The notes under the pieces: generated by a model
Told to the model about the DNA's origin: nothing
What the model saw: the letters and a program-made list of their open reading frames with translations, nothing else
The model's database searches: none
Made by a program: the position numbers and the translations under genes
IMG/VR virus record: IMGVR_UViG_3300023179_000009
Coordinates: 372,001-436,000 of that record
Length of the DNA stretch: 64,000 bases
Strand: one strand, 5' to 3'
Part shown: positions 1-64,000 of the stretch, in pieces
Layout of the letters: each line of letters begins with the position of its first letter
Numbering within the stretch: the first letter of the stretch is position 1

Positions 1-96
1 AAACAAAAAAGGAAAAGCTACCAAAAGATCTAAAAGATCTAAATGAGAATGGGAACAAGGGCAAATTCCCAAAAAGTGCAATAGATTTAAAAACAT

Positions 97-693
97 TTAT
101 GCCGCCGGATTTTGTATTTTTTCTTGGGAAAAAGTTTCTTTTAGATGGGATTCAATTTCTTTTAACCCTATCTTTTTAGATGCGTTTATTATCTCCAATC
201 GCATCTTATCTGATTGGTGTAAATTTTGCCAAACATCTCGTCTAATGGCCCAATTTTCAGAAACTACATCCTCTGAATAAGAGAAATCTTCTGTTTCTTT
301 GGGGATTGTGTATTTTTCCAAAAATAAACTGAGTGGGACTGCGTAAATCTTGTTTTTGTAAATAAAAACATCGATACCAGCGTCTACACAAGCGTAAGAA
401 TTTTTGTTTTGATTGGCACTGGATTTAATTAACTCTTCAATCATAAATTGTATTTGAATTTCTTTTTTGTTTTCTTTCAAAAAAGTTGTCAAATCTAATT
501 TTTTATTATTAATTCTTTCTTTTTGGTAGATTTTTATAGTCTCCATCGTTATGCTCTCATGAGATTGAGATTGCATAATACGATTTGCTATTGTGATTGC
601 TTGTTCGAAACAAAAAGATTTAAACGATGGCAAGAAAATTTTTTCAAAAGTGTCACAATTCATCCGGCAAGCTTTTGATAAGTAATTCATCAC
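97..693 (-). CDS. hypothetical phage protein
   Basis: 198-aa ORF with an AAGGGAG RBS at ~697-703 and a sigma70-like promoter upstream; no motif recognised. Confidence 0.7.
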   Translation of the reverse strand: MMNYLSKACRMNCDTFEKIFLPSFKSFCFEQAITIANRIMQSQSHESITMETIKIYQKERINNKKLDLTTFLKENKKEIQIQFMIEELIKSSANQNKNSYACVDAGIDVFIYKNKIYAVPLSLFLEKYTIPKETEDFSYSEDVVSENWAIRRDVWQNLHQSDKMRLEIINASKKIGLKEIESHLKETFSQEKIQNPAA

Positions 694-729
694 AGACTCC
701 CTTCTGGTGTTTAAAAAACTAACTAAAAA

Positions 730-757
730 ATTCTACAAAAAATTTTTTGCTTGTCTA
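730..757 (-). promoter_or_regulatory. putative sigma70-type early promoter
   Basis: minus strand TAGACA-16 nt-TAGAAT with an A-tract/T-tract spacer, upstream of 97..693. Confidence 0.45.
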
Positions 758-760
758 GTA

Positions 761-913
761 AAAAATCTTTGATCTCAGGTCGCTCGGCTAACAAATGCAC
801 CCCGGAATCCTCGGGACCGATTTGCACCATCTAAATAGTGGGTTAGGGAGTAAGCCTAATGCTTTTGTTCACGTTTTAGTGACGCACCGCCCTCAATGAA
901 TCAAAGAATTTTT
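761..913. ncRNA. candidate structured non-coding RNA or cis-element
   Basis: GC-rich intergenic island. The ends pair (TCTTTGAT near 766 with ATCAAAGA near 900) and enclose hairpins CAAAT..CCCG/CGGG..ATTTG, TTAGG/CCTAA and TCAC/GTGA. Confidence 0.45.
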
Positions 914-1232
914 AAACAATTTGTACTTGGTTGCCGTTTATCTTTACTTTTTTAATCTCTACTTCATCGCCATTTTTGTTTTTCATTTGGCTTTTGGATA
1001 TTTCATCCAAGAGCCAAATGTTTTTTTCTTCATTTTTTTCAAAAACTATTAAATAATCTTCAAATATTGCGGCATAAGAATTGCAGTAAGCAAGTTGTCT
1101 TCCTTTTTTGTGTTCTAAATCTACAAGATTTTGAAATCTGTTTTCTCCAATCAAGTAATCTGGTCCGTTTTTTTCAAAAAAAGAATCTATTTGATTGGCA
1201 ATCAAACCCACTGCTTCTTTTTTATCGTTCAT
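912..1232 (-). CDS. hypothetical protein
   Basis: 106-aa ORF with ATGA overlap to the upstream gene. Confidence 0.65.
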   Translation of the reverse strand: MNDKKEAVGLIANQIDSFFEKNGPDYLIGENRFQNLVDLEHKKGRQLAYCNSYAAIFEDYLIVFEKNEEKNIWLLDEISKSQMKNKNGDEVEIKKVKINGNQVQIV

Positions 1233-1441
1233 CTTTGCTTCGCCAAACTTTTAAAAATTTTATGCCAAAAATTTTCATCTTGAGCATTTCTTTGATTGCT
1301 CAGAAATAAATTCGATTTCTTCGAAGGAACGATTCCTAGCCCACGACATTTTGCACACTTTATGTTGGCACCGGATACGCTACTCCGATGCCAACCACAA
1401 CCCCTACAATTTTTGCAAACTCTGTCTTCGAAATCGTTCAT
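1229..1441 (-). CDS. small DnaJ-type zinc-finger protein
   Basis: two CxxCxGxG motifs (CKNCRGCG, CAKCRGLG); ATGA-coupled to HU. Confidence 0.65.
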   Translation of the reverse strand: MNDFEDRVCKNCRGCGWHRSSVSGANIKCAKCRGLGIVPSKKSNLFLSNQRNAQDENFWHKIFKSLAKQR

Positions 1442-1755
1442 AAAACGACTGCTGAGTCTTTTAGTTGCTTCACTGGTTTAATTTTTAATCGGACAGAGGC
1501 TGGTTTTGCCTTAACTGTGATTTCTTGCTTTGTTAAAGGAGAAATCATTTTTCTTTCTGGTCTTGCTGGTTTAATTACCTTGGTGATTTTGCAAACGCCC
1601 GGAACAGTGACTGTTCCGTTTGAATTTACTTGCTCTACAACCAAATTTTGCAAAGCCTCTAGAGCTAATTTTGATTGTTGTAGAGTAAGACCAGCAAGAT
1701 CTGCAACTTTTTGTCTTATTTGACTGGCTGTCATGTTTTTGTTTTTTTGCGTCAT
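1438..1755 (-). CDS. hup: HU/IHF-family DNA-binding protein
   Basis: HU signature: N-terminal helices, VTVPGVCKI, arm RKMISPLTKQEITVKAK, KIKPVKQLKD. The start was placed at MTQKNK behind a GGAG RBS rather than at the ORF-track start 1803. Confidence 0.85.
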   Translation of the reverse strand: MTQKNKNMTASQIRQKVADLAGLTLQQSKLALEALQNLVVEQVNSNGTVTVPGVCKITKVIKPARPERKMISPLTKQEITVKAKPASVRLKIKPVKQLKDSAVVL

Positions 1756-1805
1756 TTTTAAATTCTCCAAAAATTTTGGTTTCAAAAATTGAAACTTGTT
1801 CAACC

Positions 1806-1834
1806 ATCTTACAACATTAAGAAATAAAAGTCCA
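1806..1834 (-). promoter_or_regulatory. putative sigma70-type promoter of the HU operon
   Basis: minus strand TGGACT-17 nt-TAAGAT. Confidence 0.5.
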
Positions 1835-1869
1835 TAGTGTTTTTAAGAATTTTTTGACGAACAAGCATC

Positions 1870-1898
1870 TAGACGAAAAAAATTTTTTTTGTTAAGAT
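1870..1898 (+). promoter_or_regulatory. putative sigma70-type promoter, divergent from the HU promoter
   Basis: TAGACG-17 nt-TAAGAT with an extended -10 TGn and an A7T8 spacer. Confidence 0.5.
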
Positions 1899-1928
1899 TA
1901 AATAACAACTCTTAATTTAAGGAAAAAA

Positions 1929-2201
1929 ATGAAAAGAAAAGTTTGGGTTATAGAAGAAATCGAAGTTGATGGCCAAATCAACCACAGGCAAACAGAGATA
2001 TCTTATGATCTCAAAGAAGACGAATCTTGGTCTTGGAACACCCCCGACAGTTTAAATGATGATCAAAAAAATGAATGGAACAGAGTTTTAAATTTACTCA
2101 AAAATGTTAATGGGGAAGATTTGAGACACGTTGTGTGTGCGGCTGGGTTGATGACTCATTGTTATAGTGAAAATAAAACATCCGATTATTCTAATGATTA
2201 A
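1929..2201 (+). CDS. hypothetical protein
   Basis: 90-aa ORF with an AAGGA RBS. Confidence 0.65.
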   Translation: MKRKVWVIEEIEVDGQINHRQTEISYDLKEDESWSWNTPDSLNDDQKNEWNRVLNLLKNVNGEDLRHVVCAAGLMTHCYSENKTSDYSND

Positions 2202-2207
2202 ATAAAA

Positions 2208-3266
2208 ATGATAAAAAGAGTTTTACTAACTGGTCACGGAGGATTTGTTGGCCATCATTGTCTAGAATATTTTCTTGAAAAAACTGATTGGGAGATTGTT
2301 TGTATTGATAGTTTTCGACACAAAGGAACCTGTCGAAGGGTTGTAGAGATATCGAACGACAATCCTAGAGTAAAAACTTACAAACATGATCTTTCAGTTC
2401 CTATAGATGCTCAATTAGAAAATTTAATTTTAGAGCGTAAAGCAATTTCCTATGGGGTAGAACACAAGCCAATCCATATTATTATAAACATGGCTTCTGA
2501 GAGTGCGGTTGAACGATCCACCCAAGATCCTGTCGCTTGTTTAAAAAATAATTATGATATTGCTATTAATATGCTTGAGTTTGCAAGAAAATGTAGTCAC
2601 TTAGAACAATTTATTCAAATTAGCACTGATGAGGTTTACGGCGAGGTTGCTCCAAACAAATCACACAAAGAGTGGGATCCGATCTTGCCATCAAATCCCT
2701 ATGCCTCTTCAAAAGCAGCACAAGAGTCTTTGGCAATCGGATATTGGAGAACTTATAATTTACCAATTGTGATTACCAACATTATGAATATTATTGGGGA
2801 AAGACAAGATCAAGAAAAGTTTTTGCCAAAAATAATTCGTAAAATTCTTTTACAAGAAGAAATGCCAATTTATGCAGATTCGGAGAGCGATATAGGTTCT
2901 AGAGTTTATTTATATGCGAAAAACGTAGCTGATGCTTTGATTTTTTTATCAAACAAAAAACCAGCCACGTATCAAAGTCTTTTAACAGAGAGGCAAAGTT
3001 ATGATATAAGACCTGATCGTTATAACATATGCGGTGATGTTGAAATAAATAATTTGGATATGGCAAAACTTGTTGCAAAGATTATGAAAAAAGAATTAAA
3101 ATACAAACTAATAAAAAGCGAGTCCGCTCGTCCAGGATATGATAGAAGATACATGTTGGACGGTTCTAAAATTAAACAATTAGGATGGATTGCTCCTTTT
3201 GGTTTTGAAGAATCTTTAGAAAAAATAATAAATTGGACTTTAAAAAATATTCATTGGGGAGTTTGA
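2208..3266 (+). CDS. rmlB: dTDP-glucose 4,6-dehydratase (extended SDR)
   Basis: TGHGGFVG NAD-binding motif, ASESAV, ISTDEVYG, YASSK catalytic motif, RPGYDRRY. Confidence 0.88.
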   Translation: MIKRVLLTGHGGFVGHHCLEYFLEKTDWEIVCIDSFRHKGTCRRVVEISNDNPRVKTYKHDLSVPIDAQLENLILERKAISYGVEHKPIHIIINMASESAVERSTQDPVACLKNNYDIAINMLEFARKCSHLEQFIQISTDEVYGEVAPNKSHKEWDPILPSNPYASSKAAQESLAIGYWRTYNLPIVITNIMNIIGERQDQEKFLPKIIRKILLQEEMPIYADSESDIGSRVYLYAKNVADALIFLSNKKPATYQSLLTERQSYDIRPDRYNICGDVEINNLDMAKLVAKIMKKELKYKLIKSESARPGYDRRYMLDGSKIKQLGWIAPFGFEESLEKIINWTLKNIHWGV

Positions 3267-4031
3267 GTGGATGTCTTTTTATACATTAGAAGGACCGAGG
3301 ACTGGTGTAACGTAACTTCAGATTTTTTAAAGAGTAACTTTTTTAAAGATTTTGGTAAAGGATATAATTGGAAAGAAGATATATTTGATAGAATACTTTG
3401 GTGGGATGAGTTATTTAATTTATCTTATACTGGCTACAGGTGTGGTGTAAAAGAAATTGCAAAATCTCAACATTATTTAAAGACTATTTCTTGGAAAAAT
3501 TTTTATAATTTAAGTAATGACGATATAGTTATTCCCGTTGATGATGATGATTGGTTTCACCCTAATTTAGCAAATCTTATATTGGATAAGTATGCGGATT
3601 GCGACGTAGGTTTTTGGGATCCTTTAGTTTTTTGTTCAACTTTTACATTTAAATTAAATGATTGGAATGTAAAAAAGAAAAAATATTTTGCTTCTAATGG
3701 CTATTTTATAAAGTCTTCTTTATTGTATGAAAAAGGATATGACTTTTTTTTAAGTTTGTTACTTAATCATTGCGGGGCTTTAGAAACTTCTTTAAAAAAT
3801 AATTTGAAAATCAAAGAAATAAAAAATAAGTATTTATCGATTTATAATTCTCACCCCGGTTCTTTAACATCCCTGAATAGTATAAATAAAAAAATAGAGC
3901 TTTTACATTATTTTCCAAAAAACAATATTATAAGTTATAGAAAAGATCAACTATGGTGCAAACACAGTGTTGAAAAACTTATTGATCTTATAAAAAGTTT
4001 GGAACTAAAAAGTCCTTTGAAATTATTATGA
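3267..4031 (+). CDS. putative GT-A-type glycosyltransferase (paralog 1)
   Basis: IVIPVDDDDWFHP DxD-like motif; directly downstream of rmlB; paralogous to the next ORF. Confidence 0.55.
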   Translation: MDVFLYIRRTEDWCNVTSDFLKSNFFKDFGKGYNWKEDIFDRILWWDELFNLSYTGYRCGVKEIAKSQHYLKTISWKNFYNLSNDDIVIPVDDDDWFHPNLANLILDKYADCDVGFWDPLVFCSTFTFKLNDWNVKKKKYFASNGYFIKSSLLYEKGYDFFLSLLLNHCGALETSLKNNLKIKEIKNKYLSIYNSHPGSLTSLNSINKKIELLHYFPKNNIISYRKDQLWCKHSVEKLIDLIKSLELKSPLKLL

Positions 4032-4828
4032 AAGTTTATTTTTATTTAAGACGAACCGAGGATTGGGCAAACGCAACAAATGAAGATCTTTTGAGATCTA
4101 ATGGTTTTTGCGAAAATTGGATAAAGTTAAATCTACAAGAATCTTTGGCTTATTCCTCGCAGTCAGAAATTTGGAAAATGCCTCCGTTTTGGTGGAATAA
4201 AATCTGCTCTATTTCTTGGCAAGAATATCGACACAGGGTGAAGACGGTGGCCACAAGTTTTTGGAATACGGAACAGGTCACCGGAGATAATTTTCTTGAT
4301 CTTGATGATGAAGATATAGTGATTCCCGTTGATGATGATGATTGGTTTCATCCCGACTTGGTAAATTTTTTAGCAAAACACGGTTCGGATTATGATTATG
4401 GTTGTTGGGATGTAGTTGTAAACAATACGGCTTTTAATTTTAATTTTGAATTATGGACTAAATACCACAAGAACATTTGTTCTAATGGATATTTTTTTAA
4501 AGCAAATGTTTTAAAAAAGATAGATTACAAAAAAGCAATGAATATTTTGCACAACCATAGCAAAACTTTAGAGATAGCCAAGTATATGGGTTTAAAAATT
4601 ATGGATAGAAGAGATCAAGTTTTTGCTTTGTATAACTGGCATCCGGGATCAATTAGCGCTATGTTTCAAATAAAGTCTATTCGTGATTTTAAAATGTTGT
4701 TTCCGAAAGGAAAAATGAAAACAATTCCTAATTATTGTACATGGATAAAAGATGGTGTAGAAAAAATTGAAGCAATAATTAAGGATATAACCTTTAATAA
4801 AATACCATGCGAGATCACAGTTTTTTAG
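4028..4828 (+). CDS. putative GT-A-type glycosyltransferase (paralog 2)
   Basis: shares Y[IL]RRTEDW, IVIPVDDDDWFHP, SNGYF and HPGS blocks with 3267..4031. Confidence 0.55.
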   Translation: MKVYFYLRRTEDWANATNEDLLRSNGFCENWIKLNLQESLAYSSQSEIWKMPPFWWNKICSISWQEYRHRVKTVATSFWNTEQVTGDNFLDLDDEDIVIPVDDDDWFHPDLVNFLAKHGSDYDYGCWDVVVNNTAFNFNFELWTKYHKNICSNGYFFKANVLKKIDYKKAMNILHNHSKTLEIAKYMGLKIMDRRDQVFALYNWHPGSISAMFQIKSIRDFKMLFPKGKMKTIPNYCTWIKDGVEKIEAIIKDITFNKIPCEITVF

Positions 4829-4835
4829 GAGTAGT

Positions 4836-5918
4836 ATGAAAAATAAAATTTTGATATTTTTTTCTTTTGTTTTATTATCTCTTCAATTATTTTTATATTT
4901 TGTTGAGATCAAGAACCCCGCTCCAAAGCCAGATGTAAAACCAATTCCTCAAGAACAAAAGTCTCTTCCTCAAATAGAAACAAACATTTCTAACCCATTC
5001 CCAGGATACCTGGATTATGACAAAATAGTTTTATTGTTAAAAGAATGGAATTCACAATCCGAAGACATCACAGAGTTTGGGGTTTATGGAAAAAGCACTA
5101 AAAATCAAGATTTAGTATATTTGAGATTGAGAAATAAAAGAATCAGTCAATCAGCGCAGTTGCCGGTGCTTGTTACAGCATGTATTCACGGAAATGAACC
5201 ATTATCAACTGCAACTATGATGTGGTATTTTGGAAATATTTTAAAAAATTATAAAAATAATTATGAAAAATTATTAGAAACAAGAGATATTTATTTTGTT
5301 CCTGTGGTGTCTCCTGATAGTTATCCTCATAGCCGATATGTCGATGGGGTTGATCCCAATAGAAATTTCCCCGGATTAAACAACTCTGATAAGCAATCTG
5401 TTAAGCCAATTGCCTCCATTCAAGACTTGTTTTTAAAAATTAAACCAAGAGCAGTACTGTCAGGGCATACTTGGGGTAGGGTTTTTTTAATACCTTACGG
5501 CGATCAAATGCAAAAATGTCCTGATCATGATCAATTTATGGGTATAGTATCGGAGATGGGTAGGTTGTCAAACTATAGATACATAAGAGCTTGTGATTTG
5601 TATATGGCAAGTGGGCGATTAAACAATCCCCCCATAAGAACTTATGGAGAACCTAAAGGAGAATACAAAACTTTAATGCCAATTTATGGAACAGAGGTGG
5701 ATTGGTACTATCGCAATGATTCTTTTGCTGTCGTGATGGAATTTGGCACACATCAAAGAAAACCAACCTTAGAAGAAATAAAATTTGAATACAATAGAAC
5801 TAATGATGCTTTTTTGTATTTTTTAGAAAAAGCACCCACAACTAAACTTGATCCTAGTCGTCTACCAGTTCAAGCCTTGAAACCAAAAAATATCGATGAA
5901 ACATTTAGAGACGAATAA
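4836..5918 (+). CDS. M14 zinc carboxypeptidase with N-terminal membrane anchor or signal
   Basis: IHGNE (HxxE), DPNRNFP, SGHTWG third ligand, VMEFG catalytic Glu; basic then hydrophobic N-terminus. Confidence 0.88.
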   Translation: MKNKILIFFSFVLLSLQLFLYFVEIKNPAPKPDVKPIPQEQKSLPQIETNISNPFPGYLDYDKIVLLLKEWNSQSEDITEFGVYGKSTKNQDLVYLRLRNKRISQSAQLPVLVTACIHGNEPLSTATMMWYFGNILKNYKNNYEKLLETRDIYFVPVVSPDSYPHSRYVDGVDPNRNFPGLNNSDKQSVKPIASIQDLFLKIKPRAVLSGHTWGRVFLIPYGDQMQKCPDHDQFMGIVSEMGRLSNYRYIRACDLYMASGRLNNPPIRTYGEPKGEYKTLMPIYGTEVDWYYRNDSFAVVMEFGTHQRKPTLEEIKFEYNRTNDAFLYFLEKAPTTKLDPSRLPVQALKPKNIDETFRDE

Positions 5919-6769
5919 TGCAATTTTCTTTTAAAAAACCTTTTTTAAAAGTTATAATAACAGATTTGAAAGAAAGTGGTTTGTATTTTCAAAAAAGAAT
6001 TGATTTTCTTTTAAGTGTTTTAAAAGAAAAATATTTTATAAAAATACAGCATTCGAGCGAATATCAAGGCGTTCATTTGGCCCAATGTATTGTTTTTGAA
6101 CACGAAAGCAAGCGTTTTAAAGCAATAGATCTAAGTGACCCAGATGATGGAGATTATGCTGGTTTTTTTGAAATTATCAAAAATGAAAATTGTCAATTTG
6201 TTTTAAAGTCTCAATATAATCCAGATTTAAATATTCCAAAATTAAAACCTTTTTTTTATTTTGAAAAAAGCGATCCCGAGTTATTCAGTAGTAGATTATC
6301 TTTTTTAAGATCTATAAAAAAAAATAATAATCAACTTTATTGGCGTGGATCGTTGCGTGAAAACCGTAAGAATATAATATTCTCCATTAAAGATTTATTA
6401 AACACTAGTTTTCAAAAATCAATACATTCAAAACTTTATTTCGAAGAACTTGCCTCGCACAAAATCGCTCTATCTTTACCGGGAGGCGGCAATAGTTGCC
6501 ACAGGGAATTTGAGTGTTTTGGAATAGGAACGGTTGTGTTGAGTCCAAAATTTAAAAACATTTATCACATACCATTAATTCCCGATTATCATTATTTAAG
6601 TGTGGAAGGTGATGAAGAAAAAGATATAATAAAAAATATAAAATACCGATTTGAAAATTTAAAAGATGACGAAATTAATTTTATCAGAAAGAACGCTATG
6701 GAGTACTACGACAATTATATTGAATACAAAAAAAACGTTTATTGGATGAGGCACTGTCTGGAGTTGTAA
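5918..6769 (+). CDS. putative glycosyltransferase (GT-B, GT90/exostosin-like C-terminus)
   Basis: LYWRGS...R, YFEELASHKIALSLPGGG..CHREFECFGIG, LIPDYHY, IRKNAMEYY. Confidence 0.65.
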   Translation: MQFSFKKPFLKVIITDLKESGLYFQKRIDFLLSVLKEKYFIKIQHSSEYQGVHLAQCIVFEHESKRFKAIDLSDPDDGDYAGFFEIIKNENCQFVLKSQYNPDLNIPKLKPFFYFEKSDPELFSSRLSFLRSIKKNNNQLYWRGSLRENRKNIIFSIKDLLNTSFQKSIHSKLYFEELASHKIALSLPGGGNSCHREFECFGIGTVVLSPKFKNIYHIPLIPDYHYLSVEGDEEKDIIKNIKYRFENLKDDEINFIRKNAMEYYDNYIEYKKNVYWMRHCLEL

Positions 6770-6771
6770 AT

Positions 6772-8262
6772 TTACTTTTTTGACATAAAGCGAATTTGAT
6801 TTTGAAATGAATCAAGTTCTAATTGCTTTTTTCTTTCATCTGCTAGTGTTGAATCGACGTTATTTGTAAATGGATCATAAATGTCTAAGAAATCATCGGA
6901 AACTTCACTTTCTCCATCTTTATAAACAAATATTTTTATTCTTGGTTGTCTTGTGTAATTTAAAAAAGCATCCACCAGATCTGGCTCTACTTTACCTATT
7001 TTTACGACAAAATCTTTTAGTTTTCTTGGAGGTAATCCGGCTGTCACGAATCCGTTTGTTAAACTTGACAACTCATCTGCCTCAATTGAGCCACTTAAGC
7101 CCAAAGACTTAATCAAAAAGACTATCTTGTTAAGGTCTTTTTGATCTATTTCTAAATCCATCAATGATTTTGGATCGTTCATTCTCAAAAGATAAGCCAA
7201 AGCCATTTGCTTGTCGCCTAACTCGGATATTTCTTTGGGAAAATTTGCATCGAGTATTTTGTTCGGAAAAACATGGTTTAAAATTCCCAAGTCATTACAT
7301 GTGGAAAGATATTTTCTTGAGTCAACTTCTTCTTTGTCCATTCCTTTTTTAAATTCATCCATCATGTATTTTCTATCCAACCCTCTCAATTTTTCACTTA
7401 ATTTTTTAACTTTTTGTTTCTCTTCATCAGAGACCTTGGAGGCATCGCCATACAAAGTTAGCATCCTAGCGTATCTCAGTATCCTTGAAGGATCTTCTTC
7501 TAATTTTTTCTCTATGTCTCCAATAGAATTTATTTTTCCGGCTGCTAAGTGATGCATGCCGCCAAAAAAATCATACAAATCTTTATTGGGTCCATTGTCA
7601 TTATTCAAAAGAACATACATTCCGTTTATTGTAAAATCTCTCCCTGCTGCATCATCTTTTTGAGTGCCCAACTCAGGGTCTTTGTCGATGAGACCCTTGG
7701 GGGTTTTTGTGAAAACTTCTAAGGTGTATTCATCGTCATTTACTTTAATACCAAAGACAAAAGGACGACCATTCTTATTCTCCCTCTGTACCCAAAAGTA
7801 TTGGTTGTTTCCCTTTTTAATATTTGGGCTATCTTTTAAAGTTTTTAAATCTCCCAATTTATTAAAAAAACTAAAACCATTTTGTTTAAGTAGGTGGTAA
7901 ACCTCGTCAGGCGAAGCACTTGTTGCTAACTCTACATTTCTAGGTTTTTTATTAAGTAGATGATCACGCACAGATCCGCCGGTTAAAAATAATTTTTTAC
8001 TAGTTATCTTAACAGGTTTTTCTCCACCTGTGTTTTCGTCTCTAGACCAACCCCAATTTGCACCTTGCTTAAAAGCTCTAACGATGGGTGCTAAATTTTT
8101 GTTTTTACCATAGTTCTCTGACTTTGGATCGTCCGATATTACAAAAGGAGAAAATTCATTTCCATCTCCTAAAGAAACCTTTGACCCAACGGGTTTTGAA
8201 GACTCTATATTTTCTTGTTGTGATTCTTTTAAAATTTTAAATTCAACAAAAGATTTTTTCAT
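6772..8262 (-). CDS. CCA-adding/poly(A) polymerase class II nucleotidyltransferase homologue with altered catalytic site
   Basis: LTGGSVRD, DAAGRDFTINGM, DFFGG and EEDPSRILR motifs are present; the usual DxD position reads N-V-E. Confidence 0.85.
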   Translation of the reverse strand: MKKSFVEFKILKESQQENIESSKPVGSKVSLGDGNEFSPFVISDDPKSENYGKNKNLAPIVRAFKQGANWGWSRDENTGGEKPVKITSKKLFLTGGSVRDHLLNKKPRNVELATSASPDEVYHLLKQNGFSFFNKLGDLKTLKDSPNIKKGNNQYFWVQRENKNGRPFVFGIKVNDDEYTLEVFTKTPKGLIDKDPELGTQKDDAAGRDFTINGMYVLLNNDNGPNKDLYDFFGGMHHLAAGKINSIGDIEKKLEEDPSRILRYARMLTLYGDASKVSDEEKQKVKKLSEKLRGLDRKYMMDEFKKGMDKEEVDSRKYLSTCNDLGILNHVFPNKILDANFPKEISELGDKQMALAYLLRMNDPKSLMDLEIDQKDLNKIVFLIKSLGLSGSIEADELSSLTNGFVTAGLPPRKLKDFVVKIGKVEPDLVDAFLNYTRQPRIKIFVYKDGESEVSDDFLDIYDPFTNNVDSTLADERKKQLELDSFQNQIRFMSKK

Positions 8263-8310
8263 TATTATGACCTATTTTTTACTAGATTATTTAGTGTATT
8301 TTTAGAATAT

Positions 8311-8691
8311 TTACAGCGGGGGTGCAAGATTTAATTTTGTCAATACATAAGCCGCCAAAATAACCCAAACTATTTGAATTAAAAAATTTGCAATATTTTT
8401 CCAATTTTCATTATGGACTCCTTGGTTCGCTTCGACTTTAGAAATTTGAGACTCTAATTCTTTTATTTTTTTTTCTAATAGATCATTTTGTTGAATGAAT
8501 GTTTCTAAATTATATATTTTATTAAAAATCTCAACAATCTTATGATTATGGTAATCTATTTTTTCTTCTAGCTTTTTTTGTTTATCATTGATTATTTTTT
8601 CACGTTCATCTATTCTGTTGGTTAAGTCAAAAAGTTTTTGAACACTTTCGCTTAATTGCGATATTAATTGGAAACTTGTATCTTCTGCCAT
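8311..8691 (-). CDS. coiled-coil protein with C-terminal transmembrane helix (holin/XhlA-like architecture)
   Basis: heptad-rich body followed by IANFLIQIVWVILAAYVL. Confidence 0.55.
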   Translation of the reverse strand: MAEDTSFQLISQLSESVQKLFDLTNRIDEREKIINDKQKKLEEKIDYHNHKIVEIFNKIYNLETFIQQNDLLEKKIKELESQISKVEANQGVHNENWKNIANFLIQIVWVILAAYVLTKLNLAPPL

Positions 8692-8731
8692 TTGGTTCTC
8701 ATAATAAAAAAACTACTATATATATATTAAT

Positions 8732-9244
8732 ATGAATTCCAAAGAAACCATAATAATAGACGAAAATTCATTAAACAAAAACTTGCCATTAGAAGAAGAT
8801 TTTGACATGGATGTTGAAATGATTTTGCCAACCATGAATGTTAGCAAAGAATTGACATCCGGCCCTGAGGATAAGGAGTGCATTGTTAAAGATGAAAATC
8901 TTCTTGGTTTGTATGACGAAATTTTAACAAATTGTAGAGATGATAGAAGCAAAGTAGATGAAATATTATCTACTTTTTTAGAAATGGTTATTAATGATGG
9001 AGATGCAAGTTCGGCAAGCAAAGAAGCTATAGTTAATTTAATGAAAATAAAATCAGACACAGCAGATAAGATGTCGAAAGTTGCCGATCTGATGACACGG
9101 TTAAAATTAAAAGATAAAGATACATTTCCTAGATATCTTGCAGCACAGCAAAATAATAAAGTTGTTATAGAAGGAAGCAAAAGAGATTTGCTAAAATCCA
9201 TAAATAAAATTGCTAATAAAAAAGGTAAAAGTAATGAGTCATAA
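8732..9244 (+). CDS. hypothetical protein at the start of the late/structural operon
   Basis: 170-aa helical ORF; AT-rich ACTATATATA box just upstream. Confidence 0.7.
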   Translation: MNSKETIIIDENSLNKNLPLEEDFDMDVEMILPTMNVSKELTSGPEDKECIVKDENLLGLYDEILTNCRDDRSKVDEILSTFLEMVINDGDASSASKEAIVNLMKIKSDTADKMSKVADLMTRLKLKDKDTFPRYLAAQQNNKVVIEGSKRDLLKSINKIANKKGKSNES

Positions 9245-10532
9245 ATTTAATAAATTAATCTGGTTGGCAGAGCAGAATCCCGGCGATTTTGGCGCAGCAG
9301 CAGATCCAACAGCCGGTGGAGTTCCTATGACTCAACCTGGAACTCCTGGTGATCCCATGGGGCAAAATCTCACCCCTGCAAACGCACCAAACGCTATGAG
9401 TGTTGATCAGCAACCGGGAGAAGAACAAGACCTGTCAAACGATCCTGATTATCCAGATATGCCCGAGGACCAGGAGCAGGATGAGTTTGAGGTGTGGAAA
9501 ATTAAATTTATTAAAGAATCCATCAAAGGGGATGCTAATTCTTTAATACAAAAAATACTCAGCGTTAGAAATCGTGAATTAGAGCCGGTTCAAAGAAAGT
9601 TTGTAGAAGACAATTTAGATATATGTTTTTTAAGACAAAATTCAAACGTATTGCAGGCATCTAACCAAATTAGAAAAAAAATAAAACAAGATTTTGATCG
9701 AACTAATCCGGCGACGACGTTGGTAAGACACATAACCGACACACTAGACGAAAGCCCTTTATTAAACGAAGTCTATGTTAAATTATTGGGGTTGGGCGGT
9801 GCCAAAGGTGACCAACACCGAAAATTTGTTGGATCGCTAACTGGCTCAGTTCAAGTCGGAAGCGGTGGACAAAACGAGGATCTTGTTTTTGAAGAACAAG
9901 ATTATTCAATAAGAGTAAGCACAAGATTTAATGCTCGTTGGGGCGATGTCAATCTTGGGAGATGGTATTTAAGAAAAGACGACCCTGAACGTCATTTGAA
10001 AAATGCCGAAATAGACAGGTTGGAGGGTGGTAGCCCCGAAGAAAAAGATGTTCTAAGAAGAAGAGTGGTGATAGAATCAATCGCTGAGTTTTATAAGGAG
10101 AGGGCTTTTATCATAAATGTTGTTGCCCAAGACGGCACAGTTTATCATCTTGGTTGGGATTTGGGAACTTCTTTAAAGTCTGCTTTTCTTGATGGAAAAC
10201 TCGTAGTTAGGACAAAAAGCAATGATGCTGAAGAATGTTTTATAGATGAAGAAGGATCTGTGATTAATGTTCCTAATATGAATATTTATTATGTAAAGGA
10301 GTCTGCCGAATTAAATTCAGATGGTTCCGCTGAAATAGAGGAGATAGAGTTTATATCTCATCGTGACGGGGTGCTGTACTTAACAGCACAACTGGATTTA
10401 ATAAAAGAAGCCTCCACAACGCTTCAAGGAATTTTATTTAGAGAAACTTTGTGGCAAGGAAACCCTACAGATATTCTTAAAATTATGCGTTGCGTTCCAA
10501 GTTCTCCAGAGATGCTTTTAAGACAATGCTAG
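9234..10532 (+). CDS. hypothetical, probably virion or morphogenesis protein
   Basis: long ORF; ATG at 9234 behind AAGGT; P/G/Q/D-rich N-terminal linker. Confidence 0.7.
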   Translation: MSHKFNKLIWLAEQNPGDFGAAADPTAGGVPMTQPGTPGDPMGQNLTPANAPNAMSVDQQPGEEQDLSNDPDYPDMPEDQEQDEFEVWKIKFIKESIKGDANSLIQKILSVRNRELEPVQRKFVEDNLDICFLRQNSNVLQASNQIRKKIKQDFDRTNPATTLVRHITDTLDESPLLNEVYVKLLGLGGAKGDQHRKFVGSLTGSVQVGSGGQNEDLVFEEQDYSIRVSTRFNARWGDVNLGRWYLRKDDPERHLKNAEIDRLEGGSPEEKDVLRRRVVIESIAEFYKERAFIINVVAQDGTVYHLGWDLGTSLKSAFLDGKLVVRTKSNDAEECFIDEEGSVINVPNMNIYYVKESAELNSDGSAEIEEIEFISHRDGVLYLTAQLDLIKEASTTLQGILFRETLWQGNPTDILKIMRCVPSSPEMLLRQC

Positions 10533-10541
10533 AAGGTAAAC

Positions 10542-10727
10542 ATGACTCACATAGAAATACAAGAAGAAAAAAAATCTTTAAAACTTCATTATGAAGCAAT
10601 TAAAAAATATTTGGGAGAATTATTGTTAGAACACAATGCAAAAGAGGACAATCCTGAGGATTTTGCATATTTTTCGAGAAAATTTGAAGAAACACGTAAT
10701 TTGTTGAGGAAACACGGTGGTAAATAA
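10542..10727 (+). CDS. hypothetical protein
   Basis: 61 aa with an AAGGT RBS; fills the operon gap. Confidence 0.55.
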   Translation: MTHIEIQEEKKSLKLHYEAIKKYLGELLLEHNAKEDNPEDFAYFSRKFEETRNLLRKHGGK

Positions 10728-11217
10728 ATCTTTTGGATCTTTTGTTGATAAGAAAAAAAGAGAGTCAATTCGTCAATTGGAATTGATGAAAAAAATTCTT
10801 GAACAAAATAATTTTAAAGTAAAAGACTTTTTAAATGAACAAGACTCAGATCCTTACATTTTTTGTTATAATCCTTTAAAAAACAGCAGTTTTGAGGGCA
10901 TTAGAGTTTATAAAATAGGCAATGAATTGGCCTTTAGAATTCAAAAAGAATCACAAACCCACCCGTATGGATCGGCATACCCTTTGCCAGTGGAGTCTAT
11001 GTTCAATGACTTTTTGACAGACAGTGATGGTGATGAGAATGAAGTTTCAAAACAATTAATTGAAGCTATTGGCAAGGAAATAAACAATTTTTTTGAAAAG
11101 AGTTCAAAAGCTGAAGAATCTTCTAGAAAACTTTCATATAACAAAGATAGTGTCGGCAGTGTTTTAGTTAGATCGACAGGTACTGATTATGCCTCTTTAA
11201 TATACAATAAAAATTAA
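10717..11217 (+). CDS. hypothetical protein
   Basis: 166-aa ORF within the operon. Confidence 0.7.
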   Translation: MVNKSFGSFVDKKKRESIRQLELMKKILEQNNFKVKDFLNEQDSDPYIFCYNPLKNSSFEGIRVYKIGNELAFRIQKESQTHPYGSAYPLPVESMFNDFLTDSDGDENEVSKQLIEAIGKEINNFFEKSSKAEESSRKLSYNKDSVGSVLVRSTGTDYASLIYNKN

Positions 11218-11218
11218 A

Positions 11219-11719
11219 ATGGTCGGATTATTCAATGATTTTTCTAATATTAAAAATTTAGTTAATAATCAAAATCAATCGGTTGGTGTTTTTTCAAAAG
11301 GATCTTTAGTTTCCTTTGAATATCCTAGAAGTTATGCGGTTATTCCCAACGCTATACACGACCCAAGGCCGATGTTAATAGTGACCGATGTTTGGTCGCC
11401 AAACTATATAAGAGGAGTCAATTTACATTATTTAACCTTCCCTTATATTAAAAAAATATTAGAAACATGGGCTGGAAATCAAACTTTTAGTTACTCAAAT
11501 ATAAAGCAAGATAAATACGTTTCTTTGGCTTTTAGAATGTATGCCTTTCAGGGAATTATTAGACCAAAAAGACTAGATAGTGAGTGGTTAAAAGCAGTAT
11601 TGCAAAGCGTTAGAACATTTGATGCTGGAGAAGTTGAGAAAATCAGATCAAGCATAGAAAACCAAATTCAGCAGAGATTTCAAAAGAAAGCAAGCGAACT
11701 TTCTCAAAATCTTGAATAG
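11219..11719 (+). CDS. T4 gp2-like DNA end protector protein
   Basis: FEY...HDPRPMLIV...GVNLHYL motif typical of the gp2 family. Confidence 0.65.
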   Translation: MVGLFNDFSNIKNLVNNQNQSVGVFSKGSLVSFEYPRSYAVIPNAIHDPRPMLIVTDVWSPNYIRGVNLHYLTFPYIKKILETWAGNQTFSYSNIKQDKYVSLAFRMYAFQGIIRPKRLDSEWLKAVLQSVRTFDAGEVEKIRSSIENQIQQRFQKKASELSQNLE

Positions 11720-11749
11720 TTCATGAAATGAAAAGTGAATGGAGATTAA

Positions 11750-14700
11750 GTGGCGACAGACCTGTATGGTCGGAGTATAGGAGACAACGTATCGGTTAAT
11801 CAAGTTAACCAGCAATTACTTTCACCGACCCAAGAAACAAAAAGACCAGACGCTCAAGAAGTTAATAACGATCCTGATAAAAAGGAATCGGCGTTAGAAA
11901 ATCTGTACGAAGCCATTAATCGTGTTGCTGAAAAAATAGACTCAAATGCATCAAAAGATTTAGAAGAATCAAAAAATTGGTCCAAAAATATAATTGATTT
12001 TCATAAAGATTTTAGAAACACAAGCAGATCCGACGAGTCTGGTCAAAAAACACAAACTGGGTTTTTGGATCTGGCTTCTAAAGCAATTCAAAATTTATGG
12101 GTGGCTTCTCAATCTCAAAATACAATCTGGGTTGGTATAAGCAAATTATCTAACAACGCCGTCCAAGAAATATCAAAATCTTTTAGTATGTCTGATTGTT
12201 GTGAAGCCTTGGGAGAAGCAACAGCCACTGTGCGAGGTTTGGATAATTTAAATTCAGGTGTGTCTGAAGCCTCAAAAACTGTTTTGTCTGAAGCTGGGGG
12301 CGGGGGGAGAGGAACAAATTGGGGAGGGGGTGATGACGACAGCGATGATGGTGGTGACGGTGGCTCAAGAAGAAGAGGCGATTCTTCTGACGCCTCTGAT
12401 TTTGAACTTCCTGATGCTGGGGACATGACTGGTGTGATAGCAAGAATGTCAACCATAACTGGCTTGATAAGTTTGGCGGCTAATAGTTTTGTTGATCTTC
12501 ACAGGAGTGTGATTAAAGCTCTTGATATAGACCCAATTCAAAAAATATTTGACGGCCAAATTCTTGAACATAATAATTTTCGTGAAAGTATTCGTGCTTT
12601 AATTCATGAGCAAGAAGGTTTTGGCGCAAGTAATAGACAGATAGAAAAAACATTTATAAATTTGGAATCATCAATAAACGCTGCCGGTGTTGGATCTGCT
12701 AAATTTAAAACAATGTATCTTAAAAATCTTGAACGTGGGTTAAGCTTGGCCACCGCTGAAGATAACAGGTACGTGGATGCTTTATCTGCACAAAAGAAAG
12801 GATTCACAATAGAACAAAAAGAAAGTGCATTGAGAGAAAGAAAAGTCAATAGATTAAAGAGCATACAAACCACTGCGTTGTCAACGGCTTCGTCGCTTCA
12901 CATGAGTTCAGATGCGATGAATGAACTTTTTATGAATTGGCACATGAATCTTGGTTTATCAGAGCAAAGTTTGGCTGAAATTGGCTCTCATATGAAAAAT
13001 GTTTCCAGATCAACAGGGGTTACTGGAAGTCAGTTGGAGAAAGCGATGATAAGTGCCGATGGTGTGATGAAAAATTTAAAGAAAGCTGGCATGGTGAGTA
13101 CTGATACTGCAAAAAGAGTAACCGAATTTATGGCCGCTGCTCAAAAACATGGGTTTGAAGGTGCGGCTGAATTGATGAATGTTTTAGGTGGAGGAGAAAC
13201 TTTTCATGATTCTAAATATAAACTTTTTTTGGGTAATGCGGCTAGATTTTCAGATAAACCAGAACAAGGTGTCCGAGATCTTGTACTTGGGAACACAATG
13301 AACCGATCTGGGGGTATGGAAAATCTTTTCGGGGGGGCTGAGCGGTTTGTTAGATCCCAGTTGTCTGGATTTGAAACAGCTTTAAATAGCGTTGGATTAA
13401 AATCTTCAACACTAGATGTTACAAATTTAAGTGAAGTTATGAATAAATTGCGAGCCGGTGGCAAACTTGAAGAAGCAGAAGCTTTAAAGAGAAGGTTCAA
13501 AGGTTTGGGAATAGAAATAGGAGAAGTTGAACGTGCTTTAAAAACAATGCAAGAAGAAACTTTGTCCTCATCAAAAAGGATTGACAAATATAGTAAAGAA
13601 TTAGAAAGTATGAAGGCTCAGGGCTTAGAAAAAACAGATGCTTATAAGCAGATTCAGAAAAAATTACTAGAGGCTCAAACAGGCCAGAGTCAGGATGTTT
13701 TTGGCAGAATAAAAAGCGTAATGGACAACAAAGAAGGTAAAACCGGGGGACAATTAGAGAAAGAATTAAAAGATTCACTAATACAAGTTTTGGGCGATGA
13801 AAAAGCAGCAGCAGAGTGGCAATCCAACCTTCCTGCAAAAGCCTCTGAGGCTGTGTCTCAAATGAGAGAAAGAGCAAAAGCTGAGGGTTTAAATTTTGAT
13901 GATATGCTAAAAGAAAAAGGAATCACAGGGGGAGAATCTCAGTTAACAAAAGGTTTACTAGAGGGTGATGCCTTATCTAATCAAGCCATGACTGAAATAA
14001 TGCAACGAATTAGTAAAAAAGAAAAACAAGGCGAGGATCCGATAACGGATATTAAAGGAATTTTAGAAGAAATACACACAACGCTTGCTCAAAAATTAGA
14101 CAATGTGGGCTTTGGATTGTCGGATATGATTGTTAAAATTTTATATGTAGCTGGTTATTTGGGCGGGATACTAATGACTGTGGCGAGTGGGATCTTAGCC
14201 TTAAGAATGCTACAAAATATTCCAGGGCTGCTCTCTGGTATTTCTGGTGTCTTCGGAGGTTTAAACAAGGCTTTAGGCAACCCTCTTGAAAAAATATTTG
14301 GAAAGGGTGGCAAAGGCCCACTTGGTGGATTGCTAGGAGACTGCTTGCCGGTTTGCCCGCCAAGCGGTGGTGGCGGTCAAATGATGCCAAGAAGACCAAC
14401 AGGAGGATCGCCAGTTGTACCGCCATCTCCAACAACGGGACCGATGACCACTGTGAGTCCATCTGGAAGACCAAAAAATACTACGGTTTTACCCGGAGGG
14501 CCTGATTATGGCGGCGGAGGTTGGGCTGGCGCTCAGGGGACACAATATCAATCGCCAACTGTTAGAGATGCGGCCACGGGCCAAGTTACAAGAAGAGACA
14601 TGAGTCGATCAGATCGTCGTGCCAATGCAGAGCGTTATCTAGATGCCAGAAGGGCCGCTGGCCAGTCGGGTCGAGGCTTTGGGCCAAGAGCAGGTAGTGG

Positions 14701-17700
14701 CATTCGAAGAGTTGCTCCGCAAGGAAAGGGCTGGATGGGCCTTGCTGGAAAAATTGCAAACTTCGCTATGGCACACCCAACACTAACTGGAACCGCAATA
14801 GGAGCAACAACAGGAGCAGTGCATGGCTACGCAACGTCTGATGAAAAAGGTTGGGGTGCTGTAGGAGACTCTCTTTTTGAGGGTGCGGTTGGAGGGGGCA
14901 TAGGAGCAGCCGCTGGTTACGGTGCTGGTCGTTTAGGAGGAGCAGGAAAAGGCTTACAGGCTGGTGGCCTACCGGGAATCGCTGACGGAGCAATGGATGT
15001 TGTTGCTTCTGGAGCAAACATGATGGGAATGCCAGGATTTGGATCCGATTGCATGCCTGTTTGGGTTTGTAACTTTGGAGAAATGGGCGGAATGGGAGGA
15101 TTGTTACCGGGAATGGGTGACGGAGGAATGGCACAAACTGCCTTGGACACATTAAATACAGTCGATATGGCTTCCGATGTTGCTGGCATGATGGGTAAAG
15201 GAAAAAATGTTGCTCAAGTTGTTGACAAGGCCGATGATGTTGCCAAGGGTGGAAGTTGGTTAAGTAAAATGTTTGGTGGAGGAAATAAAGCAGCAACCAC
15301 AGTCGCCGGTGGTGCCGATGATGTTGCCAAGGGTGGAAGTTGGTTAAGTAAAATGTTTGGTGGAGGAAATAAAGCAGTAACCGCAGTCGCCGGTGGTGCC
15401 GATGATGTTGCCAAGGGTGGAAGTTGGTTAAGTAAAATGTTTGGTGGAGGAAATAAAGCAGTAACCGCAGTCGCCGGTGGTGCCGATGATGTTGTCAAGG
15501 GTGCGGGGCTATTGTCGAAAATTCCAGGTGCTGGCTTAGCCAAAGGAGTAGGAAGTTTATTGGGAAAAGTCGCTGCTCCCTTGCAACTTTTTACGGGTGC
15601 AATCACAGGTGCCATGGACGCAGAGTCTGCTGGCAGAACAACCGCAGAAGGGGCTGCTTATGGCGCTCTAACAGGTGGCGCTCACAAAGGATCTTTTGCT
15701 AGCGAAGCTTTAGGGATTCAAAAGGGAAGTGTGGCCGACGAGTCTCTGGGAATTGCTGGTGGTGCTGCTTGGGGAGCAACGTTAGGCGCTGGTGTTGGCA
15801 CTATGTTGGCACCCTTCACTGCTGGCATTAGTATTCCTGTTGCTGCGGCTGTGGGTGGTGTGATTGGTGCAGGAGCAGAGTTAGTGAAAGTTTTTACCGC
15901 CGAAGAATCTTCGATGCGAGACGCTGTGACTGGATTTGCTTCCAGCATCGGTTCAACAATCATGGAGTTGCCAGGAACTATTGGTGGTGCATTCCAAACT
16001 GTTGGCTCTTATTTGGGAGAAGGCGCTCACAGCATTTATGCAAGCATCACTGGTTTTGCTTCTAGTTTAGGATCCACTTTTACTTCTGGAATTACAAGTG
16101 TTGCAAATGGAATAGGTGGTTTTGCTTCTAGTTTAGGAAACTCTGTTTCAGAGAGTTTTTCAAGCACTGCTAAAGAGAACTGGGATAGAATGTTACAGGG
16201 TGCTAGTTTTTCTGGCGCTTTGGGACAAGTAACTGGCGGCATCGTCGATGTTGTTAATGGAAACTTAACACAAGGATTAACAAAAGTAGGCTTGTCTGGC
16301 GTGGAGGCTTTTGGAGCATTAGGCCAGACAATTTTAGGTGCCGCATCTTCTTTAAACCCATTTAGTTGGTTTAAAAACAAAGAAAAAACATCAGCCAAAG
16401 AAACAGAATCTTCCCCAGAAAAAAAACTTGCAGAAACAGCAAATAAAGAAACACAAAAAACACAACAAGATGTCATGACCCAATCAGCAGAAAAACTACA
16501 AGAAGCAGCGGTTGGTTTAGACATTGGAAAAACTGAGCAGGATTTCAAGGCAATAAGCGAAGCATCTTCTAAAAAAGATATCGATCTTTCAAATGCTATG
16601 GTTGCTAGTTTTGGCAATGTTGGCGATTCAAAAGAAATTTCAAAAGCTTTATCAACTCAAAACTCAGCGGTTTTTAATTCTATTTTGGCCGAGCAAGAGT
16701 CTTTAATAAAATCTATATCTCAAAAACGTGACGCCAAAAGTTCAGGCGGTGTGACGAGCGACTTAGGTAGCAAGCAGGGCTTTTTTGATTCTAACGCAAA
16801 AGGATTTTTAGCAAATGCTGCTTTAAGATCTAGTGACCCTATAGCCTACAACAGTTTGCAAACAGGCACAACTTTGCAAACGCCCGACGGTGTGAAAGGC
16901 TTGATGTCTGGACAAGAAATACTTGTGAAAGAAATATTTAGTGGATTTGAAAGTTCTTTAAATAATGTTGGAGTTCAATCAGCCACAATAGATGTTGGTA
17001 ATTTAAGTGAAGTTATACAAAAATTACAAAAAGGGGGTCAGGCGGAGCAGCAAGCAGCAACATCTTTACAAAGACAGTTTGAAGCTTTGGGTACTAATGT
17101 TGGAGAGGTGGAAAATAATTTTAAAATTATGAGTCAATCTTCAAAAACACCACAGGATTTATTGGGTGATCTTAGCTTTAAGCTAAACGACATGAACAAA
17201 CAAGGATTGCAAAACACTGATGAGTATAAGTCAATTCAAAAACAAACATTAGATTTGCAATCTGATTTGCAAAATTCTTCTGATGTTGTTCAAAAACAAT
17301 CAACTCCAGTTGAGGCAACGACTTCATTACAAGGAGTTTTTGAAAAGACACAAGCGTCGGAGGCTTTGACCTCCAACATAGACACTGCTATCAAATGGCA
17401 AAAAATTGAGCCAAGCGAACAAACACTAGCAGGAGAATTGTCTGGGGATTCGAAAGATAAAAATAATTTTACCGTTTATGACCAATCTGTTGAGTCGATT
17501 TTGTTTAAAATATTTGATCAATTAAAATCTTTTAATTTAACTAATATTTTTGAAAAAGATTCAAGTTTGGCGATGATGAATCTTGATCATGTATCTGTTG
17601 TTGATTCTCAAAAAAAATCTATAGAAAATAAAAGACAATTTGAGGGTTTAGACACGCCGATTCGCACATTTGAGCAGATGCCTGAATCTCTTAAAGATTT

Positions 17701-19867
17701 AAGTTCTATGGAGTCTAGTCTGCAAAATTCTTCTAATATCATTCAAAAACAATCAGTACCAGTGGAGACAACAACCTCACTGCAAGGTGTTTTTGACAAA
17801 ACACAGGCGTCGGAGGCTTTGACCTCCAATATAGATACCGCCATCAAATGGCAGAAGATTGAGCCAAGTAGTTTGGGATCAGGTTTTGAAAAAAAATGGA
17901 ATACACTTAAAGATAATGAGTTCAATGATCTTGAATCTAAATCACCTATGAAAAGAATGTTTGGTTATGATAGATCTGAAAAACAAAATAAAATGTCTTA
18001 CCAAGGAACCGGGGCAGGTGCTGCTTTGGGTGCTGCTTTGGGTGGTCCCATTGGAATTCCCGCTGGGGCCGCTGCTGGTTTTGTCTATGATACCGTTTCT
18101 AGCAACTTAAACATACAAGATGCCTTAAGCCAAACAATATCGAATATTGGTGAAAACACCAAGGGAGTTTTGAATAGTTTAAGTTTGGGTTTATTCGATA
18201 ATGAAAAAGCAGCCGAAGCACAAGATTCTTCATTAGAATACAGTGTTAAGAATATAGCCCCAAGTTTAATTGCAGGATCACTTGCTGGGGTGACAGGTGG
18301 GATGAGTTCATTCGCACTACCAATGATCAACCAATTAATGCAAGGTCAACCCAACCAATTAATGCAAGGTCAACCCAACCAATTAATGCAAGGTCAACCA
18401 AGTGATATATTACAACAAGTTTTAACTTCTAAACAAATTAATAAACCCGAGGTTTCTAGCAATCAATTAGGTTTATTCGATAATGAAAAAGCAGCCGAAG
18501 CACAAGATTCTTCATTAGAATACAGTGTTAAGAATATAGCCCCAAGTTTAATTGCAGGATCACTTGCTGGGGTGACAGGTGGGATGAGTTCATTCGCACT
18601 ACCAATGATCAACCAATTAATGCAAGGTCAACCAAGTGATATATTACAACAAGTTTTAACTTCTAAACAAATTAATAAACCCGAGGTTTCTAGCAATCAA
18701 TTAGGTTTATTCGATAATGAAAAAGCAGCCGAAGCACAAGATTCTTCATTAGAATACAGTGTTAAGAATATAGCCCCAAGTTTAATTGCAGGATCACTTG
18801 CTGGGGTGACAGGTGGGATGAGTTCATTCGCACTACCAATGATCAACCAATTAATGCAAGGTCAACCCAACCAAAAAAATCTTGAAACAAGTGAATTATT
18901 AAAAGAAAAATTTAAAGAACCGGAAGGCTTTATCGAAGCCAACCCTCAGAGTTTGGGTGTTTTTGATTTTGAAAAAACTGGAGAGGCCGAAGAGGGTTAT
19001 TTCAAACAATTGGGTGCGAGCTATGTGGATCCAAAAGATTTTATGACCACTGCTCCAATACCAATTGTTGGTGACATTATCAATCTCTTGTCAAATGTTG
19101 GTTCTAAAATATTCGGATCAACAAAAGGATCTGTCGGGGTGTCTTCTTTGGGCATGTTTGACCCAAGCCAACCCAGCGAGGCCAATGATAGCGAATCTGA
19201 TTTGATGTTAAAAAAGATACAAGGAAGCCAAAACTTTGATTTAAATAGATACAATTTAAATGCCATAGAAAATAGTATAAAAAATAAATCAAATCTTGAA
19301 AAAAATGTTGTTTTGGAAACAAGTCGTGCTTTAGATTATGATCGTCAAGCCTCGGAGGCTGCTGATTCGGCTAAGATTAATGAATTAGATTATCGATCTG
19401 ATAAAAGGGGAGATATAGAATCTAACCCAATGGACTACACAGATGATATGGGCGATCAGTCTATTAATCCAACTTATATGGATTATCGTGATCAGATGAA
19501 AGGCGAAGTAGGCACCTTGGGAATAAGTCGATATGGCATGGAATCTGCTGTTATGCAATCGAAATACGGGGAACAACCTACAGGCAATTCATCTGTGTTG
19601 CCAAGCATGGATACTATCGCAAACTATTTAACAGGGATGCAATCTACTAAATTAGATATGATGATAAAACATTTGCAGGAAATTAGAGATCGTTTATCAA
19701 CGCAAACAACTTCCTACTCTAATGTAATTGGATCTGCCGCCTCTGGGGGCAAACCGCCAGATGCCACTGGAGTTAAATCTATAGCTCGTGATTTTGTAAG
19801 TGGCTCTTGGGATTTACCGTATGGAGACTATACATCTGGAACAGTAAACACAGAGGGGCGATTTTAG
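11750..19867 (+). CDS. tape measure-like tail protein (2705 aa)
   Basis: very long; helical N-half, G/A-rich hydrophobic segments and internal repeats; sits immediately before the baseplate genes. Confidence 0.75.
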   Translation: MATDLYGRSIGDNVSVNQVNQQLLSPTQETKRPDAQEVNNDPDKKESALENLYEAINRVAEKIDSNASKDLEESKNWSKNIIDFHKDFRNTSRSDESGQKTQTGFLDLASKAIQNLWVASQSQNTIWVGISKLSNNAVQEISKSFSMSDCCEALGEATATVRGLDNLNSGVSEASKTVLSEAGGGGRGTNWGGGDDDSDDGGDGGSRRRGDSSDASDFELPDAGDMTGVIARMSTITGLISLAANSFVDLHRSVIKALDIDPIQKIFDGQILEHNNFRESIRALIHEQEGFGASNRQIEKTFINLESSINAAGVGSAKFKTMYLKNLERGLSLATAEDNRYVDALSAQKKGFTIEQKESALRERKVNRLKSIQTTALSTASSLHMSSDAMNELFMNWHMNLGLSEQSLAEIGSHMKNVSRSTGVTGSQLEKAMISADGVMKNLKKAGMVSTDTAKRVTEFMAAAQKHGFEGAAELMNVLGGGETFHDSKYKLFLGNAARFSDKPEQGVRDLVLGNTMNRSGGMENLFGGAERFVRSQLSGFETALNSVGLKSSTLDVTNLSEVMNKLRAGGKLEEAEALKRRFKGLGIEIGEVERALKTMQEETLSSSKRIDKYSKELESMKAQGLEKTDAYKQIQKKLLEAQTGQSQDVFGRIKSVMDNKEGKTGGQLEKELKDSLIQVLGDEKAAAEWQSNLPAKASEAVSQMRERAKAEGLNFDDMLKEKGITGGESQLTKGLLEGDALSNQAMTEIMQRISKKEKQGEDPITDIKGILEEIHTTLAQKLDNVGFGLSDMIVKILYVAGYLGGILMTVASGILALRMLQNIPGLLSGISGVFGGLNKALGNPLEKIFGKGGKGPLGGLLGDCLPVCPPSGGGGQMMPRRPTGGSPVVPPSPTTGPMTTVSPSGRPKNTTVLPGGPDYGGGGWAGAQGTQYQSPTVRDAATGQVTRRDMSRSDRRANAERYLDARRAAGQSGRGFGPRAGSGIRRVAPQGKGWMGLAGKIANFAMAHPTLTGTAIGATTGAVHGYATSDEKGWGAVGDSLFEGAVGGGIGAAAGYGAGRLGGAGKGLQAGGLPGIADGAMDVVASGANMMGMPGFGSDCMPVWVCNFGEMGGMGGLLPGMGDGGMAQTALDTLNTVDMASDVAGMMGKGKNVAQVVDKADDVAKGGSWLSKMFGGGNKAATTVAGGADDVAKGGSWLSKMFGGGNKAVTAVAGGADDVAKGGSWLSKMFGGGNKAVTAVAGGADDVVKGAGLLSKIPGAGLAKGVGSLLGKVAAPLQLFTGAITGAMDAESAGRTTAEGAAYGALTGGAHKGSFASEALGIQKGSVADESLGIAGGAAWGATLGAGVGTMLAPFTAGISIPVAAAVGGVIGAGAELVKVFTAEESSMRDAVTGFASSIGSTIMELPGTIGGAFQTVGSYLGEGAHSIYASITGFASSLGSTFTSGITSVANGIGGFASSLGNSVSESFSSTAKENWDRMLQGASFSGALGQVTGGIVDVVNGNLTQGLTKVGLSGVEAFGALGQTILGAASSLNPFSWFKNKEKTSAKETESSPEKKLAETANKETQKTQQDVMTQSAEKLQEAAVGLDIGKTEQDFKAISEASSKKDIDLSNAMVASFGNVGDSKEISKALSTQNSAVFNSILAEQESLIKSISQKRDAKSSGGVTSDLGSKQGFFDSNAKGFLANAALRSSDPIAYNSLQTGTTLQTPDGVKGLMSGQEILVKEIFSGFESSLNNVGVQSATIDVGNLSEVIQKLQKGGQAEQQAATSLQRQFEALGTNVGEVENNFKIMSQSSKTPQDLLGDLSFKLNDMNKQGLQNTDEYKSIQKQTLDLQSDLQNSSDVVQKQSTPVEATTSLQGVFEKTQASEALTSNIDTAIKWQKIEPSEQTLAGELSGDSKDKNNFTVYDQSVESILFKIFDQLKSFNLTNIFEKDSSLAMMNLDHVSVVDSQKKSIENKRQFEGLDTPIRTFEQMPESLKDLSSMESSLQNSSNIIQKQSVPVETTTSLQGVFDKTQASEALTSNIDTAIKWQKIEPSSLGSGFEKKWNTLKDNEFNDLESKSPMKRMFGYDRSEKQNKMSYQGTGAGAALGAALGGPIGIPAGAAAGFVYDTVSSNLNIQDALSQTISNIGENTKGVLNSLSLGLFDNEKAAEAQDSSLEYSVKNIAPSLIAGSLAGVTGGMSSFALPMINQLMQGQPNQLMQGQPNQLMQGQPSDILQQVLTSKQINKPEVSSNQLGLFDNEKAAEAQDSSLEYSVKNIAPSLIAGSLAGVTGGMSSFALPMINQLMQGQPSDILQQVLTSKQINKPEVSSNQLGLFDNEKAAEAQDSSLEYSVKNIAPSLIAGSLAGVTGGMSSFALPMINQLMQGQPNQKNLETSELLKEKFKEPEGFIEANPQSLGVFDFEKTGEAEEGYFKQLGASYVDPKDFMTTAPIPIVGDIINLLSNVGSKIFGSTKGSVGVSSLGMFDPSQPSEANDSESDLMLKKIQGSQNFDLNRYNLNAIENSIKNKSNLEKNVVLETSRALDYDRQASEAADSAKINELDYRSDKRGDIESNPMDYTDDMGDQSINPTYMDYRDQMKGEVGTLGISRYGMESAVMQSKYGEQPTGNSSVLPSMDTIANYLTGMQSTKLDMMIKHLQEIRDRLSTQTTSYSNVIGSAASGGKPPDATGVKSIARDFVSGSWDLPYGDYTSGTVNTEGRF
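15230..15502 (+). repeat. 84-bp in-frame tandem repeat, about 3.2 copies
   Basis: units start at 15230, 15314, 15398 and 15482 and encode ADDVAKGGSWLSKMFGGGNKA(A/V)T(T/A)VAGG. Confidence 0.95.
17268..17868 (+). repeat. dispersed ~150-bp in-frame duplication
   Basis: LQNSS..QKQS.PVE.TTSLQGVF.KTQASEALTSNIDTAIKWQKIEPS occurs at ~17268-17415 and ~17720-17868, mostly with synonymous differences. Confidence 0.9.
18188..18872 (+). repeat. 234-bp in-frame tandem repeat (about 2.7 copies) with a nested 24-bp repeat
   Basis: GLFDNEKAAEAQDSS... units start at 18188, 18470 and 18704; the first unit carries two extra NQLMQGQP (24-bp) copies. Confidence 0.95.
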
Positions 19868-19880
19868 ACATAGGTGATCA

Positions 19881-20468
19881 ATGAAATCTACTATTAATGG
19901 ATCTTTAAACAAACTTCCCGATTGTTATATTGTGATACCGGGGGCCGGTCTTGTTAGCGGCAGTAAAGAAGGAATTATACCCATAGATAATTTGCCCGAC
20001 ATAGGGGACACCAAGAATGCTGTTTATAACGGTGAGCCAATACAAGGTAGAAGTTTTCCTTTATATACTTATTCCCATTCAGCGGATAGAACCATAAGTA
20101 TGACGGTTCACTTTTTTGTAGTAAATCCTGGGGATGGAGCAAAAAATTTATTATATTTAAGAATGATTCAAAGTGCGGTCTATCCAAGAAGCGGCAAAGA
20201 TTTAAATGATATTGCTCCTTATCAACCTCCACCTATTTGTAGGCTAAGGTGTGGTGATCTTCTTGATAGCAACGAGTTGTGTGTTATTTTGCAATCATAT
20301 AGTACTAAATTCCCTACAGAAGTGGCTTGGGAGGAAGAAACTTATTGCCCTTTTAGATTTAGCGTTGATTTAAGTTGGATGGTTGTTTACACATCAGAAG
20401 TTTTGCCTTTTCAAGAAGACATTATAAAAATGGCAAAAAATTCAAGAATATTCAATTCGACTAGATAG
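19881..20468 (+). CDS. tail tube initiator / baseplate tube-cap-like protein
   Basis: IQGRSFPLYTYSHSADRTISMTVHF...VYP...PPPICRLRCGD pattern typical of tube-fold proteins that follow the tape measure. Confidence 0.65.
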   Translation: MKSTINGSLNKLPDCYIVIPGAGLVSGSKEGIIPIDNLPDIGDTKNAVYNGEPIQGRSFPLYTYSHSADRTISMTVHFFVVNPGDGAKNLLYLRMIQSAVYPRSGKDLNDIAPYQPPPICRLRCGDLLDSNELCVILQSYSTKFPTEVAWEEETYCPFRFSVDLSWMVVYTSEVLPFQEDIIKMAKNSRIFNSTR

Positions 20469-20479
20469 GATAACTTAAT

Positions 20480-20803
20480 ATGAGTCAAATAGTAGAGTCA
20501 ACTGGCGTGGAGTCAAAACAATTTATGGCTCCAGGTAGTCGCTATCTCAAAAGCACCCCTATTTATTATGGAGAAAAAAAAATAATTACTTTTGATCTCT
20601 ACAACAGGTCTAACTATAATAAAACTGGCAATGAACAGGTTATGTTGATCACAAAAGGTGTTGAATATAGGCCAGATTTGGTTTCTTATGATGTTTATGG
20701 GTTTGTGGATAATTGGTGGATGATACTTGAAGTTAATAATATGAAAGATATATGGGATTTTAAAGCAGGCACCACCATTATTCTGCCCAATAGAATTTAC
20801 TGA
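20480..20803 (+). CDS. baseplate wedge protein, T4 gp53/LysM-like
   Basis: RPDLVSYDVYGFVDNWWMILEVNN...AGTTIILP. Confidence 0.8.
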   Translation: MSQIVESTGVESKQFMAPGSRYLKSTPIYYGEKKIITFDLYNRSNYNKTGNEQVMLITKGVEYRPDLVSYDVYGFVDNWWMILEVNNMKDIWDFKAGTTIILPNRIY

Positions 20804-20810
20804 GGTTGCT

Positions 20811-22421
20811 ATGAGTTTAATTTTGTGCGGAGGTGGCGAAAATTTCACGGCTGGCTTAGTGCCAAGAACCGATTGTATAGAGAAATATAGATCTCCAGGA
20901 TCACCTTATAAGTTTCCAGAGACTGGTTTTTCTTTGGCCCCATGGGTCGCAATTGATTTTGTTGACCAATCTTATCAAGGAGGCGGAGCGGCAATTACAG
21001 TTAGTAACAGGTCTTCTGAGGTTACAAATCCAAAAAATTGCGCTGTTATTAAGAGTTTTACTTTGGGACACACAGACGGTACTGATTGTCGAGTTGTAAT
21101 TCACGATACACAAGGTGGTGTTTTTGAAGAATTTATGAAGCACCTTGTTAAGGACTGGTATTGTTTAAAAGACGCAAACCCAGCAGCTTTGTTGATGAAA
21201 GTGCAATTTGGTTGGGTTAAAAGTAATTGCCAAAATGAGATTCCCGTGTCGAGATCCCCTTGTTATTTTATAATGGTTTCAAATGTCGAAGCAAATTTTG
21301 CCGAGGGCAAAATCATGTTTGAACTAACCGGGCAGGATAGTTGCAATTATATGTTTAACGGCAGTGTTTCTGGGGAAAAAGGAGGGACGGGAGCGTCTTC
21401 GATGTATCTTCTAGACGCTTTACAAGAAACTCTATGTAAAGGAGACCCCCCAAATATCGGCTCTGTTAGCTTCAGAATACCCACAGGGCGTAATAATTAT
21501 GAAATATCGGGTAGAGATGATGTATTTAAAATTGACAATCCACAAGCAGAGTATCCCGATGAAAAAAAACGTGGTCCCGCTGGCAAATGGTTGCCTCAAG
21601 GAAGAAATAAATTAGATGTTGCTTGCGCTTGGGTCACAGAAAGTTTATCTAAGAATGGTAAAGCCTGGGTGCCAAGGTATGACAGTACATCTGAAAAAGG
21701 AGAATTAATTTTTTGGGAAGCATCAAAATCTGATTGCGAAAACCAATCTGATGACTATTGGGACAGATATAACTTGGGGTCTTATATTGTAAACGGCTCA
21801 AAATCAAGTCCTGTTTTAGAGTTTAATCCAAAAATAAAATGGGATTTTGGATTAATTACGGGAAATGGCGGAAATTCCGGTGATGATCGATTAAATTCAA
21901 TGGGAACAGAGGGTGCAAAAAATCCAGGTCTTGAATGCCCTTCTTTATCTGCTGATAAAGTAAAAGGATCTGGAAATTCTACAACCACTAATAAAACAGA
22001 GTCTCAACAAGACCGAGGCGATAATGATAAAAAAGTAGCTGAGACGGACGCAAAACATAAAAAAACTCTTGAAATCAGCCACGGTCCTTTTGATGCCGAT
22101 TTAATTGTTGTAGGAGATCCAACATTTTGCCCTGCATTTCAAGCTGTTGGTGTTATGTCTATATCTATAATATTAATTAATCCTTATCATATAGTCCCAG
22201 CAAATGCTAGTTGTGGCGAATGGTTGTCGCAACCAGTGTGTAATCCAATTCTTAGTAATAAAGCTTGGATAATAAAAGGTGTCGGACACACAATTGAAGC
22301 AGGGAAATACTCTACTAGAATAAGTGTAACGCTCCCCGTACCCGGCCTTAATCACAAAAAATCTAATGATGGGGGAAGATTGGGAGCTTGGACCGATGGC
22401 TGGAAGCCGCCTACTTGTTAA
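20811..22421 (+). CDS. baseplate hub protein (gp27/gpD-like)
   Basis: KVQFGW, ADLIVVGDP, WIIKGVGHTIEAGKYST; lies between the gp53-like and gp5-like genes. Confidence 0.6.
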   Translation: MSLILCGGGENFTAGLVPRTDCIEKYRSPGSPYKFPETGFSLAPWVAIDFVDQSYQGGGAAITVSNRSSEVTNPKNCAVIKSFTLGHTDGTDCRVVIHDTQGGVFEEFMKHLVKDWYCLKDANPAALLMKVQFGWVKSNCQNEIPVSRSPCYFIMVSNVEANFAEGKIMFELTGQDSCNYMFNGSVSGEKGGTGASSMYLLDALQETLCKGDPPNIGSVSFRIPTGRNNYEISGRDDVFKIDNPQAEYPDEKKRGPAGKWLPQGRNKLDVACAWVTESLSKNGKAWVPRYDSTSEKGELIFWEASKSDCENQSDDYWDRYNLGSYIVNGSKSSPVLEFNPKIKWDFGLITGNGGNSGDDRLNSMGTEGAKNPGLECPSLSADKVKGSGNSTTTNKTESQQDRGDNDKKVAETDAKHKKTLEISHGPFDADLIVVGDPTFCPAFQAVGVMSISIILINPYHIVPANASCGEWLSQPVCNPILSNKAWIIKGVGHTIEAGKYSTRISVTLPVPGLNHKKSNDGGRLGAWTDGWKPPTC

Positions 22422-22456
22422 TATTATTTTTACAAACAAAAGAAAGATTTAATACT

Positions 22457-24709
22457 ATGTCTCTAAACCAGAATAGTCCATTCACGCCATCGCAATCCAA
22501 CTCGGCAGATTTTTCTAAATTAATGGATAGCGTTTTTAATAGATTGTTTTCTTTGGAACAAGCCGTAAATGCAATTGGCTATAGCAGCAAAGCCTCAAAA
22601 AAAAGAAGATTTCCCCAACGTAGACAAGCAAACATTGTGCAAAATTTAACCAGGGCCCTTTGTGTCGAGACTGTTGATCCTTGGAAAATTAATCGTGTGA
22701 GATACTTTCATCCTCTGCTTCATGACCCAAAATCAAATTTGTTTTCCCTACCTTTTGCTAAACCAATTTCTGCCATGGGTGGTTTTGATGATTGTGGTTT
22801 AAACTGGGTTCCACCTGCTGGTAGTACTATTATGATTTTGTTTGAATCTGGGAACGTTGACTCTGCATTTTATCTAGGAACAGCTTGGAGTAAAGATCGA
22901 AGGCCCGGTGGACAAGATATAATGGACATTTTTCCTTCTCGTGAATGGCAGCGTGTTTATCAAGGACACAGAAAGGGATATTTGGTTGGACCAGACGACG
23001 AGTCTCAAGTTTACCCTCCCTGGAACACAGAATCTTACAACGGAAGCGACATTTACGATATTAAAAAATTTGTTTTTGACCCCAATGAACAAAAAAGAAC
23101 AACTTATCCAAACATTTATGGATTCAAAACTCCCGAAAAACATATGTTAAAAATGGTTGACGGGAACGCAAAATGTAACAGGAGATGGAAAAGACTGGAG
23201 ATAATGTCGGGTTGTGGAAATTGGATGATCTTCAAGGATGATCACCTTCATTACGGTGGCCAGTGGGCACATCCAAGTTGCCCTCCGGACCCTGGTGGGG
23301 GTAATGTTGATGTCTGTTCTATACACCAAGATAGACTTCCTTATTTTAGTAATTTCCATGGAGAACCTATCGAGAAGGGTGCTGGTTGCGAACCAAATTG
23401 CGAAGGAAAAAGCAAAACTCAATGTTCTAGAATTTTGGGAGGACACACTTCTACTCCATGCGACCCAGAGACAAAATATTGCAAATCTCAAGGTGGTGCG
23501 AATCCTTTTTTTAAACATAAAAATGAATGTCGTCCATATAAGGGACCACAAACTCCACAAAACAACAAATGTGATTTGCCGCAATCAGGCATTCAATTTT
23601 TATCCATATCTGGTCACACTTGGGTAATGGACGACTCTGTGGAGGAACCCAAGGGTAAGCCTGAGTGGGAGCGAAGTATGCAACCTTTTGATTTTGGTTG
23701 TAGCGATTTATTTCAAGGAAGAACATATTGGAAAAGTGCAACTGGTCATTCGATAATGATGAGCGATGTTGAGAAAAAAGGCTTATGCACAGGAGGAAAG
23801 CCAGGAAGGCCAAATATAAATTATATTAAACTTCTCTCTGCTTCGGGAAATAGAATAGAGTTAAACGATCACACAATTCCGGTGTGTAGGGGCGGAGAAG
23901 ATCGTGGAATTCACATGCAAAGCACATCAAACCATGTGATTAAAATGATCGATCATTTAGTTAGTCAATGTTCTCCTTGTAGGCGTGAAGGCGGAAAACC
24001 AATTCCAAATGCAACAAGAGCATATATTCAAATAAGATCAGGGTACGGACTGGAAATGAGATATAATGACGACTTCAGTCAACAAACAACACAAAAACAA
24101 TGGATACAAATTTTGCACCCACAATGTGTTAGTCCTCAGTCCGACAAGGCTTGTAATTCTCTACCGAGTTGTGGATACAGGGGACCGCATATTTTAAGAT
24201 TTCAAGGTCGCCCCAAGGGTCAAGCTGGTTGCATTTATCTCCGGGCTGGAGGTCATTCGGTTCGTCAAACTTATGATTTTGACGTTGTTTTAGTTGGCGA
24301 CAAAGAATGTAATCCTTCCGATAAAATTACTTATGTTTCAAGAAAACATATTAGGGGTTGCGAAGATGTGGACTTTAGATATTCCGGGAAAAGACACGTT
24401 TTTTTTGCGGAGAAAAGAATTTTATTACTTGCTGGACGAGATTGCCCGCCCAAGCCTCCTAAAAAATGCAAAGGTCCATGTGTTTATAGTGTTATAATAG
24501 CACGATGTCCTGTTATATGTCCGTTAACTGGTATCGTTCATTGGACCCAAAAATCAATGAGCGAAAGAGTTTTTGCCTCTGGTTGGCATCCGTGTCCTGC
24601 TTGTTTGCCTTGTAGGATACCTGGATGTGAACACCCAGAGCCAGAGCCACCGAATGTAAAGATAGACACAGGTATAGGTATAATAGAAGTAAATAATAAC
24701 GTTGATTAA
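22457..24709 (+). CDS. central spike protein (gp5/VgrG/GpV OB-fold), Cys-rich
   Basis: DPWKINRVR, WVPPAGSTIMILFESGNVDSAFYLG OB-fold signature, repeated S.SGH...MDD beta-helix units; start set at MSLNQ. Confidence 0.75.
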   Translation: MSLNQNSPFTPSQSNSADFSKLMDSVFNRLFSLEQAVNAIGYSSKASKKRRFPQRRQANIVQNLTRALCVETVDPWKINRVRYFHPLLHDPKSNLFSLPFAKPISAMGGFDDCGLNWVPPAGSTIMILFESGNVDSAFYLGTAWSKDRRPGGQDIMDIFPSREWQRVYQGHRKGYLVGPDDESQVYPPWNTESYNGSDIYDIKKFVFDPNEQKRTTYPNIYGFKTPEKHMLKMVDGNAKCNRRWKRLEIMSGCGNWMIFKDDHLHYGGQWAHPSCPPDPGGGNVDVCSIHQDRLPYFSNFHGEPIEKGAGCEPNCEGKSKTQCSRILGGHTSTPCDPETKYCKSQGGANPFFKHKNECRPYKGPQTPQNNKCDLPQSGIQFLSISGHTWVMDDSVEEPKGKPEWERSMQPFDFGCSDLFQGRTYWKSATGHSIMMSDVEKKGLCTGGKPGRPNINYIKLLSASGNRIELNDHTIPVCRGGEDRGIHMQSTSNHVIKMIDHLVSQCSPCRREGGKPIPNATRAYIQIRSGYGLEMRYNDDFSQQTTQKQWIQILHPQCVSPQSDKACNSLPSCGYRGPHILRFQGRPKGQAGCIYLRAGGHSVRQTYDFDVVLVGDKECNPSDKITYVSRKHIRGCEDVDFRYSGKRHVFFAEKRILLLAGRDCPPKPPKKCKGPCVYSVIIARCPVICPLTGIVHWTQKSMSERVFASGWHPCPACLPCRIPGCEHPEPEPPNVKIDTGIGIIEVNNNVD

Positions 24710-24712
24710 ATT

Positions 24713-25141
24713 ATGACAAATAGTAGTAAATTTTTAGGATTGCAATATCCACTTGTAAAAACGCCAAGAGGCATCATGGCCCAAAAAACTGGTGTTGATC
24801 AAATTAAAGCTGATTTATTGCAACTTTTGTTAACAAATCCCGGAGAAAGAGTTATGTTGCCAACATATGGAACTCCTTTAAGGGAATTGTTTTTTGAACC
24901 AAATGATAAAACTCTAGAATCAAAAGCAAGACAAATAATAGCCGAATCGATCATCACCTGGGAGCCTAGAATAGTTGTATCAGATATACAAGTGACTTCA
25001 AATGCTCCCAAATCTTCGTTAAATCAATATGATTCTTTTGATGAAAAAGATGCTATCTTATATATAAGCATAAAATTTATAGACCCGGAAAATATCCAAT
25101 CTGTTGAAGAATTAGTGTTAGAAAGGCCCGTTGGTGCTTAA
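24713..25141 (+). CDS. baseplate wedge / sheath initiator (gp25/GpW)
   Basis: IKADLLQLLLTNPGERVMLPTYGTPLRELFFEP...WEPRI. Confidence 0.92.
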   Translation: MTNSSKFLGLQYPLVKTPRGIMAQKTGVDQIKADLLQLLLTNPGERVMLPTYGTPLRELFFEPNDKTLESKARQIIAESIITWEPRIVVSDIQVTSNAPKSSLNQYDSFDEKDAILYISIKFIDPENIQSVEELVLERPVGA

Positions 25142-25143
25142 TT

Positions 25144-26700
25144 ATGGCTTATGAAAATTGTCCTTTTGATGTAACCCCTTATGATCAATCTAACTTGGTT
25201 AAAGTTCCCAATCTTGTAAACTTGAATTATACAAATCAAGATTTTTGGTCAATGAAATCCAGACTGGTTTCTTTCATAAAAGAAAAGTTTGCTGATTCTT
25301 TTAATGACTTTGTAGAGTCAGACTTGGCCATTATGCTCATTGAAAATTGGGCTTTTATTGCTGATACCCTGAGTTTTAAGATGGATCAAATAGCGAATGA
25401 AATATTTATAGACACGGTGAGCGAGGTTGATAACGCCTTTCGTTTAAGTTTGTTGGTGGGATTTAAACCTCAGCCGCCGATAGGATCAAGATCCTTATGG
25501 TCTGCAACAATAAATAATGTTCTAGAGACAGACCTGGACATACCAACCCCGTTGCAGATTCCTTTTAACTCAGAACAGGGTCAAAGATATATTGAGCTTT
25601 TTGCAGCAGATGAGAACAACCAACCTATTTTTGGCCAAAACATTTACATACAAGCAGGTTCTTTTTTGACAACAGCCATAGTAGGTGTCGAAGGTCAAAC
25701 TTTTGAGCAAAATGCAAGAGGAACCGGTGAGTCAAATCAATTTATTAGTTTGCCACAAGGCCCAGTTCTTTCAAATTCCATAAAGGTATCGGTGGATGGC
25801 AATGAGTGGACACAGGTCGAGTATTTTTCAGAGTCTCAACCCAAAAAAGAATTTAGAGTTGAGTATAACACAATTTACAACGCTTTTATAATTTTTGGAA
25901 ACAATCGTGCTGGACAAATACCTTCTTTGAACGCAGATATTCGTGTTTCGTATCGAGTGGGAGGTGGTGTAGTTGGAAATATAGTCACTGGGTCGGTTGA
26001 GGTTCAAAAAAATTATATTGTTCCAGGTTTTGATTTTAGAGTTCCTGTGACTTTTAGAAATTACACCAAAGGTGAATTTGGTTATGCTGGTGATGGAATC
26101 GATGATATAAAAAGAAAATTACCACACTGGCTTAGGACACAAAATAGGGTTGTGTCCGGTGACGATATTGAAGCTTTTGCAAATCAGTTTTCAACTGACT
26201 ATAATGGACAGATTGGAAAAGCCAAAGCAGTTTTGAGAAATTATGGGTGTGCCGCAAATGTGATTGATCTTTATATTTTAGCAAGACAAGATCAAGACAA
26301 TCTTGTGATCTCAGATAATGGTTTAAAAGTTGAATTGCTAGAATCTTTAGATAATAAAAAAATGATGACGGACCTTATTTGTATCAAAGATGGATCTATT
26401 ATAGAAGTTGATGTTGCGATTGACATAACTATGGATAAATTTTATAGAAAATTTGAAGAAGAATTTTTAGAAAAAATAAATCGTCGTGTTAATAATTTTT
26501 TTCTTTTAAATAATTGGGATTATGGAAAGACTCTAAACGCTGTTGATCTGATTAAAACCACCTCGGATGTTCCTGAAATAAGACAGGTTGAGGTAAATTT
26601 AAATACTTCAAATGAATCTAACTCAGGTCTTGTTGTTACAACAAAATTTTATGAAATTATAAGACCAGCCAATATAGAAATCAACTTTATTTACGAATAA
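25144..26700 (+). CDS. baseplate wedge protein (gp6/baseplate J-like)
   Basis: YTNQDFWSMK, FNDFVESD, FGNNRAGQIP, YRVGGG..GN, RTQNRVVS.DD. Confidence 0.88.
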   Translation: MAYENCPFDVTPYDQSNLVKVPNLVNLNYTNQDFWSMKSRLVSFIKEKFADSFNDFVESDLAIMLIENWAFIADTLSFKMDQIANEIFIDTVSEVDNAFRLSLLVGFKPQPPIGSRSLWSATINNVLETDLDIPTPLQIPFNSEQGQRYIELFAADENNQPIFGQNIYIQAGSFLTTAIVGVEGQTFEQNARGTGESNQFISLPQGPVLSNSIKVSVDGNEWTQVEYFSESQPKKEFRVEYNTIYNAFIIFGNNRAGQIPSLNADIRVSYRVGGGVVGNIVTGSVEVQKNYIVPGFDFRVPVTFRNYTKGEFGYAGDGIDDIKRKLPHWLRTQNRVVSGDDIEAFANQFSTDYNGQIGKAKAVLRNYGCAANVIDLYILARQDQDNLVISDNGLKVELLESLDNKKMMTDLICIKDGSIIEVDVAIDITMDKFYRKFEEEFLEKINRRVNNFFLLNNWDYGKTLNAVDLIKTTSDVPEIRQVEVNLNTSNESNSGLVVTTKFYEIIRPANIEINFIYE

Positions 26701-26709
26701 CGGACCAAA

Positions 26710-29700
26710 ATGGCACTAAAAAAAATAAATGAAAATCCAAAAATAACCGACGTTATTCTAATTGAGATCGAAACACCTGGAGTTGACGGGTGTTTTACAA
26801 ATAACCCTTATAAAGTGGATAATTTGACAATTTATTATGTTGAACGTGATTTCATGGGAGATAATTTTGGGGAATACTCCTCAGAGGTTGTTGATGATAA
26901 TTTAAAAGTTAAGTTAAAAAAAGCCGAAGAGGAATTTTGCGGGAACCCTAATTTAGATAATCTAAATAAATTAGAAAAAATAAAAACGGAGATCTACTCC
27001 GCCACACAAAGAAATACTTTTTATTACAAAGACCGATCAATTGTAAAGCAAGTTGGTTCGCCATCTTTCCCAGCTTGGTTGTCAACTGACACCGATAATG
27101 CTTATTTGCAATTAAAAGAAAATCAATATGGAAGTTTTTATTACGAATGGGATCCAAAAGGTCACGCAAGAGAAGGCGACTATTTTATTTGTTGGACTTG
27201 GACCCCAATTCCAGATGGAGAAAAGTTATCTGCTCATTTGCATTTTTTTGTTGAAGGTGATGGAGCAGCCGTTTCCGCCACTCCTGCACACGTAACGCCA
27301 AAAGATAAATATGAAACTTTATTGGAACGCTATCTTCCAGAAGTCTACAAATACACTCTTTCAAATAACGATATAACCCCCCAAGTAACAGAAAGACTCA
27401 ATCAGTCTGTTGCTAAAGGTTTTACTTTTTTGGAGGATATGGCAAATCAATTAATAGATTTATTCGATGCCAATGCCCTGCACGAATCTTTATTAAATTA
27501 TCTTTCCAATCTTTTCGCAATCAAACTGAGGTCGAGTGATCCAACTTTGTGGAGAAGACAAATAAAAGAAGCAATCCCTTTATTCAAAAAAAAGGGAACT
27601 TTAGACGGTTTAAAACAAGCTTTTACACAATCCGGGATGGTTTTAAATTCGTATGTTCAATATTGGCAAATTACCTCTCCGTATACATGGATTCAAGTTT
27701 TTAAGGTAAAAGACAGTGTAAGTTTTATTTTAGAAAAAGATAATATCGTATCATTTAATAGTCAAAATTTTAAGTTATGGTTAAAAAGAGAAGGGCAAGA
27801 ATACACGGAAGTTTCCTTTGATAATGTATCGTTTAGTTCTGGAGAAGACGGTTTAATTCGAATGACATGGGTTGGGGATCAGTTGTCCACAAACAGGCTG
27901 GATTTATATGAAAATGATAAAATTAAATTGCAATATCAATATCATCCAATAAATTCTAATAATGAACAAAATATAGAAAATTATATACAAATGCTCCCTT
28001 TGATGGATCAAAGAAACGAAGACGATCAGGATTATCCTCCCAAAAATTGGAACGTTAAACTAATTGCCGAAGACGATCCGATGTTCTCGGTTTTAATTCC
28101 TGTTAGGCATCCATTTGCTGACCCTCTCCAATTCGGTTGGGTCAGAACTGAATTTGCTTACTCTGAAAATGTTTATAACGCAGAAGAGTATAATGGTTCC
28201 ACTAGACCTTCTTTTGATGCTTGTCGTATAGATAAAGAATTTATAGATCCATGCAGGGCTTGTTTAAGTAGTTCGTATAGTTTGGATGTCGGCATTGAAG
28301 AACTCTCCAATGACAGAATTTTAGAAGCACAAGATATACTTCGAGAATATGTTCCTTTTCACGCTCAACTATACTCAATTGGATTTACAGGAGAGGTAAA
28401 TGAATTTGTTCAATCGCCAGTTGAGAAGATAGAAACATTGGTTACATTAGATTATTCTCAATTTATTTTATCCGGGAACTCAAACCCATTTTTTACTAGA
28501 AATTTAGAAAAAGGATCAAGCAATTATTTTATTACAAGAGAAGACCTTACCGATCAAGTCACAGTTTTGTCTGGTAAGATTGGCGTGGCTTATAATGATC
28601 ATATAAAAATAATAATCCCCGATTACAATCTTAAAAGTTTAGGGTTAAATGTCCAAAATCATATTTTGGAAGTATTATCCCCATCCGTTAATGTTGGGAC
28701 ATATACTATTGATGAAATAGAGGGAAACACAGCAAAAGTTACATCTTATGTTAACGAACCCCTAGATAAAACAGCCTTTACTTTTAATTTGTCAAATATT
28801 ATTTACGGAAACACAAACTCTTCAATATTTCAAAGAGATTTAGTAAAATTAAATGATTTAAAGAATGATATAATAAAATATTCAATAAAGACTGTTTGGC
28901 ATAGGGAATTTGATGATTATGAAGGAGAAGTTTATAAAATTTTAATTCCTTCGTATTCAAACGTAGCTTTTGATATAGAACAAATTTTGGACGGAAACAT
29001 TATTATCAAAAATGATAGTTTTGTTTTCTCTAATGCAACAAACGTAAATTATTCTATAATTGATGATTCGGGAGAAGTGATACTCAATAGTAATTTTGGC
29101 AATTTATTTGTAGAAAAAAGAGGTCTAGTAAACTTTAACGATTCTGCAATTTTGAATATAAATGATTTTGTAAAAATTGGCGATTTTTTATATTACAATC
29201 AACAAGAGTTCATCATATCTGAAATATCCGACAACAGTTTTTATATTAAAAATTATTTAAGTGGCGATGCAGTAGGAGTTTCTGTACACAATAGAAGAAG
29301 GTTAATTGTTAACGGAGTTGGTTTTTTTGGCTATAAAGGACTTAATTTAAAAACTCAATTTGATCATGAATCAGAGTTTGAGATGATGAATGGCAAAAAC
29401 AGGCCGATTGACGAAAACGAAATCTTACAAGAAAATTCATTTATTCAAAATTTTATGTTTAAAATTGGAGAAGAATTTTATAAAATTACCTCTATTAATA
29501 AAACAGATGTGGTTTTAAATGGTCGAGAACAAGACTGGACTACTTTGAATTTTGGCGGAGAACCAGTGGATTATTCTATAATTAAGTTTCCTAAAAAACA
29601 AATAAACGTAGGATTTACTGTGTTTAGTGGCCTAGATAGAAGTGGATATGACCCTGTAATTCGTGAAATCGAATCTGAAATAGATCAGAACACGGCTACT

Positions 29701-29814
29701 GTTGCTTTGAGCATGCCAAAAAGTAGCGGTTTTCAAGAAAGTGTTTCAAACGGAGAAAATATTTTGGTTACAATTGAGTCTAAAAACGGCGAAAAAATAG
29801 AAGGTGAATTATGA
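26710..29814 (+). CDS. baseplate/tail protein (gp7/P2 gpI-like domain)
   Basis: LLNYLSNLF...RRQIKEAIPLFKKKGTLDGLK motif; YVPFH; follows gp6. Confidence 0.7.
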   Translation: MALKKINENPKITDVILIEIETPGVDGCFTNNPYKVDNLTIYYVERDFMGDNFGEYSSEVVDDNLKVKLKKAEEEFCGNPNLDNLNKLEKIKTEIYSATQRNTFYYKDRSIVKQVGSPSFPAWLSTDTDNAYLQLKENQYGSFYYEWDPKGHAREGDYFICWTWTPIPDGEKLSAHLHFFVEGDGAAVSATPAHVTPKDKYETLLERYLPEVYKYTLSNNDITPQVTERLNQSVAKGFTFLEDMANQLIDLFDANALHESLLNYLSNLFAIKLRSSDPTLWRRQIKEAIPLFKKKGTLDGLKQAFTQSGMVLNSYVQYWQITSPYTWIQVFKVKDSVSFILEKDNIVSFNSQNFKLWLKREGQEYTEVSFDNVSFSSGEDGLIRMTWVGDQLSTNRLDLYENDKIKLQYQYHPINSNNEQNIENYIQMLPLMDQRNEDDQDYPPKNWNVKLIAEDDPMFSVLIPVRHPFADPLQFGWVRTEFAYSENVYNAEEYNGSTRPSFDACRIDKEFIDPCRACLSSSYSLDVGIEELSNDRILEAQDILREYVPFHAQLYSIGFTGEVNEFVQSPVEKIETLVTLDYSQFILSGNSNPFFTRNLEKGSSNYFITREDLTDQVTVLSGKIGVAYNDHIKIIIPDYNLKSLGLNVQNHILEVLSPSVNVGTYTIDEIEGNTAKVTSYVNEPLDKTAFTFNLSNIIYGNTNSSIFQRDLVKLNDLKNDIIKYSIKTVWHREFDDYEGEVYKILIPSYSNVAFDIEQILDGNIIIKNDSFVFSNATNVNYSIIDDSGEVILNSNFGNLFVEKRGLVNFNDSAILNINDFVKIGDFLYYNQQEFIISEISDNSFYIKNYLSGDAVGVSVHNRRRLIVNGVGFFGYKGLNLKTQFDHESEFEMMNGKNRPIDENEILQENSFIQNFMFKIGEEFYKITSINKTDVVLNGREQDWTTLNFGGEPVDYSIIKFPKKQINVGFTVFSGLDRSGYDPVIREIESEIDQNTATVALSMPKSSGFQESVSNGENILVTIESKNGEKIEGEL

Positions 29815-30284
29815 TTTCTGACAGTATGCAACCAATTGGGGATGTTGAGATTATTTTAGAGTGTCGAAGCGGCACCTCTGAGATTAAAAATTTTAAAAAC
29901 ACCGTTTTACTGGGTGGGAGAAGGGCTTTAGCTAAATGTTTAGCGAATCAAATAGGTGATAAATTTCAATTTAATATAGTTAATATGGTTTTTGGAGATG
30001 GGGGAACAAATAACGGTGTTAAAAAATTTGTAAATGCTGGAAGAGAAGGTTTGTTTGGCATCACAAGATTATCAAAACCAGCGTTATCGAATTTAGATAA
30101 TTCTATACCCGCTCAAGTGATATTCACATCTGTAATAAAATTCGATGAAGTAGTTGGGGTTACTTTAAACGAAATGGCTTTACAAATGGCGAATGGTCAA
30201 TTATATAGTATGGTTACATTCCCTGATTTAAATAAAACAGAGGATATGCAGCTTACATTCAACTGGAGAATTAATTTTGTTTAA
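29811..30284 (+). CDS. baseplate/tail-collar fibre-attachment protein
   Basis: KNTVLLGGRRALA, MVFGDGG, LNEMAL, F..LNKT...TFNWRINF pattern; position in the baseplate operon. Confidence 0.6.
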   Translation: MISDSMQPIGDVEIILECRSGTSEIKNFKNTVLLGGRRALAKCLANQIGDKFQFNIVNMVFGDGGTNNGVKKFVNAGREGLFGITRLSKPALSNLDNSIPAQVIFTSVIKFDEVVGVTLNEMALQMANGQLYSMVTFPDLNKTEDMQLTFNWRINFV

Positions 30285-30307
30285 ACAACAATAAAGAAGG
30301 TTTTGCA

Positions 30308-31090
30308 ATGCCAAGAATCGAACTTATACCCGAAGTTTTATACGGCCCAATGGATCCAATTCATTGGGAAATAGACAATTTGCCACTTAAAGCAATTCTA
30401 AGAAGGCAAAATTTAATCAATCTAGCTTTAGATAACGTCATTGCACAAATTCGTGACGCAATAGGAACACAAGGGAGTTTGTCGAATCGTTTAAATCAAT
30501 CAATAAATCCAGATGGTAGTTTAAAAACTGAATCTATTAATGAAACTCTCCACAGTATTGAAGATCACCAAGACACAGATCTTTATGTAAGGATGACTCG
30601 TGAAGAATCAGAGAAGTTGGCAAATATTGCCGATGAGGCAAAAAACGTTAGTTTTGAAATTTTTACTAACGAATCTTCTTTTGTTGGTTTTTCGGAAGGG
30701 GTTCTAAAAATAAAACCATCAAGCACCCTAATTCCTAGTTTTGAAGCCCCCGATGTAGTGAAATTCAATCTTAACTTCCCAGCATCCTCCGCTCATCAAC
30801 ATTATTATGGTTTAGTGCCTGTCCATGAGGATATTGTAAATCCAAATCACAAGAACTATAGAGTTGTTAGTGCGAATACTAATTTTATTGAGGGTTCGTT
30901 GCGTGTTTACATAAATGGAGTTAGAATTTTTGAAGATGATGAGGTCTATGTGCCGGGAGCGATGTTAGAAGACGCATGGACGTTACTATCGTTTACTTCA
31001 AATTCATCCGATGGTTCATTCGAACTGTCTTCTGCTATAACCGAAGATGATATTATAAGAATTGATTTTGATATATCTTTGGTTGAATAA
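30308..31090 (+). CDS. putative virion structural protein
   Basis: DNLPL..ILRR N-terminus; SLRVYINGVR...DDIIRIDF beta-domain seen in phage tail proteins. Confidence 0.55.
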   Translation: MPRIELIPEVLYGPMDPIHWEIDNLPLKAILRRQNLINLALDNVIAQIRDAIGTQGSLSNRLNQSINPDGSLKTESINETLHSIEDHQDTDLYVRMTREESEKLANIADEAKNVSFEIFTNESSFVGFSEGVLKIKPSSTLIPSFEAPDVVKFNLNFPASSAHQHYYGLVPVHEDIVNPNHKNYRVVSANTNFIEGSLRVYINGVRIFEDDEVYVPGAMLEDAWTLLSFTSNSSDGSFELSSAITEDDIIRIDFDISLVE

Positions 31091-31114
31091 TTTTGAAAAT
31101 ATAGAAAGACCATA

Positions 31115-31648
31115 ATGGAAGTATGTTTCTTGATTCTGAATCCTGATGGGAATTACATCGGTTTAAAGAATACAATTGGATCAATTAAATTAAGAAGTTT
31201 TAATAGAGATTATATTTGTGCTGTTGGCCAAAACACGGGTTCTAAAGAATTAAAAGAAATGAAGGAATTGTGTCCAACATTTAAAGGCAAAAATACAATA
31301 ACAAGTTTAATAAATACTGGTTTTAAAAAAATTAAAAAAGGATGGGTTTGTATTGTTTTTAGCGGAAGTAGAATTCCGGCTGGCATAGAAAAAAAATGGA
31401 GTCTTTTTTGTAAGAATGAAAACGATGTCTTGTATCCAATAGTTGAAAAAAAGTATAATTTTGTAGAAGGCTCTTTTAATGGGGTTTTAATCAACACCGA
31501 TTTTTTTAATAAATGCGGAGACTTTCCTGATCATGTTATGCAAAAACAAGGTTTAAATGATTTTGAGTTTGCAAAACTTTTGTGGTCTTTTGATGCCTTG
31601 AAAAATGGCGCTTGTTTTAAAGGAATTATTGGTATGAAGGTGATATAA
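31115..31648 (+). CDS. GT2-like fold protein, possibly degenerate
   Basis: SLINTGF...GWVCIVFSG, NGVLINTDFFNKCGDF pattern of GT-A enzymes, but no DxD. Confidence 0.4.
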   Translation: MEVCFLILNPDGNYIGLKNTIGSIKLRSFNRDYICAVGQNTGSKELKEMKELCPTFKGKNTITSLINTGFKKIKKGWVCIVFSGSRIPAGIEKKWSLFCKNENDVLYPIVEKKYNFVEGSFNGVLINTDFFNKCGDFPDHVMQKQGLNDFEFAKLLWSFDALKNGACFKGIIGMKVI

Positions 31649-31650
31649 AG

Positions 31651-32154
31651 ATGTTAGAACATAGCGGCTGGACAATAACATTAAGAAAAGAAAATGAGGA
31701 AGATACACTACTTCAGTCACCTGTTAGATCTTTTTCTTTGACTCGTGAAAACGATGATTATTCTCAAATCGCAAGCAATATAGAGGTTACGATTGATAAT
31801 TGTAACCTCTTGTTAAACGAAGGCACCTCTATGTTGGGTCAAAAATTTGACATAACCATGATTTGTGAGCCTTATGAAGGGTCTAAAAAAAATATTTTAG
31901 ACGCAACTCTTATTAGTTTGACTCACAAATTGGAAGGAACAAACATGCATGTTGTCGCAAATTGGAGTTATCTTGAAGATGAGTCTTTCCCACAAACTGT
32001 TAATGTTGATACAAGACAGATTTGGGAAGTAGCTGATTATTATACGTCTATTTCAAACTATAATATTGGTATTCAAGCGGTGTACAATGAGGGATTTATT
32101 AATTTAAACTTAGACCGGGATCAAAAAGTGAATTGGAGTCTGTTAGGGTTTTGA
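31651..32154 (+). CDS. hypothetical protein
   Basis: 167-aa ORF at the end of the operon. Confidence 0.6.
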   Translation: MLEHSGWTITLRKENEEDTLLQSPVRSFSLTRENDDYSQIASNIEVTIDNCNLLLNEGTSMLGQKFDITMICEPYEGSKKNILDATLISLTHKLEGTNMHVVANWSYLEDESFPQTVNVDTRQIWEVADYYTSISNYNIGIQAVYNEGFINLNLDRDQKVNWSLLGF

Positions 32155-32744
32155 AGTCTAATATGTTCAAGGTATTTTCTAATCAAAACCCATTTATTTG
32201 ACATTTTAACTTCACCAGAGTCTATTTTTAACAACTCTTCAACAACTTCTTCCAGGCTTCCAAAAACATTGCAGCGAGTTTGTTTTTGAGAGTCTTCTAA
32301 ATCCACAACATCATAAAGCCATCTAGGTAATTTTGATAAACCCCCATCGCACACAAAAAAACAAGGCTTGTGTTGCTGCTCTGCAAGAAAAACTTCGTTA
32401 TAAGTTCCGCACAAATGAATGTTGGGGTCTATAACAACCACAAGAAAGTCGGAAAGGTCCACAAATCTTAGGTCAAATCTTCTATATTTTGAAACATAAT
32501 CTCTTAGTTCTAAATATTTCCCTTCTTTTTGAAGTTTAACTTGATATTCCTTGTCTTCTCCTAATTTTATATCTTCGCCACCGGGTTTATTTGTTGGATC
32601 TATAAAATCAATATTTAAACCTTTATCCCAAATCATTTTCATAAATTGCCTACGCCAAGAAACCCCACTATCAGCAGCGTATTCCATTGCTCCCGAAAGG
32701 TAACAACAAGCCTGATCGAGTTTTCCCCTAGAAAGTTCATTCAT
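32121..32744 (-). CDS. nucleoside 2-deoxyribosyltransferase-like protein
   Basis: YLSGAM, WR, IDPT, DLRFVDLSD, GTYNEV motifs. Confidence 0.75.
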   Translation of the reverse strand: MNELSRGKLDQACCYLSGAMEYAADSGVSWRRQFMKMIWDKGLNIDFIDPTNKPGGEDIKLGEDKEYQVKLQKEGKYLELRDYVSKYRRFDLRFVDLSDFLVVVIDPNIHLCGTYNEVFLAEQQHKPCFFVCDGGLSKLPRWLYDVVDLEDSQKQTRCNVFGSLEEVVEELLKIDSGEVKMSNKWVLIRKYLEHIRLQNPNRLQFTF

Positions 32745-32802
32745 TTTTCAAAAACTCCTTTACTAATTTAAAGTTGTAACAATCTCTCAAATCGGAGGAT
32801 AA

Positions 32803-33513
32803 ATGTCAATAGAATTATTAGAAAAAACAAATGATTTGTTGGAAAAAGTAAAAATACCGGACAGACACACGTATTTTCAGATAGAAAAATTTATAATTGG
32901 CAAAGAGCCAACGGCACAATCTCAATTATGGGCCATTCTAAAAGAGTTGCAGTCAAGGAAAGAAACCGTCGAACAATTTCACAAAGATCTTAAGGACGCC
33001 GAGGACAACCTGGAATTATTTGATATTAAAATAGAAAGATTAAATAGGTTGATAAAAAACGAATCTTCTTCTTCAAATGTGGAGGAATCAGGGCTAAATA
33101 TTAAAGAATACGAAATAAATATAAGAAAGTTATTAAGAGAAAAAGAAAGTTTAATAAAATCTGCACAAAAACTAAACAAAAAATTAAAAGGTGTTTTGGA
33201 GGAAATGAATTGTTTATTAATTGGATATGAAAAAATTACATCAAAATATGAAGAATTAAAGGATTTAGATGACGAACAATCGCAAAAAGAAATGTGGAAT
33301 GAAAAATTGTTAGAAGAATTTAATTTAAGGTTAATACTTCAAAGACCCCTAGACCCAGATTTTGTTAGAACAGTATTGTCTCTTCACGACGAATCTACTG
33401 CAAAAAAACAAGTCGTAACTTTAATTGAAAATATTCAAAAAAAAATGATTGCTGATAGGAGTCCAAACCAACAACCTCAAGTTGAAAGCAAGCCAAAGAT
33501 CATGGCTAATTAA
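32803..33513 (+). CDS. coiled-coil hypothetical protein
   Basis: GGAGG RBS; RHTYFQIEKFIIG then long heptad repeats. Confidence 0.7.
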   Translation: MSIELLEKTNDLLEKVKIPDRHTYFQIEKFIIGKEPTAQSQLWAILKELQSRKETVEQFHKDLKDAEDNLELFDIKIERLNRLIKNESSSSNVEESGLNIKEYEINIRKLLREKESLIKSAQKLNKKLKGVLEEMNCLLIGYEKITSKYEELKDLDDEQSQKEMWNEKLLEEFNLRLILQRPLDPDFVRTVLSLHDESTAKKQVVTLIENIQKKMIADRSPNQQPQVESKPKIMAN

Positions 33514-33517
33514 AATT

Positions 33518-34540
33518 ATGGCAAAAATATCAAGTTTAGATGCGGGTTACACCACAGGGATGCTGTCTGTTTTTCCTGAGGCTTTAGATGATTTTGAATC
33601 ACTATACAGGGCCACAAATAATACCAAGATTGCTTTAAAGCAAACTTTGAATTTTAACTCTCCAAGAATTATAGTAGAGGACACAAGTGCTTTTCCTCCA
33701 AATGGAATAGTTAGAGTAGGTCCGGATGTTGGGACTTATGGCGAATATGAAATGATTTTTTATGAATACAAAACGCCTTATACTTTCGAAAAATTAAGTC
33801 GAGGCTTTGCTGGTTCAAGACAAAGAAAATGGTCCACTCAAGGAAATTATGTCACCAACTCTGTCGTGGCCGAACACCACAATGCTATAAAAGACGCTTT
33901 AATTAATATGCAAGTTAATTGTGGTTTGAAAGAATTTCCAGAGCCTGAATCTTTGAATGGAATTTTGAAATATCAAGAAACTAGATTTCTTGCTCCCAAG
34001 CCTTTGTTTCGTGCGTTTCCCATTAAAGGCCCGCCTCCCTTGAAAGTAAGATTTCAAAATTTCTCCACTGGTTGGATCGCACGATATCTTTGGGATTTTG
34101 GCGACGGATCTAATTCGTTAGAGAAAAGCCCTGTTCACGTTTACTTGAACGAGGGTATTTATAATGTAAAACTAAATGTAATAACTTCTAGTGGCGCTCA
34201 AGGCGTTGCTTCAAAAATAGGATACATAGAAGTCAATGCAGACGAGTCCATCCCGTATTTTTATGTTGATTCTATCGATAATCCTTACTCTCAAAAATAC
34301 GCAACAGAGAGGGGTCTGCAACCAAAAGAATTTATTTTTGTGGATCAGTCAGACGGGGATATAGTTCAAAGGAATTGGATTTTTGGAGATGGAACAAATT
34401 TTGCCCAGCAAGACCCGAACATACACGAAGTAAAGCACATTTATGCAAATCCTGGAGAATATGTAGTCACACAGTTAATTCAGTTTGCTAACGGTAGGAT
34501 TAAGCGTGTTGAACTACCGGAAACTTTGATAGTTTTATAA
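33518..34540 (+). CDS. PKD-domain virion/fibre protein 1
   Basis: two PKD domains (YLWDFGDG..SPVHVY...GIYNVKL; WIFGDG..HIYANPGEY); N-terminal AEHHN module. Confidence 0.8.
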   Translation: MAKISSLDAGYTTGMLSVFPEALDDFESLYRATNNTKIALKQTLNFNSPRIIVEDTSAFPPNGIVRVGPDVGTYGEYEMIFYEYKTPYTFEKLSRGFAGSRQRKWSTQGNYVTNSVVAEHHNAIKDALINMQVNCGLKEFPEPESLNGILKYQETRFLAPKPLFRAFPIKGPPPLKVRFQNFSTGWIARYLWDFGDGSNSLEKSPVHVYLNEGIYNVKLNVITSSGAQGVASKIGYIEVNADESIPYFYVDSIDNPYSQKYATERGLQPKEFIFVDQSDGDIVQRNWIFGDGTNFAQQDPNIHEVKHIYANPGEYVVTQLIQFANGRIKRVELPETLIVL

Positions 34541-34552
34541 GAAAAGAGATTT

Positions 34553-36841
34553 ATGATTCCTTATAGTTCCCTATATCCAAATGAATTTGATTCAGACAGT
34601 AATTTATTTTTAGTTCATGATTCTTTAAGAGGAATTCTTATAAACGATTACAACCCAGGGGATAAATCAATACAAGTTGATATGATTCCAGATGTTGCCA
34701 ATAGCATTCCCCCGACAGGTTTGATCACCCTTACAGAACAATGCTCTGACGTTGATGAACGTGCTGTTTCTTTTTTTTACAACACATGGGATTTTGACAC
34801 ACAAACATTCTCAGATTTAGAAATACTACCAACATTTGTTGATGTGCTTAAGCCTAAAAAAATCACAAACGTAACAGTGAACGTTATGGCTATGCATCAC
34901 AATCATTTAAAAAACGCCTTAATAGAAATTCAAAAATTTTGTGGAGTAAAAGGCACCGAGGATTTGGAACCCTTTGGTCCAACTTTAGAAGGAAGAATAA
35001 ATTTTTTAAGAAGATTGGTGCTGCAACCCAAAGCTTGGTTCACATCAAACATAAGAACCGGAAACGTTCCGCTAGAAGTCGAATTTAAAAATATGAGTTT
35101 TAGGCTGGGAACAGATGGTACCGCTGATGAGGTGAAAATTACTTGGGATTTTGGCGACCAAACGACTTCAATAATATCGGACATTTCACTTATAAGTGCG
35201 GACAGCGTTACCCCAAATAGCAACGTCAATGTTATAGTTCGTGATACAGATGGCGGCGTTATTAAAAAAACTTATTACCAGCCGGGATTGTACGATGTCA
35301 AACTAACTGTGGAGAATAATTTTGGAAAAGATGTTTGTGTTTTTGAAGATTTTATCAATGCACGTGTTAAGGCACCAGATGTTGCTGTTTTAAGATTTGT
35401 TGAGGATTCTTCTACTCAAACATCTGAGGCTGGCGTTCCTCCGAATGGACCTTTTGAAACTTTTCCAAAGATAAGATCTCCTGTTAATACTTTGATCAAT
35501 ATTGAGATAGAAAATGGAGAAAACTTTTTAGGAAATCCTGGTTTTAGTTATGGTGGCGAAAAACTAAATGAATCCGGCGCAGCCATTGATCCTATAGTTT
35601 CTTGGAGTTGGCAATTAGGAGATGACTTAACTCATCCAAATTCCCCTGTTACTAAAGCCTCTTATAGTGTTGGCGGCATATATGATTGTAAATTACGTGT
35701 TGATACCAAATTTGGGGCATACAGAATATCAAATTATGAAAACGTAATAGATGTTGTAGAAAATACAAATTTGTGGCTTTGGACCGTCCAGGACAACTTA
35801 GCTCGTGCTTATGAATATGGATTAATAAGTGAAACTTATAAATTAACGAGCAATCCAACTCTAAGTGTTTTAAGAAATCATTCGTTTTTAGATCAACACG
35901 AAGAGAATATTAGACACAAAATGAAATTCGAATTTCTTAGAAATAATGGATTTGCTCCAAGAGGCACAACGAGATCGGGTCAAAAAGGAACCTGCCTGCT
36001 GTATTGGGCAGGGGGAAGAAATTTGTCTCAACCTTCCAGCGTTGAGGAAATTAAGGTCACAGAGTTTGAGGGATTTACTGGAATTTACATATCTCGAAAT
36101 TCGATAATGAGATCTTGGAATTGGGCAAACTTAAACTCTGCCAATAAGTCTTATTTCATTTTTGGGACAAATCCTAATAATCTACCTCAATCCTCCCCGA
36201 CAAATGAAACTAAAGTTGAATTTGATTTATTAAATTTAACTTCTGCCAATTCGACAATAGAGCCTTCGATGTATTTAAATGGCGCTCAAGAACTCGGGCA
36301 AAACGTATCAATCTATGATTCTTTGGGAGAATCTGTTTATGGCGACTATAGCGTTTATAAAACGACTTGGAAAGACAATACTGGTTACATAGCAAGAAAT
36401 GATGGTGTGGGGCCTTTCTTTAGAATAAAAAGTTTCTATAGAACAGAGGGTAGCCTAGGAGAGCCGGTTAGTTTCTTGAGAAAACTTCAAGATATACAAG
36501 GCCCAACAAAAACAGAGGGGCAATTAACAAATTTAAGTTCAGGCGTTTATTTTCTAAATAACTCTGGCTCAGTGTCTAAGTTTGATCCAAACACAAGTGC
36601 CTGGACAAGCGGTGGGCCTGGAGTCAATTCGTTATTGTATAGAAATTTACAAGACACATCAGTCGTCGGTTTTGATCAGGACGCAAACTCTTTGTTGCTT
36701 GCATCAGATAGCGATAAGCGTGCTTATTTAAGTTTTGATTACAGTCCGAATGCATTTATAAAATTTAGCGAAATAGATCTTACTTTCTCTAGTTTGGGCA
36801 GCAGACCGAGTGGGGAGCAGTGGATCATGGGAGTGTTTTAA
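34553..36841 (+). CDS. PKD-domain virion/fibre protein 2
   Basis: GNVPLEVEF, TWDFGD, YYQPGLYDVKLTV, WSWQLGD; N-terminal AMHHN module; beta-rich C-terminus. Confidence 0.8.
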   Translation: MIPYSSLYPNEFDSDSNLFLVHDSLRGILINDYNPGDKSIQVDMIPDVANSIPPTGLITLTEQCSDVDERAVSFFYNTWDFDTQTFSDLEILPTFVDVLKPKKITNVTVNVMAMHHNHLKNALIEIQKFCGVKGTEDLEPFGPTLEGRINFLRRLVLQPKAWFTSNIRTGNVPLEVEFKNMSFRLGTDGTADEVKITWDFGDQTTSIISDISLISADSVTPNSNVNVIVRDTDGGVIKKTYYQPGLYDVKLTVENNFGKDVCVFEDFINARVKAPDVAVLRFVEDSSTQTSEAGVPPNGPFETFPKIRSPVNTLINIEIENGENFLGNPGFSYGGEKLNESGAAIDPIVSWSWQLGDDLTHPNSPVTKASYSVGGIYDCKLRVDTKFGAYRISNYENVIDVVENTNLWLWTVQDNLARAYEYGLISETYKLTSNPTLSVLRNHSFLDQHEENIRHKMKFEFLRNNGFAPRGTTRSGQKGTCLLYWAGGRNLSQPSSVEEIKVTEFEGFTGIYISRNSIMRSWNWANLNSANKSYFIFGTNPNNLPQSSPTNETKVEFDLLNLTSANSTIEPSMYLNGAQELGQNVSIYDSLGESVYGDYSVYKTTWKDNTGYIARNDGVGPFFRIKSFYRTEGSLGEPVSFLRKLQDIQGPTKTEGQLTNLSSGVYFLNNSGSVSKFDPNTSAWTSGGPGVNSLLYRNLQDTSVVGFDQDANSLLLASDSDKRAYLSFDYSPNAFIKFSEIDLTFSSLGSRPSGEQWIMGVF

Positions 36842-38694
36842 TGGCTTTTCCTCCAGTACCTGTTTATCCGAAGGCAATAGACAGCGACTATACGTTGTAC
36901 CTTGTTTTTGACACAACCGAAACCAGACTGTCTGTGGATAATGTTGCTTGGTCTCAAGAAATTGAAATAGTTCCTGTAGAGCCAGAGAAACCAGAGATAT
37001 GGGCAGACAATGGCTTTGCCAACATAGATGGGGAGTTGCTTTATTATGACTCAGTTGAGCGAAACTCTTATGGAAAAATTAATAAATTAAAAAATTGTGA
37101 ACGCAATTTAGGTGGAGAAAAAACAAAATTTAATAAAAAAGGAATTTGGATTAGAAGTTATGTTGTTGCCGAGCATCATAATCAATTAGTTTCTTGTGTT
37201 TTAAAAACACAAAATTTTATAGGTTACAATTTTGACCCTCGAAGAGAAACCCTTGATTGGAGAATTAGAAATTTACAAGCCTTAGAGGTAATATTCGATG
37301 ACTTTAACTGTCCTGATATAAATTTTACTTGGAATATCATAGAAAACAACCCAGTGACAGGTATTTTGGCTGAGTATTTGATAGAAATATCTCCGCCGGG
37401 AACAGTAGGTGATTTTAGATTAGATTTTGGCGATGGGAATTTTACAACTACAGAATTGTCGGGGCAACACAGATATCCGGTGAACGCAAGAGTAGATCCT
37501 GTTATACGTGTTTCCAACGAAAAGTGTCAAATTATACAAACACCAATTGAGAGAGACAATCCAGCAGAGCCGCCACCGGATGACACTCCCACTTTTGAAG
37601 TTGAAATACCAGAATTTCCAGATATTCCAGATTTTACATTTGTTCCTTGTGATGTTCCAGAGGCCGACATCAATGTTCCGCCTCTTGTTGTTCCGTGTAT
37701 ATCTATCGAGGGACAAGTTGGGCCTTTACCCTCTGTGATTATAACTGAGGGCTTGAATGTTCCGAGTATAATCACGGCGACAGGATTAACAGGTGTGCCT
37801 AGCACAATTACTGTGACAGGAGTAACAATCCCCAGTGTTATAGTTGTGGATACTCCTCCTATTCCGCCCACAATTATAATTGAACCTCCTATTCCTCCAA
37901 CAATTGTTATAGTTCCTCCGCAATCTAATATCGCTATTGATGTTGACTTCACTGAGATGCCAAGACTAGCAGTTGATTGGGGAACGCCTCCAGAGATGGA
38001 AGTCGCCATGACTTTTGCTCGTGAAGTAAAAATACCTGAAAGGTTTGCGGCAGATGAGAAGTTAATGGCAGATTTTGGTGAAGAATTTGCTGATTTGTTT
38101 GAAACCAAACAGACAATGAAAATCGAATATGAACCTGTTGGCATACCATCAGAGATACGAGTTATTTTACCAGAGGACACTAGTTTAAAACTTGATACAA
38201 GTGATTTAGACAATAAAAAAATTCAAATAGATGCAACCTCAGTTGATTTGCCCGAAAGTATTCAAATTCATGGCCCCGATAGTCCTATACCCGATTCCAT
38301 AGTTTTCGATGCTTCTGACTTCGTTCAAGCTATAGAAAGACTGCAATCATCGCCTCCAATAAAGTTGGACGCATCAGGCATACCGAAATCAATTAAGATT
38401 GATTTGGAAAAAGAAATTCCAAAAACAATAGTGGTCGAAATGCCAAACCCAATACCTGAAAAGATTGTTGTTGAAAGCCAAATACCTGATAGAATTATAT
38501 TAGAAGGTCCAGAGGGCATACCCTTAATCTTGCCAGATGAATTTGTTTTACCAGTCAAATTTCCAGACAAGATGCCTGAAGTCGAACTGGTCTGGAAGGG
38601 TAGTCCGATTGAAGTTAAGGTTACTTTGGATGAAGTTTTAGATAAAGAAGCGGATGGAAGAAACTGTGTTATGATAGTTCCTTGCAAGAAGTAA
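36841..38694 (+). CDS. PKD-like virion/fibre protein 3 with Pro/Ile/Val-rich repeats
   Basis: AEHHN module, LDFGDG, many [ILV]P-x-x-I repeats; TAATG-coupled to the previous gene. Confidence 0.75.
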   Translation: MAFPPVPVYPKAIDSDYTLYLVFDTTETRLSVDNVAWSQEIEIVPVEPEKPEIWADNGFANIDGELLYYDSVERNSYGKINKLKNCERNLGGEKTKFNKKGIWIRSYVVAEHHNQLVSCVLKTQNFIGYNFDPRRETLDWRIRNLQALEVIFDDFNCPDINFTWNIIENNPVTGILAEYLIEISPPGTVGDFRLDFGDGNFTTTELSGQHRYPVNARVDPVIRVSNEKCQIIQTPIERDNPAEPPPDDTPTFEVEIPEFPDIPDFTFVPCDVPEADINVPPLVVPCISIEGQVGPLPSVIITEGLNVPSIITATGLTGVPSTITVTGVTIPSVIVVDTPPIPPTIIIEPPIPPTIVIVPPQSNIAIDVDFTEMPRLAVDWGTPPEMEVAMTFAREVKIPERFAADEKLMADFGEEFADLFETKQTMKIEYEPVGIPSEIRVILPEDTSLKLDTSDLDNKKIQIDATSVDLPESIQIHGPDSPIPDSIVFDASDFVQAIERLQSSPPIKLDASGIPKSIKIDLEKEIPKTIVVEMPNPIPEKIVVESQIPDRIILEGPEGIPLILPDEFVLPVKFPDKMPEVELVWKGSPIEVKVTLDEVLDKEADGRNCVMIVPCKK

Positions 38695-38698
38695 AATT

Positions 38699-39556
38699 AT
38701 GTATATTAAAAAACACGATAGTGGAAATGAGTATATCTACGCCGGGGATGTTTGGGTTAGAAATTTTACCAAAAAAAAAGTATCCCCATTACAGATAACT
38801 AGTTTGTTTTCTCAAAGTGACTTTAGAAGTGTAATAGAGAACCAACAATTAAATTTAAATTTTCCCAAAATATCCGATGAAGTGTTGCAATTTGATAAAG
38901 TGGTAATAGTGTCTGATGGTTTTAAATTTGAAGAAAAACAATCTATTTTATCCAATTTACCAAAAGATGTTTGTATTCTTGCAACAAATGGAGCATTGAA
39001 TAAGTGGAAACTATTCAAAAAAGATATTGATGATGATAAAAAAAGATCAATAAACGCTTATGTTGTAAACAATCCTTTCAAAGAATGTTTTAATTATCTA
39101 CCTCCTCAAAATTCAAAATATTACCCTGTGTGTGTTGCCTCTTTAAGAACAAATCATGAGTTTTTAAAAAAATATTTAGGTGACGTTTATACTTATTGTC
39201 CAACTTCCGAAGCTGGATTTGGAATCCATGCTGCTGAGCAGTATTTTATAGATGATTATAGAAATCCAATATGTGCTTGTATAAACTTAGCTTACCAGTT
39301 CGGTGTTAAAAAATTAATGTTGTTTTGTTGTGATGACTCTTTTGAAAAATCAAGAGAACAAGCGATCCAGTTGCCGAATAAACTTTGGACTTATTCTTCG
39401 CTTTTAAGATCTCAAGATATAATTGATGCAAATTTATATTGGTTAAAAAATCAAGAAAATGAAGAAATTCAAATCGTAGACCACTCTAGCGGTGCAGATT
39501 ATAAGTATGCAACATATATACATGAAAAGGATATAACATCCTTTTTCAATGACTAA
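38699..39556 (+). CDS. DUF115/MptE/Maf-like Rossmann-fold protein
   Basis: VVIVSDG, ILATNGAL, ACINLAYQFGVKKLMLFCCD pattern. Confidence 0.5.
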   Translation: MYIKKHDSGNEYIYAGDVWVRNFTKKKVSPLQITSLFSQSDFRSVIENQQLNLNFPKISDEVLQFDKVVIVSDGFKFEEKQSILSNLPKDVCILATNGALNKWKLFKKDIDDDKKRSINAYVVNNPFKECFNYLPPQNSKYYPVCVASLRTNHEFLKKYLGDVYTYCPTSEAGFGIHAAEQYFIDDYRNPICACINLAYQFGVKKLMLFCCDDSFEKSREQAIQLPNKLWTYSSLLRSQDIIDANLYWLKNQENEEIQIVDHSSGADYKYATYIHEKDITSFFND

Positions 39557-39570
39557 TCGGAGGGATTCTG

Positions 39571-39891
39571 ATGAAAAATAAACCAATATCTTTAAACGAG
39601 TTCAAGACTTGGTTTGAAAACCAAAAAGATTTAAAAAATATTTTTAGTTTAAATCGAGACAAAATTAAAGATAACGAAAATGAAAAATTTGTTGGGTATC
39701 ATTGCGAAAGTAAAGTAAGCGAGAAAAAATTAAAAGAAAAAATAAAAACCGACGAAGACGTAGAGGGTTTAATTCGTGAGTTTTTAGAGAGTGGTGGAGT
39801 TATTACCGCTGTAGATGAAAAAAGATTTTCCATAGAAACGGACAGCGGTAGTTTTACCCTTCCTATATTTTGTGTAAAAGTTAAAAAGTAA
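39571..39891 (+). CDS. hypothetical protein
   Basis: GGAGG RBS; 106 aa. Confidence 0.7.
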   Translation: MKNKPISLNEFKTWFENQKDLKNIFSLNRDKIKDNENEKFVGYHCESKVSEKKLKEKIKTDEDVEGLIREFLESGGVITAVDEKRFSIETDSGSFTLPIFCVKVKK

Positions 39892-39928
39892 AAAAATAAA
39901 ATTACTCTTAAAAAATAACAAGCCTAGT

Positions 39929-40300
39929 TTAGAAACTGGGCTTGTTTTGTTTTTTGATCATGGTTCTTAAAGTTTTAAAAGATTTTTTAAAACTTGTATT
40001 AAAATTGTTGTGTTCAAAAGACTCAACCAAAGGATTAAAAACAGCGGGGAGATCTGTGTATCCTCTTCCTCTTAGTCTTGTTTTTAACTCATCAAAATTG
40101 TTGCAAGTTTCAATCCATAAATCATAAAGTATTTTGTTTTCTTGAATAATTTGATTTATTTTTTTTTCCGCAAAAACAGGGAGATTTAAGTCTTTAATAT
40201 CGCTAATTTTTGAAGTAACAATTGACTCACTCAAAATTGTTGTTATGACCTTTATTCCCCTTTTGTTCCTGTTTGCCAAATATAAATAAAGCTTCTTCAT
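39929..40300 (-). CDS. hypothetical protein
   Basis: 123-aa ORF filling the gap. Confidence 0.6.
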   Translation of the reverse strand: MKKLYLYLANRNKRGIKVITTILSESIVTSKISDIKDLNLPVFAEKKINQIIQENKILYDLWIETCNNFDELKTRLRGRGYTDLPAVFNPLVESFEHNNFNTSFKKSFKTLRTMIKKQNKPSF

Positions 40301-40421
40301 TCATTAAACCTTTAAATAAAATTTCTAAAAAAATTTTTGCATGTTCATCTTTTCCCCATAGATCAAAAAAATCTACGAGTTCTCTATTAACATAGTCAAT
40401 TTTTTCTTTATCTTTACTCAT
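40227..40421 (-). CDS. hypothetical small protein
   Basis: 64-aa ORF overlapping the next minus-strand gene. Confidence 0.35.
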   Translation of the reverse strand: MSKDKEKIDYVNRELVDFFDLWGKDEHAKIFLEILFKGLMNEEALFIFGKQEQKGNKGHNNNFE

Positions 40422-40432
40422 TTTTTATAGTT

Positions 40433-41035
40433 ATGATTGGTTTAACTGAATATTCTGCGTTGAAGAACGATATTTGTTTGATTTATAATGGTTGGTGTGA
40501 CGAGTATCTTTTACAATTAGATATTTTAAAGCCATTTATTGAAAAACAAAAAAATATCTCAATATTTATATCATGCCGAAATGATAAAAAAATATTATTT
40601 CCCGACAAGGATTATTTTGTGCCATCATCCGATTTAGGCAATTATAAATTTGGTTTTACTTATGAAATTACTTTTGATGGACAAAATCACCCAATTGACA
40701 ATTTCTTAAAACTATTATCAATTGATAAAATAGAAAACAAAAAAATTGAAAAAGATTCAATTACAAATCTTTGTGTTTTATTAACAAAAGGAAACTATCC
40801 AACAAAAAACTTAAATAGTGACCAAATTAATTTTTTAAATAAAATAGCCAAACAAAAAGGATATGATGTCGTTGTCGATCAAAGTATTTTCAATGCTGGG
40901 TTGGTTATGGGTGTAGAAAGTTTTGATTTATTCAAGGCTGCTAGTCTTGGAATTGAGACTTGCTTATTCGATACAGGGCTGGGTTTGAATCTCTTTAAAA
41001 AAATGTTTCCTTATTTTGAAACAATTAGTTTATAA
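40433..41035 (+). CDS. GT9-like fold protein, possibly degenerate
   Basis: YPTKNL..DQI and AGLVMGVESFDLFKAASLGIET resemble the GT9 C-terminal motif but lack its D..H. Confidence 0.4.
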   Translation: MIGLTEYSALKNDICLIYNGWCDEYLLQLDILKPFIEKQKNISIFISCRNDKKILFPDKDYFVPSSDLGNYKFGFTYEITFDGQNHPIDNFLKLLSIDKIENKKIEKDSITNLCVLLTKGNYPTKNLNSDQINFLNKIAKQKGYDVVVDQSIFNAGLVMGVESFDLFKAASLGIETCLFDTGLGLNLFKKMFPYFETISL

Positions 41036-41067
41036 AATAATATATATTATATCACAAAAGAGGCACC

Positions 41068-41634
41068 ATGTCTGTATTTAAGGTAAAATTAAACAACGGA
41101 ACTCAAGGAAAATTAGATGTAAATCCCGATACAGGGACAGCTTTTGGCGTTTCCAAACAAAGACAAATTTATGTGGCTGGCCCCAATAGAAAAATAAGGA
41201 TATTGAGCGATGGCGATGTCTTCACCGATTGCAACTATTGGAAAAGATTCACAAAAGAGTTCATGGGCGAAGAAAATGCTTTTATAGAGATAGTCAGCGA
41301 TGACGGCTCTGTTTATAGCGAAAATTCAGCGGAAAACACCTACTCGGTTGGGAACACTTTAAGCGTAACAACGTCTTTTTCTGCAACTGCTATTGATTTT
41401 ATGGATCTTTATGGTTCTCCAGCAAGGTTCTTAATGGTTCAAAATATAGATAATTCAACACCCGTAACCGGCGAATTAAATGGAAATTCTGGAGTTACAT
41501 TTATTGTCGGCCCTGGCGAGACAATGATGTTCAATCAGGGTGACGTTGTTATTACTAAATTAAGATTAAAAAGTGACTCAGGAAATCCTAGTGTTACATA
41601 TATCGCATCGGTCAGGAGTGACTGCAAAACTTGA
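41068..41634 (+). CDS. hypothetical protein, possibly virion-associated
   Basis: GAGG RBS; beta-rich 188 aa. Confidence 0.7.
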   Translation: MSVFKVKLNNGTQGKLDVNPDTGTAFGVSKQRQIYVAGPNRKIRILSDGDVFTDCNYWKRFTKEFMGEENAFIEIVSDDGSVYSENSAENTYSVGNTLSVTTSFSATAIDFMDLYGSPARFLMVQNIDNSTPVTGELNGNSGVTFIVGPGETMMFNQGDVVITKLRLKSDSGNPSVTYIASVRSDCKT

Positions 41635-41649
41635 TTTAGAAAGTTTTCA

Positions 41650-42627
41650 ATGGGGATTGTAAAAAAAAATATTAAAAATTTAAGACCAGAGAAGTTTAAG
41701 AAGAAATCTAATTTATTAAATTATTTAGAAAATAGAAATAAAATATTAATAATAAGAAGTGTTGGTGGATTGGGCGACATACTCATGCATCGAATGATGT
41801 TTGAAGATTTTAAAAATTTATCTCAAGATTTAGAAGTTCATTTTTGTTGCCCCAGTTATTATCACGACGCAATAAAAGATCACCCTTTTATTGATAAAAT
41901 TTTGGATTGTCAACAAGTTAACAAAAATGATTATGTAATTCATTATAACACATCAACTGTTTGCGGCAGAACAGAGATGGATAATTTGCCTAATAAATCG
42001 CCTCATAGAAGTGATATTTGGGCAAATTATTGTGGGGTTGAGTTAAAAAATCATGACATGCATATAAACTTGAGCGATTGGGAAAAAAACATTGCTTATG
42101 ATTTGCTAAAGTCAATCAATAAAAAATCAATCAAAAGCGTTGCAATATGCCCAATCTCAGCCATGGTGAACAAAAATTTATTGCCAAATCAAGTTTGTTT
42201 TTTAGTAGATTTCTTGAAAAAACAAAATTTGTTTCCTTTTTGTTTGCATCATAAAATTATAGATTATTGTGAAAAAAATAGAATTCCATCGATAATAGAA
42301 CCAAGAATTAGAATTTGGATGGCTATTTTGCAACAAGTTGATTATGTCATAAGTGTAGACACTGCTGCTTTTCATTGTGCTGGAGGGTTAAAAAAGCCCC
42401 TAACGGGGATTTTTAGTTTCATAGACGGAAAAGTATATGGAAAATATTTTGATTTTGTTCTGCTTCAAAAACACAAAGAAGATGACACAAATTGGACTTG
42501 CGGCCCTTGTTATGATTGGTGCAAGTGCCCAAAAACTTCTCTTAGTCCAAAGCCCTGCATAACAGATATTTCTGAAGAAATGTTAACTGGAGCAGTAAAT
42601 AGGATGCTAGAAAAATGGCCGTTATAA
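41650..42627 (+). CDS. GT9 family (heptosyltransferase-like) glycosyltransferase
   Basis: KILIIRSVGGLGDILM, HPFID, VISVDTAAFHCAGGLKKP, C-terminal CGPC...C...PC. Confidence 0.82.
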   Translation: MGIVKKNIKNLRPEKFKKKSNLLNYLENRNKILIIRSVGGLGDILMHRMMFEDFKNLSQDLEVHFCCPSYYHDAIKDHPFIDKILDCQQVNKNDYVIHYNTSTVCGRTEMDNLPNKSPHRSDIWANYCGVELKNHDMHINLSDWEKNIAYDLLKSINKKSIKSVAICPISAMVNKNLLPNQVCFLVDFLKKQNLFPFCLHHKIIDYCEKNRIPSIIEPRIRIWMAILQQVDYVISVDTAAFHCAGGLKKPLTGIFSFIDGKVYGKYFDFVLLQKHKEDDTNWTCGPCYDWCKCPKTSLSPKPCITDISEEMLTGAVNRMLEKWPL

Positions 42628-42649
42628 ACTATATTAAATAAGGGTTGTT

Positions 42650-42862
42650 ATGCCTCAACTCATAAAACCGAGCACAAAAGTAAAAATTATTCCTAAAGAT
42701 GGAGAGATTGAGATTACTCTTAATATAAACATAAATCTTGATGGAAAAGTTTCTGCTATTGCGGACAATGCTGATGTTTTGGTTGATGAAGAAGAAAAAG
42801 TTCCTCATATTATTCCGGATTTTTCTTCGGGTTTAAAATTAAATTTTGGGAAAAATGCATGA
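42650..42862 (+). CDS. small hypothetical protein
   Basis: 70 aa; preceded by an ACTATATTA box. Confidence 0.6.
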   Translation: MPQLIKPSTKVKIIPKDGEIEITLNININLDGKVSAIADNADVLVDEEEKVPHIIPDFSSGLKLNFGKNA

Positions 42863-43626
42863 TTGGAATTTACGCAATAAAAAATAAATTTAATAACAAA
42901 CTTTATATCGGACAGAGCGTGTCGATTAAATGTAGATGGATGAATCACAGATCAGATTTGGCCACGGGTAGGCATCCAAATAAACATTTGCTAAAATCTT
43001 ATAAGAAATATGGAGAAGATTGTTTTGAATTTTTGATTTTAGAAAATTGTTTAAAAAGAGATTTGGGGAAAAAAGAAGAAGAGTGGATAAAAAAATTTCC
43101 TAAAAAACAACTATACAATATAAACTATAACATTGTAGATTTAAATGGAGAAAAAAATCCTTTTTTTGGTAAAAAGCACAAAAAAGAATCCAAAAAGAAA
43201 ATGTCAATTTGGAAAAAACAAAATTATATAGGTGCTAAAAATCCTAATTTTGGCAAAAAATGGACAAAAGAACAAAAAACCAAAAATGTTTTAAAAAATT
43301 CAAACACCAAATTAAAAAAAACTGATGTTCTGGAAATTAAAAAATTATTAATAGATGGCAAATTAGAAGATAAAGAAATTGCTAAAAAATTTAAAATTGG
43401 AAGATCCGTGGTAACAAGAATTTCTAACGGAACAAGGTGGTCCCATGTAACAGGGGGAAGAGTAATAAAAAAAGAAAGGAGAGGTTTAAGGAACATAGGT
43501 GTTAAGAGGTCAGAGAAAACAAAACAAAAAATCAGAAATTCTATTTTGGGCATCAAAAGATCTGAAGAAACAAAACGCAAAATAAGTTTATCTAAACAAA
43601 AAAAGAAGGAGAAAAAATGTCAATAG
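42859..43626 (+). mobile_element. free-standing GIY-YIG homing endonuclease with NUMOD3 repeats
   Basis: GIYAIKN..YIGQS..RW..H, NPFFGKKH and RSEETKRKIS repeats; overlaps both neighbours. Confidence 0.92.
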
Positions 43627-44630
43627 GAGCGGATGTCGGGACTTACAATCTGGTTTGCTGTAAAAGAAATGACAATGGGGATTTTGTTTACAAACGTGAA
43701 GTGAATGCTTTTTTGTCAATGCCTCTTGATAATGATTTTGTTTTTAACATGATGAAGCAGGCTGGCGTTCCACTTATTCACAGGGAAGACGCAAACATAG
43801 CATACGCTCTTGGCGAAGCAGCCGTTAATATGGCCTACACAATGACTCAATTAGAATTAAAAAGACCAATGAAAGATGGTTGTGTTAATCCGAAAGAACA
43901 AGATGCTTTTCAAATTATGAATATTATGATCCACAATCTTTTGGATGAAATAAAGCACGATAAGGAAGTGCTAGTTTACTGTGTTCCCGCAAATGCTATA
44001 AACGAACAAACTGATGCTGATTATCATCAAAAGATTGTTGAAGCAATATTTAAAGCATACAAGTCAGAGAAAGGTTTTACCGTAGATGCGAGACCAATAA
44101 ATGAAGCAATGGCTCTTGTTTATGCCGAACTAAAGGACAAGATGTTCACTGGAATTGGGGTTTCATGCGGAGCAGGCTTAGTTAATGTTGCATTCAGTCT
44201 TTTTGGTGCTCCTGTTTTCAGTTTTGCTCTCGCCAATTCGGGGGATTGGATAGACAAACAAGCCGCTTTGGCAACAGGCGAGACGATAGCCTTTATTAAT
44301 AAAACAAAAACAAAAATAGACTTAGACAAAGAACCCGCCAATTTAGTGGAACGTGCAATAATCACTCAATATCAATTAATGATTGAAAAAACAGTGGGTG
44401 GTATCAAAAAAGGTCTGGAAAATAATAAAGAAAAAAATGCAAAGTTAGATGCACCTGTTGATTTTGTTCTTGCTGGGGGAACGTCTTCTCCTCCAGGTTT
44501 TGCGAAAATGTTTGAAAAACTTTTAAGACAAACAAAACTTCCGATAGAAATAGGCCGTGTTATTCATCCAAGCGACCCATTATTTAGTGTTGCTCGTGGT
44601 TGCTTGGTGGCCGCTGAAAATATAAAGTAA
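43617..44630 (+). CDS. actin-like ATPase (volactin-like / MreB superfamily)
   Basis: phosphate-1 IGADVGT, RPMKDG, INEAMA, phosphate-2 GVSCGAG, adenosine LAGGTS, connect-2 PLFSVARG. Confidence 0.88.
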   Translation: MSIGADVGTYNLVCCKRNDNGDFVYKREVNAFLSMPLDNDFVFNMMKQAGVPLIHREDANIAYALGEAAVNMAYTMTQLELKRPMKDGCVNPKEQDAFQIMNIMIHNLLDEIKHDKEVLVYCVPANAINEQTDADYHQKIVEAIFKAYKSEKGFTVDARPINEAMALVYAELKDKMFTGIGVSCGAGLVNVAFSLFGAPVFSFALANSGDWIDKQAALATGETIAFINKTKTKIDLDKEPANLVERAIITQYQLMIEKTVGGIKKGLENNKEKNAKLDAPVDFVLAGGTSSPPGFAKMFEKLLRQTKLPIEIGRVIHPSDPLFSVARGCLVAAENIK

Positions 44631-44637
44631 AGGTAAA

Positions 44638-45129
44638 ATGACTGTTCTAAAATTTGTAAATGATTTAGGTGTCGCCGCTTATGTGTTAATGCACGGCTAC
44701 ACTGTTGTTGGCAAAAAAGCAAAATCTATTTATTTTGAGTGTGAAAATATTGAATCATCTAAAGAATTTGATAAATTAGTTTTGGAATATCAACCACCAA
44801 ATGATTTTTACACATTTGACTCTTGTCTCATGTTTTTGAAAAAAATCAACGAAAGTGTTCCAGAGGTTATCGATGATAGAATACATAAGACTGTCGGTGA
44901 TCTTGGTGTGGCGGCTTATTTGTTGATGCATGAATATAGACCTAAAAGTATGGGCTTAAAGGTTATCGGCAAAAAAGGAAAATATGTATATTTCGAACAC
45001 CCCGAGGGTCGTGGCGACGACTTTGAAAGATTGAGCTACCAATATCTGCCTAGTCAATTCCAAGTTTATGATTCTAATTTGATGGCTTTGAAAAAAATTG
45101 GCGAACATATGCCGAAGAATAGACCTTAA
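44638..45129 (+). CDS. protein with two tandem DUF5659-like domains
   Basis: internal duplication of DLGVAAY[VL]LMH...GKK....FE...F..L...Y.P..F..[FY]DS.LM.LKKI. Confidence 0.7.
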   Translation: MTVLKFVNDLGVAAYVLMHGYTVVGKKAKSIYFECENIESSKEFDKLVLEYQPPNDFYTFDSCLMFLKKINESVPEVIDDRIHKTVGDLGVAAYLLMHEYRPKSMGLKVIGKKGKYVYFEHPEGRGDDFERLSYQYLPSQFQVYDSNLMALKKIGEHMPKNRP

Positions 45130-45178
45130 GAAAAGTTTTCTTTCGATATATATATTTAGAAATATCGAAAAGGTGACC

Positions 45179-48100
45179 ATGAAAAGTTTTATAGAGTATA
45201 GAAAAAACAAATTGCTTAAAGGCAATAAATTAAATATTCAAGAATCTATTATTGAATGCTTTGATCTTTTAAAATTAGATCTATTAAAATCTATAAAATT
45301 ACCGGATATCCTCTCTGAGAACACTAGAGTCAAAGCAATCACTGAATCTGCTTATGAAGTTTGTAAAAAAGAAGATTATCAAGACAATAAACAAATAATA
45401 GAATTAATAATTTCCGAATTTAAAAATAATTTTTGGTCACAATTGATATCGGAGGCGACTGCAACCGCTGAAAAAGAACCTAAGGTTACTGTTGATGATT
45501 TAAAAAAACAAATGTCGGATGAAATAGACTCGATGGTTGGCGAATTAAAACAATTAGTTTCTCGCTCATTATCTGCCTCAAGAACAACAACCGGAAATGA
45601 CGTTGAGGATGCAACAACAAGTTCAACCGAACCCGGTGAAGAAAATTCACCAACACCCAAACTTACCGCAAATCAAGCAAAATACATAAGTGATTTGTAT
45701 CAAAAATTAGGAAGAAACCCTCCGTCTGATCTTGATAAACTAAATCCTTTACAAGCCAGTAGGCTTATAGATCAATTAAAAAAACAAATAGGAGCGAGAA
45801 CAGGATCGCCTGCTCCATCTTCGTCTCAATTCAACGCCAATCAAACGACTAGCGGGGATGCTGGTGGTGAAGATTTTTCATTAGACGAACCTACTTCTTC
45901 GCCAGCCAGTTCTTCTCCACTTCCTAGTCAACAGGTTATGAATGGAAGATATGTTTTGCCAAATGATTGGAAAAGCAAATACGGAACAAGATATGGCACT
46001 GAGAGACCGACATATCCTGACGGGTTTAAACCAGCACCATATGGACACATGAGACCGAGCGATGGTTGGCTAGGTGGTTTGAAAAGAACAATTTGGGATC
46101 CTGCTACCGGCTGGCTAAAAAATAAAACCAGGAACTTTAGAAGACGCTGGCACAGAGATGAGTTTAGAGAACATTTTATTAATTTAGAAAATATATTCTT
46201 GGAAAATGCTGTGGAGATCATGAGTGATATTGACACATGGACCACAAGATTGAAAGATATTGTTTTAAATAAATACTTTGATCAAATTAAAAACTTTTTA
46301 AGTGGAGATGTTCAATCTTTGCCAAAAACCAAAGATTCCGTCGCCGGGAAAACTGGCGATGTTAGTCCAAGACAACAATCGCCCGCTGTTGATGCTGGAT
46401 CTGGTAAAGTTGATGACGACGATGTTGAATACGAAGACGATAATAAGGCCGAAGGCCCCACAGGTGATGTTCAACCCAAGAAATCAAATGATGCTTCCGT
46501 CGATTCCAATATTCAAAAAACTGATTTTACAAAGAAGGAAAGCATATCTGAAGGTGCAAATTTATTGAAGCTGACTTATAGGGACGATAAATTTTACACT
46601 TCTAATTCTAATGAAGAATTAGAGGGAAGTGTTTTGAGAAATTTTTTAATCAGGCAACTTTTAAAGATTTTTCAAAAAGATCAAAAATTACAAGATGAAG
46701 TTTGGAAATCAAAAGATCTAAAAGAAAGAGATGAAGCCGAAGCAAGGTTGGATAAAATTATTGCTAGCTCAATCAAAAGACCCACGGATTTTGAACTACA
46801 AATAATAAATGAATGGCTTGGTAAATTTGAATCTATTGCATTAACCGGCTATAGCAATAAAAAAACAAATTTTCCTTTAATTTTGGCATATTTCAAATGG
46901 CATAAAAAAGAAAAGTATGGGTTAGATATTAAAACCAATAAAAGAGAACCTAGAAAAACCGAGGGCGATGACTCTGGTGAGGTTGCAGCAAAAAAACAAG
47001 ATTTAACACCTGAGCAAAAAAAAGATTTGGAAGAATTCAATAGATTTAAAAAAGAATTCCCTAAAGCTTATAAAAAGTTAATTGATAGTTTCGAAGGCGG
47101 AACCGAAGAGGAGCGGATTAAAGATACCGAAGTTTGGGTTTTAGAGGCGGGCTTAGGAGAAGAATCTGAATTAAAACAAATTATTGAATTTCTAAAAAAA
47201 CAATCAGGTGAAGAGTCACAAGAATCAGGTGAAGAGTCACAAGAATCAGGTGAAGAGTCACAAGAATCAGGTGAAGAGTCACAAGAATTAAAAAAAAAAT
47301 CCCTAACTGATGAGGAATTTATTTTTAGTTTGCAAAAAAAATGGTTTGAGAACAATAAGTCAACATTAGATTTAAGAGATGTTTTAACAAACAAATTCAT
47401 TGACAGCGGGAAAGGGCCGCTAACATTAGATGATCTCAAAAATATAGTTAGTGATTTTGATTTGGAAGACAAAGATCAAATTGAAGAAGCTAGGCAAAAA
47501 GTTATGGATGCTGTTAGAAAGCACCCTATAACTTTGGAAAGAAAAAAAGTAAATAGAGATCAATTAAAAAAAACTAAAGACTCAGATGTAGTTGACCCCG
47601 AAACTACGACAATAAAAATAAATTCAAACAAAGAAGAAGAGAACCAGATTAAAGATGAACTGGACGAGAATGAAGTTTATCAAAGAATTTATGAAAAATA
47701 TCAAAATTATCTAATTAGCAAAGGCTCAAAAGGAGATGATTTAAGAAATGGCCTAGATTTGTTTGACGAAAAAATTATACAAGATATTTTATTGAAAGGC
47801 AAAGATAAAATTGAAGACATTCTATCTACGCAAGAAAGTCTTTTAGACAATTTGATTGAAAAAATCAAAAAAGATCCCGTACCCGAAAATTCGGATGTGC
47901 CCGAGGAGTTAGAGTCTTCTTTTGAAAAATTAGAAAGAGACACGCAGTACAAAGATTTGACAAAGCAATATGTTGATTCGTTGAGAGGTCAAGGAAAAGA
48001 TGAAGAAACTATAAAAAAAGAATTGCATAAAAAAACATTAAAACATGCAAAAGAAATGTTTGATCAAGAAAAAACAATAAAACAAATTGTTCAAGATTAT

Positions 48101-48772
48101 GAAAAAGAATTGGGCATAATCCCCGAAGAAAGTCCAGATAAAACTAAATCTTCGCAAAAGTCAGATTCTCAAGAAGAAATCAATAGGATCGCAAGAGATT
48201 CAGGGGAAATTACTCGAACATCTTCGGGAGATAATGAGGGAACAACTAAATTAGGTGAAGAAAAAAATATAGAAAAAACTATAAAAGACATAACAAAACA
48301 TGTTAAGTTGCAGGGCGGCAGTTTGTCTCTAAGAGATGGGAAACTTTTAATTAAAAACAGAGATAAATTAGATAAAAAAACTCAAAATTTAATTAAAAAA
48401 CACAGGGAAGAAATAATAGATTTTTTAACCCCAAAAGAAACAAGATCTCAGAAGACATCGCCAGAAGAAGCAATTGAAAAAAAAGTTAAGCCCGATGATA
48501 AAAAACTTGAAGAAATCCCTGAGAGATTAAAAAATATAGATGGATACGATTCATTGAGACAAGAAATAATAAAAATAATTGAGGGCAGCAATAATCAAGT
48601 GATGCGTAATATTTTAATGAGAAAAGAGTCAGAGTGGCTGGATTCAGATTTGGATGACAATCAAATAATAAAAAATTTAAGAGAATTAAAAAATCGTTTT
48701 GAGTCTCAAACAAGAAAAACTGAGGGTTTTTTGGGGATATTAAAAAGATTTAAAGAGTTAGTTAATTCATAA
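45179..48772 (+). CDS. large K/E-rich hypothetical protein, putative internal head protein
   Basis: ~1197 aa from MKSFIEY with an AAGGTG RBS; low complexity and helical. Confidence 0.75.
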   Translation: MKSFIEYRKNKLLKGNKLNIQESIIECFDLLKLDLLKSIKLPDILSENTRVKAITESAYEVCKKEDYQDNKQIIELIISEFKNNFWSQLISEATATAEKEPKVTVDDLKKQMSDEIDSMVGELKQLVSRSLSASRTTTGNDVEDATTSSTEPGEENSPTPKLTANQAKYISDLYQKLGRNPPSDLDKLNPLQASRLIDQLKKQIGARTGSPAPSSSQFNANQTTSGDAGGEDFSLDEPTSSPASSSPLPSQQVMNGRYVLPNDWKSKYGTRYGTERPTYPDGFKPAPYGHMRPSDGWLGGLKRTIWDPATGWLKNKTRNFRRRWHRDEFREHFINLENIFLENAVEIMSDIDTWTTRLKDIVLNKYFDQIKNFLSGDVQSLPKTKDSVAGKTGDVSPRQQSPAVDAGSGKVDDDDVEYEDDNKAEGPTGDVQPKKSNDASVDSNIQKTDFTKKESISEGANLLKLTYRDDKFYTSNSNEELEGSVLRNFLIRQLLKIFQKDQKLQDEVWKSKDLKERDEAEARLDKIIASSIKRPTDFELQIINEWLGKFESIALTGYSNKKTNFPLILAYFKWHKKEKYGLDIKTNKREPRKTEGDDSGEVAAKKQDLTPEQKKDLEEFNRFKKEFPKAYKKLIDSFEGGTEEERIKDTEVWVLEAGLGEESELKQIIEFLKKQSGEESQESGEESQESGEESQESGEESQELKKKSLTDEEFIFSLQKKWFENNKSTLDLRDVLTNKFIDSGKGPLTLDDLKNIVSDFDLEDKDQIEEARQKVMDAVRKHPITLERKKVNRDQLKKTKDSDVVDPETTTIKINSNKEEENQIKDELDENEVYQRIYEKYQNYLISKGSKGDDLRNGLDLFDEKIIQDILLKGKDKIEDILSTQESLLDNLIEKIKKDPVPENSDVPEELESSFEKLERDTQYKDLTKQYVDSLRGQGKDEETIKKELHKKTLKHAKEMFDQEKTIKQIVQDYEKELGIIPEESPDKTKSSQKSDSQEEINRIARDSGEITRTSSGDNEGTTKLGEEKNIEKTIKDITKHVKLQGGSLSLRDGKLLIKNRDKLDKKTQNLIKKHREEIIDFLTPKETRSQKTSPEEAIEKKVKPDDKKLEEIPERLKNIDGYDSLRQEIIKIIEGSNNQVMRNILMRKESEWLDSDLDDNQIIKNLRELKNRFESQTRKTEGFLGILKRFKELVNS
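47202..47288 (+). repeat. 21-bp tandem repeat, 4 copies (SGEESQE)
   Basis: AATCAGGTGAAGAGTCACAAG repeated four times in frame. Confidence 0.95.
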
Positions 48773-49255
48773 TTATTTTTTAAATATCTGATCCTGTGCT
48801 TCGAATGTTCTTCTAGATTGTTCAGCTAAACTTTCTAAACTTGCTATATCAACAAAAGAAGCATCTCCTTGCTGATCCTGCTCTGCTTCTTTTTTTTCAA
48901 TAATAGGAAGAGTTTCTTGTTGGGGTTTGTTTTTTACTTTTGCTTTTATATCGCTTTCTAACTTCTCTCCAGTTCTTTCTTCATATTCTTTTATCATTAA
49001 AGCGTGTTCGGGATTGCTTGAATCTAATTCAACTTCTTCATGAATTGAAATTATATGTTGCGTTGTGAAAAAACTCACAAGGTCATCGTTGTATGGGTGT
49101 GTTCCCCAAATTCCATCAGAATTTATAGTTTGAACTCTAATGACGAAGTGTTCACGAGAAATAGTTTCATCAAAACTTCTATTCATAGATGTGGTCACAA
49201 CACTACACACTTTTCCAACAAAATATTGAAGTTCTTTGATTGTGTTTGAAGTCAT
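48773..49255 (-). CDS. hypothetical protein
   Basis: 160-aa ORF convergent with the preceding gene. Confidence 0.7.
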   Translation of the reverse strand: MTSNTIKELQYFVGKVCSVVTTSMNRSFDETISREHFVIRVQTINSDGIWGTHPYNDDLVSFFTTQHIISIHEEVELDSSNPEHALMIKEYEERTGEKLESDIKAKVKNKPQQETLPIIEKKEAEQDQQGDASFVDIASLESLAEQSRRTFEAQDQIFKK

Positions 49256-49287
49256 AATTTTTTAAATAATAATGGTAAATAAATTAT

Positions 49288-49611
49288 ATGCCATCAAAAA
49301 GCAAAAGTCAACAAAGATTGTTTGGAATAATTCATTCTTGTCAAAAGAATGAAAAGAAAAAGATATGCTCAGAGCCTAGTATTAAAAAAATTATACAAAA
49401 TATTAGTAAAAAAGACGCAAAAGATTTTGCCAGCACAAAACATGAAGATTTGCCCGAGAGGTTGGAGAGTTTTAAAAATTGGCTTGAAAGCCAAAAAGGA
49501 GAAAAAATGGAAGAAAACAAATGTATGTGCGATTGCCCACCTTGCAAAAGTGGCGATTGCTCAAGCTGCACCTGCAAAAATTGTAAATGTGAAAACTGCA
49601 CTTGCAACTAA
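49288..49611 (+). CDS. DUF3008-like protein with C-terminal metallothionein-like segment
   Basis: MPSKSKSQQRLFG...KDFASTKHEDLPER N-domain; the last 34 aa contain 11 Cys. Confidence 0.7.
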   Translation: MPSKSKSQQRLFGIIHSCQKNEKKKICSEPSIKKIIQNISKKDAKDFASTKHEDLPERLESFKNWLESQKGEKMEENKCMCDCPPCKSGDCSSCTCKNCKCENCTCN

Positions 49612-50669
49612 ATTTTATTTGCCAAAAGTATAGGGCGAGTGTCTTTTGTAAACAATTTAATGTATTTGTTTACGTAAGATACTAGTGTTTCTAAATTTTT
49701 ATTTACTAAAAGACCATTCCAATCTTTGTAGATTTTAGGTGGTCTAACGAAGTATATTTCTTTAAATCCTTTTGAAAGCAAATTTTCGCCAATATTAAGC
49801 ATTGCCTCCAAGCCAGCCTCATCTGAGTCGAATGCTAAAACCGGCACAAAGTCTTTAATTAAATCTATTTGTGTTTCTGATAAGAATTTACCGCCACAAG
49901 CACAAGCATTTAATCCTGCTTGTTTAATTGTGAGTGCATCAAACTCTCCCTCCATTATAAACAATTTTTCTCCTAAACAATTCCAATTAGTCATAAATAA
50001 AACATTTTTTTGATCCACTACAGAGGTGGGGCATTTCATATATCGAAGTGTATTCCTCCGATCTGTTATGGATCTTGCGTTGTAATAAATTAAATTACTA
50101 GATTTATCATAATATGGAATAACTATTCTATTTTTGTATTCGCCCGAAACACAAACATATAAACCTTCACAATTTATTTTTCTGGCAGTTAGGTATTGTT
50201 CGGCTTTTTTCTTCATAAAATGATGAGGGTATTCCGCCGAGATCAAATAGGAATGGGGCGGCAACTGGAGATCGACTTTTTTTTCTTTGTCTTCGTGTCT
50301 GACAATATTGTTGCTTTGATTAAAGAAATCATGAACTTTTTCTTCGAGATCACGAAGAGAAGAACCCTCAGATATTCTGTATTCGGCTTCTTCCCAGTCA
50401 ACTTTATCTAGTTCTGAAACCAAGCCAACCAAGGATCCCATTTGGTCCGTCAACCAACATCTATATGATCCGAATTCAGGATGTTTAGACTTTCCCCCGC
50501 TTGGATTCATCCATAAGTGAAATTTGTTGTCTGTTTTGCCGAGTTTATCCTCTGACCAAGGAGAATTAGTACATATTTCTGTTCCGTGTGCTGTGTTTCT
50601 AAGTTTTATGTTATGCTCTCCAAACTTTTGTTTAGACCATTCATAAAACAAATCAAAATCAACTGACAT
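49608..50669 (-). CDS. DNA primase (zinc-binding domain + TOPRIM)
   Basis: YLTARKI, NRIVIPYYD, YNARSI, MEGEFDALT, AFDSDEAG, KDWN. Confidence 0.88.
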   Translation of the reverse strand: MSVDFDLFYEWSKQKFGEHNIKLRNTAHGTEICTNSPWSEDKLGKTDNKFHLWMNPSGGKSKHPEFGSYRCWLTDQMGSLVGLVSELDKVDWEEAEYRISEGSSLRDLEEKVHDFFNQSNNIVRHEDKEKKVDLQLPPHSYLISAEYPHHFMKKKAEQYLTARKINCEGLYVCVSGEYKNRIVIPYYDKSSNLIYYNARSITDRRNTLRYMKCPTSVVDQKNVLFMTNWNCLGEKLFIMEGEFDALTIKQAGLNACACGGKFLSETQIDLIKDFVPVLAFDSDEAGLEAMLNIGENLLSKGFKEIYFVRPPKIYKDWNGLLVNKNLETLVSYVNKYIKLFTKDTRPILLANKI

Positions 50670-50685
50670 TTTGTTTTCCTCGCTG

Positions 50686-50714
50686 TTGATTTATATCAGA
50701 ATTTTTAGGATAAT
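50686..50714 (+). promoter_or_regulatory. putative sigma70-type promoter
   Basis: TTGATT-17 nt-GATAAT upstream of the nuclease gene. Confidence 0.4.
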
Positions 50715-50734
50715 TCAACTTTGAGGAAATTTTT

Positions 50735-51571
50735 ATGGATATAAATCACCTGTCAGTTAGTAGAAAAAAGACATTCGATCAGTGTTCGCAGTTATACAAA
50801 TTCAAATATCATCTCAAAACACCTTCGCCGCAACCAGAGCCTTTTTACTTTGTGTATGGAAATTTGGTTCACAAAATAGCGGAGTTGTATGTTGCCGAAA
50901 AGGGGTCTAAAGCAATAGACAAAATAGCCTTAGATGTGCTGCATGGAAAAATCGAATTAAAAGAGGGCAAAAAATGTCCCAAATTGCCAAAAGAATATCA
51001 AAATAAAATAGGCAAAGACATAAAGGCAATTAAAAATTTAACAAAAAAAATAGGATTTGATGGTTATGTTGAATATGATTTTACTTACGATTTGGACCCG
51101 CCAAACAAAAAAAATGTTATAGGTTTTATAGACCGATTGATAATAAAGGAAGATTCAAAACAAAAAAAAGCTTTTATAATTGATTATAAGACAACCAAAA
51201 AAGGAAAACATCGACTTAACAACGAAACTGTTTTATATGACTTACAACTTAGATGTTACTGTAGAGTGGTTCAAAAAATATTTGACATACCAGCGTCGAA
51301 TATAAAGGCGGCACTTTTTTATTTAGATGGAGAAAATTTGATCGCTGCCCAATACAACCAAGACTCACTAGATAGGGTTGAAAAAGAATTAAAAAATGGA
51401 TATGTGACTATTGAAGAAACAAAATCAGAAACAGTTCGTGGTAGTGTTGGGTGGCACTGCAAAAACTGTGAGTATTCGAGCATTTGTCAATTTTATAAAT
51501 CCCAAAATCAATCAAATGAATCTTGGAATGGGGATTTGTTGGAATTGGGACACGATAATTCTTGGAATTAA
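50735..51571 (+). CDS. PD-(D/E)XK exonuclease (Cas4/RecB/AddB-like) with 4-Cys Fe-S staple
   Basis: LSVS...FDQC, GNLVH, GFIDRL, IIDYKT, QLRCY, CKNCEYSSIC. Confidence 0.88.
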   Translation: MDINHLSVSRKKTFDQCSQLYKFKYHLKTPSPQPEPFYFVYGNLVHKIAELYVAEKGSKAIDKIALDVLHGKIELKEGKKCPKLPKEYQNKIGKDIKAIKNLTKKIGFDGYVEYDFTYDLDPPNKKNVIGFIDRLIIKEDSKQKKAFIIDYKTTKKGKHRLNNETVLYDLQLRCYCRVVQKIFDIPASNIKAALFYLDGENLIAAQYNQDSLDRVEKELKNGYVTIEETKSETVRGSVGWHCKNCEYSSICQFYKSQNQSNESWNGDLLELGHDNSWN

Positions 51572-52461
51572 TTTTTGGGTAAAGGAATATAGTCTTCTGG
51601 GTAAATGCCCTGCGGATTATTTCTATCTATAATAGGTAATTTTCTTGCCCAACTAGATCCAATTTCGTTTAGCCACCCAAATCCTTGTTGTTCGTTGATT
51701 TCTCTTAACACTTTTAATGGTGTAAACAAACCATTCCCGTTTCCTTGTATGTCAGTTGTCCCCCAGCATATTCCAACAAAAAAATCTTCTGACATTAAAC
51801 CGCCACCGGATCTTCCTGGTCTTGGGCTATTCTCTGTTGTTACTATATCTGGCCCTCTTTCGCCTAGATAACGAACATCGTAGTGGGCAACTTCTCTACC
51901 ACCATCGCAACCAAGAGAATGCAATCTCACGTTTGTGTTAAAGTTAAAATCTGGTGGGGATATTGGAAAGTAGTTTGGAACCCAATCTGGTTTAAATTTT
52001 ACTAAACTACAATCTCTGCCTCTATCATTAAAATAAAAAAGAACTTCGGCTTTGTATGATTTTGGTTTATCTAATTTAGTTTCATTGTGATACCAAGTTA
52101 TTACGTCGCAATTTAATTTTTTTTTGGCACCATCTTCGGCATTCATGTTCCCAGACCACAGGTGACCGCAAGATTGAACATAAGCATAATTTTCCTTTGT
52201 GTCATAAAAAATTATAGTTCCAGAGCCGGATGCGTTTTTGACCGATATTTTTATACTTACACATAACCATTTTTTAAATTTTTCATCTCTTTGATCTATC
52301 GGAACTCCGCCAATTGCCAAATGTGCATATGGGTCATCCCCAACAATTGGCATTGGCTCCACTGGCTTGGTTATTTTATTTTTTTCTAAATATTTAGTGA
52401 AAAATAGAAAAACCAAAGAGCTAAAAATTAAAAATAAAAAAAATAAAATTTTTTTAGTCAT
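51568..52461 (-). CDS. trypsin-like (S1) serine protease with N-terminal membrane anchor
   Basis: GSGTII, SCGH (His), RDCSL (Asp), PGRSGGGL (Ser); hydrophobic N-terminus. Confidence 0.85.
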   Translation of the reverse strand: MTKKILFFLFLIFSSLVFLFFTKYLEKNKITKPVEPMPIVGDDPYAHLAIGGVPIDQRDEKFKKWLCVSIKISVKNASGSGTIIFYDTKENYAYVQSCGHLWSGNMNAEDGAKKKLNCDVITWYHNETKLDKPKSYKAEVLFYFNDRGRDCSLVKFKPDWVPNYFPISPPDFNFNTNVRLHSLGCDGGREVAHYDVRYLGERGPDIVTTENSPRPGRSGGGLMSEDFFVGICWGTTDIQGNGNGLFTPLKVLREINEQQGFGWLNEIGSSWARKLPIIDRNNPQGIYPEDYIPLPKN

Positions 52462-52484
52462 TCGTTCCTTTACTATATTAATTT

Positions 52485-52907
52485 ATGCTTAAACTAACAA
52501 TTAATCACAATATTTATGTTTCGAGAGAACAATCTTATCTCCTTCATCAAGGAAAAGAAGTAACAACAATAGGTGCTAGTGTCCCTGTGTGGTTTTATAA
52601 TAAAGTTTCTTCTGAGCCTGCGATAGAAGTTTTTTGTAAATATTATATAAAAAACCCTAAAAAAGAAGTGCCCATAAAAATTTTAGAGGATGGTTACGAA
52701 ATAAACTTGCCTTTTCAAGAAAAGTCTATTGATGGTAAAGAAATTTCTTCAAAAAGTCTTCTGGATATATGCGACGGAGGATCTGAGTTTTTGAATTACA
52801 GAGAACTAAACAAAGTTTTAGTAAAAGATAAAACTTTGAGTATTATGCATTATATAACAATAAATAGACTAGAAAAAATAGAAGAAACTTTTAATCAAGG
52901 TTTTTAA
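52485..52907 (+). CDS. hypothetical protein
   Basis: 140 aa; ACTATATTA box 4 nt upstream. Confidence 0.65.
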   Translation: MLKLTINHNIYVSREQSYLLHQGKEVTTIGASVPVWFYNKVSSEPAIEVFCKYYIKNPKKEVPIKILEDGYEINLPFQEKSIDGKEISSKSLLDICDGGSEFLNYRELNKVLVKDKTLSIMHYITINRLEKIEETFNQGF

Positions 52908-52932
52908 CTAATTTCTTTTAAGGCTTAGCATT

Positions 52933-53454
52933 TCATGGGCAATCACGTATTTGCATGCCAATTCTCAAAGTAACCGAATCGCCCACATTAAGCGATATCA
53001 CATCAGACAATACAGCAGTTGATATGAGCCTGTAGGTGTTTTGAACCTCTGCCGCTAAAAATAAATTGGATACCGGTCCCCAAGATCCTGCCGTGGATCT
53101 AAAGGCAACTATTGGGCTTGTTGCAACATAATGATCTTGAATAAAATTAATTGCAAAATCTCCCGAAGAGGATAATTCTGCTCTTTGATAACCTCCACCA
53201 AAAGGCTCTCCTATTAAATCATTCATCACATCATCTACATTGACTTGCTGTCTTCTGTCTAGTCCCAAATAATAGAAATTTGGAATAATAGTACTGTTTT
53301 TTCCACCCACAAAAGCCGCCTGTAAGAGAAATTGCTCTCCTTCTTGGTGTAAAATGTTTTTAATATTTTTTTCTTCCCAAAGAATATTTCCAAGATAATC
53401 CCTGTGTTGGATTTCTTGTATCTTCATTATTCCAGGCCAATTTTTGTTTTTCAT
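52933..53454 (-). CDS. putative tail/baseplate structural protein, distant paralog of 29811..30284
   Basis: KNILHQEGEQFLL, YLGL, GGYQR, WGPVSNLFL, LNVGDSVTL pattern. Confidence 0.55.
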   Translation of the reverse strand: MKNKNWPGIMKIQEIQHRDYLGNILWEEKNIKNILHQEGEQFLLQAAFVGGKNSTIIPNFYYLGLDRRQQVNVDDVMNDLIGEPFGGGYQRAELSSSGDFAINFIQDHYVATSPIVAFRSTAGSWGPVSNLFLAAEVQNTYRLISTAVLSDVISLNVGDSVTLRIGMQIRDCP

Positions 53455-53504
53455 AAATTTTTATTATCCTTTTCTAGATATTATAGCAAATTTAAAAAAA
53501 TACT

Positions 53505-53705
53505 ATGAAATTTAAAAATTGGATCCAAAAAGAAAATCTTGCTGGTCCCGGTGGAGGGCCAAGTTTTTCTCCCGAAGATCAAGAGGCTTTAAACCTAAAC
53601 ATTTCAACAAGAGGGGCCGGAGCTTTTCCTAATTTTTCTCAAAAAATAAAGTTTATGTCGAAAAATAAAAACGAAAAGATACGACAAAAAAAGTTAATTT
53701 TTTAA
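53505..53705 (+). CDS. small hypothetical protein
   Basis: 66 aa starting MKFKNWIQKE. Confidence 0.55.
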   Translation: MKFKNWIQKENLAGPGGGPSFSPEDQEALNLNISTRGAGAFPNFSQKIKFMSKNKNEKIRQKKLIF

Positions 53706-53709
53706 ATTT

Positions 53710-54216
<507 letters not shown>

Positions 54217-54246
54217 TTTCTACTCCGGGTTAAAGGGACAAATGTT

Positions 54247-54275
54247 ATATTAGAAAAAATTTTAAAATTTTGCAA
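54247..54275 (-). promoter_or_regulatory. putative sigma70-type early promoter of the acidic protein gene
   Basis: minus strand TTGCAA-17 nt-TAATAT with an A/T-tract spacer. Confidence 0.45.
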
Positions 54276-54364
54276 ATTTTTTCTAACTTAAAATTCAAAG
54301 TCTCAAAGTTGTAATCAATTTGAGAAAAAATATTTTATATAAATAAACTTATATGTCCATAGTC

Positions 54365-54679
54365 TTAAAAATAAATTTTATGTCTTAAAAAACAATCTTT
54401 TTTAAGATTGTTTTTGTTGATGGGACATATCTTTTTCTCAACAACTTGCACTTGTTTTCCAAATTGATCTTGTTTAAAAGTAACTATTGTTTGCAATTTA
54501 CCATATTTTTTTTGCCACAAATCTAAAGGAGAATCACCTAAGGCCAAAGATGGACTATTGCAGTTTGATTTTTGCTGGCAACAGCCGCAACCGCTATTGT
54601 TCTCGGGCTTTTTTCTTCTTTGATATTCTAGGGAAGATTTGCCGGGACTATAGTCAAAACAAGACATTTTTAACCTCAA
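54365..54679 (-). CDS. small basic Cys-containing hypothetical protein
   Basis: 104 aa, CGCCQQKSNC; coupled to the protease gene. Confidence 0.55.
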   Translation of the reverse strand: MRLKMSCFDYSPGKSSLEYQRRKKPENNSGCGCCQQKSNCNSPSLALGDSPLDLWQKKYGKLQTIVTFKQDQFGKQVQVVEKKICPINKNNLKKDCFLRHKIYF

Positions 54680-56121
54680 GAAATAAATTTTCTTTGTAAT
54701 TTTCCATTTACAATTTCAAAGGGAGCGTTTGCATTTTGGGAAACTTGATTTGTTTCTTTTAAATAGTTTAAAGCATCCATTGCACCCACTATGTCCTCTT
54801 CTTCGGTTGTTGATAGGGAGTCGTAAATATTATTGTTTAGATCATAAAGATAAATTTTTTCGTTTGGAATTTCTACTTCAACATCGTAAAGAAAATTTTG
54901 TTCGGATTGTGAGGAAATTATATAATCTTTTAATTTTATACTCAGGAGATTCGATTTTTTAACAAAAAATTCGTTATTTTCACATTTTGGAGCCGAAAGC
55001 ATTTTCACTTGTGTTGTTAATAAATTTCTTTTCTTAAAAATTTCTTGTATTTTATCTTGATATTTTCCATCCCCCAAGATCATGTCAGCCCACAGTATTG
55101 TTTTTGCTACTGATTGGTAAAATTTAGAGTTTAAAGGAGCGTGTTGCATTGCTTTTAAAACATATTTTAAAGAAATGTCTCTTGATTGTTTTAAAGACTC
55201 CAAACAATCTAAGGAATTTCTTTTGTCTTCGTATATCAAAACTATTAAATCATAAAAAGCACCCAAAAAGATACGACCAAAACTGTGGCACTCAGCCGCA
55301 ATATTATCATCTGTGTTCTCTGCTGGTAAAGAATTTGGATTAACATACTTAAAGTCATTTATTGCAGATCTTAAACAATCTTTATTTCTTCCGGAGTTGG
55401 GCTTCGACAACTTATAAACCGCTTGTCCAAATTGTTCGGCCAAATTTGATATTATGTTTGGCTTTTTCATGTCGCCATTCGTTTGATTAATCGCATATTC
55501 TAATATTTCTTGATGACTCATTATGTTTACAATCGCTATAAAATCAGCGAATGCTTCGTGCATTGACATTATTTCTAAAGACATGGCACTCCAAGTCTCT
55601 GGTCTATAGGCGTCAAGTATTGCGTGTCCTAATTCATGTGCCACAATATCGCTTGAATCGCAAGCAAATAAGGATCCGCCTATTTGTGGATTATTAATAT
55701 AAAAAAATCTCAAGGATTTACGGTCATAGTAAGCATTTAAGTCAACGCCAGCTCTTGGAAAAACTTGTAAAGAAGAAGCCCCAGGCCAGTTTGGTATTTT
55801 TTTATTTGTTTGAGAATTTACAACGTTTAGAGTATTTGAAATTGTAATATAGCAATTTGCTGCTTGTCCTTCCGCCGATATTCTATTATACCCGCCACCT
55901 TTGTATCCTATAATGTTAAAAAATGGAGCATTAGTTTGTTGAGGAGGTATAATTTTTTTTGTTAAAAGTGGAGTAGATGGGTCACTAATCAGGTAGTCTA
56001 CTGGTTTACTATTCGAAACATTTTCTTTTTTAATTATTTTTGTCTCAACCCTGCTTCTTAATATAGAAGAAAAATGTTTTTTAAGGTTAAAATAATTAAT
56101 AAATTTTTCAAATAAATACAT
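54676..56121 (-). CDS. M4/M36 (thermolysin/fungalysin-like) zinc metalloprotease
   Basis: NAYYD, DIVAHELGH, HEAFAD (third ligand), ECHSFG. Confidence 0.88.
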   Translation of the reverse strand: MYLFEKFINYFNLKKHFSSILRSRVETKIIKKENVSNSKPVDYLISDPSTPLLTKKIIPPQQTNAPFFNIIGYKGGGYNRISAEGQAANCYITISNTLNVVNSQTNKKIPNWPGASSLQVFPRAGVDLNAYYDRKSLRFFYINNPQIGGSLFACDSSDIVAHELGHAILDAYRPETWSAMSLEIMSMHEAFADFIAIVNIMSHQEILEYAINQTNGDMKKPNIISNLAEQFGQAVYKLSKPNSGRNKDCLRSAINDFKYVNPNSLPAENTDDNIAAECHSFGRIFLGAFYDLIVLIYEDKRNSLDCLESLKQSRDISLKYVLKAMQHAPLNSKFYQSVAKTILWADMILGDGKYQDKIQEIFKKRNLLTTQVKMLSAPKCENNEFFVKKSNLLSIKLKDYIISSQSEQNFLYDVEVEIPNEKIYLYDLNNNIYDSLSTTEEEDIVGAMDALNYLKETNQVSQNANAPFEIVNGKLQRKFIS

Positions 56122-56166
56122 AATCTAATTCTCCTTTTTTATATTTATAATTACTAATATCCAGTT

Positions 56167-56739
56167 ATGGCGAATCATAAAGAAAACATAATACGTGAAA
56201 AAAGAACGCTTGAAGCAACAAAAAAAAATTTTATGGGGCCATCGGGTAAATTTGGAGTTATCTTGCAAGTTTTTGGAACCCCTGTCGTGAGACAAGGCTC
56301 TGGCTTGTATGAATCAAATTTACTGGAAGATTGCAATAAAATAGATAATGACCATAGCTATGAGTCAACAGCAAGCGGACAGGCTGGGCCATTGATTGAC
56401 AAAGGCGAAATTGGAAATTTAGATTTTGATTTTATTCAAAATGAGGGAGTCTTATTTGATGGATTAAGTAAAGGCGTGCATTTAGAAATTATTTATTGGC
56501 AATCTAGCAATCAATTAAAAGTCTCTTATAAAGGTCGTCTAGTTTATCTAGAAATAGCTGGCGAACTGGAGGGATACGTTCCTTTTGATGAATGGGAAAA
56601 TATAATTAACCGTTTATTTGAAATTTCTAAAAATAAATTAAAAGATAAAAATCTAATTAAAGAAAAAGAACAAAAAGAAACTATAAATAAAAATAAACTT
56701 AAATTTCTGGAAAATATTAAAAATAGATGGGGTATCTAA
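56167..56739 (+). CDS. hypothetical protein
   Basis: 190-aa ORF. Confidence 0.7.
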   Translation: MANHKENIIREKRTLEATKKNFMGPSGKFGVILQVFGTPVVRQGSGLYESNLLEDCNKIDNDHSYESTASGQAGPLIDKGEIGNLDFDFIQNEGVLFDGLSKGVHLEIIYWQSSNQLKVSYKGRLVYLEIAGELEGYVPFDEWENIINRLFEISKNKLKDKNLIKEKEQKETINKNKLKFLENIKNRWGI

Positions 56740-56790
56740 ATATTTAAAATTAAAATCATAAATAAGTTAAACCAAAAGGTAAGGTGAAAA

Positions 56791-57216
56791 ATGTCCGACA
56801 ACAATTCAGAGGATGTAAAAATTGAAGAATTTCAACTAGAGGATGGAAGGCGTGCTGAGAAGCATGTTGTTATAGATGAAAAGGGCGTTGAAGTTGAAGA
56901 GGTTTTTGCAGAGCAAAAACCTGTTCTGAAAATTGAAAAAAGAATTATTCGTGAATCAAAAAATATAGTAGTCAAAGAAATTCATCAAACTTTAAAGGAT
57001 GGAAACGTTGTTGATGAAAATGTTTTTGAAATTAGTCCAGAAGCTTTCAGTTTGACTAAAAAAGAAAAAGTCACAAAAAGTGTTGTAAAGGCTGTTGATT
57101 TAATTGAAGAAAAAGTTGAAAACAAGAATAAAACCAATAATATTGTAAATATTGTATTAGTATCATTGATAGTTTTACAAATTGTATTTTTATTGGGCTA
57201 TTTGCTTTGGAACTAA
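56791..57216 (+). CDS. hypothetical protein with C-terminal transmembrane helix
   Basis: AAGGTG RBS; IVNIVLVSLIVLQIVFLLGYLLW. Confidence 0.7.
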   Translation: MSDNNSEDVKIEEFQLEDGRRAEKHVVIDEKGVEVEEVFAEQKPVLKIEKRIIRESKNIVVKEIHQTLKDGNVVDENVFEISPEAFSLTKKEKVTKSVVKAVDLIEEKVENKNKTNNIVNIVLVSLIVLQIVFLLGYLLWN

Positions 57217-57222
57217 AAACAA

Positions 57223-57254
57223 AAAAAGCAAGCCTTTTTAGGGGCTTGCTTTTT
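57223..57254. terminator. bidirectional intrinsic terminator
   Basis: AAAAAGCAAGCC-ttttta gg-GGCTTGCTTTTT hairpin between convergent genes. Confidence 0.8.
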
Positions 57255-57277
57255 GTTTTCAACAACGAACAAGTTGT

Positions 57278-57604
57278 TCAGTCAACAAACATGGCTGCGA
57301 TTGGGAATCTTTCCAAAGTAGTTGAAGTAACATTCTTTCTCTTGGCTTTTGCAGCAACCTTAAGCCTGCTGTAATCGTTCCATCTTGCAATTCTGTCTTT
57401 TCGATAACTCTTGATCTTTTTCCCAACTTCAGAAATTGTTCTTGACACATTTCCTTCTCTTAGCTCGTAACCCCTGATTTGTTCCTTTGTTTCTTCAACA
57501 ACTAAAACAGTTCTTCTTACAGGGTGACTGTGGTTGCCTTGGTAATAAAACTTTGCAACTGGCAGTCTCGAAACCGGCTCGTAAACTTTATTAACAGTCT
57601 TCAT
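57278..57604 (-). CDS. stand-alone WYL-like domain protein
   Basis: KFYY...RRTV....IRGY...R....KSYRKDRI resembles the WYL F.Y/R.V/R.FR.DRI pattern; AAGGG RBS. Confidence 0.5.
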   Translation of the reverse strand: MKTVNKVYEPVSRLPVAKFYYQGNHSHPVRRTVLVVEETKEQIRGYELREGNVSRTISEVGKKIKSYRKDRIARWNDYSRLKVAAKAKRKNVTSTTLERFPIAAMFVD

Positions 57605-57656
57605 TGAAATCCCTTTTGTTAGTGTTAATGTCCACACGCTTTTGGCGATAAATCAT

Positions 57657-57685
57657 TTTATATTAAAAAATAAATTATTTGTCAA
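57657..57685 (-). promoter_or_regulatory. putative sigma70-type promoter
   Basis: minus strand TTGACA-17 nt-TATAAA(AT). Confidence 0.5.
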
Positions 57686-58134
57686 ACGCATTTTTCTTTA
57701 AGATATGGAAGTATGAATTGGTTAAGTTCCAATGCTGTTTTTTGGCTATCCTGCAATTGATCTTCGTAGAATAAGTGAACGTAAGATTCGTGAGCGTTAC
57801 CCGAATCAGTTGACGTTTCTCGTAATCTCACAGCATACAAGTTTGATACTTCTTGCTCCATTTCTTGAGCATATTTTAAAATTTCAAAAGGACAGGTCAG
57901 GTCTATGGGGAACGGGTTTGCTTCTTGTTGTGGGATGCCGCCTAATTGCACTATAAGACGAGCAAATTCCTCCACGTGCTTGTGTTCTTCAAATGATTCT
58001 TTAATCAAAAACTCAGAGAGTTCCTCTCTGTGGAGACCTTGGATCATTGTGCCTGCTTGCAGGTAAAAAAGCATATGCTTTCTTTCATTTTTTAAATCAT
58101 TTTGAAGCATCAAGATTAAATCGTCATTTTTCAT
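57682..58134 (-). CDS. ferritin/bacterioferritin-like protein
   Basis: LKNE....FY, ESFEEHKH, IVQLGGIP, EMEQEV..LY four-helix bundle pattern. Confidence 0.8.
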   Translation of the reverse strand: MKNDDLILMLQNDLKNERKHMLFYLQAGTMIQGLHREELSEFLIKESFEEHKHVEEFARLIVQLGGIPQQEANPFPIDLTCPFEILKYAQEMEQEVSNLYAVRLRETSTDSGNAHESYVHLFYEDQLQDSQKTALELNQFILPYLKEKCV

Positions 58135-59267
58135 TTTTGTTCCTTGTGATAATGATGATTGAATGGCATCTCTGGGTTGCCGTGATCATGATTGTAATCC
58201 ATTTGTTTAAATTTAGCAAAATTAAATTCGGGGGCAGATTTTGAATTGATAATATTTAAGCCCAACTCAAAAGCATATTTTGTAATTTGTTCTAACCCCT
58301 CATAATTAATTTTATCTGGTGTGTCGTCGGGGGTGTGATAATTAGAGTGAAGACCTGTGTGTAAAAAAGCTATTGGTATTTTTTTGTTGTAAAAAGAAGC
58401 ATGATCTGATCCCCCCGAGGTTCTTCCTGTAATTTTTTTTGCAAATTTGTATTTTTGATTTAAATCATTAATTATTCTACTGACATCGAAGGAACTATCA
58501 CCTTCTGAAAATCCAGCAAAATAATGCCCTTTATCCAAATAACCAACCATGTCTAAATTGATCATAAAAACATGTTTTTTTATATCGGGTTTTTCTTCTG
58601 GGAATAAAGGATTTTCACAATAGTGACGACTGCCAATCAGACCCATCTCTTCTGCTGAGTAGGCTTGAAAAACAACCGTTCTTTTAAGATCTTCTTTTAT
58701 TAAAGAAAACGCTTTTGCCAATTCTATCAAAGCCACTGTTCCAGATGCGTTATCGTCGGCACCTGGATGAACTTCTCTTCTATTTGGGGTTCTACTCATT
58801 GATGGCCCATAACCTATATGGTCCATGTGAGCGCCGATCACTACAATTTCATCCTTAACATTTTTGTCATTTCCTTTTATTATTGCATAAATGTTTTGGG
58901 TAAAGTCATCGCCCGATTCATTTTTTGGTCCGAAATTTGTTTTTCTTATAGAAAATTTTTGATAAAAAGTTTTTAATCCAAAACTTTCAAATTTCTTTTT
59001 TATGAACTCTGCGGCCATTATATTGCCTTTTTTGCCGCTCATTCTTCCTTCTAGTTCATTACTAGATAAATAATCTAAGTCTTGTTTAAGATTTTTTGAT
59101 GAAATTCCAGATATCGCTTGTTCAATTGTGTTTTTTGGTGTGTTATCTATTTTTTCAACTTTTGGTTCATTTGGTTTTATTGGTTTTTCTTTTTTATATT
59201 CAATCAATAGTATTGATACAAAGATGATTGTTGTTACGCAAAATAATATTGGTATTAATTTTTTCAT
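58131..59267 (-). CDS. M28 family aminopeptidase with N-terminal membrane anchor
   Basis: GAHMDH, GADDNASG, AEEMGLIGS, NLDMVG, SDHASF, YHTPDD. Confidence 0.92.
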   Translation of the reverse strand: MKKLIPILFCVTTIIFVSILLIEYKKEKPIKPNEPKVEKIDNTPKNTIEQAISGISSKNLKQDLDYLSSNELEGRMSGKKGNIMAAEFIKKKFESFGLKTFYQKFSIRKTNFGPKNESGDDFTQNIYAIIKGNDKNVKDEIVVIGAHMDHIGYGPSMSRTPNRREVHPGADDNASGTVALIELAKAFSLIKEDLKRTVVFQAYSAEEMGLIGSRHYCENPLFPEEKPDIKKHVFMINLDMVGYLDKGHYFAGFSEGDSSFDVSRIINDLNQKYKFAKKITGRTSGGSDHASFYNKKIPIAFLHTGLHSNYHTPDDTPDKINYEGLEQITKYAFELGLNIINSKSAPEFNFAKFKQMDYNHDHGNPEMPFNHHYHKEQK

Positions 59268-59316
59268 TGTTTGCCTCTAACTAAATTATAGTGTTAAACT
59301 TTTAAATAGAAATTTT

Positions 59317-61143
59317 ATGGGTATAGCTGGGGAAAATATAGATCCCAACTGGAAGATCAAATATAAATCTCTAAAAGAATTTTATAAAAGTGAATATGAT
59401 TCAAAATATTTTACTTTTAACAAATATGAGTTAGAAATTGATCCGTTGGAAAGTTTTGAAGAAGTTGAAGCATATGACTTCAATAAACAAAAAAAAGAAT
59501 TGATGAAGTGTGCTTTGTCATTTTCTTATTTTTGTCACAAATACGTAAAAATTGCACATCCCAAACGAGGATTATTGCCATTTGTTTTGTACAACTACCA
59601 AAGAAGGTGTGTGCAAGAATATGAAAATCATCGATTCAATATATTATCAAAATTCAGACAGGGGGGACTTACAACCGTTACAGTTTTATGGTGCATGTGG
59701 CGATGTATGTTCAAATTAGATGAAACAATAATGGTTTTATCAAAATCTGATCGTGAGGCTATTGCAGCAGGTGAGATAGTTAAACGTGGACTCATAGAGT
59801 TGCCATCTTGGATGAGACCAGATATGGATAAGAATAATGACCATCAAAAATTATTCAATGAAACAGGTTGTAAATTATTTTTCTACACACCAGAGGCTGC
59901 TCGTGGTCGCTCTATTACATATCTTGTTTTGGACGAAGCAGCGTTTATTCCTCAGATGGAGAAACACTGGAAAGCCATGTTTCCCACCATAAGCACTGGT
60001 GGACATTGTATCACAATATCCACGGTTAACGGCGTGGGAAATTGGTATTATGATATTTTTCAAGGAGCAAAGAAAAAAGAAAATGATTTTCATGTAATCG
60101 AATTAGATTATTGGGAACACCCCGAATACAACGACGCCAACTGGGTCAAGGCAACACGAGCGCAACTCGGAGAAAAAGGATGGCTTCAAGAAGTTATGCG
60201 TGACTTTCTTGGTGCTGGAGATTCGTACATCCCGACAGATGTGATTGTGGATTTAGATTTGGTTACCCAGCAAATAGAGCCGATAAGAATGTTGTTTCCT
60301 CAATGGAACAATTTGGAAGAAGCTCGTGAACAGCGAATTACCGATATGGACTCTTGGACCAGGGGGGCCTTTCATATTTGGCGTGAGCCAATTGAAGGAA
60401 GAGACTACATAATGGGGATAGATTGCTCGGCCGGTTTAGGAGAAGACAATGACAACTCTGTTATACAAGTTATAGACGCCGTTACTTGCGAGCAAGTTGC
60501 TGAATTTTATTCCAACTTATGCCCACCTTATAACTTTGCTCAAGTTGTTGCAATGGTGGGGAGACTTTATAACAACGCTCAAATTGTTGTTGAAGACAAT
60601 GGCGGATATGGAACGAGTGTTTTGGAAAAATTACAACATGAATTTTTTTATGAAAATCTTTTTGAATCTTCTCAGGGAACTAACAAAAACCCAAAACCAG
60701 GAATTAAAACAACACATAGTAACCGACCTAAGTTTTTAGAAATGATTCAAACACGATTAGTTAACAAAAGCATGGCGATTAGATCGAGAAGGCTCGTTAA
60801 AGAGCTAAAGGGATTTATTTGGAACACAGCAACGAAACGTGCAGAGGCAACCAAGGGCTTTCACGACGATGCCATTATGGCCTTGTGCTTGGCTCTATAC
60901 GCAAAAGAGTCAAAAAATAGGGGCGTTCCCATGGGGTCTGCTGAGACCGGTGAATCCTATACAGAAACTTATAAAGCTGAAATTTATGAAGAAATAAAAA
61001 AAGAACTATCCAAAGACAGCCCGGATGATTGGATGGAATCTGGGGACGACTATCTTATGGGCAAAATAAACGATTCTGATGCTTCTTTGTATTATAAGTC
61101 CAAACGACCACAAGATGATTTACTTAAAGAATTCGGATGGTAG
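59317..61143 (+). CDS. terL: terminase large subunit (T4 gp17-like)
   Basis: PFVLYNYQ, KFRQGGLTT, LVLDEAAF, ISTVNG, GIDCSAG, VVEDN, GFHDDAIMA. Confidence 0.95.
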   Translation: MGIAGENIDPNWKIKYKSLKEFYKSEYDSKYFTFNKYELEIDPLESFEEVEAYDFNKQKKELMKCALSFSYFCHKYVKIAHPKRGLLPFVLYNYQRRCVQEYENHRFNILSKFRQGGLTTVTVLWCMWRCMFKLDETIMVLSKSDREAIAAGEIVKRGLIELPSWMRPDMDKNNDHQKLFNETGCKLFFYTPEAARGRSITYLVLDEAAFIPQMEKHWKAMFPTISTGGHCITISTVNGVGNWYYDIFQGAKKKENDFHVIELDYWEHPEYNDANWVKATRAQLGEKGWLQEVMRDFLGAGDSYIPTDVIVDLDLVTQQIEPIRMLFPQWNNLEEAREQRITDMDSWTRGAFHIWREPIEGRDYIMGIDCSAGLGEDNDNSVIQVIDAVTCEQVAEFYSNLCPPYNFAQVVAMVGRLYNNAQIVVEDNGGYGTSVLEKLQHEFFYENLFESSQGTNKNPKPGIKTTHSNRPKFLEMIQTRLVNKSMAIRSRRLVKELKGFIWNTATKRAEATKGFHDDAIMALCLALYAKESKNRGVPMGSAETGESYTETYKAEIYEEIKKELSKDSPDDWMESGDDYLMGKINDSDASLYYKSKRPQDDLLKEFGW

Positions 61144-61145
61144 CA

Positions 61146-61484
61146 ATGATTAAAAACAATATTGAAAAAACTAACAATCTTTTGAAACAAATTTTACAAT
61201 TATTGCCAAAAGATAAAAAAGATTTTAATGAAACTAGACTCCATGTAAAGAATGCTATTAAAAGTCTTGATAAGGTAAATCAAAAAATTTTTAAAAAAAA
61301 TAATCAAGCAGAGTCGTGGTGGGCAAATGTTTGTGATGGGGTTTTCAAAAATCAACTGTCTGATAATGCTGATTCTAATTTACAAAAATTAAAAATAATA
61401 GACTCGCTGATCCAGGACCAAAACAAAATTTTGGATAATTCTAAAAAACAAAATATTACAAAAAAAGAATTGCTAAGCGAATAA
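61146..61484 (+). CDS. hypothetical protein
   Basis: ORF directly after terL. Confidence 0.55.
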   Translation: MIKNNIEKTNNLLKQILQLLPKDKKDFNETRLHVKNAIKSLDKVNQKIFKKNNQAESWWANVCDGVFKNQLSDNADSNLQKLKIIDSLIQDQNKILDNSKKQNITKKELLSE

Positions 61485-61520
61485 TATATAAAATCGTATT
61501 ATTTTTTTGGAGTTTATTCT

Positions 61521-62348
61521 ATGGCACTAACATTTTCAGAGTATAAAAAGACAAGAGATCAAAGTAATTTTGATCACAAATTTAACAAACTTTGTGAAGG
61601 CATAGTTTTAAGTAATTTGAGTTTTGAACAATATTGGGAAAATTATGCCATACCAACGCTTTTAGAATCCACTTTTGTTTCGGACGAAGAACAACTGTTG
61701 AATGAATTTTTTGGTTTATTTGGAGGAAAAAAACAAAATAATAACACCAACTCACCAAATTTTGATTTTTTAAATGAGCCAAAACAAACTCCAAAACCTT
61801 ACGGCTCAGGTGTGTCGTCGGTAAATGCCCCAGGCACAGGCGTGTCTTCAACAAATGACCCTGATTTGATACAAAATTATCAAGCGATGCAAAAAGATGC
61901 TCAAGAAAGAAAAAAAGCAGAGCGTTTGGGTCAATTTCAAAAAAACATAGACGCACAAATAGAAACTGTAAAGCAGAGATTCTCAACTGCGATGAAAGAC
62001 TTTTTAAAGGCTATGACAAATGATGCGAAACAAAGCAATGATCCCCACATGTGGAAAATAGCACAAAATTTTTATAAAAAGATACTTTCTGTAGCGCAAC
62101 CTGTTGTGGATGAGTTTAAAATGCAAGCCAGGTACGGCAAGGCTTCGTACAAAGATAATTTTAATAGGCTGACTGATCGCCATCAACAAAAAGTTGGAGA
62201 TTTTTATGGCAATCTAGGCAAGTCTGTCGCTGGTAATACCGTTCCTTCGAATGTCGGTGGAAGTCAATCGCCATCGCCCGCTTCGAATATTGTTATCCCT
62301 GGGCAGCAACCCCAAAAACAACCTCAAAAAATTTGGACGCCCGGTTAA
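61521..62348 (+). CDS. hypothetical protein, putative internal head protein
   Basis: GGAG RBS; MALTFSEYKK start and several LxE sites. Confidence 0.65.
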   Translation: MALTFSEYKKTRDQSNFDHKFNKLCEGIVLSNLSFEQYWENYAIPTLLESTFVSDEEQLLNEFFGLFGGKKQNNNTNSPNFDFLNEPKQTPKPYGSGVSSVNAPGTGVSSTNDPDLIQNYQAMQKDAQERKKAERLGQFQKNIDAQIETVKQRFSTAMKDFLKAMTNDAKQSNDPHMWKIAQNFYKKILSVAQPVVDEFKMQARYGKASYKDNFNRLTDRHQQKVGDFYGNLGKSVAGNTVPSNVGGSQSPSPASNIVIPGQQPQKQPQKIWTPG

Positions 62349-62386
62349 AGAAGTTAAATTTAACACTTTGATTCATTAATATTTCC

Positions 62387-62908
62387 ATGTTAAATGGGAA
62401 ATACGAATACTCATCGGTCCACATAGAAGTTCCTTGTGATTTATCAAAAAAAATCATCAACTGGGGGATAAAAAATATTCAAGATAAAGACCTTCATTAT
62501 TCTAAAAAAAAAGAAGTTAATTTTGGAAGAGAAGATGAAATTCACGTGACAATTTTATATGGGATACACTCTGACTGCCATAAAAAAACAACAAATATAA
62601 TAAAAGATTACGGACAGGTTGACTGTTGTTTGGGAGAAATTCAAATATTTAAAGACCCCGAAGGTTACGATGTGGTTGTTATAGATGTTTTAAGTGAAGA
62701 TTTATTTAAATTAAATGAGTTGATTGTTAAAAACATTAAACACACCAACAAATATAAAACATACAAACCACACGTTACAATAGCCTATGTTAAAAAAAAT
62801 AGAAATTGGGACAAACTAAACAAAGATTTTTTTAAAGATATTAAATTTACTTCAAATCACGCAGTTTTTTCATCTAAAAATGGATTGAAATATGGATTTT
62901 TCCTCTAA
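62387..62908 (+). CDS. 2H phosphoesterase (T4 gp57B/Acb1-like)
   Basis: two HxT motifs: EDEIHVTILYG and YKPHVTIAY. Confidence 0.8.
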   Translation: MLNGKYEYSSVHIEVPCDLSKKIINWGIKNIQDKDLHYSKKKEVNFGREDEIHVTILYGIHSDCHKKTTNIIKDYGQVDCCLGEIQIFKDPEGYDVVVIDVLSEDLFKLNELIVKNIKHTNKYKTYKPHVTIAYVKKNRNWDKLNKDFFKDIKFTSNHAVFSSKNGLKYGFFL

Positions 62909-63304
62909 GGGTGGATTCCACAAAGAAAATGGAGATCTTTTTTTGTATTGTTTCAATCCTTGCACTCTATAGGACCAGTAGTCCTCGGCTTGTTTTTGGC
63001 TATAATTATATTTATTTTTTAATTCTTCTTCGCAATCTTTAAAATCACATGACCAAAATATAATTTTATAATAGTCACATAAATGTTTCATTGTAAAATC
63101 TTTATTATGAAAAATAACGTCCACCCAAATGCTCACAGAACTGTTGCGTCTGTGAATTTGAGATGTGAGCAATGAAACATCTGTTGGGTGTTTGTAGCTA
63201 TTGCCGGTTTGAAAGACTTGAATATAAGAATTTTTTTCTAATAATTTAGATAATTTTTCCCAACCAGAGCCTAGGTGCGTCATTATAAACAATGTGTTGT
63301 ACAT
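62870..63304 (-). CDS. hypothetical protein, weakly sulfotransferase-like N-terminus
   Basis: FIMTHLGSGWEKLSKLLEKNSYI resembles the ...RSGTTLL..LL..HP.I pattern. Confidence 0.4.
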   Translation of the reverse strand: MYNTLFIMTHLGSGWEKLSKLLEKNSYIQVFQTGNSYKHPTDVSLLTSQIHRRNSSVSIWVDVIFHNKDFTMKHLCDYYKIIFWSCDFKDCEEELKNKYNYSQKQAEDYWSYRVQGLKQYKKRSPFSLWNPPLEEKSIFQSIFR

Positions 63305-63387
63305 ACTCTAATACAATAATAGAAATTTAAATTTAAATTAATAACTACTTGAGTCAATTAATTTTTTGACAAGAACGGAGAGATCTA

Positions 63388-64000
63388 ATGTGGTGGGATT
63401 TTTTTAAAGTATTCACATATGCCTTTACTGAAGATCCTTTGTCTGAAAAGAACAAAAATGTGCTTACAGGTGCAGGTGTTTCTCAGCTTGATGCAATACC
63501 TGATTTGAGATCGGGAAATGAAGGATCGATAGGCGGTGGGACATCGATTAGACTAAGAGACACAAATGATTTCGTTGACCTCTCCACTGTAACAAATAGG
63601 ATTCATCGATACAAAGAGTACGAAAGACTCAGGAATATGCCAGAAATTGAGATGGCTATGACTGTGTTTGCAGATGAGACCTGTCTCTCCGGAGATACAA
63701 GAGTTTCTACTCCACAAGGCATGAGAACATTGAAAGATTTGGCAGAAAACGAGAAAGAGAGATTCCTTGTTTATTGTTATGATTTTAAAAAACAAGACTA
63801 CACATTAAGTTGGGCACACAGTGCCAGAAAAACAAAAACAGCCAAAACTATAAAAATCATATTTGATAATGGGGATCATGTCGTATGCACACCAGACCAC
63901 AGAATTCTAAATGCTGAGGCCGAATGGGTTTTGGCCGGAAGTTTAAAAACAGGCGATGAGTTGATGCCATTTTATAGAATTGAAGCAAATCCCGATTTGT
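63388..64000 (+). CDS. portal protein (T4 gp20-like), 5' part, intein-interrupted; runs off the window
   Basis: translated by hand: MWWDFFKVF...NRIHRYKEYERLRNMPEIEMAMTVFADET; GGAG RBS; frame open to the end of the window. Confidence 0.8.
   Translation, partial: MWWDFFKVFTYAFTEDPLSEKNKNVLTGAGVSQLDAIPDLRSGNEGSIGGGTSIRLRDTNDFVDLSTVTNRIHRYKEYERLRNMPEIEMAMTVFADETCLSGDTRVSTPQGMRTLKDLAENEKERFLVYCYDFKKQDYTLSWAHSARKTKTAKTIKIIFDNGDHVVCTPDHRILNAEAEWVLAGSLKTGDELMPFYRIEANPDL
63682..64000 (+). mobile_element. intein (N-terminal splicing region) in the portal gene
   Basis: block A CLSGDTRV, block B VVCTPDHRIL, W..AGSLKTGDEL. Confidence 0.88.

What the first reader, a model, noticed from the sequence alone, without database searches (positions are those of the whole stretch)
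49288..49611. Metallothionein-like peptide with its own internal ribosome-binding site
Seen: the last 34 codons (49507-49611) encode MEENKCMCDCPPCKSGDCSSCTCKNCKCENCTCN, with 11 Cys in CxC/CxxC spacing and no aromatic residues. AAGGAG sits 5 nt before this ATG, in frame with an upstream DUF3008-like domain. Established: this composition is the hallmark of metallothioneins. Inference: it is made both as a fusion and as a free peptide, buffering Zn/Cu or supplying metal to Cys-rich virion parts or the adjacent primase.
Basis: partly seen in the sequence, partly recalled or inferred. Interest (0 to 1): 0.65.

Follow-up and report, generated by a model that had tools for sequence, protein, structure and literature searches.

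The report
Phage metallothionein-like tail with internal start
A small gene of a 459-kb freshwater phage joins a phage-typical domain (DUF3008) to a conserved 11-cysteine module that looks like a metallothionein, has bacterial relatives next to copper-sensor genes, and carries its own conserved ribosome-binding site, so it is probably a phage metal-binding peptide made in two sizes; none of this has been tested at the bench.

Summary
ORF 49288-49611 (+) encodes 107 aa. Residues 4-58 match Pfam DUF3008 above the curated cut-off. Residues 79-106 carry 11 Cys in the spacing C-x-C-x-C-x2-C-x4-C-x2-C-x-C-x2-C-x-C-x2-C-x-C. AAGGAG lies 5 nt before the in-frame ATG at 49507.

The Cys module is under purifying selection (dN/dS 0.04-0.3). 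All 11 Cys are invariant in five syntenic relatives from other large-phage contigs.

An exhaustive profile search and a word search show a small family with no Pfam model. It occurs fused to DUF3008 in phages and free-standing as 42-71 aa genes in phages and bacteria. One free-standing copy sits in the same slot before the primase. In three Gastranaerophilales genomes it forms tandem repeats in a secreted protein, each directly upstream of a CsoR/RicR-type metal-sensor gene.

AAGGAG plus ATG is kept in 6 of 6 close fusions with DNA, across different amino acids. It matches the genome's own preferred ribosome-binding words.

No known metallothionein family matches by sequence. No RNA or protein data exist. 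Nothing links the gene functionally to the primase or to virion parts.

Verdict: a probable phage metallothionein-like module with a nested in-frame start. It is a new variant of known kinds, and the function is inferred.

The parts
49288..49611 (+). Full ORF, 107 aa plus stop (P0001): DUF3008 domain, linker helix and 11-Cys module
   Evidence: Syntenic homologues are in L003, L006, L008, L009 and L017.
49297..49461 (+). DUF3008 domain (residues 4-58). Basic (pI 9.75 for residues 1-58) and helical.
   Evidence: Pfam PF11450, 28.3 bits, above the cut-off of 24. PHROG matches down to E 1e-14. AlphaFold2 gives helices with pLDDT 77-84. pI.
49462..49506 (+). Linker (residues 59-73) with the conserved F-x-x-W helix. 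This helix also begins the free-standing versions of the module.
   Evidence: Alignments A2 and A5. Length and sequence vary between homologues.
49479..49494 (.). 16-nt hairpin just 5' of the internal ribosome-binding site. On the - strand a T-run follows it, so it may be the terminator of the convergent primase gene.
   Evidence: Kept in L006 and L009 but not in L003.
49496..49501 (+). AAGGAG, the internal Shine-Dalgarno-like site, 5 nt before the ATG
   Evidence: Conserved in 6 of 6 close fusions with DNA. It matches the genome's own upstream-enriched words AAAGGAG, AGGAGAA and GGAGAAA.
49507..49611 (+). Nested in-frame ORF: 34 codons plus stop, predicted 3.7-kDa Cys-rich peptide
   Evidence: The Met is kept 2-5 residues before the first Cys in P0001-P0005, P0076, P0080 and P0081.
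49522..49605 (+). 11-Cys module (residues 79-106), spacing C-x-C-x-C-x2-C-x4-C-x2-C-x-C-x2-C-x-C-x2-C-x-C
   Evidence: Invariant Cys columns in A2, A3 and A5. dN/dS 0.04-0.3. Profile hits.
49608..50669 (-). Toprim-type DNA primase. It is convergent and its stop overlaps the ORF's end by 4 nt. It is a syntenic neighbour and is not shown to be functionally linked.
   Evidence: Synteny.

Best explanation
The gene encodes a small cytoplasmic phage protein built of two modules.

N-terminal module. Residues 4-58 form a basic, helical DUF3008 domain. In other phages this domain carries many unrelated C-terminal extensions. In one cyanophage record a DUF3008 protein is annotated as a virion protein.

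C-terminal module. Residues 79-106 form a 28-residue, 11-cysteine module from a small family that has no Pfam model. I infer that this module folds only around metal ions, as a thiolate cluster in the manner of a metallothionein domain. Eleven Cys is the number that holds four divalent ions in the mammalian alpha domain; that figure is from my own knowledge. The metal is most likely Cu(I) or Zn(II).

Two products. In the clade of large freshwater phages to which this 459-kb genome belongs, the message probably gives two products. One is the 107-aa fusion, made from a start without a Shine-Dalgarno site. The other is a 34-aa free peptide, made from the conserved AAGGAG-N5-ATG. This would be a nested in-frame gene like T7 4A/4B.

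Shown:
- domain identity of the N-terminal part
- conservation and purifying selection on the module
- occurrence of the module both fused and free
- the link between bacterial relatives and CsoR-type sensor genes
- conservation of the ribosome-binding site plus ATG

Inferred:
- metal binding, and which metal
- use of the internal start
- the benefit to the phage, which could be buffering or supplying metal during infection, or carrying metal or thiols in the virion
For: Real gene. The ORF is real and DUF3008 scores above the cut-off.

Conservation. The 11 Cys are invariant and dN/dS is 0.04-0.3.

Family size. HMMER over 1.84 billion representatives with the tail profile finds only five clusters. 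They are P0005 (the query's own family), P0076 (a second DUF3008 fusion), P0077 (a secreted tandem-repeat protein) and two free-standing peptides of 52 and 65 aa.

Free-standing copy in the same slot. The 52-aa peptide P0078 lies in the same syntenic slot before the primase in a 153-kb relative. It is coupled by a TAATG overlap to an upstream ORF that is not DUF3008.

More members. The word search adds further fusions and free-standing genes of 42-98 aa.

Metal link. In three Gastranaerophilales genomes, a signal peptide plus tandem modules is followed at once by a PF02583 gene. That gene scores E 4.9e-22, its best NCBIfam match is RicR, and it carries the C...H-x3-C ligand pattern. A CsoR-family repressor controlling a metallothionein has precedent in RicR and mymT (PMC3944814).

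Structure prediction. AlphaFold2 gives the tail low confidence (pLDDT 45-61) beside a confident helical domain. This fits a metal-dependent fold.

Internal start:
- AAGGAG or AAGGAGGAG lies 3-8 nt before the ATG in 6 of 6 fusions with DNA, although the amino acids differ.
- The chance that synonymous codon choice alone gives AAGGAG in four lineages is about 0.001.
- The site matches the genome's own upstream-enriched words.
- Only 0.2% of internal in-frame ATGs have such a site.
Against: - No sequence match to any Pfam metallothionein family or solved metallothionein at E<=10.
- No experimental metal data for any member of the family.
- The CsoR link holds for secreted tandem-repeat relatives, not for the phage form. 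It was found in only 2 of 121 sampled genomes of that order, with a third genome reached by a separate scan.
- The free-standing bacterial copy (P0088) has no metal genes beside it.
- The phage has no CsoR or HMA gene.
- With the residues Lys-Gly-Glu, AAGGAG arises by codon choice 29% of the time, so much of the weight rests on the Lys-Glu-Glu clade. The lineages are also related, not independent.
- The natural free-standing genes start at the F-x-x-W helix, 13-35 residues before the first Cys, not at the internal Met.
- More distant fusions lack a Met beside the module: P0085 has none and in P0083 it lies 8 residues before the first Cys.
- No RNA contig covers the locus.
Confidence: 0.55

Rival explanations
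1. Only the 107-aa fusion is made. The AAGGAG is a by-product of Lys-Gly-Glu or Lys-Glu-Glu codons in a purine-rich linker, or acts at most as a translational pause. The Met is an ordinary conserved residue. The Cys module may still bind metal.
For: Lys-Gly-Glu gives AAGGAG 29% of the time by codon choice alone. More distant fusions have no Met beside the module: P0085 has none and P0083 has it 8 residues before the first Cys. Natural free-standing genes begin further upstream, at the F-x-x-W helix. There is no RNA or protein evidence.
Against: AAGGAG plus ATG is kept in 6 of 6 close fusions with DNA. In two of them the rare codons AAG-GAG-GAG are used, although AAG has 20% and GAG 25% usage in this genome. 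The site equals the genome's preferred ribosome-binding words. Met is kept in 8 of 8 proteins of the close clade, P0001-P0005, P0076, P0080 and P0081.
Confidence: 0.3
2. The Cys module is a structural zinc-cluster or disulfide-rich knot that mediates binding to a protein, to DNA or to the virion. It would resemble CXC or pre-SET Zn3Cys9 domains and would not be a metal buffer or store. DUF3008 would bring it to its place of action.
For: - The module is fused to a basic helical domain (pI 9.75).
- A DUF3008 protein is annotated as a virion protein in S-SCSM1.
- Another DUF3008 protein, P0011, carries a different zinc-finger-like Cys tail.
- There is no hit to metallothionein families.
Against: Tandem copies occur in secreted proteins next to CsoR-type sensors in three genomes. 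That fits metal handling, not DNA binding. Free-standing 42-52 aa versions exist without any partner domain. Composition and spacing are those of metallothioneins.
Confidence: 0.2
3. The protein is a RiPP precursor. DUF3008 would be a conserved leader and the Cys/Ser/Thr-rich tail a core peptide that is modified and cleaved off.
For: DUF3008 proteins have a conserved N-terminal part and highly variable C-terminal parts. A trypsin-like peptidase gene is conserved two genes away.
Against: No radical-SAM, lanthionine-synthetase or YcaO-type gene lies within about 10 kb on either side. The core is strongly conserved rather than variable. DUF3008 also occurs inside proteins of 500-1000 aa. Bacterial relatives have a signal peptide plus tandem modules beside a metal sensor.
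Confidence: 0.03

Closest known systems
Metallothioneins. This is a functionally defined class that includes the vertebrate alpha and beta domains, mycobacterial MymT and cyanobacterial SmtA/BmtA.
   Same: The module is small, about 32% Cys, uses CxC and CxxC spacing and has no aromatic residue or His. Its 11 Cys equal the number in a four-metal alpha-type domain (my own knowledge). Relatives lie beside CsoR-family sensors, as mymT is controlled by RicR (PMC3944814).
   Different: There is no detectable sequence relation to any Pfam or solved metallothionein. The gene is phage-encoded and fused to DUF3008. Metal binding is untested. SmtA/BmtA differ further: they have a zinc-finger-like fold with His and aromatic residues (my own knowledge).
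Secreted tandem Cys-repeat proteins of Candidatus Gastranaerophilales, encoded next to a CsoR/RicR-like gene (P0077; L019 4079-4741; L034 1084-1686)
   Same: They carry the same module by profile (E 1e-4 to 1e-9) and the same Cys spacing with an invariant Glu.
   Different: They have a signal peptide, 3 to 5 or more tandem copies, no DUF3008 and no F-x-x-W helix. They are bacterial and operonic with a metal sensor.
Nested in-frame genes with an internal ribosome-binding site, such as T7 gene 4A/4B, lambda C/Nu3 and IF2 alpha/beta (my own knowledge)
   Same: A strong Shine-Dalgarno site plus ATG lies inside an ORF, in frame. It would give a C-terminal product alongside the full-length one.
   Different: Here the short product would be only 34 aa, and neither product has been observed.
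DUF3008 (PF11450) proteins of T4-like cyanophages
   Same: The N-terminal domain is a member of this family. It is 42-54% identical to copies in S-WAM1, S-SCSM1, S-ShM2 and others.
   Different: Those copies carry no Cys module. The window's phage is a 459-kb freshwater phage with no DNA similarity to any deposited phage record.

Membership tests
Metallothionein (functional class) | Low molecular weight and very high Cys content in CxC/CxxC motifs | tested here: met
   11 Cys in 34 aa, 3.7 kDa.
Metallothionein (functional class) | Few or no aromatic residues or His in the Cys-rich part | tested here: met
   0 aromatic residues and 0 His in residues 74-107.
Metallothionein (functional class) | Cys positions conserved among homologues | tested here: met
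   11 invariant Cys columns in five homologues. 9 are invariant and 2 nearly invariant across 13 phage and bacterial modules.
Metallothionein (functional class) | Binds several metal ions in thiolate clusters | not testable with these tools
   Needs metal titration with ESI-MS or ICP-MS. The only indirect support is the CsoR-type neighbour of bacterial relatives.
Curated metallothionein sequence families (Pfam; solved structures) | Significant profile or sequence match | tested here: not met
   No Pfam family at E<=10 for any of five tails. No metallothionein chain in the PDB at E<=10. No NCBIfam hit.
DUF3008 (PF11450) | Score above Pfam's gathering cut-off | tested here: met
   28.3 bits against 24, residues 4-58, covering profile positions 2-56 of 57.
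Nested in-frame gene with internal start | Shine-Dalgarno site at functional spacing before an in-frame ATG, conserved beyond what the protein sequence demands | tested here: met
   6 of 6 homologues with DNA. Codon-resampling product about 0.001. Matches the genome's upstream-enriched words.
Nested in-frame gene with internal start | Short product or internal initiation observed | not testable with these tools
   No RNA run holds the locus. There are no ribosome-profiling or proteome data.
RiPP precursor | Modifying enzyme encoded nearby | tested here: not met
   The neighbours are a primase, a PD-(D/E)XK nuclease, peptidases, an actin homologue and a terminase. There is no radical-SAM, LanM or YcaO gene.
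Unnamed 11-Cys module family (profiles A3 and A5) | Profile match with the full Cys spacing | tested here: met
   By construction for the window. Independent members are P0076-P0079 and P0080-P0087. There is a single copy in the genome.

The most novel reading that the evidence does not exclude
DUF3008 is a targeting or DNA-associated domain that takes variable cargo into the virion. The full-length fusion would then be packaged and injected, delivering a metal-loaded or metal-scavenging thiolate module into the host at the start of infection. The separately translated 34-aa peptide would buffer Cu or Zn in the infected cell. This would be the first phage metallothionein system, with two products in two places from one gene. 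It might be used against metal-dependent host defences or against metal stress.
Probability: 0.1. Interest if true: 0.8.

Novelty: new variant of a known kind. Interest (0 to 1): 0.58.

Why it matters
Metallothionein-like proteins are hardly known in phages. Full-text searches for DUF3008 found no paper, and searches for metallothionein with phage terms found no report of a phage-encoded one.

If the module binds metal, it defines a new metallothionein family with no Pfam model, shared between large phages and bacteria. It would add trace-metal handling to the host functions that large phages take over. It would also give DUF3008, a widespread cyanophage domain of unknown function, its first cargo with a predictable chemistry.

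The conserved internal start makes a simple, testable case of a nested micro-peptide gene in an uncultured phage.

Tried and rejected
**Searches that found nothing**
- DNA similarity of 8 kb around the gene to deposited phages: none. One search was a length slip.
- Word search with the tail alone for 23-73 aa proteins: nothing. The later alignment-based search did find free-standing members.
- PDB sequence search with the full-length profile and with the tail profile: only chance rows.
- Pfam at E<=10 on five tails: nothing.
- ESM Atlas feature search of the tail: best score 0.80, which is noise level.
- Foldseek of the DUF3008 model against the PDB: no match at E<=0.001. Against BFVD it returned only other DUF3008 phage proteins. 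The fold therefore gives no function.
- The phage genome has no CsoR or HMA gene.

**Expression**
- No listed holder of the DNA is an RNA run. Two metatranscriptome runs of one source study gave no contig on the locus. This is no evidence of silence.

**Ideas rejected or downgraded**
- The small Cys-rich ORF next to a CsoR-like gene and a ZitB-like CDF exporter in an alphaproteobacterial MAG (L020) resembles P0077 by tblastn. It does not match the module profile. I treat it as an analogue, not a member.
- The idea that the upstream ORF of the split version (L010) is a separated DUF3008 was rejected: it has no DUF3008 match.
- A metal supply to the primase was rejected for lack of evidence. The gene is convergent and no zinc-ribbon family matched.
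- A RiPP precursor was rejected (see the rival explanations).

It was rerun from the files in /data.
- No alternative genetic code was applied by me. The tool itself flagged P0079 as readable only with TGA=W.

Full report
**What is there**

The window is bases 372001-436000 of a 458,813-bp IMG/VR virus record. CheckV estimates it as 91% complete, and its GC content is 35%. No deposited phage record matches it at the DNA level. The DNA recurs mainly in lake and freshwater metagenomes from several studies.

ORF 49288-49611 (+) encodes 107 aa (P0001). Its parts are:
- Residues 4-58 match Pfam DUF3008 above the curated cut-off: 28.3 bits against 24, E 2e-6. They also match five PHROG families of unknown function.
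- Residues 59-73 are a variable linker with a conserved F-x-x-W helix.
- Residues 74-107 begin with Met and hold 11 Cys in the spacing C-x-C-x-C-x2-C-x4-C-x2-C-x-C-x2-C-x-C-x2-C-x-C. They contain no aromatic residue and no His.

AAGGAG lies at 49496-49501, five bases before the ATG at 49507.

**Is it more than chance?**

The genome's Cys frequency is 1.9%. Eleven Cys in 34 residues then has a probability of about 2e-11.

Four full-length homologues of 59-86% identity (P0002-P0005), and a fifth with a 100-aa insert (P0076), keep all 11 Cys. Across these sequences the module has dN/dS of 0.04-0.3, while synonymous sites are close to saturation (pS 0.4-1.0). The Cys codons switch between TGT and TGC. 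This is a translated sequence under strong purifying selection.

**Context**

The relatives lie on contigs of 56-153 kb with the same gene order. The order is: a Volactin-type actin homologue, a protein of about 1,200 aa, a gene of about 165 aa on the opposite strand, this gene, a convergent Toprim primase whose stop overlaps by 4 nt, and a PD-(D/E)XK nuclease.

Nothing within about 10 kb looks like a peptide-modifying enzyme or a metal-homeostasis gene. The whole record has no CsoR or HMA gene and holds only one copy of the module.

**The Cys module is an independent unit**

A profile of the five tails was searched with HMMER against 1.84 billion representatives. It found five clusters at E<=0.001:
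- P0005, which is the query's own family.
- P0076, a second DUF3008 fusion.
- P0077, a secreted tandem-repeat protein.
- P0078, a free-standing peptide of 52 aa.
- P0079, a free-standing peptide of 65 aa.

P0078 lies in the same slot before the primase in a 153-kb relative (L010). It starts at a TAATG overlap with an upstream 112-aa ORF that has no DUF3008 match. Six contigs carry it.

A word search with a wider alignment (A5) added more members:
- More DUF3008 fusions in other phage-like contexts: P0080, P0081, P0083 and P0085.
- More free-standing genes: P0087 (42 aa, phage-like contig), P0084 and P0086, and the P0082/P0088 cluster (71 aa). The last lies in a bacterial chromosomal context and is seen on many contigs.

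Across 13 phage and bacterial modules, 9 Cys and one Glu are invariant and 2 more Cys are nearly so.

**Evidence for metal handling**

P0077 belongs to a Candidatus Gastranaerophilaceae MAG. Two further genomes of that order carry related proteins (L019 and L034). All three proteins have a signal peptide followed by three to more than five tandem modules.

In all three genomes the next gene, within 0-55 nt, is a PF02583 metal-sensing repressor:
- The Pfam match scores E 4.9e-22.
- The best NCBIfam match is the copper sensor RicR, well below its equivalog cut-off. This is therefore family-level evidence only.
- The C...H-x3-C ligand pattern is present. I know that pattern as the Cu(I)-type CsoR fingerprint from my own knowledge.

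These points rest. ABC and RND-type export genes follow in L013.

A CsoR-family repressor controlling a metallothionein gene is known from the RicR regulon, which includes mymT (PMC3944814).

This is guilt by association for relatives, not for the phage protein, and the pair is rare. It was found in 2 of 121 sampled genomes of the order, with a third genome reached by another route.

A Cys-rich ORF beside a CsoR-like gene and a ZitB-like CDF exporter in an alphaproteobacterial MAG (L020) does not match the module profile. I count it only as an analogue.

AlphaFold2 models the DUF3008 part as confident helices (pLDDT 77-84). It leaves the tail at pLDDT 45-61, as expected for a fold that needs metal.

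**What it is not**

No Pfam metallothionein family, no NCBIfam model and no solved metallothionein matches the tail, even at E<=10. By sequence it is therefore not a member of any described metallothionein family. Because metallothioneins are a polyphyletic class defined by function, this lowers the claim 'member of family X'. It does not lower the claim 'works like a metallothionein'.

**The internal start**

In all six close fusions with DNA in hand, AAGGAG or AAGGAGGAG lies 3-8 nt before the conserved ATG. This holds although the residues there differ: Gln-Lys-Gly-Glu-Lys, Lys-Gly-Glu-Asn-Ile, Phe-Lys-Glu-Glu-Lys and Lys-Gly-Glu-Asn.

- **Codon choice.** In the Lys-Glu-Glu clade the codons are AAG-GAG-GAG, while the genome uses AAG for 20% of Lys and GAG for 25% of Glu. 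I resampled synonymous codons with the genome's usage. This gives AAGGAG with probability 0.29, 0.29, 0.05 and 0.29 in the four lineages, a product of about 0.001. The lineages are related, so this overstates the significance somewhat.
- **Fit to the genome's own sites.** The words most enriched in the 40 nt upstream of crude gene starts include AAAGGAG, AGGAGAA and GGAGAAA, at 6-9 times expectation. These are exactly the internal site.
- **Rarity.** Only 4 of 1974 internal in-frame ATGs have AAGGAG in the Shine-Dalgarno window.
- **The main start.** It has no Shine-Dalgarno site in any homologue. The family-wide conservation from the first Met shows that it is used. Only about a fifth of crude starts in this genome show GGAG, so a start without it is normal here.

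Against the internal start:
- Lys-Gly-Glu gives the site cheaply.
- P0085 has no Met near the module, and in P0083 the Met lies 8 residues before the first Cys.
- The natural free-standing genes start 13-35 residues before the first Cys, at the F-x-x-W helix, not at the internal Met.
- No RNA or protein data exist.

I put the internal start at a little better than even.

**Mechanism proposed**

The full-length protein places a metal-thiolate module on a basic helical domain whose role is unknown. DUF3008 carries many unrelated C-terminal extensions, including a different zinc-finger-like tail in P0011. It also occurs inside proteins of 500-1000 aa. The 69-aa DUF3008 protein of cyanophage S-SCSM1 is annotated as a virion protein in its record.

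The 34-aa product, if made, would be a free cytoplasmic metal buffer. Which metal is open. The CsoR-type neighbours of relatives point to Cu(I), and the 11-Cys count would equally fit four Zn or Cd ions.

The phage encodes zinc-type metallopeptidase homologues within 10 kb: one M36-like and one M28. That shows a possible demand for metal but is no evidence of a link.

The primase is convergent and matched no zinc-ribbon family.

**Novelty and score**

The kinds are known: metallothionein-like modules and nested in-frame starts. What is new is the family, which has no Pfam model, together with its presence in phages, its fusion to DUF3008 and the conserved internal start. I found no paper on DUF3008 and none on a phage-encoded metallothionein in the library searched. 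Function rests on inference, so interest is moderate to good at 0.58.

I applied no alternative genetic code.

Noticed in passing
G000:C1:106365-106535 (-) and G000:C1:179751-179945 (+), outside the window: Two more short Cys-rich open frames lie in the same 459-kb record. One has a lipoprotein-like signal followed by 11 Cys in 34 aa. The other has 10 Cys in 34 aa. Neither matches the module profile.
   Followed up: partly
window 49479-49494: A 16-nt hairpin lies inside the gene, just before the internal ribosome-binding site. On the - strand a T-run follows it, so it looks like the terminator of the convergent primase. The primase transcript would then be antisense to the whole Cys-coding part. 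It is kept in L006 and L009 but not in L003.
   Followed up: partly
window 43617-44630 (+); L010 1-1508: A Volactin-type actin homologue (PF25216, E 4.8e-69) is syntenic in all relatives. In L010 the gene carries an intein with a LAGLIDADG domain.
   Followed up: no
window 42859-43626 (+): A GIY-YIG plus NUMOD3 homing-endonuclease gene lies just upstream of the actin homologue.
   Followed up: no
whole record G000, 40 nt upstream of crude gene starts: Words of a TACCAACTAG-like motif are about 7 times enriched upstream of genes. This may be a phage promoter or regulatory site. A few genes have TATAAATA 5-7 nt before the ATG.
   Followed up: no
window 54676-56121 (-), 58131-59267 (-), 51568-52461 (-): Three peptidase homologues lie close by: one M36-like and one M28 (both zinc-type families) and one trypsin-like. 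The trypsin-like gene is conserved in the synteny.
   Followed up: no
L021 2990-3090 (IMG/VR contig of 42 kb): A copy of the Cys module has no canonical start codon in frame. It lies beside a 413-aa TnpB-like ORF, so it may be a remnant cut off by a mobile element.
   Followed up: partly
L011 231-428, L012 192-389: The free-standing 65-aa member P0079 is readable only with TGA=W according to the tool. That TGA aligns with the invariant Trp of the F-x-x-W helix. With table 11, an ATG 7 codons before the first Cys would be the first start.
   Followed up: partly
window 14001-16000, inside the 2705-aa ORF 11750-19867: An island of 50% GC lies in a genome of about 33-35% GC.
   Followed up: no
P0011 (129 aa, metagenome): This DUF3008 protein carries a different Cys-rich tail of the CxxCxGxG type. 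It is a second case of a metal-finger-like cargo on this domain.
   Followed up: no
L028 2501-2710 (MK867354.2, SSCSM1_93): The 69-aa DUF3008 protein of Synechococcus phage S-SCSM1 is annotated 'virion protein' in the record, as are several of its neighbours.
   Followed up: no
L003, L006, L008, L017: about 20 nt before the main ATG: A conserved A/T-rich word, GCATAAATATTTT, lies directly before the start of the gene in four relatives. It resembles a T4-late-type -10 element and is so close to the ATG that the message could be nearly leaderless. The window itself has a different A/T-rich sequence there.
   Followed up: no
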